This document shows, in pieces, positions 1 through 64,000 of a DNA stretch of 64,000 nt. The stretch is from Candidatus Heimdallarchaeota archaeon (GTDB lineage: Archaea; Asgardarchaeota; Heimdallarchaeia; Heimdallarchaeales; Heimdallarchaeaceae), in assembly GCA_030603365.1 (NCBI GenBank), contig JAUVXV010000002.1, positions 96,001-160,000 of the forward strand, in the 5' to 3' direction. How positions within the stretch are numbered: position 1 is the stretch's first letter; each line of letters starts with the position of its first letter. Under the pieces are notes generated by a model that was given only the letters and a program-made list of their open reading frames with translations, did not search any database and was not told the DNA's origin. A program made the position numbers and the translations under genes.

Positions 1-1764
1 GGTTATAAAATTCAAAGATTGTTTATCTATTCATTTCTGTTGCAATTATCCATCTATGATCAGATATCAAAAGATGATGAAGAAATAATAATTTACATTG
101 ATGATTCAGAGCTGTTTTTCTCAAGAGAGAGAGATACTAACATACTTGTTCACATCTTAAAGAAACTAGAAAACAGCAGATTCAAAATCATTCTTTCTAC
201 ACCATATCCTTCACATTTATCTCCTGGAATATTTGATATGACCTATAATAGGATAATTGGTAACCTTAAATCAGCTAAATGTGTGAAATTAATTGCTGAT
301 ACTCATGGTTTTGATAAGAACCAAATTGATTACTTGAGAAGACTTCCAAAGAACAACTTACTGCTTATTCGAGAGGATTTAACAGAGAAACCAATATTAC
401 TTAATTTCTTTCCACAAGATGTTGAGAGATATGATACTCAGGTCATAGAGACTAGTAGATCTATCTCAAAGAAAGTTTCTATTTCTGCAGAAGAAAAAGA
501 AAAATTATCTATTAACTACGAAGATTTTGCAAAACTTCACCCTATCATGAGAGTAGTTCTTGAGAAACTTTCTTCAAAAGTTAATCGGGGAATTAACACT
601 GAATCTCTTCCTAATTTATTCACCCAATGGCCTAAAAATGAAGTAAAAGAAGCAACATCAGCTCTGGAAATGTTTGGATACATCTTCTTTGAATCAGTTG
701 ATAAAAAAGGCAAAAAGGATGAATTTTGGACCAGGATTACCCCAAGAGGTAAAAAATTCCTTGAGAAAATAAAATATTCAAAATTACTAGAAAAACAGAA
801 TAAACAGATTGAGATAGAAGAAACTGTTAAAGAAGATTTAGTTGGATTTGTTGAGAAACCAAATGTAGTTGAACTAAAAGAAAAAGATACAGAGGAACCC
901 TTTATCAAGAAATTACAGATTATAAGAAAGATAATTAGAGAAACAAGAGATTCTGAAGATACACCTCTTGACAAGTTAGATATTCTCAATACATTCTTGG
1001 AACAAATTTCACCTTTACTTGGTGTTGATTATACTGAAGAGAGTATAAAACTTGAAAATTTTCTTATCTCTTTGAAAAAACTACTAGAGGAACAAAGTAC
1101 TGTTGATGATATTCCTAAGAAGATTCTATTACAAATATTCCAGAAAGCTCTATCACAAATAGATGGCATTCAAATCAAAGCTACCTATGGAGAAGAGACC
1201 ATTTCTAGTCAAGATGAAGAATTCATTAGCAAGATAATTGACAAAGAATTGAGTTCAGAAAAATGGCAAGAATTCGAAAGAGATATTTTCCTAACAGAGA
1301 TTCCTGAATTGTCAGAGATTTCTAAGGATAAAAAACAGATTGCAGATTTACTAAGTTCGGAATTTCCAGAGGAAGTTCTTCAAGGGTTAGAACTATCTTT
1401 AAAACTTCCAAAAGGAGAGTTTATTGAAATTACAAAGGATGCTATAGCTTCATTGTTACAGATAAAAACAACATTCTTCCCAAATATGAAATCAGAAGAA
1501 TATCTCGATGAGATCAATACTTTCTTTAAATCAACTGGTTATCCTGAACCTTATGAAGAAGCTCAGCAATTATTATGGGAATATTCTATTGTTGACAAGA
1601 AAGATTCTTCTAAGTCATCATATACTCAAAAAAACAGGAGAGAGATTGTTGAAAGTATTCAGAAGGAAACTGATGTTTTTGATTTCGATACGAGTGCTAA
1701 AAACAAGGATAGTCTTGTAAATCAGCTCAAAAATAACATCAGGAAAAGGATAAATAATGATTAG
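1..1764 (+). CDS. 5'-truncated HerA/FtsK/VirB4-like P-loop ATPase (C-terminal part) with a winged-helix domain and acidic helical tail
   Basis: Frame is open from base 1. Walker-B-like IIIYIDDSE, then IILSTPYPSHL...NRIIGNL...YLRRLP, matching the HerA-family STQxPxxl...N..i.G.L...i..Lp pattern. wHTH-like segment EVKEATSALEMFGYI...WTRITPRGKKFL. Walker A lies outside the window. Confidence 0.6.
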   Translation, partial: GYKIQRLFIYSFLLQLSIYDQISKDDEEIIIYIDDSELFFSRERDTNILVHILKKLENSRFKIILSTPYPSHLSPGIFDMTYNRIIGNLKSAKCVKLIADTHGFDKNQIDYLRRLPKNNLLLIREDLTEKPILLNFFPQDVERYDTQVIETSRSISKKVSISAEEKEKLSINYEDFAKLHPIMRVVLEKLSSKVNRGINTESLPNLFTQWPKNEVKEATSALEMFGYIFFESVDKKGKKDEFWTRITPRGKKFLEKIKYSKLLEKQNKQIEIEETVKEDLVGFVEKPNVVELKEKDTEEPFIKKLQIIRKIIRETRDSEDTPLDKLDILNTFLEQISPLLGVDYTEESIKLENFLISLKKLLEEQSTVDDIPKKILLQIFQKALSQIDGIQIKATYGEETISSQDEEFISKIIDKELSSEKWQEFERDIFLTEIPELSEISKDKKQIADLLSSEFPEEVLQGLELSLKLPKGEFIEITKDAIASLLQIKTTFFPNMKSEEYLDEINTFFKSTGYPEPYEEAQQLLWEYSIVDKKDSSKSSYTQKNRREIVESIQKETDVFDFDTSAKNKDSLVNQLKNNIRKRINND

Positions 1765-3955
1765 TTTCACCTTAGATAATCCTGCTTTAACAAGCTTTCA
1801 GAAGAAATGTCTTAAAGCTTACAAAGAAACTAAAGATGTCCTAGTGATAGCTCCAAGTTCAGCTGGTAAGACCTACGTTACTGAACAATATCTATTGGAA
1901 TACTTTCAGTCTATTTACGGTAAATTCTTAGTTTCTCCCAGAAAATTTAAAGTTGGTTTTATTCTTCCTTACAAATCTTTAGCTATTCAGGAATATAACC
2001 ATCTAGAGACTCTTGTGAGTCATCGTGGTATCAAAACTCTTCTAGCAGTTGGTGGAGTTAACATAGATGAAGATGATGTAGCTGAAGCAAATATAATAAT
2101 TGGAACTTACGAGAAATTCTTAACTCTTGCTAAAAAGTTTGAAGTTCTCCAGAAATATCTTAGAATCCTAATAATTGATGAATTTCATTTTCTTGGATCA
2201 GATAGAGGAAGGGTTCTAGAAGAAATAATTCTTGAACGGAAGAGTAAAGAACAAAAGGCACAGCTGATTCTTCTCTCCTCTTCAATCTCCAATCCTTTAG
2301 AGATCGCAGACTGGTTAAATGTTTATCCTATAATTGAGAATGAGAGACCTATACCACTAGATTACAATGTTGAAATATCAGCTGATACTATCAAATTTAT
2401 TGAAAAAATAAAAGATAACAAACAAATTCTGGTTTTCACACATTCTCGTTCTGATTCTGAGTTTTTAGCAGAAAAAATGGCAATTAAGCTACCTGCAAAA
2501 AATGATCTTGAAATTGATGAGATGATCAAGGAAAACCTAGAGATAATTGAAGATTTGAAAACTAAGAAAATTCTTCAGCAAACTTTCTTTCCACCATTAC
2601 TTAAAAAATTGGTAAAGAAAGGAATCGCCTACCATCATGCAGGTCTATCTGACCTAGTTAGATTATTGATTGAAGATCTGTTCATAAATGGAGAGATAGA
2701 TATTCTAATTTCTACATCTACTCTTGCAGCTGGAGTAAATCTACCAGCTGATATATCTGTTTTTAATCTGAAGCATAATCGAATTAAAACAGAAAACAAC
2801 ATGGTCTTTCAAACTTTAGGTAGAGCGGGTAGACTAGGATTTAAGAATTATGGGAGAGGAATTGTTCTAGTTAAAAGCGAGAGGATGAGGAAGAAAACTG
2901 AAGAGAAATTCTTTGATTACTCACATGATAATACAGCCCGACCTATATATCATCCAATCGAAAGTAAATTTGGTGTCTATGATTATCTTTTGCAGTTTTA
3001 TTTAGACAGATTCTATCACCACAAACAAACATCTTCAAGTGAACTTGTTCATCTTCATGAGAAGATAGAAGATACATTATGGTATTATCAAAAGAGTTCG
3101 AAACTAATGAGGAACATAGTCGATTTTGAACTATTGCAAGCTCTTTTCTCCTCTGTTGATTCCAATCTAGAAACAGCAGAGATTATTGATTTTTATAGAA
3201 GGTTAGATAGAACCAATGATGTAAAAGAAAGAAAAATGGAAATAAAATCAATTGAGGGTCTAAATACTGCTGCAATCGTAGCTAATATTCGAGAACAATC
3301 AAAACTTTTCCAAATTTACCTTTCTCCTTCGAGAAGAAGCTGCACTTGTCAAAACAAACATTCTAATTTCATTTGCAAACATCAAAGATTTCTGTTGGAA
3401 TCTTATCCTGAAGGACAAGAGAGATGGTTGAACAATTATGGAATTCTAGATTTTCTTGTAAGAGAGGGATTTATAGTGAGGTCTTCTGGAAGTAATATTA
3501 ACCTAACTTATATGGGTAAACTTGCTGCAAGTCATTATATCCATCCCTATGATTTTCTAGATTATCTTGAATTCTGTGGCATTAACAAAGAACTAACCAT
3601 TACTCAATATTTGAAGCAGTTTATTACTAGAGATAAAAGAATAAAACAGGAAATAAAAGCGAATGAATTATCTTCATTACTTGCCATCAGACTTGCACAC
3701 GATATAGTCCAAGGGAAAGAAATCAAGGATATTTGCAAGAGATATAACATAAGTGATAGTTTTGTAGATGATTGGAGAGAAAACATCTTCAGATTCATGA
3801 AAATGTTTGAATCCTTAAACCATTTTATAGGTAAAAAAGAAGAAGCTGATAAAATTGCTTCGTGGATGGATACAAGTGAAGGATTCGCTGACTTAGAATT
3901 CTATAAACTGGAAAGAGACAGTAAGAAGAGCGTACGAGTTAAAGAGTATTCTTGA
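1757..3955 (+). CDS. Ski2/Hel308-like SF2 helicase with inserted SWIM zinc finger
   Basis: Motif I APSSAGKT, Ia PYKSLA, II DEFH, IAYHHAGL, STSTLAAGVNLPA, VI QTLGRAGR. SWIM CTC-x8-CKH at 3341-3382. Overlaps the upstream ORF by 8 nt. Confidence 0.9.
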   Translation: MISFTLDNPALTSFQKKCLKAYKETKDVLVIAPSSAGKTYVTEQYLLEYFQSIYGKFLVSPRKFKVGFILPYKSLAIQEYNHLETLVSHRGIKTLLAVGGVNIDEDDVAEANIIIGTYEKFLTLAKKFEVLQKYLRILIIDEFHFLGSDRGRVLEEIILERKSKEQKAQLILLSSSISNPLEIADWLNVYPIIENERPIPLDYNVEISADTIKFIEKIKDNKQILVFTHSRSDSEFLAEKMAIKLPAKNDLEIDEMIKENLEIIEDLKTKKILQQTFFPPLLKKLVKKGIAYHHAGLSDLVRLLIEDLFINGEIDILISTSTLAAGVNLPADISVFNLKHNRIKTENNMVFQTLGRAGRLGFKNYGRGIVLVKSERMRKKTEEKFFDYSHDNTARPIYHPIESKFGVYDYLLQFYLDRFYHHKQTSSSELVHLHEKIEDTLWYYQKSSKLMRNIVDFELLQALFSSVDSNLETAEIIDFYRRLDRTNDVKERKMEIKSIEGLNTAAIVANIREQSKLFQIYLSPSRRSCTCQNKHSNFICKHQRFLLESYPEGQERWLNNYGILDFLVREGFIVRSSGSNINLTYMGKLAASHYIHPYDFLDYLEFCGINKELTITQYLKQFITRDKRIKQEIKANELSSLLAIRLAHDIVQGKEIKDICKRYNISDSFVDDWRENIFRFMKMFESLNHFIGKKEEADKIASWMDTSEGFADLEFYKLERDSKKSVRVKEYS

Positions 3956-3980
3956 TTAGTTTTTCTTGGGTTTTCTTTAG

Positions 3981-3988
3981 TATATAAA
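3981..3988 (+). promoter_or_regulatory. TATA box for radA and the giant surface protein
   Basis: TATATAAA about 30 nt upstream of the radA ATG, preceded by a T-rich tract after the helicase stop. Confidence 0.5.
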
Positions 3989-4012
3989 TGAATTTCCTTA
4001 TAATAGGTTGAC

Positions 4013-5203
4013 ATGGCTGACAATATTGAAAATAGTGAGGAAAGTATACCCACTTCCACCAAGAAGAAAACCACCAAAAAGGCTGATTCTCTTCAAGAAT
4101 TCTTGGATGGTATTAAGGGTCTTTCTGACTCTATGAAAAAAAGAGTTCACAAGGTTTTAAACACTGAAGGAATAGTAGATCCCCGAGGTATCAAATCTTT
4201 TACTCAGAAACAGCTTCAACAGTTACCTGGAATCACAGATGTAACTGCTTGTTTACTATTAGATCAATTTAAAACTAAAACTGAAGGTAAGATTTTCCTT
4301 TCCTTAGAAGAAAGAGAAGAATTGGAAACCGTTCGCTCCAAAATCAAGACTGGTGCCAAAGCTTTGGATGATCTTCTCCAAGGAGGAGTTCCTACTGGTA
4401 CGTTTGTGGAATTATATGGTGCCCCTCAAAGTGGCAAAACTCAAATATGTTATACTCTAAGCGTCAATTGCTTACTTCCTGAGGAATACGGTGGATTGGG
4501 TGCTGGAGTTGTATGGTTAGACACCGAAGGTTCATTTAACAGCCAACGTATGAAACAAGTTCTTTCATATTACCAATATACTCACAACATTCCTGAGAAA
4601 CAAATCAATACAGACAAATTCATGGTTGCTAGTACTCGTTCTCTAGACCAAATAGAATTAGCTCTTAAAGAAGTTGGAAGATTTATCCCTCAAAACGATG
4701 TAAAACTACTGATTGTTGATAGTCTTATGGACCCTTTCAGAGCCGAATATGGAGGGTTAGGACAATTAGCTGATAGACAAAAACATCTCAATAGAGTACT
4801 ACATTTACTCATGCGAATCGCTTCAGCTTGGGACCTTGCAGTAGTGTATACAAATCAAGTTCAAGCTAATCCAGATCCATTTTCCACGGCTATGGATAAG
4901 ATTTTACCAATTGGAGGATTTGTTCTCGGACATGCGTCTGATATACGAATATGGTTGAGAAGAGCTACCTCAAAAATTCGAAAAGAACATGATGCGCCAA
5001 ACGCACGCCGCGCCCTCATTACTGACTGTGGTTGGTTGCCTATGCAAGAGACTCATTTCTCTCTTGGACCATTTGGTATTTGTGACGTTGACGAAGAAGC
5101 TAATCATCGCAAATTAGCTCTTGATATTGGCTATACTCTAGATGCTCCAGATAAAGAAGAAAAAGAAGAGGAAATCAAAACGGAATTTGCGTCTTTAGAG
5201 TGA
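4013..5203 (+). CDS. radA: RadA/Rad51-family recombinase (RadA or paralogue)
   Basis: N-terminal HhH-like LQQLPGI, TGAKALDDLLQGG, Walker A GAPQSGKT, WLDTEGSF, Walker B LLIVDS, FRAEYGG...LADRQ, TNQV, GGFVLGH. Confidence 0.85.
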   Translation: MADNIENSEESIPTSTKKKTTKKADSLQEFLDGIKGLSDSMKKRVHKVLNTEGIVDPRGIKSFTQKQLQQLPGITDVTACLLLDQFKTKTEGKIFLSLEEREELETVRSKIKTGAKALDDLLQGGVPTGTFVELYGAPQSGKTQICYTLSVNCLLPEEYGGLGAGVVWLDTEGSFNSQRMKQVLSYYQYTHNIPEKQINTDKFMVASTRSLDQIELALKEVGRFIPQNDVKLLIVDSLMDPFRAEYGGLGQLADRQKHLNRVLHLLMRIASAWDLAVVYTNQVQANPDPFSTAMDKILPIGGFVLGHASDIRIWLRRATSKIRKEHDAPNARRALITDCGWLPMQETHFSLGPFGICDVDEEANHRKLALDIGYTLDAPDKEEKEEEIKTEFASLE

Positions 5204-5204
5204 G

Positions 5205-8200
5205 GTGAGAGATTTGCGTCGAGTTATTTTCCTTTTTGTTCTTTTACTATTCGTTCCCCAACCTGTGACTCAATTAGTATTCAATAGTTTAATTGAACCA
5301 TCTAGCATGGCATCTGATAGTAGCTATATTATTGAATACAATCCTGAAACCGACTATATCTTCGAGGATAAAATCATTCGCATTACCCCTATTTCTATTG
5401 AAGAATATGAGGAAAGTACAGCTAGTAATTCACCTTCTCCCCCTCATCTATCTCCTGGTATTTACCCTAGTTTAACTTCAGCAGCTGGTGATGCTTCTAC
5501 TCTTCGTAGAGGAGATATCCTTGATGCTTCTGCTTTAAGTGAATACGAACTCTTGGGTTATGTTCCAGTTGACAGGGGCTATCATTATTGGTATGATTTA
5601 CAACAGGTCGCAGGTGATGAAGATTCTTCTTCTTCAAGTATTACTGAGAACAAAATTGCTGTAGAATTCAACTCGATTGTCGATATTGATGTAATGGCTT
5701 TTTCCTTCAATTTATCTGACATCTCAATACCTATTGCTAACGTTATTAATTTCTATCTTGCAGATAATTTAAACGATTATCAAAACGATTATCTCATGTT
5801 TTCTGAAATTTCTTTTCACACATATAATTCTCAGAAAAACAACCCTAACGCTCCTTTATTATTCACCTTCTGGAATCATCCTTTAACTACCCCCATAGAT
5901 AATCAGATTACAGCTGATACCCCTTACTATGTTATTCTTGAGTCTTCAGCTGATTTTATGTTACAAACTTCTTCTGATCTTACTGGTTCTGATGATAATA
6001 GTGTTTATACCTTCGAAAGTAGTCTATGGAACGAACAAACTGGAATAGATATCGACATGGAGATCTATACTGGCTCTCTTGTTCAATCTTCAAGTTTAGG
6101 AGCAGATGGAGCTTCTAATCTCCTATATGATTCTTTATTTACAACTGGCGTTAATCTTAAAATTGTTGCTAATTACTATGACAGCTCTTTGCTATATGAT
6201 AGTTCTTCAGATTTCTTAGATATAATTATCTTGGATTCTTTTAATCCTGAATTTCTTTATCTTTCTACTCCTCCAACAGCTGAATATAATGATCAAATTC
6301 AACTCATAGCTCGAGTTGAAAATAGTCATCACCAGCCTCTTAGAGGAGAGTTGATTGATTTTTACGTTTCTGATGATAACCAAACTTGGTCTCTGCTAAC
6401 TCAAGCTTCTTCAGAAGAAGATGGATATGCAATATTATCCTATACAATTCTTGAATCATCAGGAACTAAGTACTTCAAAATTATTCTAGACCTTTTAGCA
6501 GCTTATAGCTCGACTACGCAAGAAAAGGAAACCATTCTAGTGAGTGCTCCACAGATCAATTGTGTATTTGGCAGTGCTGTAGGTTCGCATAATCTAGCCT
6601 TATTCCAACTGGCTGTTCAAGTTCAAGATAATGATGGTACTCCTATCGTTGATCATATAGTCTTATTCTTTATGCAAGGTATGATAGATCCTATTTTTAC
6701 CTATACAAATGAAACAGGATGGGCAACTACAGCTAACGGATATATTGGGTGGAACTTTGGATTTTATCCTAACTCTTATTGGGTTTCTATGTCTATGGAT
6801 GCGGGGTTGTATAATTATCCTTCAACCACTTATGGAGACATAAATATTAGTAAGAATGATATCAGTATTCAAGCTCAAGAAACATTACAAGGAATCTGGA
6901 ATGAACCTCTTGATATTTCACTTATCTTTACAGATGCAGAGAGTGATTTGATTTCGAATCTCAATTATGAAGTTGTTGTATTTAATAATGAAACTGGTTT
7001 GAATACCTCATTAGGTTTATACCAAACCAATGTAAATGGAGAAGGACTAATTTCCTTTACTGAAGGCTTTTTTGAACCTGGAGAATATATGGTTTTCATC
7101 AAAGTCAATGCGTTAAATTATATTTATTTAGAAAAAGCGATTCCATTATTGATAGAGAGCGACCAAGCTACAATATATGTAAACATTGTAGAGGATGTTT
7201 CCTACATTTATGGTTCCTCTGTTCATTTAGAAGTGTATGTTACAGATCATTTTGGAAACCCATTAGAAGATATTCAAGTACTTGTTCATGTTTCCTTACC
7301 AAACTACATAGATTTTTGGGATGACATACATGTTCTCAATACTAATTCTTCTGGATATGCAGTATTTGATTTAATTTTGAGTATGAATGTGGGAGATGTC
7401 CTAAATATACTCTTCACTACAGCTGGTTACTACAATGGAGATATTCTTTATTATAAGGGTGCAACACCATTTGTAGCTTATTTCACCTGCGTTCCAGCAC
7501 CCACTAACTTTGTAGATTTAGTAGATATTAGTTGTACCAATCAAGAAACAATTACAATTTCTGGAAGATTGTTCTCTAACGGGAATCCAATCAGCTCTCA
7601 AACTGTATGCATTTCTATTTTGGGAGAACAGTTTTTTGTTATTACAGACAGTAATGGTTACTTTACACTTACCTACCAGCTGAATGAAGGAGGTACTATC
7701 CAAGTAGATATTTTTTATGATAGTTCTACCAATTACCTTGATACCGATCAAACAATCTATCTTTACTGTGACCCTTGTACAATTACCCTAACAGGTGATG
7801 ATATTTATCATGATACAGCTGATCCTGTAACTTTTATCGTTCTGATTGAGTCCGCATATGGCACCAATCCTCAAGGTGTTGCTGTTGATTTCTACTGGTA
7901 TGATGGCGAAAACTGGATTTATCTTGACACGGTCTATTCTGATGTTTTTGGAGTTGTTATATTTACTCCCGGAATATCTTTTCCATTAGGGAATTATTTA
8001 TGGAAAGCAGAGGTAGCTTTGTCAGAAGACTGGGAACAAGCTGAGGTCATCAAAATTTTGAAAGTTGGTATTGATACTTCCATTGTTCTGTATACTCCAT
8101 CCACCGTTGAATATCATGAGACTATCACACTAACAGCTTATGTGACAGATGAACCAGGTAACCCAATTCTGGTCGAAGTAGCATTTTACATCAATCAAAT

Positions 8201-11200
8201 CTATATTGGTTCTGCAACGACTGATATTGATGGTTATGCAGTTCTTACTTGGTTTGTTGATCTAGCTCCTGGAGATTATGAGATAGTTGCTCAGATGGCT
8301 GCTACAGGTATGTTCCTTTCATCTTCTAATAATGCTTATGTAACCATTGAAAAAACATCAAGTTATATTTCCTGTGATGATGAATTCATATTTTACAGCG
8401 AATCAGCTGATTTGGAAATTCATCTCTATACAACTACTTCTAATATTTCAACAGTTTATGTAACAGTCAATATCACAGATATTCTTGAAGAACAACTTCT
8501 CACTGATTCTAATGGTTTGGCAATATGGTCAATAGCTCTTCTCGATCCAGGAGTATACACTGTTAGAATTTATTTTATGGGTAATAGCTTCTACTACTCT
8601 TCAGAACTTCTGATTACTCTGCAAGTAGATAAGATGCCAACAACAATTAATTTTACTGCCCCAAATCAAGAATATGAGCCTATTTATGAGGTTACTGGAT
8701 ACATTAATGATCAGTTTTACCAACCTATAGAAGGGGTTACTTTAGTTTTGTATGTCAATGGCACAGAAGTAGCTACTACTACATCAGATGTTTTTGGTTA
8801 TTTTGAATTTGTTCTTAATCTGAATCCAGGTATATATGTAATAGAAATAGAGTATTCAGGAGATGATTATTATCTCTCTGCGAATGGTCAAAAAACAGTT
8901 TATATTTGGAAAATAGAGACTTCTGTACAATCCGATGTTGTTTGGGAAGATATGACTGTAACTGTTGAAACATTGTTACTTGATTCTAATAATCAACCTA
9001 TCAGCAATCAACTTGTATTCTTCTATTTGGACGGCATATATGTTGATCATACCTTGACAAATAGTTCAGGTTATGCCTTCATTATTCTGAATGGAATTAC
9101 ACCAGGAATTTATGAATTGGAAATAGTGTTTTCTGGGACTACAATTTATTCTAGTTCTTCACAAACTATAGTGATTGACCAAGACAAATTGCAAACTGAG
9201 ATGATTGTAGAAATATTTGGAGGGATATATGGAACAGAAACAACAACAATTGAAGTCTATCTAACCAGTGAAGGAAATCCACTAGTGGGCAAAAACGTTG
9301 TATTAATTATCAATGGACAAAACTATGCGGGTGTTACAAACAGCTCTGGTTATCTGTTGATTTCGCTGGATACTTTTACAAATGCAGGGACTTATTCTCT
9401 GTCAGTTGATTTTCTAGGAGATGCTGTTTATACAGCTGTAAACATAGGTACTTCATTCTATATTTCAAAAGCAGAATCTCAAATCACTTTACAATTCAAT
9501 TATTTAGACTATTTACCTATATTAAGTGGAGTTTTGATTACTCCAACTGCACTTGCAGGAGTTGATATATTCATCTATGATGGGGTCAACTATCTAGATA
9601 CAGTTCAAACTGATGCTTTAGGAAATTTTGAATTTTTCTTACTTCTTTCAGCTGGAACATATCAGATTGAAGTAGAATTTGAAGGAGATGAAAATCATTT
9701 AGGTTTCAGAAAAATAATTCAAGTGCAGATTTACAAAACTACTGTTCAAATCGATTCACCAGCATCTCTTAATCAAACTTATGGTGCAGAAACCTCGTTT
9801 ATCATCTATGTTGAAGATGTTCTTGGCAACTCTCTAGCCATATCTATAATCATCAAATTGGATGGCATTTATTATGCAACAATTATTACTAATGCCAGTG
9901 GATATGCAACTGTTATCTTAACAGCTGATATAGAGGCTGGAAACCACATACTAACGCTAGAATTTCAGGGTAATGACGATTATTATCAAACATCCCAAAA
10001 CATCTCTATATACACAAAATACGAGATTATTCTAGATGATCTTCAAACCCTTCCTAGTATGTATGGAGATGAAGGATTAGTTACTGGAGAATTAAACAAC
10101 TATGGAGGAAATCTACCTCTTGTTGAAGTAACTTTAATAATCAATGGGGAGGCATATACGACCACAATTGATCCATCTGGAAGTTTCATATTCGTGATTG
10201 ATTCAGATTTACCAACAGGCACTTATTCAGCAATTTTAATCATCGAAGAAACCACTGCAGTAGTTTATTTTGAACACAGTTTCATGGTTGAAAGAACTAA
10301 AGGACAAGCTACTATTAATCTTGATTATGATGAAAGGACATTCAATGACATCTCTGACGTAGTTGGATCAGTTGAATTCGATTCAGTTGGTCTTGAGGGA
10401 GTAGTAATTGTAATCTATATTAATGGGAATGAAATGGGGACTTTGGTTACTGACATCAATGGTCAATTTGTAATCCCAGGTTCTTGGTTAGAACACGCTC
10501 CCGGTCTTTATACATTAAAGATTACAGCTCTTATTGATAACGCAAATATCGCTGTTACTTCAAATGAATTTGCATTAGAATTGATAAGAGATTCTGCAAC
10601 TATTGAGATTTCTTATGTAGATACAAAGGTAGAACAAGAGTTACAATTCAATATACAATTAACAGATTCACAACACAATAATCTTCCATATTATTCCATA
10701 ACAATTACTGTAAATGGAACTGAATATGAATTGATAAGCAATGGAGCGGGTGTTGTTTTATTTACTCTCCTTCTAGATTGCGCTGGAGTACTTTATATTC
10801 TTCTTACTGGATTGGAAACAACTTATTACAACAGTTTTGCAGAGGCATATGAGGTCGAAATAGAAAGAACTCAAACAATAATTAACGTTGCTGAAAGACA
10901 AATTCCTTACAATGATTCTAAAGGATTAGCAGTTCAATTAAAATCTGAATTTGGAAATGCGATTGCAAATCAGTCTTTGCTTATAATGGTTGATTCAAAC
11001 GTAAATACACCAGTTACAGATGAAAACGGAACAGTCTATATCAATATTGAAGAATATGCACTTGGAAATCATAGTTTGTTCATTGATTTTGCAGACACAG
11101 AGAACTATCTAGGAATTAAACTCTATGCAAATATGGAAATAGTTCCGCAAGAAACACAAATTATAATTGTTTATGATGAAAGCCAAGTCTATTTACAACT

Positions 11201-17999: not shown

Positions 18000-20007
18000 T
18001 TCTCTTTATTTTCTTTCTTCTTACATTTCTAAGAAGATAGACAATTGCTATACCCGTAAGAGAATACAATATATCAAGACTTATTGAAGTTAAAGTAGGG
18101 CTAGTTTCTGTTGAAGTTTGAGTAGGTGTAGATGTTGGTGTAGTGTAATGGTTACCAGGTCTACCATATCCTGCTGCTTCCATCCACTCCCAAGCTAAAT
18201 CATAGTCTTTGTTATATATCACTGTAAAACCAGGATAGAACCAGGGAAAATAAATTGGGGAAGGTTCGTGACCTATAAGATATTCACCATCATGAATTAT
18301 TTGATTCATCTCATAGCGATCAATAATGTGACATATACCCTTCCTTACAGCAAGTGCTTTAGTATAATCAGTTTTTCCAGTTGCATCTAACCAAACACGA
18401 TTATCGTCTCTACCAATGAAACTTCGATCCAAATTGAAGGCAATAAAAGAAAGATTAATTTCAATAAAGGTTTGCACATCAAATCTTGGATCAGCTTGCA
18501 TTTGCTTTCTTGTTAAAGGTAAAGGAGTCACATCAATCCAATCAAGCGTTCCTTCTTTAAATTCATCAAGTTGAGATTCTAGTTCTGGAATCACATGAAC
18601 ATAGATTTTTTCAATATCTAAATCCTGATTTGTTCCATCAATTGCACCTATCCCGAACCAAAAAGGACTTCTTGTTAAAACAGTAATAGAGTTACTTTCT
18701 CTGTAATCTAACATGTATTTACCACAACTAAAAGGAGAATCGCTATAACTTCTCCACTGATCAGTATGTGTAATTTCAGGATACAAACCTACATATTCAT
18801 CTCCTCCATTAGTGTAGTTGATCATTGTTTCTGTTGAGTTAAGATAAAATTCTGGAAGTATAAATGAGCGCATTTGCTCCCAGAAACTATAATAGTATTC
18901 TTTTTCTGTAGTATGAGGATTTCCATCTATGAGCACATGAAAAGCTAGAGGATTGGTTTCATCTACATAACAATTCGACATCCATGAGTATTTTACTGCT
19001 TTTTCTGAAATATCAGGATTTGATAATGCTAAAAAAGTAAAAACTGCATCATTTGCTGTAACTTGTTGATTGAATCCATTACTAAAATTACCCTTTATGC
19101 CTATCATTAATTCTTCTTCAGAAATTGAGAAGAGATCTTCTGAATCAAAATCTCTTGAACTACAATTATATGAAGGATTCCAATAGAGATTATTTCTTAA
19201 ATAGAATTTGAAATGAAAGTCATTAATTTTATCCCAATTTTCAATTAACCCTGTTTTTAAGGGAGCTTTATCAGGACTAAATTGTAGAACTGGTTCAAAA
19301 ACAAACTTAGCGATATCATTTTCACTCTCGGATAGTTTAGATATTGGGTTCAGATTATACCAATCGTATGTAGTTGCCATATTGAATTCATCATATGAAA
19401 CTTGACCTTGGTGATAGCCATCGTAATACATATAGGGTGTTGAATCTGCTACTCCCCATCTTCCTTCATAACCCATAGTATTAGCCCACACACTAACATA
19501 TGTTCGGGGTGCATATAAGGGAAGAATTGGTAGAATCTTGTCCATCATAAGAATCTCCCAATTAATAAATGCTTGCTCTATCTCCTCTAAATCATTAGAT
19601 ATTTGATAAGCTAATTGCATGTCTTCGCTTTCATCATTATAAGGGATTTCAGAGCTGAGCCCAAAAATATTTTTACTCCCATTTTCTGTATAAAATTCCC
19701 TCAAATCTAGTGTAACAGTTTCATCAAATTGCCATATTGTCAAGTCCCAATCTCTAACTATTACATTGCATTCTAACCATTTATCGAAACAAATACCAGA
19801 CTGGATTTTAATTTCAGAGTCAATATTTATTTCTCGAAGGTAATTTGCAATAAATAGACCATAATCTCCATAAAATCCACCACCTGGAACCTTAATGACC
19901 AGGTTAAAGAAGGGTTCAGTTCCATACTGAAAATCTGAATAAACAGCTTGTGATGTTGATATACTTAGAATTAGAAGTGAAATAAAAATGTAATTGCTTC
20001 TAATCAT
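17989..20007 (-). CDS. Family-5 (OppA/DppA-like) solute-binding protein, permuted, C-terminally anchored; paralogue 1
   Basis: Signal peptide; LNP, TANDAVFT, CGKYML, VRKGICHIIDR, EAAG; Thr/Pro linker, TM and basic tail. Confidence 0.85.
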   Translation of the reverse strand: MIRSNYIFISLLILSISTSQAVYSDFQYGTEPFFNLVIKVPGGGFYGDYGLFIANYLREINIDSEIKIQSGICFDKWLECNVIVRDWDLTIWQFDETVTLDLREFYTENGSKNIFGLSSEIPYNDESEDMQLAYQISNDLEEIEQAFINWEILMMDKILPILPLYAPRTYVSVWANTMGYEGRWGVADSTPYMYYDGYHQGQVSYDEFNMATTYDWYNLNPISKLSESENDIAKFVFEPVLQFSPDKAPLKTGLIENWDKINDFHFKFYLRNNLYWNPSYNCSSRDFDSEDLFSISEEELMIGIKGNFSNGFNQQVTANDAVFTFLALSNPDISEKAVKYSWMSNCYVDETNPLAFHVLIDGNPHTTEKEYYYSFWEQMRSFILPEFYLNSTETMINYTNGGDEYVGLYPEITHTDQWRSYSDSPFSCGKYMLDYRESNSITVLTRSPFWFGIGAIDGTNQDLDIEKIYVHVIPELESQLDEFKEGTLDWIDVTPLPLTRKQMQADPRFDVQTFIEINLSFIAFNLDRSFIGRDDNRVWLDATGKTDYTKALAVRKGICHIIDRYEMNQIIHDGEYLIGHEPSPIYFPWFYPGFTVIYNKDYDLAWEWMEAAGYGRPGNHYTTPTSTPTQTSTETSPTLTSISLDILYSLTGIAIVYLLRNVRRKKIKRIKE

Positions 20008-22009
20008 AATTTTTTTTCCTCTTTCTCTTTCTCTGATTAAAAATTATTAGTATAAATCCGAACAAAACAAGAACTTCAGGAAAGTTTATTGTTGTCATAA
20101 CTGGTATAGTAGATGTTAGAGTTGGAGTGGGAGTTGGTGTAGGAGTATAAGGTTTCTCATAACCTGCAGCTTCCATCCACTCCCAAGCTCTATCCAGATC
20201 AAGATTATAGATGACATCAATAGGTGGCCATACCCAACTATATACTAGAGGATTTGGTCGGTTATTAATCAAATATTCTCCATCGTGAAGTTCGTCATTC
20301 ATCTCGTCTCTATCTATTGCGTAACATATAGCCTTCCGAATGGCTAATGCTTTCGTACAATTTGTTTTTCCCGGTTCATTTAACCACACTTGATTATTTC
20401 CACCTCCAATAACATGTCTTCCAAGATTAAAAGCAATAAAATTCATCAAATAGACAACGTGTGTTTGCACATCAAATCTTGGATCTGCTTGCATCAATTT
20501 TCTTTGAGTAGGAAGGGTTGTCAAAGATACCCAATCTAAATTCCCATCTAAAAATTCGTCCAATACAACAGAAGTGTCAGGTAAGAGATGAATATTAATT
20601 GTTTCAAAATCTAGGTTTTGAGGAGCACCGTCAATAGCGCCAATTTCAAACCAATATGGGCTCTTTTGGAAAACACCAATTGAGTTTGGTGCATAATAAT
20701 CCAACATATATTTCCCACACCCAAAAGCAGATGTTTGGTAAGTAATCCACTCAATAGATTCCAAAATTTCAGGGTACAACCCTACATATTCATGCCCTCC
20801 ACTAGTTTTGCATATTTCCAAATTTGTTGAATTCAGGAAAAATTCTGGTAGAAGAGGAACGGGTATTTTTGTCCAAAAATCAACATAGACTTCTTTTTCT
20901 GGTGTGGAGAGATCACCATCTATCAGTACATGGAATTTTGAATCGTCTACTAGGTCAACATAACAATTAGATAACCAACTATATTCATCTGCCTTTGCAG
21001 TAATATTAGGGTTTGAAAATGCCAATAATGAGAACACAGCATCTTTTGCGGTAACCTTCTGATTGGTGCCATTGCTGAATTCAACTTTGAGACCTATCAA
21101 TAAATCTTCCTCAGAAATGGAACTGAGTGGTAATGAAGAAACGTTCCTTTGAGAAACATTGTAAGAAGGGTTCCAGTAAATATTATCTCGAAGCTCAAAG
21201 AGATAATGGTTATCATCAACCATTGTCCAATCTTGAATGATACCTGTTTTTAAAGGAGCCAAATCAGGACTGAAAGTAAGCAAAGGTTCGAAGATTAAAT
21301 TAACTAATAGATCTTCAGTTTTTGTATAAAGTGATAGAGGATTAATACCATTCCAGCTTGGTATAGCCATGTTGAATTGCTTTAAGTTTTGTTGCCCTTG
21401 ATGTAAACCATCATAGTACATATATGGTAAGGAATCTGCTATTCCCCATCTTGCTTCATATCCCATTGTGTTCGTCCATACTGCTTCATATTCACGTGGT
21501 GCGAATAAAGGTAAGAGAGGGAGGAGCTTATCCATGAACAAATTCTGCCAATCCAATTGTAGCTGCCATCTTACATCTAAATCTGTTGTAATCACTGCAA
21601 GATTTTGTAATTCTTCACTCTCGTTATTATAAGGTATATCTGAATTTAATCTGAAGATGTTTCTGCTGCCATTTTCTGTATAGTACGCTCTCATATCTGG
21701 ACTTGATATTTCACCAGCAGAAATAATAGCCATATCCCAATCATCAATTAGAGACAGACAATCTAGCCAATTAGGCCATCCAGAATGAACTATTATGTTT
21801 GAATCTACGTTTATTTCTCTTAGTTGCTGCATAATAAATAGCCCATAATCTGGATTAGATTGACCTCCCAATGCTAGAATCCGTAAATTGAAGAAATAAT
21901 CACCACCCTCAACAGTTTTCACTGAACTAACACTAGAGATTACTAAGAGTGTGGATATCATGAGTGTGAGTATTCTTTCTTTTTTCATAATATCACTCAA
22001 GCAAACCAA
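20000..22009 (-). CDS. Family-5 solute-binding protein, paralogue 2
   Basis: TAKDAVFS, GCGKY, IRKAICYAIDR, EAAG, PT linker, TM, RKRKRKK; true start probably MKKERIL. Confidence 0.85.
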   Translation of the reverse strand: MVCLSDIMKKERILTLMISTLLVISSVSSVKTVEGGDYFFNLRILALGGQSNPDYGLFIMQQLREINVDSNIIVHSGWPNWLDCLSLIDDWDMAIISAGEISSPDMRAYYTENGSRNIFRLNSDIPYNNESEELQNLAVITTDLDVRWQLQLDWQNLFMDKLLPLLPLFAPREYEAVWTNTMGYEARWGIADSLPYMYYDGLHQGQQNLKQFNMAIPSWNGINPLSLYTKTEDLLVNLIFEPLLTFSPDLAPLKTGIIQDWTMVDDNHYLFELRDNIYWNPSYNVSQRNVSSLPLSSISEEDLLIGLKVEFSNGTNQKVTAKDAVFSLLAFSNPNITAKADEYSWLSNCYVDLVDDSKFHVLIDGDLSTPEKEVYVDFWTKIPVPLLPEFFLNSTNLEICKTSGGHEYVGLYPEILESIEWITYQTSAFGCGKYMLDYYAPNSIGVFQKSPYWFEIGAIDGAPQNLDFETINIHLLPDTSVVLDEFLDGNLDWVSLTTLPTQRKLMQADPRFDVQTHVVYLMNFIAFNLGRHVIGGGNNQVWLNEPGKTNCTKALAIRKAICYAIDRDEMNDELHDGEYLINNRPNPLVYSWVWPPIDVIYNLDLDRAWEWMEAAGYEKPYTPTPTPTPTLTSTIPVMTTINFPEVLVLFGFILIIFNQRKRKRKKNYD

Positions 22010-22046
22010 TTGTTTAATTAAACGCTAAAACACTTATAATTCTTAT

Positions 22047-24068
22047 TCACTTTCTCCTTTTTCTTGCATTTCTTAACAAATAGATCATCACTATTCCTAG
22101 AAGAGAACACAATATTTCAAGATTAATCGTTGTCATAATAGGTATGGTTGATGTTGATGTTGATGTTGGTGTAGGAGTTGGAGTTGGTGTGGGTAAAGTG
22201 ATGTTATATCCTGCTGCTATTAACCATTCAGCAGATTTCATTAGATCATAATCATACTTTGTAGTTATTTCTTCGAGATACCAATCAGTTAGTGAGGGGG
22301 GGATAGGACAATCGGAAAGAGAATAGTCAGTAAAAAATATTTTACCCATCTCTTTACTGTTAATCGCATAACATATAGCTTTTCTAATTGCTATTGCTTT
22401 AGTATAATTTTCATATCCTTCAGTTTCTAACCATTGTTCATTCAAATCTCCCCCTATTCCTTCATGATTAAGATTGAATGCTAGTACATCTATGTAATCG
22501 GGCTCTATTGTATAAACTAAATATTTAGAATCTTCTTCCATCATAATCCTTTGTTCATAGAAATTAGACAATGAAGCAAATTCCAATTTTCCAGCCTTAA
22601 ACTCTGCTAAAGTAGCTGAAGCATCTGGGATAATTCGAATAGTAATTGTATCTACGAAAGGAGTCATATCTTCTTGACCATCAATTGCCCCTTTACCAAA
22701 CCAATAATGACTTTTTCTAAGTCCAGTTACGGAATTTCTAATGAAGTAATCTAACATAAACTTCCCACATCCAAAAGCAGAATAGCTGTATGTAAGCCAT
22801 TCAGGTGTATCTTCAATCCCTGGATATAATCCTCTGCATTCTATACCACTAGTAGTATTGGAAACAAAGGGATTACTGGAATTCAAGAAAAATTCAGGTA
22901 AACATATTTGTTCTAGATTCTGAAATATTAAAGAATAATAATCTAACTCAGGAGTTGCAGGGTTGCCATCTATTATGATGTGAAAAGCATAGGGGTCTGT
23001 CTCATCAACATAAACATCTGATAACCAATAGTACCTTTCTGGATATCTACCAACTAATGGATTTGCTAAACTCAATAGTGTAAAAACAGCATCTTTAGCA
23101 GTTAAAGGTTGGTTAGTTCCGTTACTATATTCTCCTTTCAAACCCATCATCAATTGAGTAATATCTGATGAATTGAGAGTAGGAGAACTTGCTGTTCTCC
23201 CTGTGATATTGAAGGATGGATTCCAGTAGATATCTCTGTTTAGAAGAAATTCGTAGTGGGAATCATTTCTTTGGATCCAGTTTTCTATAAGTCCATTATG
23301 AGTGGGATAACCATAAGGATCATTTTTTAGCAAGGGTTCTGTTAAATACTCTAGAAGCCTTTTACTTGCTTGTGGGTATTGAGTGTAAGATAATCCAGGA
23401 ACATAGTCCTCAATTAATAGTGAGTTTAACTCGTTCCAATTATAGTCAGCTAACCACAATTCTTCTAGTGATTCTTGTCCTGGATGTAAACCTAAGAAAG
23501 ACATGTATGGGAGAGATTCTACTAAACCCCACATCTCATCGTAACCCAAAGTATTATTCCATAAACAAACTGAGTTTTTGGGTGTCACTAGTGGTTTATA
23601 CATTAGAATTTTATCCATTAATAATTCTTGTAAAACCTTATAGTACTCTATCCTCTCTTCTCTCGATTTAATTGTGGGACCTATTCTTATCATTTCTTCA
23701 AGTTCTTCTTTATATGGAAAAACATAATCGTCAGAGTCATAACCAAACCAGAAAGGAATATCATACAGATAATTAAAATCCGGTTCTAATCGGTTCATAT
23801 AGATTCTGAAATCCCCAAGATCATAATCATCAAATTCAGGTGGGATATACCAAGCAGACCATTCTTCCACTTTTACCACAACCTCTATTCCTAATTCCCT
23901 CATGTACATAGCAATGTATAAACATACATCAGGACGGACTCCACCTCCTCCAGGTAAATAATTCAAAGTAAAGATAGTCTCATCAACTAATCTACTTTGC
24001 ATTGGTGTACTAAAAAGAGTACTTGAACATAGTGTCAATAATAAACATGCTATAAGCTTACCCTTCAT
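22047..24068 (-). CDS. Family-5 solute-binding protein, paralogue 3
   Basis: TAKDAVFT, GCGKF, EFKAGKL, IRKAICYAI, YDYDL; PT linker and TM. Confidence 0.85.
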   Translation of the reverse strand: MKGKLIACLLLTLCSSTLFSTPMQSRLVDETIFTLNYLPGGGGVRPDVCLYIAMYMRELGIEVVVKVEEWSAWYIPPEFDDYDLGDFRIYMNRLEPDFNYLYDIPFWFGYDSDDYVFPYKEELEEMIRIGPTIKSREERIEYYKVLQELLMDKILMYKPLVTPKNSVCLWNNTLGYDEMWGLVESLPYMSFLGLHPGQESLEELWLADYNWNELNSLLIEDYVPGLSYTQYPQASKRLLEYLTEPLLKNDPYGYPTHNGLIENWIQRNDSHYEFLLNRDIYWNPSFNITGRTASSPTLNSSDITQLMMGLKGEYSNGTNQPLTAKDAVFTLLSLANPLVGRYPERYYWLSDVYVDETDPYAFHIIIDGNPATPELDYYSLIFQNLEQICLPEFFLNSSNPFVSNTTSGIECRGLYPGIEDTPEWLTYSYSAFGCGKFMLDYFIRNSVTGLRKSHYWFGKGAIDGQEDMTPFVDTITIRIIPDASATLAEFKAGKLEFASLSNFYEQRIMMEEDSKYLVYTIEPDYIDVLAFNLNHEGIGGDLNEQWLETEGYENYTKAIAIRKAICYAINSKEMGKIFFTDYSLSDCPIPPSLTDWYLEEITTKYDYDLMKSAEWLIAAGYNITLPTPTPTPTPTSTSTSTIPIMTTINLEILCSLLGIVMIYLLRNARKRRK

Positions 24069-26068
24069 CTTTTTCTCCTACTCTTGAAGCTATAATAAAT
24101 TAGTGTGAACAGAAGTCCTATAACACCTATTATCACTGGATAATCAATTGTTATAAATGTTGGATCAGTTTCATTTGGAGTAGGTGTTGATGTGGGTGTA
24201 GATATTGGACCAGGTGTTGGTACAATTATATCAAATCCCGCAGCCTTCATCCATTTGAAAGCTTTGATTAAATCGTATTCATACTTTGTTTGAATATCCT
24301 CATAATACCAGTCTGTCAATTGTGAGGGTAGCATACAATCAGTTAAGGAATATTCATCAAAGAGAACTTGACCCATTTCCGTTCTATCAATTGCGTGGCA
24401 TATCGCTTTTCGAACAGCTAAAGATACTGTACAATTTCCATACCCAGGTACATCAACCCAGATATTGTTTAGATGATCCCAACTATCTCCCATAACATTG
24501 AATACTAGTACATGCATGAAATAAAGTCCAGTAGAATATACATCAAAAAGTGGATCAATTTCTAATTGTTCTCTTTCATGCGGAAAACTAGAAACATCAG
24601 TTATATCGAGTTTCCCTGCTTTAAATTCAGCCAATTCAGCAGAAGTGTCAGGAATCACTCTTACTTTGACTGTTTCCATAAAGGGTTGAAGTCCAATAGC
24701 TCCATCTTTTGCACCTACACCAAACCAATAAGGACTTCGTTGTAAAACCGTCACAGAATTTCGTATATAGTAATCTAACATAAATTTACCACATCCAAAA
24801 CCAGAGGTACTAAAGTAAATCCAAGCTGTTGAAACATCAATATCTGGATAAAGCCCCTTACATTCAATACCAGTTGTAGTATTGGTAATTGTATCAGCTG
24901 TAGAATTCAGGTAAAATTCAGGAAGACAAGAAAGTTCTAGTTTATCAAATAATAGAGAGTAATATTCTGTTTCATTAGTATCAGGGTTCCCATCTACATG
25001 AATATGGAATGAAAAGGGATTTCCAGGGTCAACATAAACATCTATCATCCATTCAAAATTAAAGGCTTGTTCACTCACTGTTGGATTTGCCCAAGTCAAC
25101 AGGGTAAATACAGCATCTTTTGCTGTTACAATTTGGTTAGTACCACTACTATACTCTCCCTTTAATCCACTCATTAGAGTTGCGTTTTGAAGAGGTTCAG
25201 AACTTGCAGTTCTGCCAGAATTATTGTAAGAAGGATTCCAGTACACATTTGGTCTCATGAAGAATTGGTAATGACTAGAATTAATTTGGATCCAGTTACT
25301 AATCAACCCGTTTCTTGTAGGATTACCATTTGGGTCAATTTTAAGCAGAGGTTCAGCTATCAAATCCCAAATAAATGCACTATTAGTATCATCTGTAAAT
25401 AAAGGATTGAGTTCTCTCCAGTTAGCATCTGCAAAAATGAATTCATCAGTTGAAACTTGACCTTCGTGTAACCCATAAAAAGCCATATACGGGCTTGATT
25501 CTATCCATCCCCATTGACTATCATAACCAAAGGTGTTGTTGTGCAAACTTTCAAATGATTTTTGTATGATTAATGGCCAATAGAGCAGGACTTTATCCAT
25601 AAAAAACTCTTGGAGGTTTTGATAATATTCTATCCGCTCTTGTTCAGATTCTATTGTTGGTCCAATTTTAATCATTTCTTCAAATTCTTCTTGATGTGGA
25701 AAGGTATAACTAGTGGGCCGATACATCCAAAAGGGAATTTGCTGAAGAAAATTGAAATCAGGTTCACGATTCTTAAAAGCTAATTTTACTGCACCTAAAT
25801 CTGTTATATCATGTGGATACGGATAGTAAGGATAATGATGATGCCAATCATCCCATCTGACTTCTAATTCAATCCCTATATCTCGCACATATTGTGCTAC
25901 AAATAGACCAAAATCAGGTCTTGAACTTCCTTGAAGATTCGTATCAAAGACTATGTTCAGAAGTGCATCTCCCCCTAAACTTGATGGTATAAACTGATTT
26001 GTCACAAGACTAACAGTAATCATAATACTAAACAATAATCTTAGATTACTTTTTCTCTTCATTACCAA
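24065..26068 (-). CDS. Family-5 solute-binding protein, paralogue 4
   Basis: Same motifs; ATGA overlap with paralogue 3. Confidence 0.85.
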   Translation of the reverse strand: MVMKRKSNLRLLFSIMITVSLVTNQFIPSSLGGDALLNIVFDTNLQGSSRPDFGLFVAQYVRDIGIELEVRWDDWHHHYPYYPYPHDITDLGAVKLAFKNREPDFNFLQQIPFWMYRPTSYTFPHQEEFEEMIKIGPTIESEQERIEYYQNLQEFFMDKVLLYWPLIIQKSFESLHNNTFGYDSQWGWIESSPYMAFYGLHEGQVSTDEFIFADANWRELNPLFTDDTNSAFIWDLIAEPLLKIDPNGNPTRNGLISNWIQINSSHYQFFMRPNVYWNPSYNNSGRTASSEPLQNATLMSGLKGEYSSGTNQIVTAKDAVFTLLTWANPTVSEQAFNFEWMIDVYVDPGNPFSFHIHVDGNPDTNETEYYSLLFDKLELSCLPEFYLNSTADTITNTTTGIECKGLYPDIDVSTAWIYFSTSGFGCGKFMLDYYIRNSVTVLQRSPYWFGVGAKDGAIGLQPFMETVKVRVIPDTSAELAEFKAGKLDITDVSSFPHEREQLEIDPLFDVYSTGLYFMHVLVFNVMGDSWDHLNNIWVDVPGYGNCTVSLAVRKAICHAIDRTEMGQVLFDEYSLTDCMLPSQLTDWYYEDIQTKYEYDLIKAFKWMKAAGFDIIVPTPGPISTPTSTPTPNETDPTFITIDYPVIIGVIGLLFTLIYYSFKSRRKR

Positions 26069-26248
26069 TTAAATCACTTACAAGTTATACATAATAAAAA
26101 ACCATTATATACACTAGCTCAAGACGATTTTAAGACTTTCTTTTGACATATATAGTGTATTAAACTAAGCTCTAAAATTTAACAATCTAACTCCTCGAAT
26201 CTAACATAAACGTAGATATAATTATTTCTGAAAAAGAAAAGGAAAAGA
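26040..26248. repeat. Duplicated promoter/upstream segment (copy of ~28250-28457)
   Basis: 29-bp identical core aaaaccattatatacactagctcaagacg at 26098-26126 and 28307-28335; similarity extends to gaaaaagaaaagga. Confidence 0.85.
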
Positions 26249-26283
26249 AATTTTGGTAGAAGAAAAAGGTGTATTCTTTGCTG

Positions 26284-26324
26284 AAAAAGAAGTTCAGCTT
26301 ATTCCTAGATTCTTTCTATTTTCT
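26284..26324. repeat. Remnant copy of the sfsA 3' end (17974-18014)
   Basis: aaaaagaagttcagcttattcctagattct versus aaaaagaagttcagtttattccttgattct. Confidence 0.75.
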
Positions 26325-28286
26325 TCTTTTTGTTTTTCCAAGGAGATAAACAATTACGATTCCTAGTGAAGAGTACAATATTTCAAGATTTATTGTTGTA
26401 AAAACTGGTAAGGTTGATGTCTTGGAAGATGTAGGTATTGTTACATTAAATCCTGCAAGTTTCATCCATTTGAAAGCTTCAATCAAATCATATTCATACT
26501 TGGTTTGAATATCTTCATAAAACCAATCTGTTAATTGTGGTGGGAGCATACAGTCAGTTTGAAAATAGTCATCAAGGAGAAGATTAGCTATTGCATATTT
26601 ATCTATTGCATGACATATTGCTTTCCTGATTGCTAAAGAAACTGTATAATTCTCATAACCTTGTTCAGTTATCCAGATATCGTTGAATTGATCCCAATTC
26701 TTTCCTAAAACATTGAAAGCAAGTACATGAAAGTAATATGGACCAGTGACATAAACTTCATACAAAGGACTTGTTTCCATCTGTTTTCTCTCTGCGGGAA
26801 AATGGGAAACATCAGCTCTATCTAGTTTTCCAGCTTTAAATTCGGCTAATTCTGCTGAAATATCTGGAATAACTCTTACTTTGACGGTTTCTACAAAAGG
26901 TTCCTGTCCAGTCACACCATCCATAGCTCCAACTCCGTACCAGAAAGGATTTCTACGTAGGACCGTTTCTAAGTTTCGAATATAATAATCTAACATAAAT
27001 TTACCACAACTAAAACCAGTGGTACTAAAAGAAACCCAAGCTGGCGAATTTTCAATATCTGAATATAAACCCATACATTCAATTCCTGTTGTTGTATAAG
27101 AAATAATTTCTTCAGTGGAATTTAGGAAAAATTCAGGAAGGCATGAAATTTCTAGTTTCTCAAACAATAGAGAATAATATTCGGTTTCAGTAGTATTAGG
27201 GTTTCCATCTACAAGAACATGGAATGATAAAGGATTCACAGAATCAACATATACATCTTGCAACCATTCATAATTGTAGTATTGTTCACTTACTGTAGGA
27301 TTTGCCCAAGTTAGAAGAGTAAAAACTGCATCCTTTGCTGTTACAATTTGATTAGTGCCCGTACTATATTCTCCCTTCAATCCACTCATAAGAGTTGCAT
27401 TTTGAAGAGGATCTGAGCTCGCAATTCGACCAGTGACATTGTATGAAGGGGTCCAATATATATTTGGTCTCATAAAGAACTGAAAATGACTAGAATTATG
27501 CTGTATCCAATTACTAACTAATCCATACATAGTAGGATTACCAGATGGATCGATTTTAATCAGAGGTTCAGCCATAAAATCCCAAATGAATTTGCTACTA
27601 GAATCAGCTGTAAATAGTGGATTTAGCTCTCTCCAATTGGCATCCGCAAAAATAAATTCATTAGTTGAAACTTGACCATAGTGTAAACCATTGAAGGTCA
27701 TATAAGGGCTTGATTCTACCCAACCCCAGTTACTATCATAACCCATTGTATTATTATAGAGAGATTCAAATGAATTTTCTACCATTAGCGGCCAATATAA
27801 CAAAATCTTATCCATAAAGAATTCTTGTAGCATTTGATAATGATTTATTCTCTCCTCTTTTGATTCTATAGTTGGTCCGATTCTTATCATTTCTTCAAGT
27901 TCTTCTTTATAAGGAAACCAGTAACTTGATGGAAAAAGTTTCCAGAAGTCCATTTGCTTAAGAAAACTGAAATCAGGTTCTCGATTTTTGAAAGTCAGTT
28001 TAATTGAGAGCATATCAGAATCCGAATATCCAGGAGGTGGATAAACAATGCCCCAATCATCTGTAGTAACTTCTAGTTCAATTCCTATAGCTCGAAGGTA
28101 TTGACTAATATAAAGACCACAATAACCACTTAACCTATTATCAGTAAGGATACGATATTTTAAATCTAGAAGAGGTTCAACTGCATTACTTGACTGTATA
28201 CACTGGTTTGTTACCAGACTAATGGTAAATATAACACTGAACAGTAATCTTAGATTGCTCTTTCTCTTCTTTACCAATAGAATCAC
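26316..28286 (-). CDS. Family-5 solute-binding protein, paralogue 5
   Basis: Same motifs; closest to paralogue 4. Confidence 0.85.
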   Translation of the reverse strand: MILLVKKRKSNLRLLFSVIFTISLVTNQCIQSSNAVEPLLDLKYRILTDNRLSGYCGLYISQYLRAIGIELEVTTDDWGIVYPPPGYSDSDMLSIKLTFKNREPDFSFLKQMDFWKLFPSSYWFPYKEELEEMIRIGPTIESKEERINHYQMLQEFFMDKILLYWPLMVENSFESLYNNTMGYDSNWGWVESSPYMTFNGLHYGQVSTNEFIFADANWRELNPLFTADSSSKFIWDFMAEPLIKIDPSGNPTMYGLVSNWIQHNSSHFQFFMRPNIYWTPSYNVTGRIASSDPLQNATLMSGLKGEYSTGTNQIVTAKDAVFTLLTWANPTVSEQYYNYEWLQDVYVDSVNPLSFHVLVDGNPNTTETEYYSLLFEKLEISCLPEFFLNSTEEIISYTTTGIECMGLYSDIENSPAWVSFSTTGFSCGKFMLDYYIRNLETVLRRNPFWYGVGAMDGVTGQEPFVETVKVRVIPDISAELAEFKAGKLDRADVSHFPAERKQMETSPLYEVYVTGPYYFHVLAFNVLGKNWDQFNDIWITEQGYENYTVSLAIRKAICHAIDKYAIANLLLDDYFQTDCMLPPQLTDWFYEDIQTKYEYDLIEAFKWMKLAGFNVTIPTSSKTSTLPVFTTINLEILYSSLGIVIVYLLGKTKRRK

Positions 28287-28408
28287 TTACAAATTATACT
28301 TACAATAAAACCATTATATACACTAGCTCAAGACGTTTTTAAGACTTATTTTTGACAATAGTTTGTGTGATAAATTTGTCTCTGAATCCTTTGCAAAAAT
28401 TTCTTCTA

Positions 28409-28428
28409 ATCCAACATAGTGTTGGATG
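28409..28428 (-). terminator. Hairpin downstream of the 28460-28834 gene
   Basis: Inverted repeat atccaaca-tag-tgttggat beside a minus-strand T-tract. Confidence 0.45.
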
Positions 28429-28459
28429 TAGTTTTTTTAGAAAAAGAAAAGGACAGAGT

Positions 28460-28834
28460 CTAGATCAACTCTCTAGACACCATAGTGATTACTTCTTTTG
28501 CTTCTTCTGAAAGAAGTTTCTTTTTTGGTGTTAATGCAGCAAGCAACAAATCATTGAGTATATTTTCTCTATTTTTGTTTACTACTTCTAGAAGCGTTAA
28601 ATCATCAACTTGAGTCTTATCTTTGTAAAGTTTAACTATCTCTTCAACCAAGTCATTAGTTGTTGATTGCATTGCTTTAATAATTCTTTTTTCTGAAGCT
28701 GTAACTTTCCCATCTCTCACACAATAGGTTTTCACTGCTTCAACCATTTGATCAAGTGCAGATCTTAATTCCGCTTCCTCAGTTTCTGTTAAAATGTCTT
28801 CTAATATTTCCACGTCTTCGACCACAAATACCAC
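28460..28834 (-). CDS. Small acidic helical protein, TerB-like motif
   Basis: 124 aa; DGKVTASEKRII resembles the TerB-family DG.v...E...i motif. Confidence 0.5.
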   Translation of the reverse strand: MVFVVEDVEILEDILTETEEAELRSALDQMVEAVKTYCVRDGKVTASEKRIIKAMQSTTNDLVEEIVKLYKDKTQVDDLTLLEVVNKNRENILNDLLLAALTPKKKLLSEEAKEVITMVSRELI

Positions 28835-28908
28835 CCCTAACCAGCAAAGTGATTAATAATATTTAAGCAAGTAATTCTTTGCTTTTCATTACTTTTAAAT
28901 GTTATCTA

Positions 28909-29919
28909 TCATTTTTCTGAAGTGGAAAGACGGATATCAGAATAGTCTCCAACTTTTAGTGAATGGGCTTTCATTCCCTGAACTTTGCTATTTGTACCTA
29001 TAACAGAGTCGGAAATAATTGAATCCTTGAGAATTGACTTCTCTAGAATAACAGAATTCTTGATTTCACTATTCTCTACGTGTACTCCTTCTTCTATCAT
29101 AACATAAGGACCTATAACTGAATCAGTAATTTTAGTTCCCTTTGCAACAAAGACTGGAGGGATAATTTCTGTATTGATAACTTCTCCTAAAACAGCATGG
29201 GTTTGATCATTAAGGTAATGTTTATTCACAGCAAGCAGATCCTCAGGAAAACCTATATCTAGACGCCATCCAGAGATCAGACTTGCTTTGACAGAATATC
29301 CTTGATCAATTAGAGCTTGTATTGCATCTGTCAATTCATATTCTCCTCTGAAAGATGGTTTTAAATCCGCAAACATATTGAAAATTACTGGTGAGAACAC
29401 ATAGAATCCTGTAATCACATAGTTGCTCTTAGGATTCTGAGGTTTTTCCTCAAGAGATAAAACTTTATCTCCTTCTAGTTCCACTACGCCATACCTCTGA
29501 GGATTTTCATTTTCTTCTAGATGTAGAGTTGCAGAAGCTTTAGTTTCTAGATGTAAATCAATTACTTTTTTCAGATCAGTGGAGAACAGATTATCACCTA
29601 AAAAGACCACAAAATCTCCAGTGATATAATCTTTAACAAGATTTACAGCTGTTGCTAAACCTTTGATTTGAGTCGAATTTTGAATCACATAGGTTATTTT
29701 TACCCCAAGTTCTTCTCCGTTTTTGAAGTAGTTCATGATTGATTCTCTTTCATATCCTACTACCATGATTATATCTGTAATATTCAATACATCTCTTAGA
29801 TACTCCAAAGAGTGATGCAAAATTGGCTTTCCTGCTACTGGAAGCATATGTTTAGGTCTGAAACTGGTTAAAGGGAGAAGTCTTCTTCCATGTCCAGCTG
29901 CTAAGATAACTCCTTTCAT
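28909..29919 (-). CDS. Glucose-1-phosphate thymidylyltransferase (long form) / sugar-phosphate nucleotidyltransferase
   Basis: ILAAGHGRRLLPLT...PK, FLGDN, EKP, RGEYELTDAI; C-terminal left-handed beta-helix. Confidence 0.9.
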   Translation of the reverse strand: MKGVILAAGHGRRLLPLTSFRPKHMLPVAGKPILHHSLEYLRDVLNITDIIMVVGYERESIMNYFKNGEELGVKITYVIQNSTQIKGLATAVNLVKDYITGDFVVFLGDNLFSTDLKKVIDLHLETKASATLHLEENENPQRYGVVELEGDKVLSLEEKPQNPKSNYVITGFYVFSPVIFNMFADLKPSFRGEYELTDAIQALIDQGYSVKASLISGWRLDIGFPEDLLAVNKHYLNDQTHAVLGEVINTEIIPPVFVAKGTKITDSVIGPYVMIEEGVHVENSEIKNSVILEKSILKDSIISDSVIGTNSKVQGMKAHSLKVGDYSDIRLSTSEK

Positions 29920-30459
29920 AATTACACCTTATGTCTTATCGAACCTATTTTTCGAATTTGAATTCATAACAAATTAAGTTTTTCTAAAGTTATCTGTTAT
30001 TGTAAACTATAAAAGAATTCTCTTATGAATAAAACTTATTCCTAGATAAAGAGAGGTAGTTTGAATGATCGACTGGATTTTACTATATAAAATCTGATTA
30101 TCATAAAATAGCAGAGCACTTATAGGTTCCTTAGGTTATCTTCTATATGACATTACAACAAAAATTATAGTCCAAAAATTTAAATTTACATTTAACAATA
30201 TAATTATATAAATTCCATTTATTAAAAAGTTTATATAAACTGTGTTTTTTTCCTTTGTAATCCATATTTTTAAAATTACAAAATTTTGGAAGTATAAGCT
30301 TATATATAGGACAATATAGTGTTTAAACAGGTTAAAATCTAGTTATAACTTGGGATTATGCATTCTTGTCAAAGGTTATTAATGGGGAACTAAAATATTT
30401 ATCATAATTTTTGAAAAAGATTGAAAGGTTCAGTTATAGCGTTGATTGAGGAAGAGAAA

Positions 30460-31167
30460 ATGAAAGAAAAAGAATCGGAAGGGAAACTTGCAATATTAAT
30501 TCCAACTTTAAATGAAGAACAAGCAATTGGAAAACTTGTAGCAAAATGTACAGATGTTACTGAAAAAGTATATTTGATTGATGGTCTTTCAACCGATAAA
30601 ACTATAGAGAATGCAAAGAAAGTTGGAGCAAAGATATTGCTTTGTGAAGAGAAAGGCAAAGGAATCGCATTAATTAAAGGATTTAAGAGCATTTTGGAAG
30701 ACAATAATGTTGATTTTATTGCTTATATTGACGGCGATAACACATATGATCCATCAGATATTAATCACATCTATCGACGGATGAAAAAAGAATCCCAATA
30801 TGATTTGATGATTGGGAATAGATTTCCAAAAAGAGAGAAGGGTACAATTACAAGACTTAATATGTTGGGAAATAAGGTTTTTTCAAAGCTAATAAGTATT
30901 TTAGTTAAACAAAAAATTGTAGATAGTCAATCAGGATTACGAATAATGTCCAAGGATGTCGCAGATTTTCTAGTAAAAACATTAAAATCTAGAAACTTTG
31001 AAATCGAAACAGAAATGATTGTGAAAGCTGCAAAAGTAGGATACAAAATAGGAGAAACCCCTATAAATTACTATAAAAGAGATGGAGATACTAAATTAGA
31101 TCCATTAATTGACGGATTTCGAATATTGAAAACAATTTTCAAATCTGCAGTTAACAGGAAATCGTGA
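30460..31167 (+). CDS. GT2 glycosyltransferase, DPM1/AglJ-like
   Basis: IPTLNEE, IDGLSTD, GKG, DGDNTY, DSQSGLR, FEIETEM; ATG at 30460 preferred over TTG at 30421. Confidence 0.88.
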   Translation: MKEKESEGKLAILIPTLNEEQAIGKLVAKCTDVTEKVYLIDGLSTDKTIENAKKVGAKILLCEEKGKGIALIKGFKSILEDNNVDFIAYIDGDNTYDPSDINHIYRRMKKESQYDLMIGNRFPKREKGTITRLNMLGNKVFSKLISILVKQKIVDSQSGLRIMSKDVADFLVKTLKSRNFEIETEMIVKAAKVGYKIGETPINYYKRDGDTKLDPLIDGFRILKTIFKSAVNRKS

Positions 31168-31190
31168 ATGCTATATCTCGATGCTTTAAA

Positions 31191-32402
31191 CTAATTTACT
31201 CTTGTTGATTCGATTAAGGGAATTTCAGTTATTTCTTTTTTTGACTGAAAAAAGATCATATAATTAGCATATAATAGACTTAATACAATTTGAATATAAC
31301 CATAAATACTATTTCTAACAATTGGAATCAATAATACAACAATAATAACTGATGGTAAAACTATGTAAAGAATTACTGAATTGATACGAATAGCTAATAA
31401 GATAATTGATAAAGAAAAACTGAATACTGAAAATATTATTAATACAGGAAAAACGAAAGAGAAATAGAAATAAAAAGGATAAAGCAAAAAACCAATAAAA
31501 ATCTGTTTCTGATTAAAAAGAAGAATTTTGAATCCCCATATAGTTCTTAATAAATTAACTGCCCTTATCTTCTTCTGATCAAATCTTTCCTTTACTTTTG
31601 TAGGAAAATGCTCAAAATAATAAACTTGTTTAGAGAAATGCACTTTAAAACCTTTTTTTATTATCCATAGCGATGATTCATTATCATAACAGCCATTAAT
31701 ATTTTTTAAATCTGAAATCAAATTTCTCCGCAAAATAACTAATTCACCTTTTACTATAAATGTTGATCCAATGTTTGTTTCTTTCATTCTTAATAAATCA
31801 AAAAAACTTTGGTAAAAAATCTCCATTTTTGAACTTCTTTTCTCTGGATTTAAAATTTTACATGATCCTGAGATTGAGCCCACATCTTGATTTTTTGTAA
31901 AAATATCAATAGCTGATTTGATTGCTGTTTCGCCAATAAGAGAATGAGAATCTGTTAGAACCACATATTCAGATTTTGCATTTTCTACTCCTAGCATTAT
32001 AGCTCTGTTATAACCCATTCTTTCTTTTGAATGAATTAGTTGAATATTATCATATTTTGTTTGAATTTTTGAAATAATATTAGGCGTATTGTCAGTTGAA
32101 TCATCTATAACAAAAATTTCAATTCTTGATGGATAATCAATATTCAAAATCGACGATAATTTAGTTTCAATTACTTTTTCCTCATTATGTGTTGGGATTA
32201 CAATTGTTATTGGTACATACTGAGTACCTGCAAATTCAGTTTCTGAAGATAATGATTTTCTTGTATTTGATGATTTCACATACACAAAGAGATTGCCTAT
32301 TATCAAACTAACAAAATAAAAGAAAATGGGCATGAATGGAACAAATGTTACTATTAGAAATATCAAATCAAGATGTAACATTGGAAACATAAATGTGCCC
32401 AT
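31191..32402 (-). CDS. GT2 glycosyltransferase, membrane-bound CesA/IcaA-like
   Basis: N-terminal TM, IPTHNEE, IDDSTD, TDSH, QKKIR (QxxRW-like), C-terminal TMs. Confidence 0.85.
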   Translation of the reverse strand: MGTFMFPMLHLDLIFLIVTFVPFMPIFFYFVSLIIGNLFVYVKSSNTRKSLSSETEFAGTQYVPITIVIPTHNEEKVIETKLSSILNIDYPSRIEIFVIDDSTDNTPNIISKIQTKYDNIQLIHSKERMGYNRAIMLGVENAKSEYVVLTDSHSLIGETAIKSAIDIFTKNQDVGSISGSCKILNPEKRSSKMEIFYQSFFDLLRMKETNIGSTFIVKGELVILRRNLISDLKNINGCYDNESSLWIIKKGFKVHFSKQVYYFEHFPTKVKERFDQKKIRAVNLLRTIWGFKILLFNQKQIFIGFLLYPFYFYFSFVFPVLIIFSVFSFSLSIILLAIRINSVILYIVLPSVIIVVLLIPIVRNSIYGYIQIVLSLLYANYMIFFQSKKEITEIPLIESTRVN

Positions 32403-32647
32403 GCTTTAAAATTTTTCTCCTATTTCATTTAAGAAGAATTTTCTAATGCCCTTATTGAATCATCTAGAATGAAAAATTCAATCATTTAAATAAACTAAAT
32501 ATAATTCATATGAAAGTAAAGATGTGTTTTACATTGCAAAAGATTATTAATTAAGTATTTAGTTGAAATTGTTGAAGAAAAACTGATAAGACACATCTAA
32601 ATTGGAAACTCAACTGTAAATTCAACAAAGTTATTTAAAAAATCAAG

Positions 32648-34807
32648 ATGAGAGAAATGTTTAACAAAGAATCTTCCAAAAAAATCATAGCAAGTCTTGT
32701 CCCCTTTGTTCTTGGGTTAATTCTTGTATTGCTTTTTGTCCTCAAATCTCTTAATCCTTTAATCTGGGGGTTAATTGGAAGTTTATTTGTTTTTTCATGT
32801 ATAGTTTCTATATGGGTTAATAATCAAAATTTTTTATCTCTAATAGTAATATTTGTTTATCAAATTGTTCTGAAGATTCCATTACACTTCAAAAATCTAT
32901 TATATGTTTTTCAACCTGATGAAGCTTATCATTTAGGTTATTCAATGATACTTTCTTTTAATCAACAGTCATTACCAGTTGAAAGGATGATAGGATATAC
33001 TCCTTTTCCAATTCTAGATTTGATAGTTTCTAAATTGATATTAGCGATTGGTTTCTCAAATACTATAATTGCTGTAAAAATTGTAAATTCAATTTTGGTG
33101 GGACTTATCACAGTTTATCTAGCAGATAAAACCTTTCAAATTGTTTTTCGAGAAAAAAAGAGATTAGCTACATTTATTTTCGCATCTTGCTATAAGTTTC
33201 TCTTTTTTTCTTCACTCTATGTTTATGAAGCTCTCACTTTCATGTTGTTTGTTTTTGCAACTTATATCATAGTGTCATTGTATTGTTCAAAAGGTTCTAT
33301 AAAGCATTTTAAACTAAAAAAAACGTTTAAATATCTTGCTTTAATAGCTGTTTTTTCTTTATTAGGATTTTGGCACTATTTTTCCTACTTTCTTGGTTTT
33401 TTCTTAATTATATTGTTTTTCATCACGCAAAAAGAAACATTGAAGCTTGGAGATCAAACTAGAAGGAGAAGCTTAAAAAGTAAAATTCTGAATAATCTTT
33501 CTGTTATATGTATAACATTAATTTTGATAATCGCATTAAATATATGGGTGATGATAAGCAGTAAAGCAAGAGGGCAAGTAGGAAATTATTTCTATTCTTC
33601 GTTATCAAGTTTAAAAATTATTGAAGTATTAGGGGATTTAATATCACCTTATTCAAGAACGTTTTTGATAGTTATCGAAGCAAGTTTATTATTATTCATT
33701 TTTGTCGTAGGTGTTATTATAAAAAAATTAATAACAATTATTGCCAGAAATAAAGATAGTCTAACTTCAGTTTTGAATGTCAAAATATATCTGTTATTTT
33801 CAACAATCGCCATAGGTATAAGTTCAGCAATTTATATAGGATATTCAAAAAACATAGTTGGAGGATTAAACACAACTCAAAATCTCGGAATACTTAGTTA
33901 TCTAGCAATTCTTGGGTTATTGTTTTTCGTTTTCAATGTTTTGATATATCCCCTAATTGCAAGAAAAGGAAATATTCTTCTTAATTCGTTTTATATATTA
34001 TTTACACAATTAACTCTTATTTTTGCGTATTTAATTGTAAAAGATATCTACAATAGAATTTCTCAGATTGAAGGGACAGATACATTTTCTAGCACAATTC
34101 GTATAATCAATGAATTAAGTTATAGATTAATACCTTATATTATCTTTTTTGGTTGTATGTTTTTTATGTTTTATGAGAAATATTTTGTTAGATTATCAGA
34201 ATATATTAGAAAAATCTCTGTACATATTAGTACTTATGTTTTTAGAAAATTAAAAATAAAGAATAATGGAAAACGTAGAGTTTTTAATTTCAAAAAACTT
34301 GCATCAACAAGAAATTTGACTGTCATTTTTATATTTTTATTTTCTATTCAATCTATAGCATTCTCACCTTGGCAAATCTATCATTCAGAACTGAATTTAC
34401 CAGAAGATGACTTATATTTAGTTTCAAAATGGTTACGTTATAATTTAGATCAAACAACTGAATTTATTTTCGTTGAATATATGTATAGATCAATTGCAGC
34501 ATATTCGTTCTTAAATGTTCCAAATCTGGAAGAAAAAGCAGCAGATATTATACTGGGAATGTACTATCAAAGGGATTTAGAGTTAGTAATAAACATTCTG
34601 AGTAATTTCAGTTGCTTCTACTTTATATTTGATTTAGTAGGACTAGATGCTGAATTTATGACAAAAATTGCAAGAGATAAATACTTAATTTCATTTTACA
34701 ATATTGATCCAGAAGTTTTAGAATGTTATAATGATAGTATTCCAGTGAATGAAGAAATACTCACTGTATTTAGTACTGATACTCTACTAGTTTTAAAAAT
34801 CATATAG
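32648..34807 (+). CDS. Polytopic membrane protein, putative GT-C-fold glycosyltransferase or polymerase
   Basis: Many TM helices; acidic PDEAYH in the first external loop; C-terminal soluble domain; glycan-cluster context. Confidence 0.55.
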   Translation: MREMFNKESSKKIIASLVPFVLGLILVLLFVLKSLNPLIWGLIGSLFVFSCIVSIWVNNQNFLSLIVIFVYQIVLKIPLHFKNLLYVFQPDEAYHLGYSMILSFNQQSLPVERMIGYTPFPILDLIVSKLILAIGFSNTIIAVKIVNSILVGLITVYLADKTFQIVFREKKRLATFIFASCYKFLFFSSLYVYEALTFMLFVFATYIIVSLYCSKGSIKHFKLKKTFKYLALIAVFSLLGFWHYFSYFLGFFLIILFFITQKETLKLGDQTRRRSLKSKILNNLSVICITLILIIALNIWVMISSKARGQVGNYFYSSLSSLKIIEVLGDLISPYSRTFLIVIEASLLLFIFVVGVIIKKLITIIARNKDSLTSVLNVKIYLLFSTIAIGISSAIYIGYSKNIVGGLNTTQNLGILSYLAILGLLFFVFNVLIYPLIARKGNILLNSFYILFTQLTLIFAYLIVKDIYNRISQIEGTDTFSSTIRIINELSYRLIPYIIFFGCMFFMFYEKYFVRLSEYIRKISVHISTYVFRKLKIKNNGKRRVFNFKKLASTRNLTVIFIFLFSIQSIAFSPWQIYHSELNLPEDDLYLVSKWLRYNLDQTTEFIFVEYMYRSIAAYSFLNVPNLEEKAADIILGMYYQRDLELVINILSNFSCFYFIFDLVGLDAEFMTKIARDKYLISFYNIDPEVLECYNDSIPVNEEILTVFSTDTLLVLKII

Positions 34808-34826
34808 ATTGTTATTTACTGACACC

Positions 34827-35984
34827 TCATTCTCTAATATTCATATTTACCAATGATTCAAACCATTTTAATAATCTCTCAATACCCTCCTCAAATGAGT
34901 AGATAACATAATCTATCTTTTTTATTTTAGAATCATACATTTCCAAAATAATATCTGCTAGTTCTCTTTCATTACCTGCATTAAAAAATTTTGCATATCC
35001 TGTGAATTGCTCAACAGCAGAACCAACTCTAGATGCAATAATTGGAAGATTATAATGTGCTGCTTCTATCAGAGTGAGTTGACATCCCTCTGAAAAGCTA
35101 GCACTTAGGAGAGCAGAGCTTCTATTGTATAGCATGGTTATCGTTTTATTTTCTACATAGCCTAACCATTTAATTTGTTCCTGTATCTTATATTCTCTAA
35201 TTCTTTTTTTAATCTTATTTGTATAAAATTTTCCAAAGAAAGGCATTTCACTACCTGCTATAAGTAGCTTAATGTTCTTATTGTTTGCAATTTTCAATGC
35301 TTCTATAATTGTATGAATACCTTTAGTGTAATAAAGTGATCCAACAAAAAGTAGAAGAAAGTCTCTATCTTTTAATTGATGTGAATTCTGATATATCTTC
35401 CATTCTTCTTCATTGCTCAAATATTCTTTGTAATTACTGAATAAACCATAAGGCAAGGTAAAAATTTTTTCAGCTGAAACTCCTAAATGTATTAAACTTT
35501 TAGTCATGTTCTCTGATATAGAGAGATAGAAGTATCGTTCTTTAATAACTTTTTTCTTAAAGTATTGAATTGTTTTATACCAGACTCTAAAAAGAAGGGA
35601 AATTGAAAAAGGAGATAGATCGTCTTTAATATAAAATCCTGGTTCGTCATGAAATAATATAATGGTCTTGATGTTCTTGGGTGTTGGTAAAGCATAACCA
35701 GAATAAACTGAAGATAGTATTAAATCAGGTTTAATTTTTCTACAAACTTTTCTAAGTTTTTTTTTTCCAAAGATTCTATAGAAAACATATTCAAAAAATG
35801 GAATTTTAAAACTGTAGGTAGGATTGAAAAAGATTTCACCTATACCATCAAATGTTTTATCATCAGTTATTGAAAAAAGATCTATTTTTGTTTCAAAATG
35901 CAACTTTATTAGTTTTGAAATTCTTTCAGCGCCATATTTCGGAGACCCCAATCCTCTAGAAACATACAATACTCTCATAAACAT
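34827..35984 (-). CDS. GT4 glycosyltransferase
   Basis: FVGSLYYTKG, SEGCQLTLIEA (Ex7E), PIIASRVG. Confidence 0.9.
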   Translation of the reverse strand: MFMRVLYVSRGLGSPKYGAERISKLIKLHFETKIDLFSITDDKTFDGIGEIFFNPTYSFKIPFFEYVFYRIFGKKKLRKVCRKIKPDLILSSVYSGYALPTPKNIKTIILFHDEPGFYIKDDLSPFSISLLFRVWYKTIQYFKKKVIKERYFYLSISENMTKSLIHLGVSAEKIFTLPYGLFSNYKEYLSNEEEWKIYQNSHQLKDRDFLLLFVGSLYYTKGIHTIIEALKIANNKNIKLLIAGSEMPFFGKFYTNKIKKRIREYKIQEQIKWLGYVENKTITMLYNRSSALLSASFSEGCQLTLIEAAHYNLPIIASRVGSAVEQFTGYAKFFNAGNERELADIILEMYDSKIKKIDYVIYSFEEGIERLLKWFESLVNMNIRE

Positions 35985-36028
35985 CCCTTTAGATTTTCAT
36001 TTAATAAAAATGTTGTTATGGATTTATA

Positions 36029-37153
36029 CTAATCTAGCAATCTCATAAATATGTCATCAGAGAGAAAGTAGTTTACAACATTTTCCATTGTAACTGAAAT
36101 AGGGTATTGAGGTTTGTATCCTAATTCTTTTTTAGCTTTTGAATAATCACAAACTAATATATTTACCTCTGTTGGTCTGTATCGCGATTTGTCGATTTCA
36201 AGACGATAGTCAATATCAAATAATGAAGCTGTAAGTTTAGCAAGATTTTCAATTGATATTCCATATCCATGACCTAGATTGTATACTTCACCCTTTGTGC
36301 CATTTAATATTGCTAATATGTATCCTTGAATCATATCTCGAATGTCTGTAAAATCTCTTATTGGTTTAGGGTTACCAATTCTAATAATTCTAGTTCCTTT
36401 CTTAATTGCTCCTGCCACTTGGCTAGCAATAACAGATGTCACGAATTGTAAACCTCTTTTTGGACCTGTATGGTTAAAACCTCTTGTTATTGTAACTGGT
36501 ACACCATATGCTCTAAAGTAAGTGAGTGAATACATTTCTGTAGCGACTTTACTAACTGCGTACGGTGATTGAGGTCTTAATGGATTGTTTTCATTAATTG
36601 GTATTTCATGTGGATGAACTAGTCCATATTCTTCACTACTACAAGCAACTTGCATGCATTGAAGATCAATGTTTTTTTTTCGTATTACTTCTAGTAAATT
36701 GACAGTTCCCTGAATGTTTGTGTGAATTGATTCAATTGGAGCTTTAAAGGATGTTGGGACAAAAGATTGAGCTGCTAAATGAAAAATATAATTTGGTTCT
36801 ATTTCAGTAATAGCTGATTCAAGAGAAGGGTAATCTATTAAATTTGCTTCTTTTAATATCACCTGATCTGTTATATTTCTTATATTTGGAAAAATTGGGA
36901 CAGATTGCCTTCTTACAGTACCGTAAACCTCTATATTCTCATCTAGTTCAACCAGTTTTTCAGCTAAATGACTTCCAACAAAACCAGTTATCCCAGTTAT
37001 TAAGATTCTTGAATCTGCCAATTTATTCCTATCGAAAAGCTCCTTTTTTTCCTTATCAAATTCTTGTAGATATATATCTATACAATCAGGATTTATTAAC
37101 AAATCTTTATATTTTTCATTAATCTCCTCAAAGAACTTATCTTCATTATTCAT
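36029..37153 (-). CDS. gmd: GDP-mannose 4,6-dehydratase (or related GDP-sugar SDR)
   Basis: LITGITGFVGSHL, HLAAQSFV, SSEEYG, SPYAVSK, FNHTGP; adjacent to fcl. Confidence 0.75.
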   Translation of the reverse strand: MNNEDKFFEEINEKYKDLLINPDCIDIYLQEFDKEKKELFDRNKLADSRILITGITGFVGSHLAEKLVELDENIEVYGTVRRQSVPIFPNIRNITDQVILKEANLIDYPSLESAITEIEPNYIFHLAAQSFVPTSFKAPIESIHTNIQGTVNLLEVIRKKNIDLQCMQVACSSEEYGLVHPHEIPINENNPLRPQSPYAVSKVATEMYSLTYFRAYGVPVTITRGFNHTGPKRGLQFVTSVIASQVAGAIKKGTRIIRIGNPKPIRDFTDIRDMIQGYILAILNGTKGEVYNLGHGYGISIENLAKLTASLFDIDYRLEIDKSRYRPTEVNILVCDYSKAKKELGYKPQYPISVTMENVVNYFLSDDIFMRLLD

Positions 37154-37247
37154 GTTTTTCGAATGTTTATCTTGTTATAAATATCTTTTGAAAAATATTG
37201 AATTATTACTCTAAAATGAGTATAGGAGATACTTCAAGTTTTTCTTA

Positions 37248-38195
37248 TTATTTTGTTTCAGATTTGTTGTTCAAATACCATTCATATGTTTTGACTATAC
37301 CTTCTTTCAAGGTTGTTTTTGCCTGCCACCCTAGGTTATTAATTTTGGTTATATCTAAAAGCTTCCTTGGAGTTCCATCAGGTATTGAAGTGTCATATGT
37401 TATATCACCTTCATAGCCAATAATACTTTTAATCAGAATTGCTAGTTCTTTTATTGATATGTCTTTTCCTACTCCTATATTTATCAATTCGGATGAAGAA
37501 TAATTGTCTATTAAAAATATACAAGCTTCTGCTAAATCATTTATGTAAAGGAATTCTCTTTTTGCTGAACCTGTCCCCCACAATTCAACAGATGGAATCT
37601 GGTTCTCTTTTGCTTCATGTATTTTCCTTATTAATGCAGGTAATACATGAGAAGTTTTTAGATCAAAATTATCTCTAGGACCATAAAGATTAGTTGGCAT
37701 TGCTGAGATGAAATTTGTTTCATATTGTTTATTATAAAACTGGCACATTTTAATACCTGCTATTTTCGCAATTGCATAAGCTTCATTTGTAGGCTCCAAC
37801 GAACCAGTAAGCAGATACTCTTCTTTTATTGGTTGTTCTGCGAATTTTGGATAAATGCAAGAGCTTCCTAAGAAAAGAAGTTTATTTGAAGAAAATTTGT
37901 ACGCAGAATCAATAATGTTTGATTGAATCATTATGTTATCATAAATAAATTCTGCAGGAAACGTTTTATTAGCAAGTATCCCTCCAACTTTCGCTGCGGC
38001 TAAAACAACATAACTAGGTTTTTCACTTCTAAAAAATTCAATTACTTTGTTTTGATTTCTGAGATCTAAATCCTTACTAGTTCTAGTGATTATATTTGTA
38101 AAACCTTTTTCTAATAACTTTTTTTGTATTGATGAACCAACCAGTCCATTATGCCCAGCTATGTAAATTGAGTCTTCTTTTTTCATGTATAACAC
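37248..38195 (-). CDS. fcl: GDP-L-fucose synthase
   Basis: AGHNGLVGS, AAKVGGI, LGSSCIYPK, LEPTNEAYAIAK, MPTNLYGP, WGTG. Confidence 0.95.
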   Translation of the reverse strand: MLYMKKEDSIYIAGHNGLVGSSIQKKLLEKGFTNIITRTSKDLDLRNQNKVIEFFRSEKPSYVVLAAAKVGGILANKTFPAEFIYDNIMIQSNIIDSAYKFSSNKLLFLGSSCIYPKFAEQPIKEEYLLTGSLEPTNEAYAIAKIAGIKMCQFYNKQYETNFISAMPTNLYGPRDNFDLKTSHVLPALIRKIHEAKENQIPSVELWGTGSAKREFLYINDLAEACIFLIDNYSSSELINIGVGKDISIKELAILIKSIIGYEGDITYDTSIPDGTPRKLLDITKINNLGWQAKTTLKEGIVKTYEWYLNNKSETK

Positions 38196-38228
38196 TACGT
38201 TTCTGCTTTATAATATTAGATTTAATCT

Positions 38229-39584
38229 TTATTCAATTTTTCTATCTCTGTATTTCAATCTACCTTTCTTAATGGAAAGAACAATACATATTCCAGAGAG
38301 AATTAAAGTAGATATGAACCAAGAGAAATTCACAGAAATTAAGTTAAATATAGGTTTGAAGATAAAAATACTTGCAAAATACAATCCAGTTTGTAGTGCA
38401 AACAGTATTTGAAGTAATCCTCTTTCGTTTCTTTGTCGTAATGCTGATATGTATATGAGAAATAGAGAGAGAGGATAAATTGATAACAAAATGAGTAGGA
38501 AAGACCAGAAATAGACCATAGAAAATTCTAAACCAAAAAGACCAATAATGAACTTCTGTAAAGCTAACAATGGAATAATTATTATTGTATCGATAATAAA
38601 TGCAAATTTAAATCTTGAGAGTAGCGTTTTAAGAGTTGTATCTCTTCTCTCTGTTATTAGAACAAAAGACAAAGAATTAGGAAACGAAGCTAACATACCC
38701 AGTATCGCCCAAGAGATATATATAAAAGCAGCATCTTCTGTATTGAAGAGTTTTATTACGATAGGGGTAGTTAGAAGCATTGGTAGAGATTGAATTAATG
38801 TTCCTGTATAATTATTAAATGAGAAAGAAACAAACTTCCGTAGTGAAATACTTTCTCCTTTCTGGGTTTGCGTTTCTGACTTTTCTCTCTTTTTGAATAT
38901 AATGAATAATAAAGTAGCTACAACACTGATTAGTTGAGAAGTTCCCCATACTATAAGCATACTTATTTCAGTATTATGAATATTAGAAAATACTATCAGA
39001 AAAATTCCAGAGAATAAAGACACAGTAAAAATGGCTTCCTTAATTAGCAGAAAATATGGGCTTTTTATCCCTACAAGTATATCATCAAATATAAGGAAAA
39101 GTGACACTATTATAGTAGTTAACAATGTCAAGAAAAACCAATTTGTTTTGCTTATATCTAATAGTTCTCTTAAGTAATTAAAAGTACTAACAAAAACTAA
39201 GGCTGCAATGAAATTAAGAGATAAAGGAATTAAGGAAATTGAGAACAATTGCTTTTTTCTAAAAGAATATAATGGAAATTTTAGAAACGCAGTTTGGATT
39301 CCAAACATCGCAAAAATAGCCCCTAATCTTAGAACAGAAACAACTGAGGACAATACTCCAACACCATCAGCCTCAAAAAAATACCCAATAACTATCCAAA
39401 AGATAAAAGCAATCGCACTACGAAATCCTATTGTAATAAAGCGAAGTATTGTTGCTTTATATACATCTTGTTTCCAATATTTATTGATATTATTAATAAC
39501 ATAATTCTGCATGAAACTCTTCAATTTTAAGCATCTTCCATTCGAAGTTACCATAAGAAATTTAAGTTTCGAATTTTCTTCCAA
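38229..39584 (-). CDS. Wzx/MATE-like oligosaccharide flippase
   Basis: About 12 TMs with a Wzx-like N-terminus (FIFWIVIG...GVG); true start may be downstream (MQNYV). Confidence 0.75.
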   Translation of the reverse strand: MEENSKLKFLMVTSNGRCLKLKSFMQNYVINNINKYWKQDVYKATILRFITIGFRSAIAFIFWIVIGYFFEADGVGVLSSVVSVLRLGAIFAMFGIQTAFLKFPLYSFRKKQLFSISLIPLSLNFIAALVFVSTFNYLRELLDISKTNWFFLTLLTTIIVSLFLIFDDILVGIKSPYFLLIKEAIFTVSLFSGIFLIVFSNIHNTEISMLIVWGTSQLISVVATLLFIIFKKREKSETQTQKGESISLRKFVSFSFNNYTGTLIQSLPMLLTTPIVIKLFNTEDAAFIYISWAILGMLASFPNSLSFVLITERRDTTLKTLLSRFKFAFIIDTIIIIPLLALQKFIIGLFGLEFSMVYFWSFLLILLSIYPLSLFLIYISALRQRNERGLLQILFALQTGLYFASIFIFKPIFNLISVNFSWFISTLILSGICIVLSIKKGRLKYRDRKIE

Positions 39585-40338
39585 ATTTCTTATAGTTCCA
39601 AGTTCTACCTACATGTTCTGTTTTACTTATAATCTTCTTATCTTCTCTAACATAAATCCACTTTTTCTGCGGGATTTGCCAATTATCACCATAATAATAT
39701 GCTAAATATTCTTCAGAATTTTGAGGAATAAGAAAATCCATATCATAGAATTTAGTATTCTCTAGACTTAGAAAATATTTACTTGGTGTAACTACCAATC
39801 CTCTTCTGTTACCTGTTTTACTAGCTAAAGTGTTTAAAAAAGAAGCTGTTTTTAGTTTCAAGAATTCAGGAATTAAATCTGTCATTTTTGATCCTATAAA
39901 TTTTATAATTTTCATAGATGAATTAAAAGTTTCTTTGTTAAGTTTTCCAGAATGAGAAAATAGCACTATCCAATTTAATGATGCAAGAACAAAGCCAATT
40001 TTATTTTCAATATATCTTAAAGGAGCAATTACTTCATCCTCTTTCAACCTCCAGAAGACAAGTTGAACATCAATTTCTCCTTTTCTAATCATCATCACAT
40101 TATGATAGACTGAAAAATAGGTTTCATACCCATGCTCACAAAATTCTTTATTCAGTTTTTTCATTTTAGGCATATAAGTATCCCAGGTTCCTAAATCTAT
40201 GTCATAATCCCACTTGATGAAAGCTCCTTCTCTAATAGCACCAAGCAGAGTTCCTGATTCTAACCAAAATTCAACTTCATTTGTTTCTAGAATTTTCTTG
40301 ATTAATTTCAGAGCTTCCACTGCGTCAAATTCTTCCAT
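39562..40338 (-). CDS. LicD/fukutin-family phosphotransferase
   Basis: WLESGTLLGAIREGAFIKWDYDIDL and YLAYYYGDNWQIP. Confidence 0.9.
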   Translation of the reverse strand: MEEFDAVEALKLIKKILETNEVEFWLESGTLLGAIREGAFIKWDYDIDLGTWDTYMPKMKKLNKEFCEHGYETYFSVYHNVMMIRKGEIDVQLVFWRLKEDEVIAPLRYIENKIGFVLASLNWIVLFSHSGKLNKETFNSSMKIIKFIGSKMTDLIPEFLKLKTASFLNTLASKTGNRRGLVVTPSKYFLSLENTKFYDMDFLIPQNSEEYLAYYYGDNWQIPQKKWIYVREDKKIISKTEHVGRTWNYKKFGRKFET

Positions 40339-40796
40339 TTATTTTCACTTAGTAGCGTATATACAAATTAAACAAATTTCAATTTATTTAATTATTATGG
40401 TATGGCGTGTCTATTTTTTTATATCTCTCGTATTTTAAAAAACAACTGCTTGTTTCTTTATATTTGATAGATTTTCTTCTAATCTTATTTTACAATTTTC
40501 TTTGACACCATTTCAAGTATAGGTGAGGGTTTTTCATGAGAAAGATGAAAAAACAGAAGTCTGAAGAAAAAGTTAAAAATGAATTTCAAGAATAAAAAGG
40601 GATACTTAAATATAAGAAAATGAGTGTTAAAAAAGAGATGTTTGTAATAGGTGTTATTTTAGAGAACTTCTGAACAAGTTTTATACTTAAATTAATATAT
40701 ATATATTTATGAGATATAATTAAGGAGAAATGAATCTATGTATTTTAAATTAATAGACTATCTAAGCTAAAATCATCTAGAATAAATGGTGGAACA

Positions 40797-41906
40797 ATGA
40801 ATATTGCATATTACATCTCATCTTTTGGATTAGGTCATACTTCTAGAGCAATACCCATTATCCAGAGATTGAAAGCTGAAAATAAGGTTTTTGTTAAATG
40901 CACTTCTTTGAGTATGAACTCTATTAGAGGTAATATACAAAATCAAGATAATCTATTTATTTTTAAGAAAATAAACGATTTATGGTTAAAATATAGATAT
41001 AGTGAACCATTAATTGAAGAAAGTATTGATGAAGCTTACACTTTCTATGAGAATTTGTATGAAAAAATAATTGATCAAGAGAAGAAATTCATTCAAAATA
41101 ATAAAATAGATCTGATTATATCAGATATTGCTCCTTTCCTAGATAAGGTTAGTAAAGAGAACAATATTCCTATTATTGGTATTAGTAACTTTGATTGGGG
41201 AGTGCTTTTCAATCATTTATATGAGAAATATCCATATAGAAAACTAGAAAGAATATCTCAAAGGCTCTCAGATTCTTTTGAATCATATGATCTTCAAATT
41301 GCTTTACCTCTTAATAAAAATCTACTAACTAATAAGAACAGAAAGAAGGTAGGATTTTACACAAAATTAGCAACTAGAAATAAACAAGAGATTTTCAAAT
41401 TACTAAACTTAAAAAATGATTTAATGACGGTTTTCCTTTCTTTAGGAATGTCTATAGATTTGCCATTGGAGACATTTAAAGAAATATTTCTGGAAACTGA
41501 TTATCAAATAGTTGCATCAAATAGAAACAAAATAAAAAATCAATCAAATTTTAAGTTTGTTCCTAAAGGTGATTTTAAAGTTCAAGACTATATTTCTGCA
41601 TCTGACATCTTTATAGGAAAACCAGGCTGGGGATCATTAAGCGAATGCTATTGTTTTTCAATTCCAGCGATTTTAATAGAATTTGGCGAGAATTTAGAAT
41701 GGCAGATTATGATTAATGAATATATCAATTTCAAACCAAATACTTCCAAAATATCTTTCTCTGAATTGAACAGAAAAAACTTAAATAGACTGATTGAAAA
41801 AGCACGAAATACAGAAGAAATAAAAATTGAAGAAAAGTATTCAAAGGCATTGAAAATAAGTAACAAGACTCTTAATGAGATATATAACATAATAAGTGAA
41901 TTTTAG
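40797..41906 (+). CDS. GT-B glycosyltransferase (MJ1255/GT28-like)
   Basis: YYISSFGLGHTSR, DLIISDI, DIFIGKPGWGSLSE. Confidence 0.75.
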   Translation: MNIAYYISSFGLGHTSRAIPIIQRLKAENKVFVKCTSLSMNSIRGNIQNQDNLFIFKKINDLWLKYRYSEPLIEESIDEAYTFYENLYEKIIDQEKKFIQNNKIDLIISDIAPFLDKVSKENNIPIIGISNFDWGVLFNHLYEKYPYRKLERISQRLSDSFESYDLQIALPLNKNLLTNKNRKKVGFYTKLATRNKQEIFKLLNLKNDLMTVFLSLGMSIDLPLETFKEIFLETDYQIVASNRNKIKNQSNFKFVPKGDFKVQDYISASDIFIGKPGWGSLSECYCFSIPAILIEFGENLEWQIMINEYINFKPNTSKISFSELNRKNLNRLIEKARNTEEIKIEEKYSKALKISNKTLNEIYNIISEF

Positions 41907-41999
41907 ATTCAGAAAATTCTATAATAAGTTTAGGATTTATATACCAAGGTTCTAAAGATACTCTTTTAATATCTGCATCAAATTTTTATATGATTTAAA

Positions 42000-43301
42000 A
42001 TGTCAACTGTTTATGTAGCTTTGAGTGCAGATTTTATTCATGCTGGACATATTAATATCCTGAAGACAGCAAGAGAACTAGGTGATGTAATTATAGGTTT
42101 GTTAACTGATGAAGCTATTGCAACATACAAACGATTACCAGTTTTAGATTATGATCAAAGGAAAATGTTAGTGGAAAATATAATAGGTGTATCTAAAGTT
42201 ATACCTCAAGAAACGTTAGATTATACAGAAAACCTAAGAGAAATCAAACCAGATTATGTTGTTCATGGTACTGATTGGAGAACTGGAGTACAAAAAATAA
42301 CCAGAGAAAGAGTAATAGAAATCTTGAAAGAGTGGGGAGGGAAGCTTATAGAACCAGAATATACTGAGAATTTATCTTCATCAGATTTAATACGAGATAA
42401 ATTTGGAATTGGGACTACTCCTGATGCTAGAATGAAGAAATTAAGAAGATTAATCAATCTCAAACCTTTAGTGAGAATTATAGAAGTTCACAATGGATTA
42501 ACTGGAAGAATAGTGGAAGAAGTTAAGATTACAGAAGGCGAAACTATTCGAGAATTTGATGGAATGTGGATAAGTAGTTTAACTGATTCCACTGCAAAAG
42601 GAAAACCAGATACCGAGTACGTAGACATTACATCAAGATTACAGACGATAAATGAAATTTTTGATGTAACAACAAAACCCCTTATTCTTGATGGAGATAC
42701 TGGTGGTTTACCTGAGCATTTCCATTTAACTGTAAGAACTCTTGAACGCTATGGAGTTTCAGCAGTTATCATTGAAGACAAAATTGGTCCAAAAAGAAAT
42801 TCATTATTTGGTGCAGATGTTCAACAAACACAAGATACAATTGATAATTTTAGCTTTAAGATAAATATAGGTAAAAAAGCTCAAATTACTGAAAGCTTTA
42901 TGATTATAGCAAGGATAGAGAGCTTCATACTTAAAAAGGGATTAGAAGATGCTTTGAAAAGAGCAAAAGCATATATTGAAGCTGGTGCAGACGGTATAAT
43001 GATTCATAGTAAAGAGAAGACTCCAAAAGAGATATTAGATTTCTGTGATGAATATTCAAAATTTGAAAAAAAAGTTCCTCTTGTCGCTGTTCCTTCAACT
43101 TTCAGTACAATAACTGAGGATGAGTTGATTGATGCTGGAGTAAAGATTGTAATTTATGCAAATCATCTACTACGTAGCGCATACCCTTCTATGATTAAGA
43201 CAGCTAAAAGTATTTTAATGAATCGTAGATGTCATGAAGCTTCTGAGGTAAATTGTATACCAATAAAAGAAATTATTAGATTAATACCAGGAGCAGAATA
43301 A
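42000..43301 (+). CDS. pepM: Phosphoenolpyruvate mutase with N-terminal cytidylyltransferase domain
   Basis: HAGH nucleotidyltransferase motif; PepM signature [10 protein letters not shown] (EDKx5NS); DGDTG, IIARIES. Confidence 0.95.
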
Positions 43302-44431
43302 TGAAATGCGAAGAGCTCTGGAAGATTTTCAAAGATGAAAATTTGACTTTTTTTACTGGTGTTCCCGATTCTACATATAAATCGTGGATGAGTTTTTTGG
43401 ATAACAAAACTGGGAAGGGTCTAACAAATATTATAGCAAGTAATGAATGTGAAGCCATTGGGATAGCAGCAGGATATCATTTAGCTACAAATGAGGTAGG
43501 GATTGCTTACATGCAAAACGCGGGATTAGGAAAAACAGTGAATCCCATAACATCTTTAGCAGATAAAGAAGTATATTCAATACCAATGTTGCTTTTGATT
43601 GGATGGAGAGGAGAACCTGGAAAAAAAGATGAACCCCAGCACAAGAAAATGGGGAGAATTACACTTCCTTTACTTAATGTTTTAGAGATACCTTACTCTA
43701 TCCTTCCATCTAACGAAGAAGAAGCTAGAATGACAATAAAAACAGTAAAAAATAAAATAAAAAATAATAATTCTCCTTATGCATTGATAGTCAAAAAAGG
43801 AACATTAGATCCTTTTATCTCAACAGATATTGAAGAAGAAGAAGAATATGAATTAAGGAGAGAAGAAGTCATTAAAATCATTATTGATAATATCAAAGAC
43901 AAATATGTCATTGTAGCAACCACTGGAAAAACGTCAAGAGAACTATTTGAAATCAGAATGATGAGAAAAGAACAGCCTAAAGATTTTTACACAATTGGTT
44001 CAATGGGATGTGCGTCCTCGATTTCTTTAGGAATTGCTTTGAATTCTTCTAAAAAAACGCTAATTCTAGATGGAGATGGAGCTACTCTTATGCAAATGGG
44101 AACATTAGCAACGATTGGATATTATAAGCCAGAAAATCTCCATCATATAATATTTGATAATCATTGTCATGAATCCACAGGAGGGCAGCCTACAGTCTCT
44201 AAAATTGTTCAATATGATAAAATAGCGTTATCTTGTGGATATAATTCAACTAAAACAATATTCAATAGAAAAGAATTAATGAATTACATAAATGTAATTG
44301 ATAAAATTAAATGTCCTAGTTTAGCAATTATTAAAGTAAGAAAAGGTTCAAGATCAGATTTAGGTAGACCTACAATTACACCCTATGAAAACAAAATAAG
44401 TTTTATGAAACTATTCCAAGATGAGACATAA
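43301..44431 (+). CDS. ppd: Phosphonopyruvate decarboxylase
   Basis: FTGVPDS, MQNAGLG, GWRGEPG..DEPQH, GSMG, DGDG...N..HESTGGQPT. Confidence 0.95.
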   Translation: MKCEELWKIFKDENLTFFTGVPDSTYKSWMSFLDNKTGKGLTNIIASNECEAIGIAAGYHLATNEVGIAYMQNAGLGKTVNPITSLADKEVYSIPMLLLIGWRGEPGKKDEPQHKKMGRITLPLLNVLEIPYSILPSNEEEARMTIKTVKNKIKNNNSPYALIVKKGTLDPFISTDIEEEEEYELRREEVIKIIIDNIKDKYVIVATTGKTSRELFEIRMMRKEQPKDFYTIGSMGCASSISLGIALNSSKKTLILDGDGATLMQMGTLATIGYYKPENLHHIIFDNHCHESTGGQPTVSKIVQYDKIALSCGYNSTKTIFNRKELMNYINVIDKIKCPSLAIIKVRKGSRSDLGRPTITPYENKISFMKLFQDET

Positions 44432-44452
44432 CCATAATAAGAAGGTGAATGA

Positions 44453-45607
44453 ATGGAGGAGTACTATAATCCAGTAAAAATTGTATTTGGGTCATCATCT
44501 CTAAATCAAATAGGAAAAATAGTAGAAAAATATAAACTCAATAATAAAATCCTCATTATATCTGGTAAAACTATGAGAGAGCTTGGAGTAATACAAAGAA
44601 TTGAAACTATATTAGAGAAAAATGAAAATGTAGTAGAAACTTTCGAAAAAGTATTTGCTAATCCTACTTTTAGATTAATAGATGAAACAACTCTTTTAGC
44701 TAGAAGAGGCGAATATGGGTTGATAATTGGTATAGGAGGAGGATCCTCTCTTGATTGTGCGAAATGCACTGCAATCTTATCAAAAAATGAAGGAAATATA
44801 TCAGATTATTTATTCAATTATAAAAATATCACAAATTCTGGAATCCCTTTCATAGCAATTCCTACAACTGCAGGAACAGGGAGTGAAGTTACTATGTGGG
44901 CAACAGTTTGGAGAAATGATGATGAGTTCAAGAAAAAATACTCGATGTCGGATAAGAAAATGTATGCAAAAGTAGCAATAGTAGATCCTGAGTTAACTTT
45001 GAGTCTTCCTCCTTACCAAACAGCAATAACTGGTTTAGATGCGCTTTCTCAAGCTATTGAGGCATATTGGTCAAGAAATCACAATCCGACATCAGATAAA
45101 CATGCTCTTGAAGCAATATCATTAATCTTTAACAATGTTGAAATAGCTTTCAAAGATTCTACTAATCTAGAAGTCAGAGAAAAAATGCTATTTGGTAGTT
45201 TGGAATCAGGGTTAGCATTTAGTAATACAAAAACAACAGCTGTACATTCTGTTTCATACCCTATAACCGCTTTGTATAATGTACCTCACGGTTTAGCTTG
45301 TGCATTAGTTTTAGGGAGTTTCCTTGTATTTAACTCCAAAGTATGTAATGAAAATCTTCCAGAAGCTTCAGATAGAATAGAAAAAATCGTTGAATGCCTA
45401 GATTCTCAAAATGCATTAGAAGCTAAAGAAAAAATCGAAAATCTAATGAAGAAAATGAATCTTCCTACAAAACTTAGTGAACTAGGTATTGATGAAAATG
45501 GTATAGATTTAATCATTAAGGAAGGTTTTACTAAAGGAAGGATTGAAAATAATCCAAGAAAAGTTACTAAAAATGATTTATATAAAATACTAATAAATTT
45601 ACTTTAG
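44453..45607 (+). CDS. Phosphonoacetaldehyde reductase (group III Fe-ADH, PhpC/FomC-like)
   Basis: GGGSSLD, IPTTAGTGSEVT, DALSQAIEAYWS, AFSNTKTTAVH, HG; directly follows ppd. Confidence 0.85.
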   Translation: MEEYYNPVKIVFGSSSLNQIGKIVEKYKLNNKILIISGKTMRELGVIQRIETILEKNENVVETFEKVFANPTFRLIDETTLLARRGEYGLIIGIGGGSSLDCAKCTAILSKNEGNISDYLFNYKNITNSGIPFIAIPTTAGTGSEVTMWATVWRNDDEFKKKYSMSDKKMYAKVAIVDPELTLSLPPYQTAITGLDALSQAIEAYWSRNHNPTSDKHALEAISLIFNNVEIAFKDSTNLEVREKMLFGSLESGLAFSNTKTTAVHSVSYPITALYNVPHGLACALVLGSFLVFNSKVCNENLPEASDRIEKIVECLDSQNALEAKEKIENLMKKMNLPTKLSELGIDENGIDLIIKEGFTKGRIENNPRKVTKNDLYKILINLL

Positions 45608-45618
45608 GTATCAGTAAT

Positions 45619-46362
45619 ATGAAAGCACTAATATTAAATTCAGGTGTTGGAACAAGATTAAAACCAACAACAAATTTATTGCCAAAATGTTTGATTGAGA
45701 TAAATGATCAGACTATTTTAGAACGCCAACTTAATGCATTAAAACAGATTAACATTCACGATTATATAATAACAACTGGACCTTTCGAAGAGAAATTAAT
45801 TGGTTTTGTAAATGAAAAATTCAAAGATTTAAATGTAACATATGTTAAAAACACTTATTACGATACAACTAACTATATTTACTCTATTTGGCTCGCTAGG
45901 AATAAAATTGACGATGATATTTTACTTCTTCATGGTGATCTAGTGTTTGATCCATCGCTTCTAGAACGTTTAATTAACACAAAAAGTAATAACTATATTT
46001 TAGTTAATAATACAATTCCTCTACCCAAAAAAGATTTCAAAGCTTTGGTATTAGATAACAAAATAAAGAAGATAGGAGTAAATTTCTTCGGGGAAAACGT
46101 ATATTTCTGTGCCCCACTTTATAAAATAAAAAAAGAAACAATGAAGATTTGGATTAAGAAAATGAATGAGTTCATAAAAAATGGAAAAGTAGCAAGTTAT
46201 GCAGAAGATGCACTAAATGAAATCACTGATCAAATAGATCTTCTACCCTTGTACTACACTAAAGAATTCTGTATGGAAATTGATTCACATGAAGACCTTA
46301 AAATAGCAAAAGAATACTTCCATAAGGACAAAAATGTATCTAAAAACAAAAGAAAGCAGTAG
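45619..46362 (+). CDS. Phosphonate/phosphocholine cytidylyltransferase (PntC/LicC-like)
   Basis: ILNSGVGTRL...PKCL, TNYIYS, HGDLVF, EIDSHEDL. Confidence 0.85.
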   Translation: MKALILNSGVGTRLKPTTNLLPKCLIEINDQTILERQLNALKQINIHDYIITTGPFEEKLIGFVNEKFKDLNVTYVKNTYYDTTNYIYSIWLARNKIDDDILLLHGDLVFDPSLLERLINTKSNNYILVNNTIPLPKKDFKALVLDNKIKKIGVNFFGENVYFCAPLYKIKKETMKIWIKKMNEFIKNGKVASYAEDALNEITDQIDLLPLYYTKEFCMEIDSHEDLKIAKEYFHKDKNVSKNKRKQ

Positions 46363-46475
46363 AATTGGAGAATACTCAACAAATCAATTATAGATTTTTA
46401 TTATTTAAAACGAAAAAATCCTACTACATATCTTAATCCTAGAAAAGGAAATCTTGCAGGAATTAAATAAATTTC

Positions 46476-47525
46476 TCATTCTTGCATGAAATATTTCCAA
46501 TATAGGATTTCATCTTCACCTAAATCTTGCAGAATTTTCTTCCCCAGTATTAAGTCATAATAAGTTGGATCAATTCCTTTTCCTGGTCTCTTTGTGGTGA
46601 TGTCATCAGCTGTAATCACTTGTCCTTTTTTCAATGCTTTAGCTGTAACTATTGATCTTCTCGCATTTTTCCTTGCTGGTAACTCTGCATTAATAATTCT
46701 CTTCTCCTCATCTCCTAGAATTTTTGTAACAAGTTCAACATTATCTGAAAGTAGTTTTAGGTCTTGAGGATCCATTGCATGGTAATGATCATTTCCAGGA
46801 AGAGTTTTATCTAGAGTAAAATGCTTTTCTAGAACAGATGCACCCATCAGATGAGCAACTATCAGAGTAATCATAGCTTTATCTGGTTTAGTGTGATCTG
46901 AATACCCTACAAGATTTTCTGGAAAGATTTTCTTTAGATGCTTTATCATTCGAAGATTGGCATCTTCAAACTTTGTTGGGTAGCTCAGAATGCAGTGCAA
47001 CGGGACTATAGGCACATTTTCAACCACTTTGATCGTTGTAATCGCATGCTCTATTTCTCCCAAGGTTGCTGCGCCAGTTGATAGGAAAATAGGTTTCTTT
47101 TTCTCAGCGATATAACGCAAGAAAGGTATATTGGTAATATCAGCTGAAGCAATCTTATAAAGTGGAACTAGTGGGTCTAGAAAATCTACTGCATTATTAT
47201 CGAAAGGAGTTGACAGAAAGAATATTTTGTTTCTTTCCGCTTCTTTAGCTAAATCTCTATAATCATCCTCTTCAAAAGTGTCATATTGTTTGAAAAAATC
47301 CCTTTGGGTTTTGTTTGTATCCCAATATGCTGGAGAATCTTTAGCAGCGATAGTCTCAGCTTTGTATGATTGGAATTTGATTGCATCTGCACCGTTTTTA
47401 GCTGCTTCCCTCACCATTTCTAGAGCTGTTTCCATGCTGTTTTCGTAATTAACACCAGCTTCTGCAATGATGAAAGGTTTTCCACCTTCTTGGATAGTTC
47501 TATCTCCAATCTTCAAGCTTTTCAT
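46476..47525 (-). CDS. Nonulosonic acid synthase (NeuB/PseI/SpsE family) with C-terminal SAF domain
   Basis: IIAEAGVN, KFQ, STPFD, KIAS, LHC..SYP, GYSDHT, EKHFTLD, ARRS, KRPG. Confidence 0.92.
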   Translation of the reverse strand: MKSLKIGDRTIQEGGKPFIIAEAGVNYENSMETALEMVREAAKNGADAIKFQSYKAETIAAKDSPAYWDTNKTQRDFFKQYDTFEEDDYRDLAKEAERNKIFFLSTPFDNNAVDFLDPLVPLYKIASADITNIPFLRYIAEKKKPIFLSTGAATLGEIEHAITTIKVVENVPIVPLHCILSYPTKFEDANLRMIKHLKKIFPENLVGYSDHTKPDKAMITLIVAHLMGASVLEKHFTLDKTLPGNDHYHAMDPQDLKLLSDNVELVTKILGDEEKRIINAELPARKNARRSIVTAKALKKGQVITADDITTKRPGKGIDPTYYDLILGKKILQDLGEDEILYWKYFMQE

Positions 47526-47532
47526 ATGATTT

Positions 47533-49236
47533 CTACTCTGGTGGTATATTTAAGATATTCGAAGGGAATTTTTCATCGTAGTGGTCAAAAATAGTTCTCA
47601 AAACGCGTTTGATTCCACTTCTTAAATCATAGCGAAGATGAGATTTGTTCATCTCTAATCGTTTAGAATAATCTTCTAACAATAATTTCAATTCTTGTTC
47701 TATTTTTGAATCAATTTGTTCATCTGCTAATCCAAGATAGGTTACACCTGGTGCTTCTTCTGCGAAAGTATGGAGGGTTTCTCGTTCATTTTGGGCTATA
47801 GTGATACATGGTACTCCAATCGCAGCAATTTCAAAGACTGTTCTACCATTGGAAGTTATCGCTAAATCAGCCTTGTACATGTGTTGAGACATGAGTTTTA
47901 CATCTTGAAACACATTTATCTTAAAACCAGATTTATTCATCACAGAAGCGAGTTTTTGGATGTTTTCTAGCGATTTGTAACCTAATCCCAATATAAGAGT
48001 TATATCAATGTCTTTCAACTGTAGTTTTTCTATTGTTTTCAGACAAGTTTTAGAGAGATTGTTTTGATCGACTCCCCCAAAGGTAATTAGGATGTTTTTT
48101 ACTTCTTTCTCTATTGTTTTAAATGGGACAAGATGAAATTCATCTCGCAAACATAGGTACTTGTATCCGTTGAAAATATGATCTTGTTTATCTTCAGTAT
48201 CTGTAGCATTGACAGCATTAAACACTAAATCTGCTTCTTTTAAACCAGCTGCTAAATCTTCAAAAGTTACTAAGAAGGGGTTATAGGATTTTATTTGTTG
48301 AAGATAATTTTCTTCTGTGTCAAGAATATCTATTAGAATAATATCAGGGTCATTATTTTCTATAACTTTGAAGAATTCTTCTTCCTTCTCAATCTCTACT
48401 ACTTCGAAGTTCTGAGAATATACTTTTGCTAATCCTAACTTTGATGATTTCTTAATTACAAATTTAACATCGTGTTCTAGTAGATTATTTGCTATTGTGA
48501 TCATTCGATAAATATGCCCCATTCCTATTTCATTATCTCCATCTACTCGTAAGAGAAACTTCTTTCTAGAGAGTATTTTTTCTGCTAATGTCCAGTCAAG
48601 ATAATTATCGATATCTATCCCTTCTAATTCGGATAGTTCGAAAATCTCCAGCGGTTCGACCATCCTTGTACTTTCTGTTACAATTTCTGATTTAGAGATA
48701 ACAAATCCACCTGTTTCAAAAAATACTGGTTCAAGTTGCCGCCTATTCAATCTTTTAGGATAATAAGGAGATAATTGCTTATCCTTCTTCTCCCAGAAAA
48801 GATGTTGTGTTGGAATAACAGAAATCATTGACGAACTATTTTTTTCTACAAACTTCTCTATTGCTTTATCTAATGAACTTGTTTTTAATAATGGACTAGT
48901 TGGTTGTAGAGTGATAATTATATCAAATTCTGTATTCGATTGTTCTTGATAAGCTTTGTAAGCATGATAAATAACGGGATCTAAAGTTGTTTGATCTTGA
49001 GCTAAATCTGAAGGACGTTCTATAATCTTATCTGCACCAAAAATGTAGGAGATGTTTCCGATTTCACTATCATCTGTAGTTACAACTGTTTTATCAATGT
49101 ATTTTGATTTCTTAGCTGTTTTGATGATGTAAGCAATTAGGGGGTTCCTATTTAGAAATCTAATATTTTTTCTAGGAATTATTTTCGAACCTCCTCGAGC
49201 AGGTATTATAGCAAGTATTCTCTTATCTTTATACAC
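47533..49236 (-). CDS. Fusion of acylneuraminate cytidylyltransferase (NeuA/PseF) and PseG/SpsG-like GT-B UDP-sugar hydrolase
   Basis: IPARGGSK..PRKN, LQPTSP, DIDN, then RVDG...IGMGHIYR, ITFGGVD, DLAITSNGRTVFE. Confidence 0.88.
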   Translation of the reverse strand: MYKDKRILAIIPARGGSKIIPRKNIRFLNRNPLIAYIIKTAKKSKYIDKTVVTTDDSEIGNISYIFGADKIIERPSDLAQDQTTLDPVIYHAYKAYQEQSNTEFDIIITLQPTSPLLKTSSLDKAIEKFVEKNSSSMISVIPTQHLFWEKKDKQLSPYYPKRLNRRQLEPVFFETGGFVISKSEIVTESTRMVEPLEIFELSELEGIDIDNYLDWTLAEKILSRKKFLLRVDGDNEIGMGHIYRMITIANNLLEHDVKFVIKKSSKLGLAKVYSQNFEVVEIEKEEEFFKVIENNDPDIILIDILDTEENYLQQIKSYNPFLVTFEDLAAGLKEADLVFNAVNATDTEDKQDHIFNGYKYLCLRDEFHLVPFKTIEKEVKNILITFGGVDQNNLSKTCLKTIEKLQLKDIDITLILGLGYKSLENIQKLASVMNKSGFKINVFQDVKLMSQHMYKADLAITSNGRTVFEIAAIGVPCITIAQNERETLHTFAEEAPGVTYLGLADEQIDSKIEQELKLLLEDYSKRLEMNKSHLRYDLRSGIKRVLRTIFDHYDEKFPSNILNIPPE

Positions 49237-49319
49237 AACTTTTCAGAGATTATGTGATTATATGAGTTTTTCGTAAAATGAGGAAGAGAGCTGAATACAT
49301 GAAATTCAATCAATAAGAT

Positions 49320-50477
49320 TTACTCCTCATAATAGCCGTATAACTTAGCTATTTCATATGTTTCTTCTTTAATTGTAGCCAGTTCTTCATCACTAAAAGA
49401 GGGTTTGTAGTATGTTGGTTGATGAAGTTTCTGAATATATTTTTCTCTTAGCTCTGCAGATTTTTCCTTATCTAGCTCGAGATGTTCAATTATTTTATCT
49501 ATGGTTTCTTCTGAGTTATCAGTGAGATCTTCAAACCTTATTACTAATGTTTGTTTTGCCAATTCCTTGTTCTTGCTCAGCAAATCTGTTGTATACTCAT
49601 AAACTAATTTCCAATAGAATGCATAAGCTCTAACAAACGTTTCCTCTTTTTCAAGAAGCGCCCTAATTTTATCAATATTTTCCTTTGAATTTAGATTTAT
49701 GAAAACTTTTTCACTTCCAAATTCGATATGTCCCACCTTTGTGATCCAGTCTCTTATCTTATCATTTTCTTTTTCTAAATCCAAGAAGATTCTTTCTTGT
49801 TTAATGTAAGATGCAATATGATTTATTGGATGACGTATAACTAAAACAAATTTTACATCAGGGAATAATTTGTGTAGATACTCCATTCTAGTAATGTTGT
49901 AATTATTTTTTGTTACATATCGAGTTGATTTTTTACTAATCATCAGTTTCCTAATGCTTTCAGTGTAGAATTTCTCAAATTTAGGGTTAGATGTATTGCT
50001 ATCTTTTATATTTGATAATTGTTCATTATGCAATTCGTCAAAGAATCTCATCCATAACATTTCTTCAACTGCTTCTGGACTATTTCTATTAATCGCTAAT
50101 CCATCCTTATGAACTCGTTCTACTTTTTTTCTAAAAATAAAAGGAAGAAGTTTTGCTATATAATGCAGTATTTGTGGAATAAACGGGTCGATCAAGTGCA
50201 TATGCATATGAAAGGCTACATCTGGATGTTCCCCTATCATTTCTACTGTGATTGTGGTTCCAGCTCTTGCTAACCCTATAACATAGATTGGTTTTTCAAT
50301 ATTGATTTTACGTAATTTTCTCTTCATACATTTTGTTTCAAAATTACCTAGTTTTATTGTTGTTAAACGACTTTTTGTCAGCAGTTTCATTAAGTAGTAC
50401 ATAGGAACAGGAAAAGTAAATTCAGGTAGTTTATTCTTGTCTTTCTTTTGCTTTACCATAAAACCAATCAAAACCAA
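49320..50477 (-). CDS. PAPS-dependent sulfotransferase
   Basis: IGLARAGTT (5'-PSB), IRHP..HIAS (3'-PB), RFEDL. Confidence 0.88.
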   Translation of the reverse strand: MVLIGFMVKQKKDKNKLPEFTFPVPMYYLMKLLTKSRLTTIKLGNFETKCMKRKLRKINIEKPIYVIGLARAGTTITVEMIGEHPDVAFHMHMHLIDPFIPQILHYIAKLLPFIFRKKVERVHKDGLAINRNSPEAVEEMLWMRFFDELHNEQLSNIKDSNTSNPKFEKFYTESIRKLMISKKSTRYVTKNNYNITRMEYLHKLFPDVKFVLVIRHPINHIASYIKQERIFLDLEKENDKIRDWITKVGHIEFGSEKVFINLNSKENIDKIRALLEKEETFVRAYAFYWKLVYEYTTDLLSKNKELAKQTLVIRFEDLTDNSEETIDKIIEHLELDKEKSAELREKYIQKLHQPTYYKPSFSDEELATIKEETYEIAKLYGYYEE

Positions 50478-50591
50478 CTAATTGTATGAATAAAAAAAAC
50501 TTACTGTATCGCTTCTCATTTTTTTCTGATTTTCTAGAATTATTTAAACCAAAAAATTGAAAAGTCTAGTAAAGAGAATTGATATGACACC

Positions 50592-52709
50592 ATGAAAAAG
50601 AAAACTAAACGGATACTCACATCCATTGGAATAATACTTCTAGTATTACTTGCAGGGGGAGGCAGTGTTATGCTTTATTTACAATTTAGATATGTAGCTC
50701 GACCATATGACCTTTCTAATGCACCCCAATATATTCTTGACATTAAAGAAGATCTTAGTGGGAAATTAACTAATGACACTTTTACTTGGGATGATATGTC
50801 AGATTTCGTAATTTTCGCACAGTATGTTGCTGATAATAATCCAGATGTTTTTAATGAAATTGAAGGTTGGGAACAAGGAACGTGGTTCAATATTACTGAT
50901 GCGGGTCATTTGTGGCTTTTAGTAGGTAATGACACACTTATTTTTGAAATAGTACCTATCCCCCCACCTAATTTTGGAATCTATCTAGAGTTAAATTTCG
51001 ATACAGTACAAGATATACTTAGAGAGGAGATTACTACTCAACAGGCTTTCCAAACTGGGAGACTGAAGTTTGATGGTAATCTTGATGAGGTATTAAAGGT
51101 CAGTTGGCTTGTAGAGACAGCTGCTGCAACTATAATGGGAACATATACTTCACCATATGAGGTTTTAGATAATTTCCACATTAGAGTAGATAATAGTGAT
51201 TTATACAATAGATTAGGTTTAACAGTATTACCTTATGTTACGATTAAACTCGATCCTACTAGAATAGGGGAAGTACATGGTGGATCACCTGAAACAAGCG
51301 ATGTTATTATTGTTAATAGCAGAGGTGAGATAGTTTATCGTCTAGATGCTAACACCCTAAATACAGTACAAAAATTCGTCAATTCTACAACAATTATCAG
51401 TGGAGGTAAAAATTATGGTCCAATGGAATTATGGAACTATCAGACTGGTGAGAGAGTTATATTAACAATGCCGTCTGGGCATCATTGTTTAGATTATAAT
51501 CCTTTTACTGAAACTGTTATGGTCTTAGAACATGACAAAACAAATTTAACGGAAACTTGGGATGGCAATGTCATTCTTTACGATAGCCTAAGAGAATATG
51601 CTTTGAATGGTACTTTAATTTGGGAATGGGATGGAAGAGTTCATTATCCGTTTAATTCTACAAGACACACCGAATTTGGTCTCAATTTAACCTTTGCCGG
51701 TGGAGCAGATTGGATGCATGCAAACTCCTTTGTTTGGGATAAGCAAGATGAAGCTATTTATCTTAATATGAGAAATCTTGACACCATAATAAAAATCGAT
51801 TACGATTCAAAAGCTATCCTTTGGGAAGTAGGAAGAGACTCTAATTTCACGTTTTATAATAAGAATGATGAGATTGTAGATGCAATTATGCACGCACCTC
51901 ATGGATTGGAGAAGATTGGTGAAAATAGGTTCATAATTTTCGACAATGATCTTTACAATACAAGCAATCCTCTAACAATGAATTTGGAGGGATCTCTAGG
52001 ATATTCAAGAATGCTTGAATTTGAGATTGATGAAGTCAATGAAACCATGAAAGAAATTTGGTCATGGGTTCCATCCAACCAGAGTTATTATTTGCCAGAA
52101 TCAGGAGGAGACACCAATAGATTGCCTGATGGGAACACTATAGCTGTTTTCGGAAATAAAGCTGAAGTACTTAATCTTCGTGATCCTATTTACCTTACAG
52201 AAGTAACACCAGATGGAGAAATTGCTTGGGAATTGATGATAGACGGTGATAATAACACCTATTTCTGGATACAGAATTTTGAAAGATTTTATGAAAAACC
52301 AGTTATCAACATTCAAGAGAGTTTTCTTGATATTCCAAATGGAATATTGAATCTAAACCTAACTACATGGGACTGTTACAAGAAGGATTACAACACTCAA
52401 GGGACAGTGAAGATAATAGCTGATGGAGAAGTCATTTATGAGGACGATTTTATTTTCGAAGCTTACTTCAAATCCAATTTTCTAAATATTTCTTTAACTA
52501 ATGTTCCTTCAAATGTTAAACTTCTTGAAATTATTGTAGAAAATCAAGATGGTATCAAAGGCATTGAGATACTCTTTGACAAAAGTCTTCCAATCGGTAC
52601 AATACTTGTAAGCACTCTTGTTCCAATAGGTACTGTGGGAATATTGGTTGGAGCATATTTCATTCTAAAAAAGAAAAATAAACTCCCAGGATTTTTAAAA
52701 AGAGAGTAA
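50592..52709 (+). CDS. Arylsulfate sulfotransferase (ASST) beta-propeller with N-terminal SCP2-like domain and TM helices at both ends
   Basis: HHCLD, DWMHANS, MRN, HAPH, FDN, RLPDGNT; SCP2-like AFQTGRLKFDGNL. Confidence 0.8.
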   Translation: MKKKTKRILTSIGIILLVLLAGGGSVMLYLQFRYVARPYDLSNAPQYILDIKEDLSGKLTNDTFTWDDMSDFVIFAQYVADNNPDVFNEIEGWEQGTWFNITDAGHLWLLVGNDTLIFEIVPIPPPNFGIYLELNFDTVQDILREEITTQQAFQTGRLKFDGNLDEVLKVSWLVETAAATIMGTYTSPYEVLDNFHIRVDNSDLYNRLGLTVLPYVTIKLDPTRIGEVHGGSPETSDVIIVNSRGEIVYRLDANTLNTVQKFVNSTTIISGGKNYGPMELWNYQTGERVILTMPSGHHCLDYNPFTETVMVLEHDKTNLTETWDGNVILYDSLREYALNGTLIWEWDGRVHYPFNSTRHTEFGLNLTFAGGADWMHANSFVWDKQDEAIYLNMRNLDTIIKIDYDSKAILWEVGRDSNFTFYNKNDEIVDAIMHAPHGLEKIGENRFIIFDNDLYNTSNPLTMNLEGSLGYSRMLEFEIDEVNETMKEIWSWVPSNQSYYLPESGGDTNRLPDGNTIAVFGNKAEVLNLRDPIYLTEVTPDGEIAWELMIDGDNNTYFWIQNFERFYEKPVINIQESFLDIPNGILNLNLTTWDCYKKDYNTQGTVKIIADGEVIYEDDFIFEAYFKSNFLNISLTNVPSNVKLLEIIVENQDGIKGIEILFDKSLPIGTILVSTLVPIGTVGILVGAYFILKKKNKLPGFLKRE

Positions 52710-52774
52710 AATCTCTTTAGTTTTTTTCCTTTAATTAGGAAAGATTTTTTATTGTTTATAATATAAAGTACAAC

Positions 52775-53644
52775 ATGATGTTTAGAAAAAAACCAATTAT
52801 CTTTGTGCTTATTTTGGTTTCTATGATAAGCTTTCCTTCATTTATTCATTCAAATGTAAATAACTTCTCCCCTTACCAGATCTCAATTCCTCCAAGTGAT
52901 GCTTATGCTGATGAGATAGTGGAAGGAGTATCATACATCTATCTTTTTGGTGAAAATGCTTTAGGTGCACCAGATGGAGAGTATGCACAACTTCTCTTAG
53001 AATACACAAATGGAATTCTCACCCTAGATATGGGTAGATATGAAAAAATTTTGAATGGTACTGGAGATGATTTCACAGTCCATTGTCTATCTGGAGGATA
53101 CATAGTCAAGGCAGGGAATGATGTAAAACAGCCTTTAACCACTTTGGGTGAAGGAGAAAATACAACCAGTTTTGATTTAGCAGATGGAGGTTTAGTAGAA
53201 GCTAGATATGTTCAAGTTCAATACTTAAATGGTACTGTTGTTTACTTAGATGCTATTGAAGCTTTAAATGGTGAGATTCCCCTTCCCGAGGCTATGATCC
53301 CTGATATTACTCCTGTAGATGATTTTTGGGTTTGGGAAAATAGTTCAAAAGTCGAATTTACTTGGGAAATAAGTGAATATCATCCTTGGAATTATACAAT
53401 AATAGTTAACGATATCATTTATGAACAAGGTGAATGGTTAGAAACTAATATTGATTTCAGTTACGATATTGATGGTCCAGAAGTTTTACAAATCATGCTT
53501 GAGGCTAATGACTATTATGGTTATTCTGCTGGAGATACTGTTACTGTAGAGATTAGAGAGATAGACAAAGCATCTTCATTATCAGTAATCTTAAGCCTAC
53601 TATCATTATTCGGGGTTGTATATATCTTAAAGAAAAACAAGTAA
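52775..53644 (+). CDS. Secreted surface protein with C-terminal TM anchor
   Basis: Signal peptide, ALGAPDG beta-sandwich-like domain, Ig-like segment, TM followed by KKNK. Confidence 0.7.
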   Translation: MMFRKKPIIFVLILVSMISFPSFIHSNVNNFSPYQISIPPSDAYADEIVEGVSYIYLFGENALGAPDGEYAQLLLEYTNGILTLDMGRYEKILNGTGDDFTVHCLSGGYIVKAGNDVKQPLTTLGEGENTTSFDLADGGLVEARYVQVQYLNGTVVYLDAIEALNGEIPLPEAMIPDITPVDDFWVWENSSKVEFTWEISEYHPWNYTIIVNDIIYEQGEWLETNIDFSYDIDGPEVLQIMLEANDYYGYSAGDTVTVEIREIDKASSLSVILSLLSLFGVVYILKKNK

Positions 53645-53681
53645 AAGCGAATAAATAAGAATTGTCTCTCTTTTACTTCCT

Positions 53682-53843
53682 TTATTTTTCATCAGCTGAT
53701 TCAGCTTCATCTGAAATTAGTTTATTAAGTAAAAACACTATAAATTCTTCAACTGAATTATAATTGTCATCTAGTTCTACTTTTTCTGTTAATTCAGCAT
53801 AAAGCTCTTCTGGGATTTCTATTTCTTTGGTTTCTTTATTCAT
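53682..53843 (-). CDS. Small CopG/ribbon-helix-helix-like protein (53 aa), not in the ORF track
   Basis: MNKETKEIEIPEELYAELTEKVELDDNYNSVEEFIVFLLNKLISDEAESADEK shows the I.IP.ELY..L......y.SV.EFI..LL pattern; 17 nt downstream of the sulfotransferase. Confidence 0.7.
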   Translation of the reverse strand: MNKETKEIEIPEELYAELTEKVELDDNYNSVEEFIVFLLNKLISDEAESADEK

Positions 53844-53860
53844 TTTTATCATCTGTGAAG

Positions 53861-54442
53861 TTACTTCTTCTTTGATCTCTGTCTGTAGAGCTTCTCATCT
53901 ATCACTTTGTTCATTTTATCTTTATTAAGTTCGTTTCCCAGAAATTCACAGATAGAATCAAGATGCTGTTCTGGATGCTTAACCATTTCATTATATGATA
54001 GGTATAAAACACTGAAATTTGATTGTAAACTAATCCATTCCTTGGTTTGTTTGACATGACTCTTATAGTATTCTAGCATCATTTTATCTTCTTTAGGATG
54101 AGTTTTTTGTCCTTTTTCCATTACAGTTTGTTTTTGAGATTTCAGAATCTCATCGAAATTCCTTTCCATGAAAATTATTTTGTATTCAAATTTGTCAGGC
54201 AAATGCTGAAGGAAAAAAGAAATTACTTTTACTGCTTTTTCCTCAGCTTCATCTAACCAACTAATATTTCCCTCTGGAAGTTTCTTTGCAGGTTCATACT
54301 CAAAATACCCTTTTGGATTGTTTTCATCTGGTTTTCTTGTTTTATCTTCAAGAATCTTAATCCCACCAGCTTTTAGCATATTCATCATCATAGCTGTCCC
54401 AGAACGAGGTAATCCAGATACTATTATTATCATCACATTCAC
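53861..54442 (-). CDS. Sulfotransferase-family protein
   Basis: VSGLPRSGT, NPKGYFE, FMER...SQ, LSYNEMV. Confidence 0.88.
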   Translation of the reverse strand: MNVMIIIVSGLPRSGTAMMMNMLKAGGIKILEDKTRKPDENNPKGYFEYEPAKKLPEGNISWLDEAEEKAVKVISFFLQHLPDKFEYKIIFMERNFDEILKSQKQTVMEKGQKTHPKEDKMMLEYYKSHVKQTKEWISLQSNFSVLYLSYNEMVKHPEQHLDSICEFLGNELNKDKMNKVIDEKLYRQRSKKK

Positions 54443-54603
54443 TTCTTAAGTCATGAATTTCTATTAATCAAATTCAATTTACCAACCTATCATTTACTTT
54501 CAGCTCTATTAAACTTTTTTAGTTTAAAAGATACTCAGTAGTTAGATAATTTTTTCTTTTAATTCGCACAAAAACATTATTAAAGCTAGTCTATGCTTTT
54601 TTC

Positions 54604-55635
54604 TTGATGTATATTCTTCTAAGTGGAGCAAAGAAAAATGCAGGAGATTTTCTAATTTTCAATAGAGCTAAAGCTCTACTCGAAGAACATTTGGATGAAG
54701 AATTTACAACTTTCTTTAGATGGGAAGAATTGGATGATAAGTTAGATATAGTTAACGATTCTAAAGGTGTCATCATCTGCGGAGGACCTGGATATAATTA
54801 TAGGTTCTATCCAGCAATTTACCGATTAACAAACCCTCTTGAAAAACTTGAAGTTCCTGTCTATCCTATGGGTTTAGGGTATTCAGGTATTCCAATCAAC
54901 ACAGATGATTTTGTTTTTTCTGAACAATCTCTTGAAGCTATCAATCACATTCATTCACAAATAGAATATTCTAGTGTTAGAGATGTTCTAACTCAAAATC
55001 TCCTTAAGAGATTTAACATCAACAATGTAGTTCTTTCTGGATGTCCAGCATGGCATTCATTAGGAGATATTGATAAGGATTTTACACCACCTGAAGAGAT
55101 TAAAAAGATTGTATTTACTACCCCTGCAAAAATTAAATTCGCTTATCAAACATTCCGAATAATGTCTTTGATTAAACGTAAATTCCCAAAGGCAGAAGTT
55201 CTTTGCAGTTTCCATAGAGGAATTAAGAGAGATCAGTACACAAAAAGAAGGATGAGTTATACTTATCATGGTATAGCTGCTTATGCAAAAATGTTAGGTT
55301 TTAAGGTTCAAGATTTTTCGTATGATTCTGAAAGGATAGATATCTACAAAGAATTTGATCTTCATTTTGGTTATAGAGTCCACAGTCATATTTATTTTCT
55401 GAGCTTAAAAAAACCATCAATTCTACTTCATGAGGATGGAAGAGGAAAAGGGTTGTCACTAACGTTGAATAGTTCCTTAGATGTTTCAGCTTATGAATCA
55501 GGAGCAGTTAGAAAATTGAAGAAAAGCATTAATTCAGTCATTGAGAATGATTTTGAGGATTACTATTCAATGACAGATTTCATGAGAGAGACATATTATA
55601 AAACAATGGTTCCCTTCATAGAGAATCTTCGCTAA
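54604..55635 (+). CDS. Polysaccharide pyruvyltransferase
   Basis: NAGDFLI, GGPG, SVRD, GCPA, GYRVHSH. Confidence 0.85.
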   Translation: MMYILLSGAKKNAGDFLIFNRAKALLEEHLDEEFTTFFRWEELDDKLDIVNDSKGVIICGGPGYNYRFYPAIYRLTNPLEKLEVPVYPMGLGYSGIPINTDDFVFSEQSLEAINHIHSQIEYSSVRDVLTQNLLKRFNINNVVLSGCPAWHSLGDIDKDFTPPEEIKKIVFTTPAKIKFAYQTFRIMSLIKRKFPKAEVLCSFHRGIKRDQYTKRRMSYTYHGIAAYAKMLGFKVQDFSYDSERIDIYKEFDLHFGYRVHSHIYFLSLKKPSILLHEDGRGKGLSLTLNSSLDVSAYESGAVRKLKKSINSVIENDFEDYYSMTDFMRETYYKTMVPFIENLR

Positions 55636-55694
55636 TTTGTTTAGATAATTTTTTAAGCAACTTTTCTTCTTCAACATATTACTGGTGCAAAGAG

Positions 55695-57341
55695 ATGTCT
55701 TCTAAAACTGAACGTTCCCTATTAGATCAAGGAAAAAGTTCGAAGTTTCTATTTACATTTTTCATCTCTTTCGCAATTGCTAAAGCTTTTGGATTAGCTT
55801 TTACCAAAATCTTCACTAATGTTTTATCTCAACAAGAAATGGGTCAGTACTACGTTATTCTTTCAGCAACTTCTCTTATTATGAGTTTTGCAGCTCTTGG
55901 CATCCCCATGGCTCTGAGTCGATACGCTATTAGATATAAAACAAAGAACCAAATTCAAAACCTTAGAGATTTCATATTCAGTGGTTTCATCTGTTTTATT
56001 ATTGTAGAATTACTTATCATAATTGGATTTATAATTTACTATTTTGTTACCCAAGCACCACCACCATTTTTTGATTTAGGAAGCGAATCAATTGCTAAAA
56101 CTATGTGGGATACACATATTGGCCTACCCTATGGTTTTGTTTCAGTAAGCGACAATTATATTATCTTCCTATTTTTGGTTGCAGCTATTGTAGTTGCTCA
56201 ATTCTTTAGTACAATATGTTTTACAACTGCCTCTTCACTTCAAAATAGCAGGTATTATGCAATTATAGTAATTATGCGAGTATTGCTTCAAATTCCCTTC
56301 GGAATCTTATTTACAGTTTTTCTAGATTTTGGTGTCTTTGGACTAATTGCTGGGTTAGCAATTTCAGAGTTTTCTGTAGCCATGTATAGTGCTTATAGAA
56401 TAATCAAAGATATAGGTATCGGGAGATTTTCTATTTCTGAATTGAAAAAATTATTTGAATTTGGTCTACCTATTTACGCTTCTGGGATTTTGTGGTATTT
56501 CTTTGATTTGGCTATCTTAGTTTATATTAAAATGGTTGAAGGAAATGCTAGTGGTGATGTTACAATAAGCCTTTACAGATATGGAGCTTTAACTGTGGTT
56601 AATCTTGTATTATTAGCAGGGAATGTGTTTGGTTTAGTTTATAGACCTGTTATTTACAAATTCTTTGAGAATGATCAATTCAAAGACATGGAGATTTTTA
56701 CTGTTAGAATAATGAAATTATTTATGATATTATTCTTCCCTTTCATTTCATTACTTTTTGCTTTTTCACCATGGCTAATCCAGTTCTTTACAAATGCAGA
56801 ATACATCACGAGTATACCAATTATTCCCATTTTACTATTTGCCATACTCTTCCAGTATATCCAAATCATTACAACTTACGGTCATACTCTCTATATGAAA
56901 AATTACTGGAGTTTTATTGGAGGGGTTATTAGTTTTATATTGACATGTACTGTAGCATACTTTTTGATTCCAATTAATGGTTTATTGGGGATAGCTGTAG
57001 CTTATTTCACAAGAAGAGTAACTTACCTAATTATATTCCATTTTGTATCTCAACATTACTTCAAGATTAAGTTCAAGTGGTTACAAACGCTCTTAATTCT
57101 GTTCTATATGGGGGTTGCAGGAGGAATTGGAGCTGTACTCTACTTCTATGCCTTTCCGTTCATTGGATTGTGGAACTATACAGCCTCATTTACAATATCT
57201 GCAATTATATTTGCTCTACTTGTTCTAGTTTCAAAATTTATTACAAAGGGCGACGTAAAGTTTCTAACGGGGTTATTCAAGAGCTATATAGAAGGTATTA
57301 GGGGTACAAAACAAGATCTTATTCCTGAAGAAGCATCTTGA
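55695..57341 (+). CDS. Wzx-type oligosaccharide flippase
   Basis: FTNVLSQQEMG, LGIPMALSRY, FGLP, about 14 TMs. Confidence 0.85.
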   Translation: MSSKTERSLLDQGKSSKFLFTFFISFAIAKAFGLAFTKIFTNVLSQQEMGQYYVILSATSLIMSFAALGIPMALSRYAIRYKTKNQIQNLRDFIFSGFICFIIVELLIIIGFIIYYFVTQAPPPFFDLGSESIAKTMWDTHIGLPYGFVSVSDNYIIFLFLVAAIVVAQFFSTICFTTASSLQNSRYYAIIVIMRVLLQIPFGILFTVFLDFGVFGLIAGLAISEFSVAMYSAYRIIKDIGIGRFSISELKKLFEFGLPIYASGILWYFFDLAILVYIKMVEGNASGDVTISLYRYGALTVVNLVLLAGNVFGLVYRPVIYKFFENDQFKDMEIFTVRIMKLFMILFFPFISLLFAFSPWLIQFFTNAEYITSIPIIPILLFAILFQYIQIITTYGHTLYMKNYWSFIGGVISFILTCTVAYFLIPINGLLGIAVAYFTRRVTYLIIFHFVSQHYFKIKFKWLQTLLILFYMGVAGGIGAVLYFYAFPFIGLWNYTASFTISAIIFALLVLVSKFITKGDVKFLTGLFKSYIEGIRGTKQDLIPEEAS

Positions 57342-57343
57342 AA

Positions 57344-59275
57344 TTAGTCGCTTTCTTCCATGAAAACAACTAGTTTTCCATAGCTTTCTAAATCGTAGAG
57401 TTCATGATGAAATCTAGATAGGTTTAATTCTGATTCGAATTGTTCTTTGAAGATAACTTCAGCGAACTCTTGAGCTCTCAGTGGATCTAATGGAAACTGT
57501 TCCTTATCTATAATGCTACCATATTTTGGTACTAGATCAGTTGCAACACTATACTTCTCTTTACTTTGTTTAAACCAATCAAAGATTGCTAAAAAGACTT
57601 CATCATCAAGAGGATCTTGAGCAAAAATGAATAATTTACTAATCCTAATTTTTCTATCTTCATCTACCATATACTGTAGACTCTCATCATCTGCTTCAGT
57701 ATATTCAGGCGCGTTGATGATTTGTTCAACTCTTGCTTTCTCGTTTTCAGCTTTTTCTCTGAAATCCCAATCTTCAGGAGCGATATCTAAGGCTTTGTTA
57801 TATGCATCCAAAGCTTCCTCAAATTGAACTTGTTTAACAAGCAGTACTGCATAGTTCAACCATAAATCTGGATTTGTGTCTTCTACACTAAGAAGTTTAA
57901 TAATAATTGAAATTGCATCTTCATAAGTTTCCATTTTACTATACGCAGCAGCTAGTTTCAATCCAGTGGTTATATCTTCCTTGTTTATTTCCAGAGTTTG
58001 TTGATAGTACTCAATAGCCTTAGGATAATCTTGTTTTCTATGTAAATAGATATCTCCAAGTTTTGAGAGAGCATTTGTATTGTTTGGTTCAAATTCTAAG
58101 ATATTGTTAAATTGTTGAATTGCTTCATCCATTTTACCTATCTTTGCATAAAGTAAACCCAGATTGTAAATAGCAACAAGATTTTCTTGATCTCTACCAA
58201 CTACTGCAACGTAGAAGACTATAGTTTCTTCAATCATTTCGAATTTTTGAGCCATTGTACCAAAGAAGTTTAGAGACTCAGTCTTGGAAAATTCCACTTT
58301 ACCTTGTCTAAGAACTTCTGCTATCATAGTAATTAATTCCTGCAAGATTTTCTCTTCTTCTGATTCAAACTTATATTCCATGAATTTCTGCCAGTCCATT
58401 TCTTCCTCGATACCTATTTGTTCTACGAGGTGATCTTGTAGAAAATCCATTGATTCATTAAACATAGTTCTTGCATAAAATTGAATTTCTTCATCTTCAT
58501 CAGCCTCATTCTGAAGGCTTTCAACTAAAACCTTGAGATTTGTGAAGGAGGTTTGGATAGGGGATGTTGTGACATCATCTAACTCTATCTCTGCATCCTT
58601 ATCAGGTTCTGGAGGAACATCAACATCATCAGCTCCAGGAAGAGCACCTGTCTGTGGAACTGAAGCTGGAGTCTTACTTGCTGGTACAGGTATATTACTC
58701 GCATCTGATTCGATTAGTCTTGGTGAAATAGCTGGTACAGGAGGCTGTAAATCAGCAGGTTCTTCTCCAAATTCACTCTCATCAAACTGCTCGTCAGTTG
58801 TTGTTTGAAATGAAGCTAATTGAGGTATTGTTGGGGTTGGAGCTGGAGCAGGTATTCCTCCTTCTGAAGATATAGGAGTCTCTATTTTTTCAAATAATTC
58901 ATCAGAGAGCGGTTCAGCTACTTCCTCTTCAACTGCTTCTCTTTCTTCTGGTGTTAGAATGTCTTCTAATACAGTTTTAATTTTAATCAGTAATCTTTGA
59001 GCTTTTCTACTAACACCCACATGTTCAGAAACCGCAGAATCTTGTATAACTTTGAGAGCATCCTCAGATTGACCTGCTAAAAGAGCTAAAACATCCAAAC
59101 TGTTGAAACGTACCATATCATCCTCATCTTTTTGCACTAGTAATACTAAGATATCAAGGGCAAACATAGCAGCCAAATCATGCTTCTTCAAATCATGGAG
59201 AGCGTCTAGTCTGGTAATAACATGTTTAGATTTGAGATCCTTTAGAAATTTTTTCTGTTCAGATTTAGATATCAT
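57344..59275 (-). CDS. HEAT-repeat protein with acidic Pro-rich linker and TPR repeats
   Basis: N-terminal RLDAL...VRFNSL HEAT-like repeats; TPRs YNLGLLYAKIG...A, LGDIY...A..YY..LE, W.NYA...A...Y.KAL. Confidence 0.8.
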   Translation of the reverse strand: MISKSEQKKFLKDLKSKHVITRLDALHDLKKHDLAAMFALDILVLLVQKDEDDMVRFNSLDVLALLAGQSEDALKVIQDSAVSEHVGVSRKAQRLLIKIKTVLEDILTPEEREAVEEEVAEPLSDELFEKIETPISSEGGIPAPAPTPTIPQLASFQTTTDEQFDESEFGEEPADLQPPVPAISPRLIESDASNIPVPASKTPASVPQTGALPGADDVDVPPEPDKDAEIELDDVTTSPIQTSFTNLKVLVESLQNEADEDEEIQFYARTMFNESMDFLQDHLVEQIGIEEEMDWQKFMEYKFESEEEKILQELITMIAEVLRQGKVEFSKTESLNFFGTMAQKFEMIEETIVFYVAVVGRDQENLVAIYNLGLLYAKIGKMDEAIQQFNNILEFEPNNTNALSKLGDIYLHRKQDYPKAIEYYQQTLEINKEDITTGLKLAAAYSKMETYEDAISIIIKLLSVEDTNPDLWLNYAVLLVKQVQFEEALDAYNKALDIAPEDWDFREKAENEKARVEQIINAPEYTEADDESLQYMVDEDRKIRISKLFIFAQDPLDDEVFLAIFDWFKQSKEKYSVATDLVPKYGSIIDKEQFPLDPLRAQEFAEVIFKEQFESELNLSRFHHELYDLESYGKLVVFMEESD

Positions 59276-59381
59276 AATGCTTCATTGAGGATGTTTGATA
59301 ATAAATCATTGAGAAATAAGGTATTAAAATTTGTGATAGTAAAAATAGAAAAGGAAAAGAAGGTAAATGGAAAAGAAAAAA

Positions 59382-60317
59382 TTATAGGCGCATCTTGAGA
59401 TGTGTTTGAACGTATCTACAATGCTCCCTCAATGTTGTGCTAGGTGTGCTCAGATATCGAGAGATTTCCTCTTTAGTGATTAGCTGCTCTCCTAGATATC
59501 GTTGACCTACCATATTTGTTGCTAGGAATATACAACTGACTGCAAAAACTGAGGGTTTACGCCCATTAACCTTGATTTCACATAACTTAGTAGCAAGTCT
59601 TTGAATGGTAGTGCTCATTTTTTCAAAACCAAGTTCGTCTTCAGGATGGATATTCGCAAGTCTTTCCTTAAAATCATCAATAGCTTTTAGTTGTGCAAGA
59701 TATTTGGGAACAAATTCTTTAGCTGAGCTTGTCCTGTAATTCATGTTTGTATCCATGATGTAGTCCCTCACTGCCTTTGCACTTAGCTTGCAGTGATGTT
59801 CTTTGAAAATATTTACGATGTCATTAATAGAGCATGGCAAACCCTTGTTTTTCATGTGCTTAATTGTTAAAGCGGCACAAATAAGGAAAATATTTGTTAC
59901 TTTGTTCCCCTTGCGTTTTTCAGATAAGTAGATCTTGTTGAGTTCAAACATTAAATCATTTCTAGCATTTTCTGATAGTCCTAATCTGGTTAAGATTGCT
60001 AAGATTCTCCCCTTTGACTCCTGGACTGCATCATAAGCTGAGTTTTCAGCATTGTACATTCGTCTATACTTATCTCTTTGTTCAATGTGAGCTTCAAATA
60101 CACGGAAGCTGGTGCTATGCCCTCTTCTACTTTCAGGACTGCCAAATCTGCTATCTGGACCATCTGAACGATCAAGAAAATGTGAGCATTCTAGAATCCG
60201 GTCTGCAACTATTCCACAATATCGACAAACTACATCTCCGCGAGTGACTTCTGAGATGAATTTAGTACCGCCACAATCAGCGCAAGTGAGTTCGTCTTTC
60301 AATATAGTTTCTGACAT
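59382..60317 (-). CDS. tfb: Divergent transcription initiation factor IIB (TFB) paralogue
   Basis: Zn ribbon CADC-x15-CRYCG; two cyclin repeats; GRKPSVFAVSCIFLA; C-terminal HTH ITKEEISRYLSTPSTTLR. Confidence 0.8.
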   Translation of the reverse strand: MSETILKDELTCADCGGTKFISEVTRGDVVCRYCGIVADRILECSHFLDRSDGPDSRFGSPESRRGHSTSFRVFEAHIEQRDKYRRMYNAENSAYDAVQESKGRILAILTRLGLSENARNDLMFELNKIYLSEKRKGNKVTNIFLICAALTIKHMKNKGLPCSINDIVNIFKEHHCKLSAKAVRDYIMDTNMNYRTSSAKEFVPKYLAQLKAIDDFKERLANIHPEDELGFEKMSTTIQRLATKLCEIKVNGRKPSVFAVSCIFLATNMVGQRYLGEQLITKEEISRYLSTPSTTLREHCRYVQTHLKMRL

Positions 60318-60345
60318 TTGTCTCTAACTATTTTTGTTTTAGACC

Positions 60346-60353
60346 CTTATAAG
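60346..60353 (-). promoter_or_regulatory. TATA box of tfb (leaderless)
   Basis: CTTATAAG about 30 nt upstream of the ATG. Confidence 0.45.
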
Positions 60354-60546
60354 TCAAAAGAGACCCTCCATTGAAAGTGAAAGAAGAGCTCCTTGTACAA
60401 TGATGTTTCAAGGCTTTTTGTCGTTACTTCCAGTTCCGTTTGAAAGTGAAAGTAACAATATATCTCGAGAAAATATCTGGGGCTATATGCAGTTTTTTTA
60501 TCTTTCTTACATAAAATTGATATAGTTAATTTGTTTCGTCAATAAG

Positions 60547-61404
60547 ATGAAAGAGAAATATGTATTCCTCAAATCTAAATTAGGGATTAGTAGTTTCATT
60601 CTGTTTATAGTTGGGTTTATCCTGTTCATGGCTGGAGAAATATATTATGGTGTTAGCGAAGGTGGTTTTGAGATAATAGGTACTATAATTATAGCATTTA
60701 TTGGAAGTATTATCTTCATAATTATACTTTCGCTCTTTCTTACTTCTGTTAGATCAATTATACCTTATATCTTACTCGCTATACCATACTTAGTTGCTTG
60801 TGCTATTAGATTAGATGAGATGTCTCCTTATTTTGATGAAGTATTTGCTATGATAGGACTGATTTCTGGATGCATTCTGTTAACTGCTTTTGTTGTAACA
60901 TTCATTATATTTTCTAGAAAACAAAAAATAAGTGTAGAAGATGCAACATCAATTACAGAAGATTCAGAAAAGATTGTCATTTCACCAATTGAATCAAAGA
61001 AGTTCCCTATAGATACCATCATTCATATTAGTACCTTAATCATAATGCTGAGTACATATCTGATATTTTGGATTGGTTATGCACCTTATTATCTACTATA
61101 TCTAATTCCAGTAATTTTATTTTTAGGTGGGCATATATTTTCACTACTATACGTTAAAGAAAACTATAATTGGAACTTTAGTCTTATCTCATCAATCCTT
61201 TCAGTGATAATCTTTGCATTTACTGCTCACCAACTCATTATTAATTACACCATTGTTTTGAGACCACTTGTTTATGGAATTGGTTTAGGAAGCTTGATTA
61301 TTGGAAATTCTGTTATCTTGGTTATTGGTTTTAAGAGAACTGTGAAGGCAAAAACAACAGACATTGTTGAGGAAAAAGATACGGAGAAAATCCTAGCGGA
61401 GTAG
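60547..61404 (+). CDS. Hypothetical membrane protein (~8 TM)
   Basis: Two blocks of four hydrophobic helices separated by a charged linker. Confidence 0.7.
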   Translation: MKEKYVFLKSKLGISSFILFIVGFILFMAGEIYYGVSEGGFEIIGTIIIAFIGSIIFIIILSLFLTSVRSIIPYILLAIPYLVACAIRLDEMSPYFDEVFAMIGLISGCILLTAFVVTFIIFSRKQKISVEDATSITEDSEKIVISPIESKKFPIDTIIHISTLIIMLSTYLIFWIGYAPYYLLYLIPVILFLGGHIFSLLYVKENYNWNFSLISSILSVIIFAFTAHQLIINYTIVLRPLVYGIGLGSLIIGNSVILVIGFKRTVKAKTTDIVEEKDTEKILAE

Positions 61405-61451
61405 TTGGGAGTTTCTAAAAGTATTTATGTCTTTTTTACATCTTTAGTAAG

Positions 61452-61901
61452 ATGAAAACCAAACATTGGATCTTCCAATCACGAACTGCTTTACTTGCAT
61501 TAATTTTCTATTTGATTGCCGTTGTTTCATATATTGTAGCTGATTTACTTTATGGACTTAAAGGATTTCAAGAAAATGAAGCAGTGGTTCTTTATGTCTC
61601 TATAGCTTTTATTGTCACTGTATTGATTGCATCAGTATTCTTCATTTTTATGCTACTAAAATCTGAGCGTAAAATATTTCTTTACACACTATTTTCACTA
61701 CCTTTCTTGGCTTTCAATGTATTCCGATTGTTAGATATTTTTGATTCACCAATGGATTATATTATCGAATTAATTTGCTTCATTGCTGGAGGAGTATTTC
61801 TTATCATCTCAATTATCACAATATCTAGGTTTTTCCATACAAAGCCTAAGTTCCCAATCGAAGTTGAACCTGCTGAAGATTTAACTGAATCAGGAGAATA
61901 A
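61452..61901 (+). CDS. Hypothetical 4-TM protein, paralogous to the N-half of 60547-61404
   Basis: Shared pattern F.S...L..I.F/Y......YG...PY/FL....RL.D/E. Confidence 0.7.
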   Translation: MKTKHWIFQSRTALLALIFYLIAVVSYIVADLLYGLKGFQENEAVVLYVSIAFIVTVLIASVFFIFMLLKSERKIFLYTLFSLPFLAFNVFRLLDIFDSPMDYIIELICFIAGGVFLIISIITISRFFHTKPKFPIEVEPAEDLTESGE

Positions 61902-62085
61902 CTGCCATAGGTTAGGATTTTTTCATTTATTTTGACTGCAACAGGAGCACTAATCGGAGATTTTCTGTCTTACCACACAAATAATTTTTTACGTGGTAAG
62001 ATTTTCTTCGCTTGATTTTTTTCCGGATGATTTCCTTCAGCCTAAATGAGGAAGACTTTTATTTTCTTCTTACTTTATTCTCACA

Positions 62086-63936
62086 TTGAGAAACAGAGAT
62101 CCTTTCCTAAAGCCTTTCAGAAAACTAACTATAACAGATGATTTTTGGACATCCATCCTATCAAATCTAATTCAAAGTTCATATCACTCCAAACAGCTGT
62201 TTGACTATGTGATGGACACACCTCTTGATAAGAAAATAAGTTTTGAAGAACCTACTAGAGATTCCATTCCTTCCGATTTATTTTCCTTGAATGAAACACA
62301 TTCTTTTGAATCACTTACTCCTTTTCATCTTTCTTTTTTCAGTAAGTCTCAAGTTTTCAGTAAGAAGATGGGACAATTTTTCACTCCTTCTTATATTTCT
62401 GATTTTATAGCAGAAAATACTCTCTCATACTTCATTGAAATAAACAACATTACATATTTAGAACAAGAATTACCTAACATTACAATTGCTGATATTGCAG
62501 CTGGAACTGGAAATTTGCTTATATCTACTCTATATGCTATTTTAAAGAGATTACAACCATTCGTAAATACTGGGAGAAAAGTCTTTCATAATTTCCTTTC
62601 TGAAAATATTTATGCTTTCGATCTTGATCCATTTACATTATTTATCCAGAAGCTGAGAGTGCTATTTTTTTCTTCTCTCTTTCTACCTGAATTTGATTTA
62701 CCCAATCTTGAAAATAATTTTTGTATAGGAAATTCATTACTAGATGATGATTCGTTAGTTGATAAATCAACATCTACTGCATTTAAACCTTTGAGAATCT
62801 TAAGTAAAGAAAAATCGATTAAATTTGATCTTATTGTTTCTAATCCTCCCTATATGTCCTATGGTCTTCGGGATGCTCAGAAATATCATCCTGAATTCAA
62901 ACATTTTCTTAGAACTAGATTCTTATCTTCTGAATACAAATTAAGTCTTTATCCCATATTTATTGAAAGGTCCTTGGAACTTCTAAATGAAAAAGGTGTC
63001 TTGGGGATAATCACTCCTGATTCTCATCTATTAGGAAGATATTATTCTAAAATTCGTTCATATATATTGAATAACTCAAACCTTCTAGATATCTCGTTAC
63101 TAGGATTTGAACCATTCAAAGGGGTAACACTAGGAAGACCAACTATTACCTTCTATAGTAAAAACTCTGGAACCAGACGAGAAAAGATCCCAGATTCTTT
63201 TCCAGCTAGATGGTTTCCATCGCTCACATCTTTTTTGGAACAAGAATGGGAAGATTTCCCAAATTCTCAGACAGATTTTCTCAAAAGTGAATACAATCGA
63301 TTTTATTTGTATTTTAATTTACAAGATAAAGAGTATGTAGAGAAATGGAAAGAAAAAGCGAAGAGAAAATTGAATGATATGGTCACTATACACACTGGGG
63401 TTAGATCTAAGGTAGGGCAGAAGAATATCGTGGGTAAAATAAAGAAGGGAGACAGCTGGAAAGAAGGAATTATTTCTGGACGTCAGATTCGTCCCTTCCA
63501 AATAGAATATCAGAATGATTGGATTAACGTAACTCCTTCAATCCTTTGGTCTGGAGGTTTTAACAAGGAAATAGTTGAAAAACCTAAAATCGTTCTTAGA
63601 CAGACTGGATATAATATTATTGCAGCTGTTGATGAGAAAGGATATTATCATCTGAATAATTGTCATTCTGTTTCTCCAAAAGATTCTTCATTGAATCTAT
63701 ATGCACTTGCAACTCAATTAAATTCTCAGGAATTTAACAAAGTTTATGGCATCTTGAGTATTGAAAGAGGAAGATCCCTTGCTCAGATAGATATAGATTT
63801 CCTTCTTAATCTTCCAATCATTACAACTACTAAAGGGCAGGAAATAATTTTAGAAGAATTTTATCGAGAGCAGAATAGAAGACAATTACAAAATCAAATT
63901 GTTGAAGAGTATGTATTACTTGATTTTCTTGAATAA
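62086..63936 (+). CDS. N6-adenine DNA methyltransferase (Eco57I/TaqI-like gamma class) with target-recognition domain
   Basis: GQFFTP, DIAAGTGN, GNSL, NPPY, FIERSL...GVLGIITP; C-terminal TaqI_C-like KIVLRQTG. Start uncertain (alternative ATG at 62212). Confidence 0.88.
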   Translation: MRNRDPFLKPFRKLTITDDFWTSILSNLIQSSYHSKQLFDYVMDTPLDKKISFEEPTRDSIPSDLFSLNETHSFESLTPFHLSFFSKSQVFSKKMGQFFTPSYISDFIAENTLSYFIEINNITYLEQELPNITIADIAAGTGNLLISTLYAILKRLQPFVNTGRKVFHNFLSENIYAFDLDPFTLFIQKLRVLFFSSLFLPEFDLPNLENNFCIGNSLLDDDSLVDKSTSTAFKPLRILSKEKSIKFDLIVSNPPYMSYGLRDAQKYHPEFKHFLRTRFLSSEYKLSLYPIFIERSLELLNEKGVLGIITPDSHLLGRYYSKIRSYILNNSNLLDISLLGFEPFKGVTLGRPTITFYSKNSGTRREKIPDSFPARWFPSLTSFLEQEWEDFPNSQTDFLKSEYNRFYLYFNLQDKEYVEKWKEKAKRKLNDMVTIHTGVRSKVGQKNIVGKIKKGDSWKEGIISGRQIRPFQIEYQNDWINVTPSILWSGGFNKEIVEKPKIVLRQTGYNIIAAVDEKGYYHLNNCHSVSPKDSSLNLYALATQLNSQEFNKVYGILSIERGRSLAQIDIDFLLNLPIITTTKGQEIILEEFYREQNRRQLQNQIVEEYVLLDFLE

Positions 63937-64000
63937 CCCCCAACGTTACATGGAACATTTTAAATAATTTATATATTGGGATGATGTAAGCAGTGGTGAC

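Follow-up and report, generated by a model that had tools for sequence, protein, structure and literature searches.

A predicted 2-hydroxyethylphosphonate cassette within a glycan island of a Heimdallarchaeaceae genome

The window analyzed here, a stretch of 64,000 nucleotides from a Heimdallarchaeaceae genome, carries at 42000-46362 on the plus strand one tight operon for a Fom1-like cytidylyltransferase-phosphoenolpyruvate mutase fusion (CyTase-PepM), a phosphonopyruvate decarboxylase (Ppd), an Fe-dependent alcohol dehydrogenase (Fe-ADH) and a LicC/PntC-like nucleotidyltransferase (Table 1). Within it, adjacent genes share 1 base or leave gaps of 11-21 bases, and a LicD gene together with that of a probable Wzx-type flippase lies upstream in divergent orientation. 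Taken as a whole, the locus is read as making 2-hydroxyethylphosphonate (HEP), activating it with CMP and transferring it by LicD to a surface glycan that is then flipped outward, an interpretation held with moderate confidence. As a module the cassette is shared widely and moves horizontally, and in this genome it occupies a strain-variable glycan island. The first-pass annotation had proposed the same four-gene operon and a route from phosphoenolpyruvate through phosphonopyruvate and phosphonoacetaldehyde to 2-HEP and CMP activation; all four genes are present, and their identities and motifs agree with that route.

Table 1. Features of the cassette and its immediate surroundings (positions in the window).
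Position	Strand	Feature	Matches and remarks
36029..38195	-	GDP-mannose 4,6-dehydratase and GDP-L-fucose synthase	PF16363 252.7 bits; NF047922 486.8 bits (cut-off 500, just missed)
38229..39584	-	Polytopic membrane protein, 451 aa (TTG start)	co-oriented with LicD
39562..40338	-	LicD-family phosphotransferase, 258 aa, cytoplasmic	PF04991 55.9 bits (cut-off 22.6)
40797..41906	+	Putative divergent GT-B glycosyltransferase	93 bases upstream of PepM
42000..43301	+	Fom1-like bifunctional CyTase-PepM, 433 aa	TIGR02320 and PF01467
43301..44431	+	Phosphonopyruvate decarboxylase (Ppd/Fom2-type, TPP enzyme)	TIGR03297 440.6 bits (cut-off 312.5)
44453..45607	+	Group III Fe-dependent alcohol dehydrogenase	PF00465 and PF25137
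45619..46362	+	LicC/PntC-like nucleotidyltransferase, 247 aa	PF12804 and PF00483
46476..49236	-	NeuB-type nonulosonic acid synthase and PseF-PseG fusion	PF03102 255 bits; PseG 153 bits, PseF 135 bits

The putative phosphonate operon

The fusion protein is arranged into an N-terminal cytidylyltransferase domain (residues 3-130) and a C-terminal phosphoenolpyruvate mutase domain (residues about 145-430), and its score of 399.8 bits on TIGR02320 (401.2 in the genome scan) exceeds the equivalog cut-off of 319.55. Mutases are set apart from their isocitrate-lyase-type relatives by the active-site lid motif EDKx5NS, which is present at residues 259-268, with E259, D260, K261, K265, N267 and S268 invariant in the PepM alignment (A1). 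The domain matches the Mytilus PepM structure 1m1b (E 3e-43), in which D58, D85, D87, E114, R159 and H190 pair with D204, D231, D233, E259, R305 and H336, catalytic or metal residues that are invariant or nearly so in the same alignment. From this intact motif and these catalytic residues, the domain is predicted to convert phosphoenolpyruvate to phosphonopyruvate. The N-terminal domain matches the CyTase structure of Fom1 (5x3d, E 2e-53, residues 3-130) and includes the sequence HAGH, an HxGH nucleotide-binding motif, at residues 14-17. In the account given by Rice 2019 (PMC6697681), citing Cho 2017, the Fom1 domain is a characterized HEP cytidylyltransferase that forms CMP-HEP from CTP and HEP, and by analogy the PF01467 domain of the archaeal protein may do the same.

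The PepM and Ppd genes share 1 base, at the stop of the former and the start of the latter; the Ppd gene is single-copy in the genome, and a Ppd comes after PepM in 83 of 88 related loci. Its product would decarboxylate phosphonopyruvate to phosphonoacetaldehyde, drawing the unfavorable mutase step forward. The Fe-ADH, found after Ppd in 69 of the 88 loci, is predicted to reduce phosphonoacetaldehyde to HEP, the role of PhpC, FomC and Pdh. Its NAD and metal sites are intact: among 70 cassette ADHs the GGGS and TTAGTGSE motifs and residues D196, H265 and H279 are invariant, and the second ligand position is occupied by Q in 48 and by H in 22. Of the NCBIfam models, TIGR03405 (Phn_Fe-ADH) scores the enzyme highest, but its 265.7 bits fall short of the cut-off of 423.7, and this shortfall counts against the full reading.

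The last gene of the operon encodes a protein with a PF12804 score of 44.4 bits (cut-off 27); among solved structures it is closest to LicC (1jyk, E 2e-12) and to the PntC domain of Tde1415 (6pd1, E 1e-10). It is also the fourth cassette gene in Heimdall and Loki relatives (44-53% identity), and because it accompanies the cassette also in loci that lack LicD, the context favors phosphonate over phosphocholine as its predicted substrate. This enzyme is thus a second candidate cytidylyltransferase for HEP: given the closeness of the PepM-fused domain to the Fom1 CyTase, the cluster holds two candidate HEP-activating enzymes, not one. The presence of two or more nucleotidyltransferases recurs elsewhere and counts against the full reading. 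The LicC/PntC-like enzyme of the first-pass annotation is therefore retained, without its position as the sole activating enzyme. CMP-HEP would be formed from HEP and CTP by the Fom1-like domain, the LicC/PntC-like enzyme, or both, and any division of labor between them is a matter of prediction.

Enzymes that would divert the pathway were sought in the whole genome. No AEP transaminase scores over the cut-off there; the AEPT model (cut-off 360.8) gives 208 and 158 bits to two class V aminotransferases, both on other contigs. For MpnS/HepD, with seeds validated against 6b9s, tblastn returned nothing below E 1 in the genome, and the best HMM match was 15 bits. The genome is 89% complete, so these gene absences are not absolute. 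On this basis the most likely product is predicted to be 2-HEP in the form of CMP-HEP, as had been proposed from the lack of the same branch enzymes at the locus.

LicD, a probable flippase and the surrounding glycan island

LicD is represented by a single gene in the genome, 1.7 kb from PepM. The Mf1 model aligns to residues 7-226 of the protein, and its DxDxD motif (D44, D46, D48) is invariant in alignment A3 and aligns with FKRP (6kaj). Within Asgard archaea LicD is rare, occurring in 6 of 400 genomes; four of these six also carry PepM, always less than 6 kb away, against a PepM background of 42 in 400. Across the 31 genomes of the family, LicD occurs in three of the four with PepM and in no other. 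In G039, one of the four linked Asgard genomes, a single operon runs PepM-Ppd-ADH-nucleotidyltransferase-LicD, with a PepM of a different type. Among 41 metagenome loci of at least 8 kb, picked by LicD similarity alone, 11 have PepM within 10 kb of LicD. The linkage of LicD and PepM across Asgard genomes is new here and, through the four of six LicD genomes and the G039 operon, supports LicD as a candidate phosphonyl transferase that moves the HEP-phosphonyl group from CMP-HEP to a glycan. To our knowledge, the donors of the LicD enzymes characterized to date are CDP-choline or CDP-ribitol, and no characterized LicD-type phosphonyl transferase was found in the literature searched. LicD is proposed to act on the cytoplasmic side, where it would pass the hydroxyethylphosphonyl group to a hydroxyl on a sugar of a surface glycan still linked to its lipid. 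The decoration of a glycan with C-P groups, suggested in the first-pass annotation, is thereby predicted through the LicD linkage.

The protein encoded beside LicD would then flip the decorated glycan outward. It is a multi-pass protein with seven hydrophobic stretches, several of which fit two helices, and is kept beside LicD in a genome of the same genus (G029) at 66% identity. It gives no Pfam match even at E 1; a language-model atlas relates it to Polysacc_synt/Wzx clusters (score 0.99), and hhalign to a Wzx-like alignment (A2) gives a weak match (13%). Because its assignment relies on this likeness and this profile match, it is only probably a divergent Wzx/MOP-type flippase. Of the divergent LicD/flippase pair described earlier, the LicD half is firm and the other half probable.

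The gene upstream of the operon, previously called a glycosyltransferase, is present, and its identity is weak. The protein scores 22.7 bits on PF13528, under the cut-off of 25, and 26 bits on TIGR00661; the atlas places it (score 0.99) with clusters in which 10-20% of members have PF13528 (Glyco_trans_1_3), so the assignment is a lead. The gene is missing from the otherwise syntenic G029 island, which puts it outside the conserved module. The GDP-fucose pair, syntenic in G029 at 77-80% identity, and the NeuB and PseF-PseG genes are the predicted glycan-precursor genes that flank the module. The island, which would assemble the glycan, contains genes for GDP-fucose, nonulosonic acid, glycosyltransferases, sulfotransferases and a pyruvyl transferase.

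Distribution of the cassette

At least 593 species genomes, bacterial and archaeal, carry the CyTase-PepM fusion (60-71% identity), and the cassette is among the commonest PepM forms across both domains (genome survey here; Rice 2019, PMC6697681). True PepM is present in 42 of 400 Asgard genomes (about 1 in 10), including the cultured Lokiarchaeum ossiferum (CP104013.1), and is already annotated in GenBank for L. ossiferum and for Heimdallarchaeaceae. The suggestion that the pathway would be notable for this lineage does not survive these counts: the cassette is well known, its chemistry is ordinary and widespread, and its interest is modest. Nor do the results speak to phosphorus cycling, which the first-pass annotation had also raised. 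In L. ossiferum the same cassette is accompanied by an MFS transporter and one more nucleotidyltransferase, and neither LicD nor a glycosyltransferase is in its surroundings, which means that glycans are not its destination in every genome.

Origin of the cluster and alternative fates of HEP

The sequence evidence places the host among Heimdallarchaeaceae Asgard archaea: its EF-2 shares 91% identity with Ca. Heimdallarchaeota proteins, 90% with AB_125 and 76% with Heimdallarchaeum aukensis, an archaeal 16S gene is present, and genome-level kinship puts L. ossiferum (G137) in the same phylum, in line with the Asgard-type host first assumed. That the cluster is foreign DNA mis-binned into this genome, or a decayed non-functional remnant, could be argued from the 60-71% identity of PepM to bacterial proteins, from a drop in GC to 0.27-0.31 over 30-42 kb against 0.33 genome-wide, and from the presence of PepM in just 4 of the 31 family genomes. 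However, the cassette lies well within a 467-kb contig that has the GC of the genome, among archaeal genes (RadA and TFB), which makes mis-binning unlikely, and the entire island is syntenic in G029 (52-82% identity). PepM belongs to a supported clade of seven Asgard sequences (SH-aLRT 98), every reading frame is intact and the catalytic residues are conserved. The two checks that had been called for, contig taxonomy and PepM phylogeny, therefore both point to a native Heimdallarchaeaceae cluster, and a foreign or decayed origin is highly improbable.

Greater weight, still well short of probable, is given to the possibility that a lipid head group or a secreted small molecule is the final destination of HEP or CMP-HEP, with LicD serving another CDP-alcohol donor. 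Another Asgard cassette (L138) is linked to a CDP-alcohol phosphatidyltransferase, an MFS transporter and a sulfatase, that of L. ossiferum to MFS and NTP_transf_3 genes, a CDP-OH_P_transf gene sits between LicD and PepM in genome G003, and in bacterial loci the transferases are TagF-like or of the CDP-OH type. In the window, by contrast, no CDP-OH_P_transf or MFS gene is close to the operon, LicD adjoins the Wzx-like gene, and no choline kinase or lic genes lie near it (weak kinase-fold matches occur on other contigs only); moreover, LicD and PepM are linked repeatedly, in lineages independent of one another. CMP-HEP might also be an intermediate only, the final product being a further tailored phosphonate, or AEP made by a non-canonical aminotransferase such as the class V enzymes mentioned above. 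HEP cytidylylation is transient in fosfomycin biosynthesis as related in Rice 2019, citing Cho 2017, and a similar use of CMP-HEP as a transient handle for tailoring instead of a donor counts against the full reading; B12-radical SAM (Fom3-like) or MpnS genes also accompany the same core in related DPANN and bacterial loci. Yet the island is free of radical SAM, cupin, oxygenase and aminotransferase genes, the genome has no detected MpnS/HepD, its aminotransferases fall far under the AEPT cut-off on other contigs, and the four-gene set without added tailoring genes is conserved in Heimdall and Loki relatives. A tailored end product is accordingly considered improbable, and transfer of HEP to a surface glycan remains the preferred reading.

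Comparison with known systems

The closest enzymatic parallel is Fom1-Fom2-FomC of fosfomycin biosynthesis in Streptomyces wedmorensis, in which the same three enzymes have the same roles, leading to HEP and then CMP-HEP. The archaeal cluster differs by the absence of Fom3 (a B12 radical SAM methyltransferase), FomD and Fom4, and its setting in a glycan island that includes LicD makes a role of CMP-HEP as donor for transfer more likely than that of a short-lived precursor of an antibiotic. The bacterial Pnt phosphonyl-tailoring clusters share with the Asgard cassette the fusion of PepM to PF01467, a form that accounts for 23.6% of all Ppm surveyed, an extra LicC-like PF12804 enzyme, Ppd, nearby LicD-like and glycan genes, and a cell-surface phosphonate as predicted product (Rice 2019, PMC6697681). 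By contrast, the substrate of the characterized PntC enzymes is AEP, and an AEP transaminase is encoded in their clusters (Rice 2019, PMC6697681); its place is taken by Fe-ADH in the Heimdall operon, so that HEP is predicted.

Among archaea, Nitrosopumilus maritimus (ppm-ppd-pdh-mpnS; MpnS 6b9s) has the same PepM-Ppd-ADH core making HEP, and its phosphonate is believed to be esterified on exopolysaccharide (Lockwood 2022, PMC9381506). The Heimdall genome differs in having no detected MpnS/HepD-family gene, and methylphosphonate is therefore not predicted. In the phosphonoglycans of Glycomyces and Stackebrandtia, 2-HEP attached to polysaccharide is reportedly the end product, with the structure determined by NMR. 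These hosts are bacterial and have another island and transferase set, but a Stackebrandtia MAG (L090) carries the same fusion PepM, and 2-HEP on polysaccharide is the product that is predicted for the Heimdall archaeon.

The phosphonate operon

Every gene named in the first-pass annotation is recovered by the ORF map and family scans (see the table). The four biosynthetic genes are closely packed: PepM and Ppd overlap by 1 base, and gaps of 21 and 11 bases follow along the + strand. The first gene encodes a fusion, in which residues 3-130 match 5x3d, the solved cytidylyltransferase domain of the fosfomycin-biosynthesis protein Fom1 (E 2e-53), and residues ~145-430 align with PEP mutase of Mytilus (1m1b, E 3e-43). 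The PepM part carries the EDKx5NS lid motif, and the positions aligned with the catalytic residues of the Mytilus enzyme are invariant in its relatives. The cofactor and metal motifs of the Fe-ADH are kept across 70 ADHs from the same cassette elsewhere. Its second canonical metal-ligand position is Gln, not His (GLDALSQAIE), as in 48 of these 70 proteins (His in 22) and in 6jko, its best solved match. For a control site upstream of PepM, intergenic sequences from the window and from G029, a genome of the same genus, were read by eye; they are AT-rich with TATA-like runs only, and share no noteworthy motif.

Features of the phosphonate operon and its surroundings in the window
Feature	Coordinates	Strand or position	Evidence
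Five tandem paralogues, 656-673 aa	17989-28286	-	
Polytopic membrane protein	38229-39584	divergent, upstream	Wzx/Polysacc_synt-like in language-model search
LicD-family protein	39562-40338	divergent, upstream	DxDxD motif intact
GT-B glycosyltransferase	40797-41906	upstream of operon	weak match
CyTase-PepM fusion	42000-43301	+	399.8 bits vs NCBIfam PEP-mutase cut-off 319.55
Ppd, phosphonopyruvate decarboxylase	43301-44431	+	440.6 bits vs cut-off 312.5
Group III Fe-ADH	44453-45607	+	top model Phn_Fe-ADH, score under that cut-off
Nucleotidyltransferase, 247 aa	45619-46362	+	nearest solved: LicC and PntC domain of Treponema Tde1415
NeuB-type synthase adjoining PseF (CMP-nonulosonate synthetase)-PseG fusion	46476-49236		
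Two cytoplasmic sulfotransferases and a membrane-anchored arylsulfotransferase	49320-54442		

Judged by enzyme families and motifs, the route first proposed, from PEP through phosphonopyruvate and phosphonoacetaldehyde to 2-hydroxyethylphosphonate (2-HEP), is sound in outline, all of its enzymatic steps being predicted ones. Activation had been assigned to the PntC/LicC-like protein; this candidate is present but is not the sole one, since the Fom1-like domain of the fusion is another.

The host genome (89% complete) contains one PepM and one Ppd. Its best match to AEP transaminase lies on another contig and scores 208 bits (cut-off 360.8). A genome-wide search for MpnS/HepD by tblastn and HMM, seeded with four homologues from beside related cassettes (one matching the methylphosphonate synthase 6b9s at E 6e-93), returned nothing credible. 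The island has no radical SAM, cupin or oxygenase genes, and in the genome the C-P lyase gene PhnJ is absent and PhnX phosphonatase has no match over the cut-off. On these results 2-HEP, activated as CMP-HEP, is the best prediction for the product, as first proposed.

The surrounding glycan island

The operon is embedded among genes for GDP-fucose synthesis, NeuB, a PseF-PseG fusion, GT2 and GT4 glycosyltransferases, sulfotransferases, a pyruvyl transferase and a second Wzx-like gene. PseB/PseC and NeuC genes are absent from the window. The sulfotransferases suggest that the surface glycan may be sulfated besides phosphonylated; the N-terminal region of the membrane-anchored arylsulfotransferase is weakly SCP2-like. 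The flippase label of the divergent membrane protein derives chiefly from a language-model protein-similarity atlas, because Pfam gives no match even at E 1, a BLASTP comparison with the Wzx-like gene of the window is not significant, and the hhalign probability against a Wzx alignment is 13%. The protein resembles a Wzx/Polysacc_synt flippase, and the assignment is putative. Farther upstream stand the five tandem paralogues, two of which were scanned (17989-20007 and 26316-28286); a family-5 solute-binding domain occupies their C-terminal halves only.

The GC content of 30001-42000 is 0.27-0.31, the genome mean being 0.33. Of the 24 other members of the genus (25 with the host), only G029 has an orthologue of the island's fucose synthase, and PepM occurs in only 4 of the 31 genomes of the host family, which marks the island as a strain-variable region.

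Host and Asgard distribution

The assembly comprises 3.65 Mb in 17 contigs of uniform GC (0.33), and contains an archaeal 16S gene. EF-2, on another contig, is 91% identical to Ca. Heimdallarchaeota proteins, 90% to AB_125 and 76% to Heimdallarchaeum aukensis. One of the genomes assigned to the same phylum is that of Candidatus Lokiarchaeum ossiferum CP104013.1. Together these findings place the host, initially described as probably Asgard, in the Heimdallarchaeaceae. The genome holds two EF-2-like genes, on contigs C7 (G000:C7:43701-45869; 648 bits) and C14 (G000:C14:18229-20205; 408 + 68 bits), neither of which passes the archaeal aEF-2 cut-off of 738.

The operon could in principle be mis-binned foreign DNA, but this is very unlikely and was rejected in view of the length of the contig, the synteny and the position of PepM in a tree. 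The window lies on a 467-kb contig, and the island recurs in G029 with its gene order kept (GT2, GT4, gmd, fcl, membrane protein, LicD, PepM, Ppd, ADH, NTase, NeuB; 52-82% identity), the glycosyltransferase directly upstream of the operon being the sole gene missing. In a quick maximum-likelihood tree, in which nine Asgard sequences fall in two places, the window PepM belongs to a clade of seven from the Heimdall and Lokiarchaeum families (SH-aLRT 98), with Nano/Woesearchaeota as sister; the remaining two branch outside that clade. This topology fits exchange or long retention among Asgard archaea, together with what would be further independent acquisitions.

PepM exceeds the cut-off in 42 of 400 Asgard genomes. 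Eleven of these proteins are Fom1-like (~435 aa), and in the other 31 the open frame spans 519-585 aa. The two long forms examined, in the comparison genomes G206 and G039, are PepM-NTP_transf_3 fusions accompanied by their own ADH, NTase and Ppd. About one tenth of the sampled Asgard genomes thus have HEP-type pathways and appear able to make such phosphonates. A literature search found no paper joining Asgard archaea to PEP mutase or phosphonate biosynthesis; a cold-seep survey counted phosphonate clusters in six archaeal phyla, unnamed.

In Lokiarchaeum ossiferum CP104013.1 (L057:7380-9663) and at a second locus (L138:5128-7400), the cassette is joined by an MFS transporter and an extra NTP_transf_3 protein, which in Loki-type and f20-family Asgard archaea has 307-323 aa and an N-terminal extension. 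Neither LicD nor a glycosyltransferase is found near these two cassettes. Such an arrangement suggests that the phosphonate may be exported or bound to lipid instead of decorating a glycan, and with L. ossiferum pairing the cassette with MFS and NTase genes, the destination of HEP appears to vary by Asgard lineage.

LicD and the proposed transfer step

LicD is rare among Asgard genomes (6 of 400). Four of the six also possess PepM, in each case on the same contig and at most 6 kb away: the distance is 1.7 kb in the window and 0.1 kb in G029. In the comparison genome G003, where it is 4.5 kb, two canonical LicD genes adjoin Wzx genes. The genes of G039 form one co-directional operon, PepM-NTP_transf_3, Ppd, ADH, NTase and LicD. 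The four cases do not represent one inherited event, because the LicD subtypes differ and both PepM types are involved. A metagenome scan seeded with the LicD alignment alone yielded 80 loci, 16 of which have PepM within 10 kb (11 of the 41 that span 8 kb or more), far more than chance would give for a gene that a few percent of genomes carry.

LicD might instead serve a phosphocholine (lic) system. The genome has one LicD and no clear choline-kinase/lic system, with only weak kinase-fold matches to choline kinase, on other contigs, and this possibility was rejected. From gene content and linkage, the most economical reading is that CMP-HEP would be the LicD donor, making LicD a well-supported candidate phosphonyl transferase. 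LicD belongs to the family of eukaryotic fukutin/FKRP. The full proposal, that Asgard archaea including L. ossiferum are phosphonate producers and that the Heimdall LicD is the long-sought phosphonyl transferase, moving hydroxyethylphosphonate from CMP-HEP to a surface glycan that contains fucose and nonulosonate, is given slightly less than an even chance. If true, phosphonoglycan assembly would gain its first defined transferase step, which would also be the first in archaea. An analogous role has been suggested for LicD-like genes near AEP clusters (Rice et al., PMC6697681), and a literature search found no characterised LicD-type example.

Neighbouring genes in related loci

Cupins of the MpnS/HepD family adjoin the cassette at four loci (L070:8628-9986, L084:11333-12715, L104:11411-12778 and L122:7808-9187), in an unclassified archaeon, Nano/Woesearchaeota and a SAR86 bacterium. 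The L070 cupin matches the methylphosphonate synthase 6b9s (E 6e-93), and these hosts are likely methylphosphonate producers. B12-binding radical SAM genes of Fom3-like architecture also adjoin cassettes (L070:11317-12576 and eight other ORFs, at L059, L073, L082, L095 and L096), in several DPANN and Elusimicrobia loci; their products could methylate CMP-HEP towards hydroxypropylphosphonate. A stand-alone CTP_transf_like gene (L058:9881-10432 and eight similar ORFs; 175-197 aa) lies directly 5' of PepM in DPANN and Methanosarcinales loci, and its product would be a predicted third cytidylyltransferase. PepM matches at DPANN loci that seemed long enough to suggest inteins are explained by this upstream gene, which adds ~400 bases to the apparent length of the tblastn matches.

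Significance and relation to known systems

The organic phosphorus of the sea includes a large pool of phosphonates, and it is only partly known which organisms make them and what they do in the cell. Heimdall-type Asgard archaea can now be counted among the likely producers. Of more use is the repeated and independent linkage of LicD to PepM-Ppd-ADH cassettes, which points to a definite candidate enzyme for the uncharacterised step of transfer. Asgard phosphonate production is directly testable, because the cultured L. ossiferum carries the same four-gene cassette. Interest is modest and lies in three points, namely Asgard HEP capacity, the LicD candidate and a cultured carrier; known chemistry and the view of Asgard biology are both unaltered.

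The protein collection contains more than 8000 relatives of the fusion, all of the best 120 being at least 67% identical. Named relatives come from Heimdallarchaeaceae (80%), Promethearchaeota, Lokiarchaeum ossiferum, and Woese- and Nanoarchaeota, and some bear the JGI label [quoted passage not shown]. Sampling one genome per species gave at least 593 fusion loci (59-71% identity) in many bacterial and several archaeal phyla. In the 88 examined, Ppd is present in 83 and ADH in 69, and the usual order is PepM, Ppd, ADH, in many with no gene between. The LicC-like fourth gene is chiefly archaeal, its place in bacteria being frequently taken by TagF-like transferases, YidC-sulfatase fusions or CDP-alcohol transferases. 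Published surveys assign 23.6% of all Ppm to PF01467-PepM fusions (Rice 2019, PMC6697681) and 8.5% of the surveyed set to HEP-type neighbourhoods (Li and Horsman 2022, PMC8942020). Given this breadth, the Asgard PepM count and annotation of the cassette as such in public Asgard genome records, the idea that the cluster is notable for its lineage is not upheld: it is an ordinary example of a known cassette that is mobile and very widespread.
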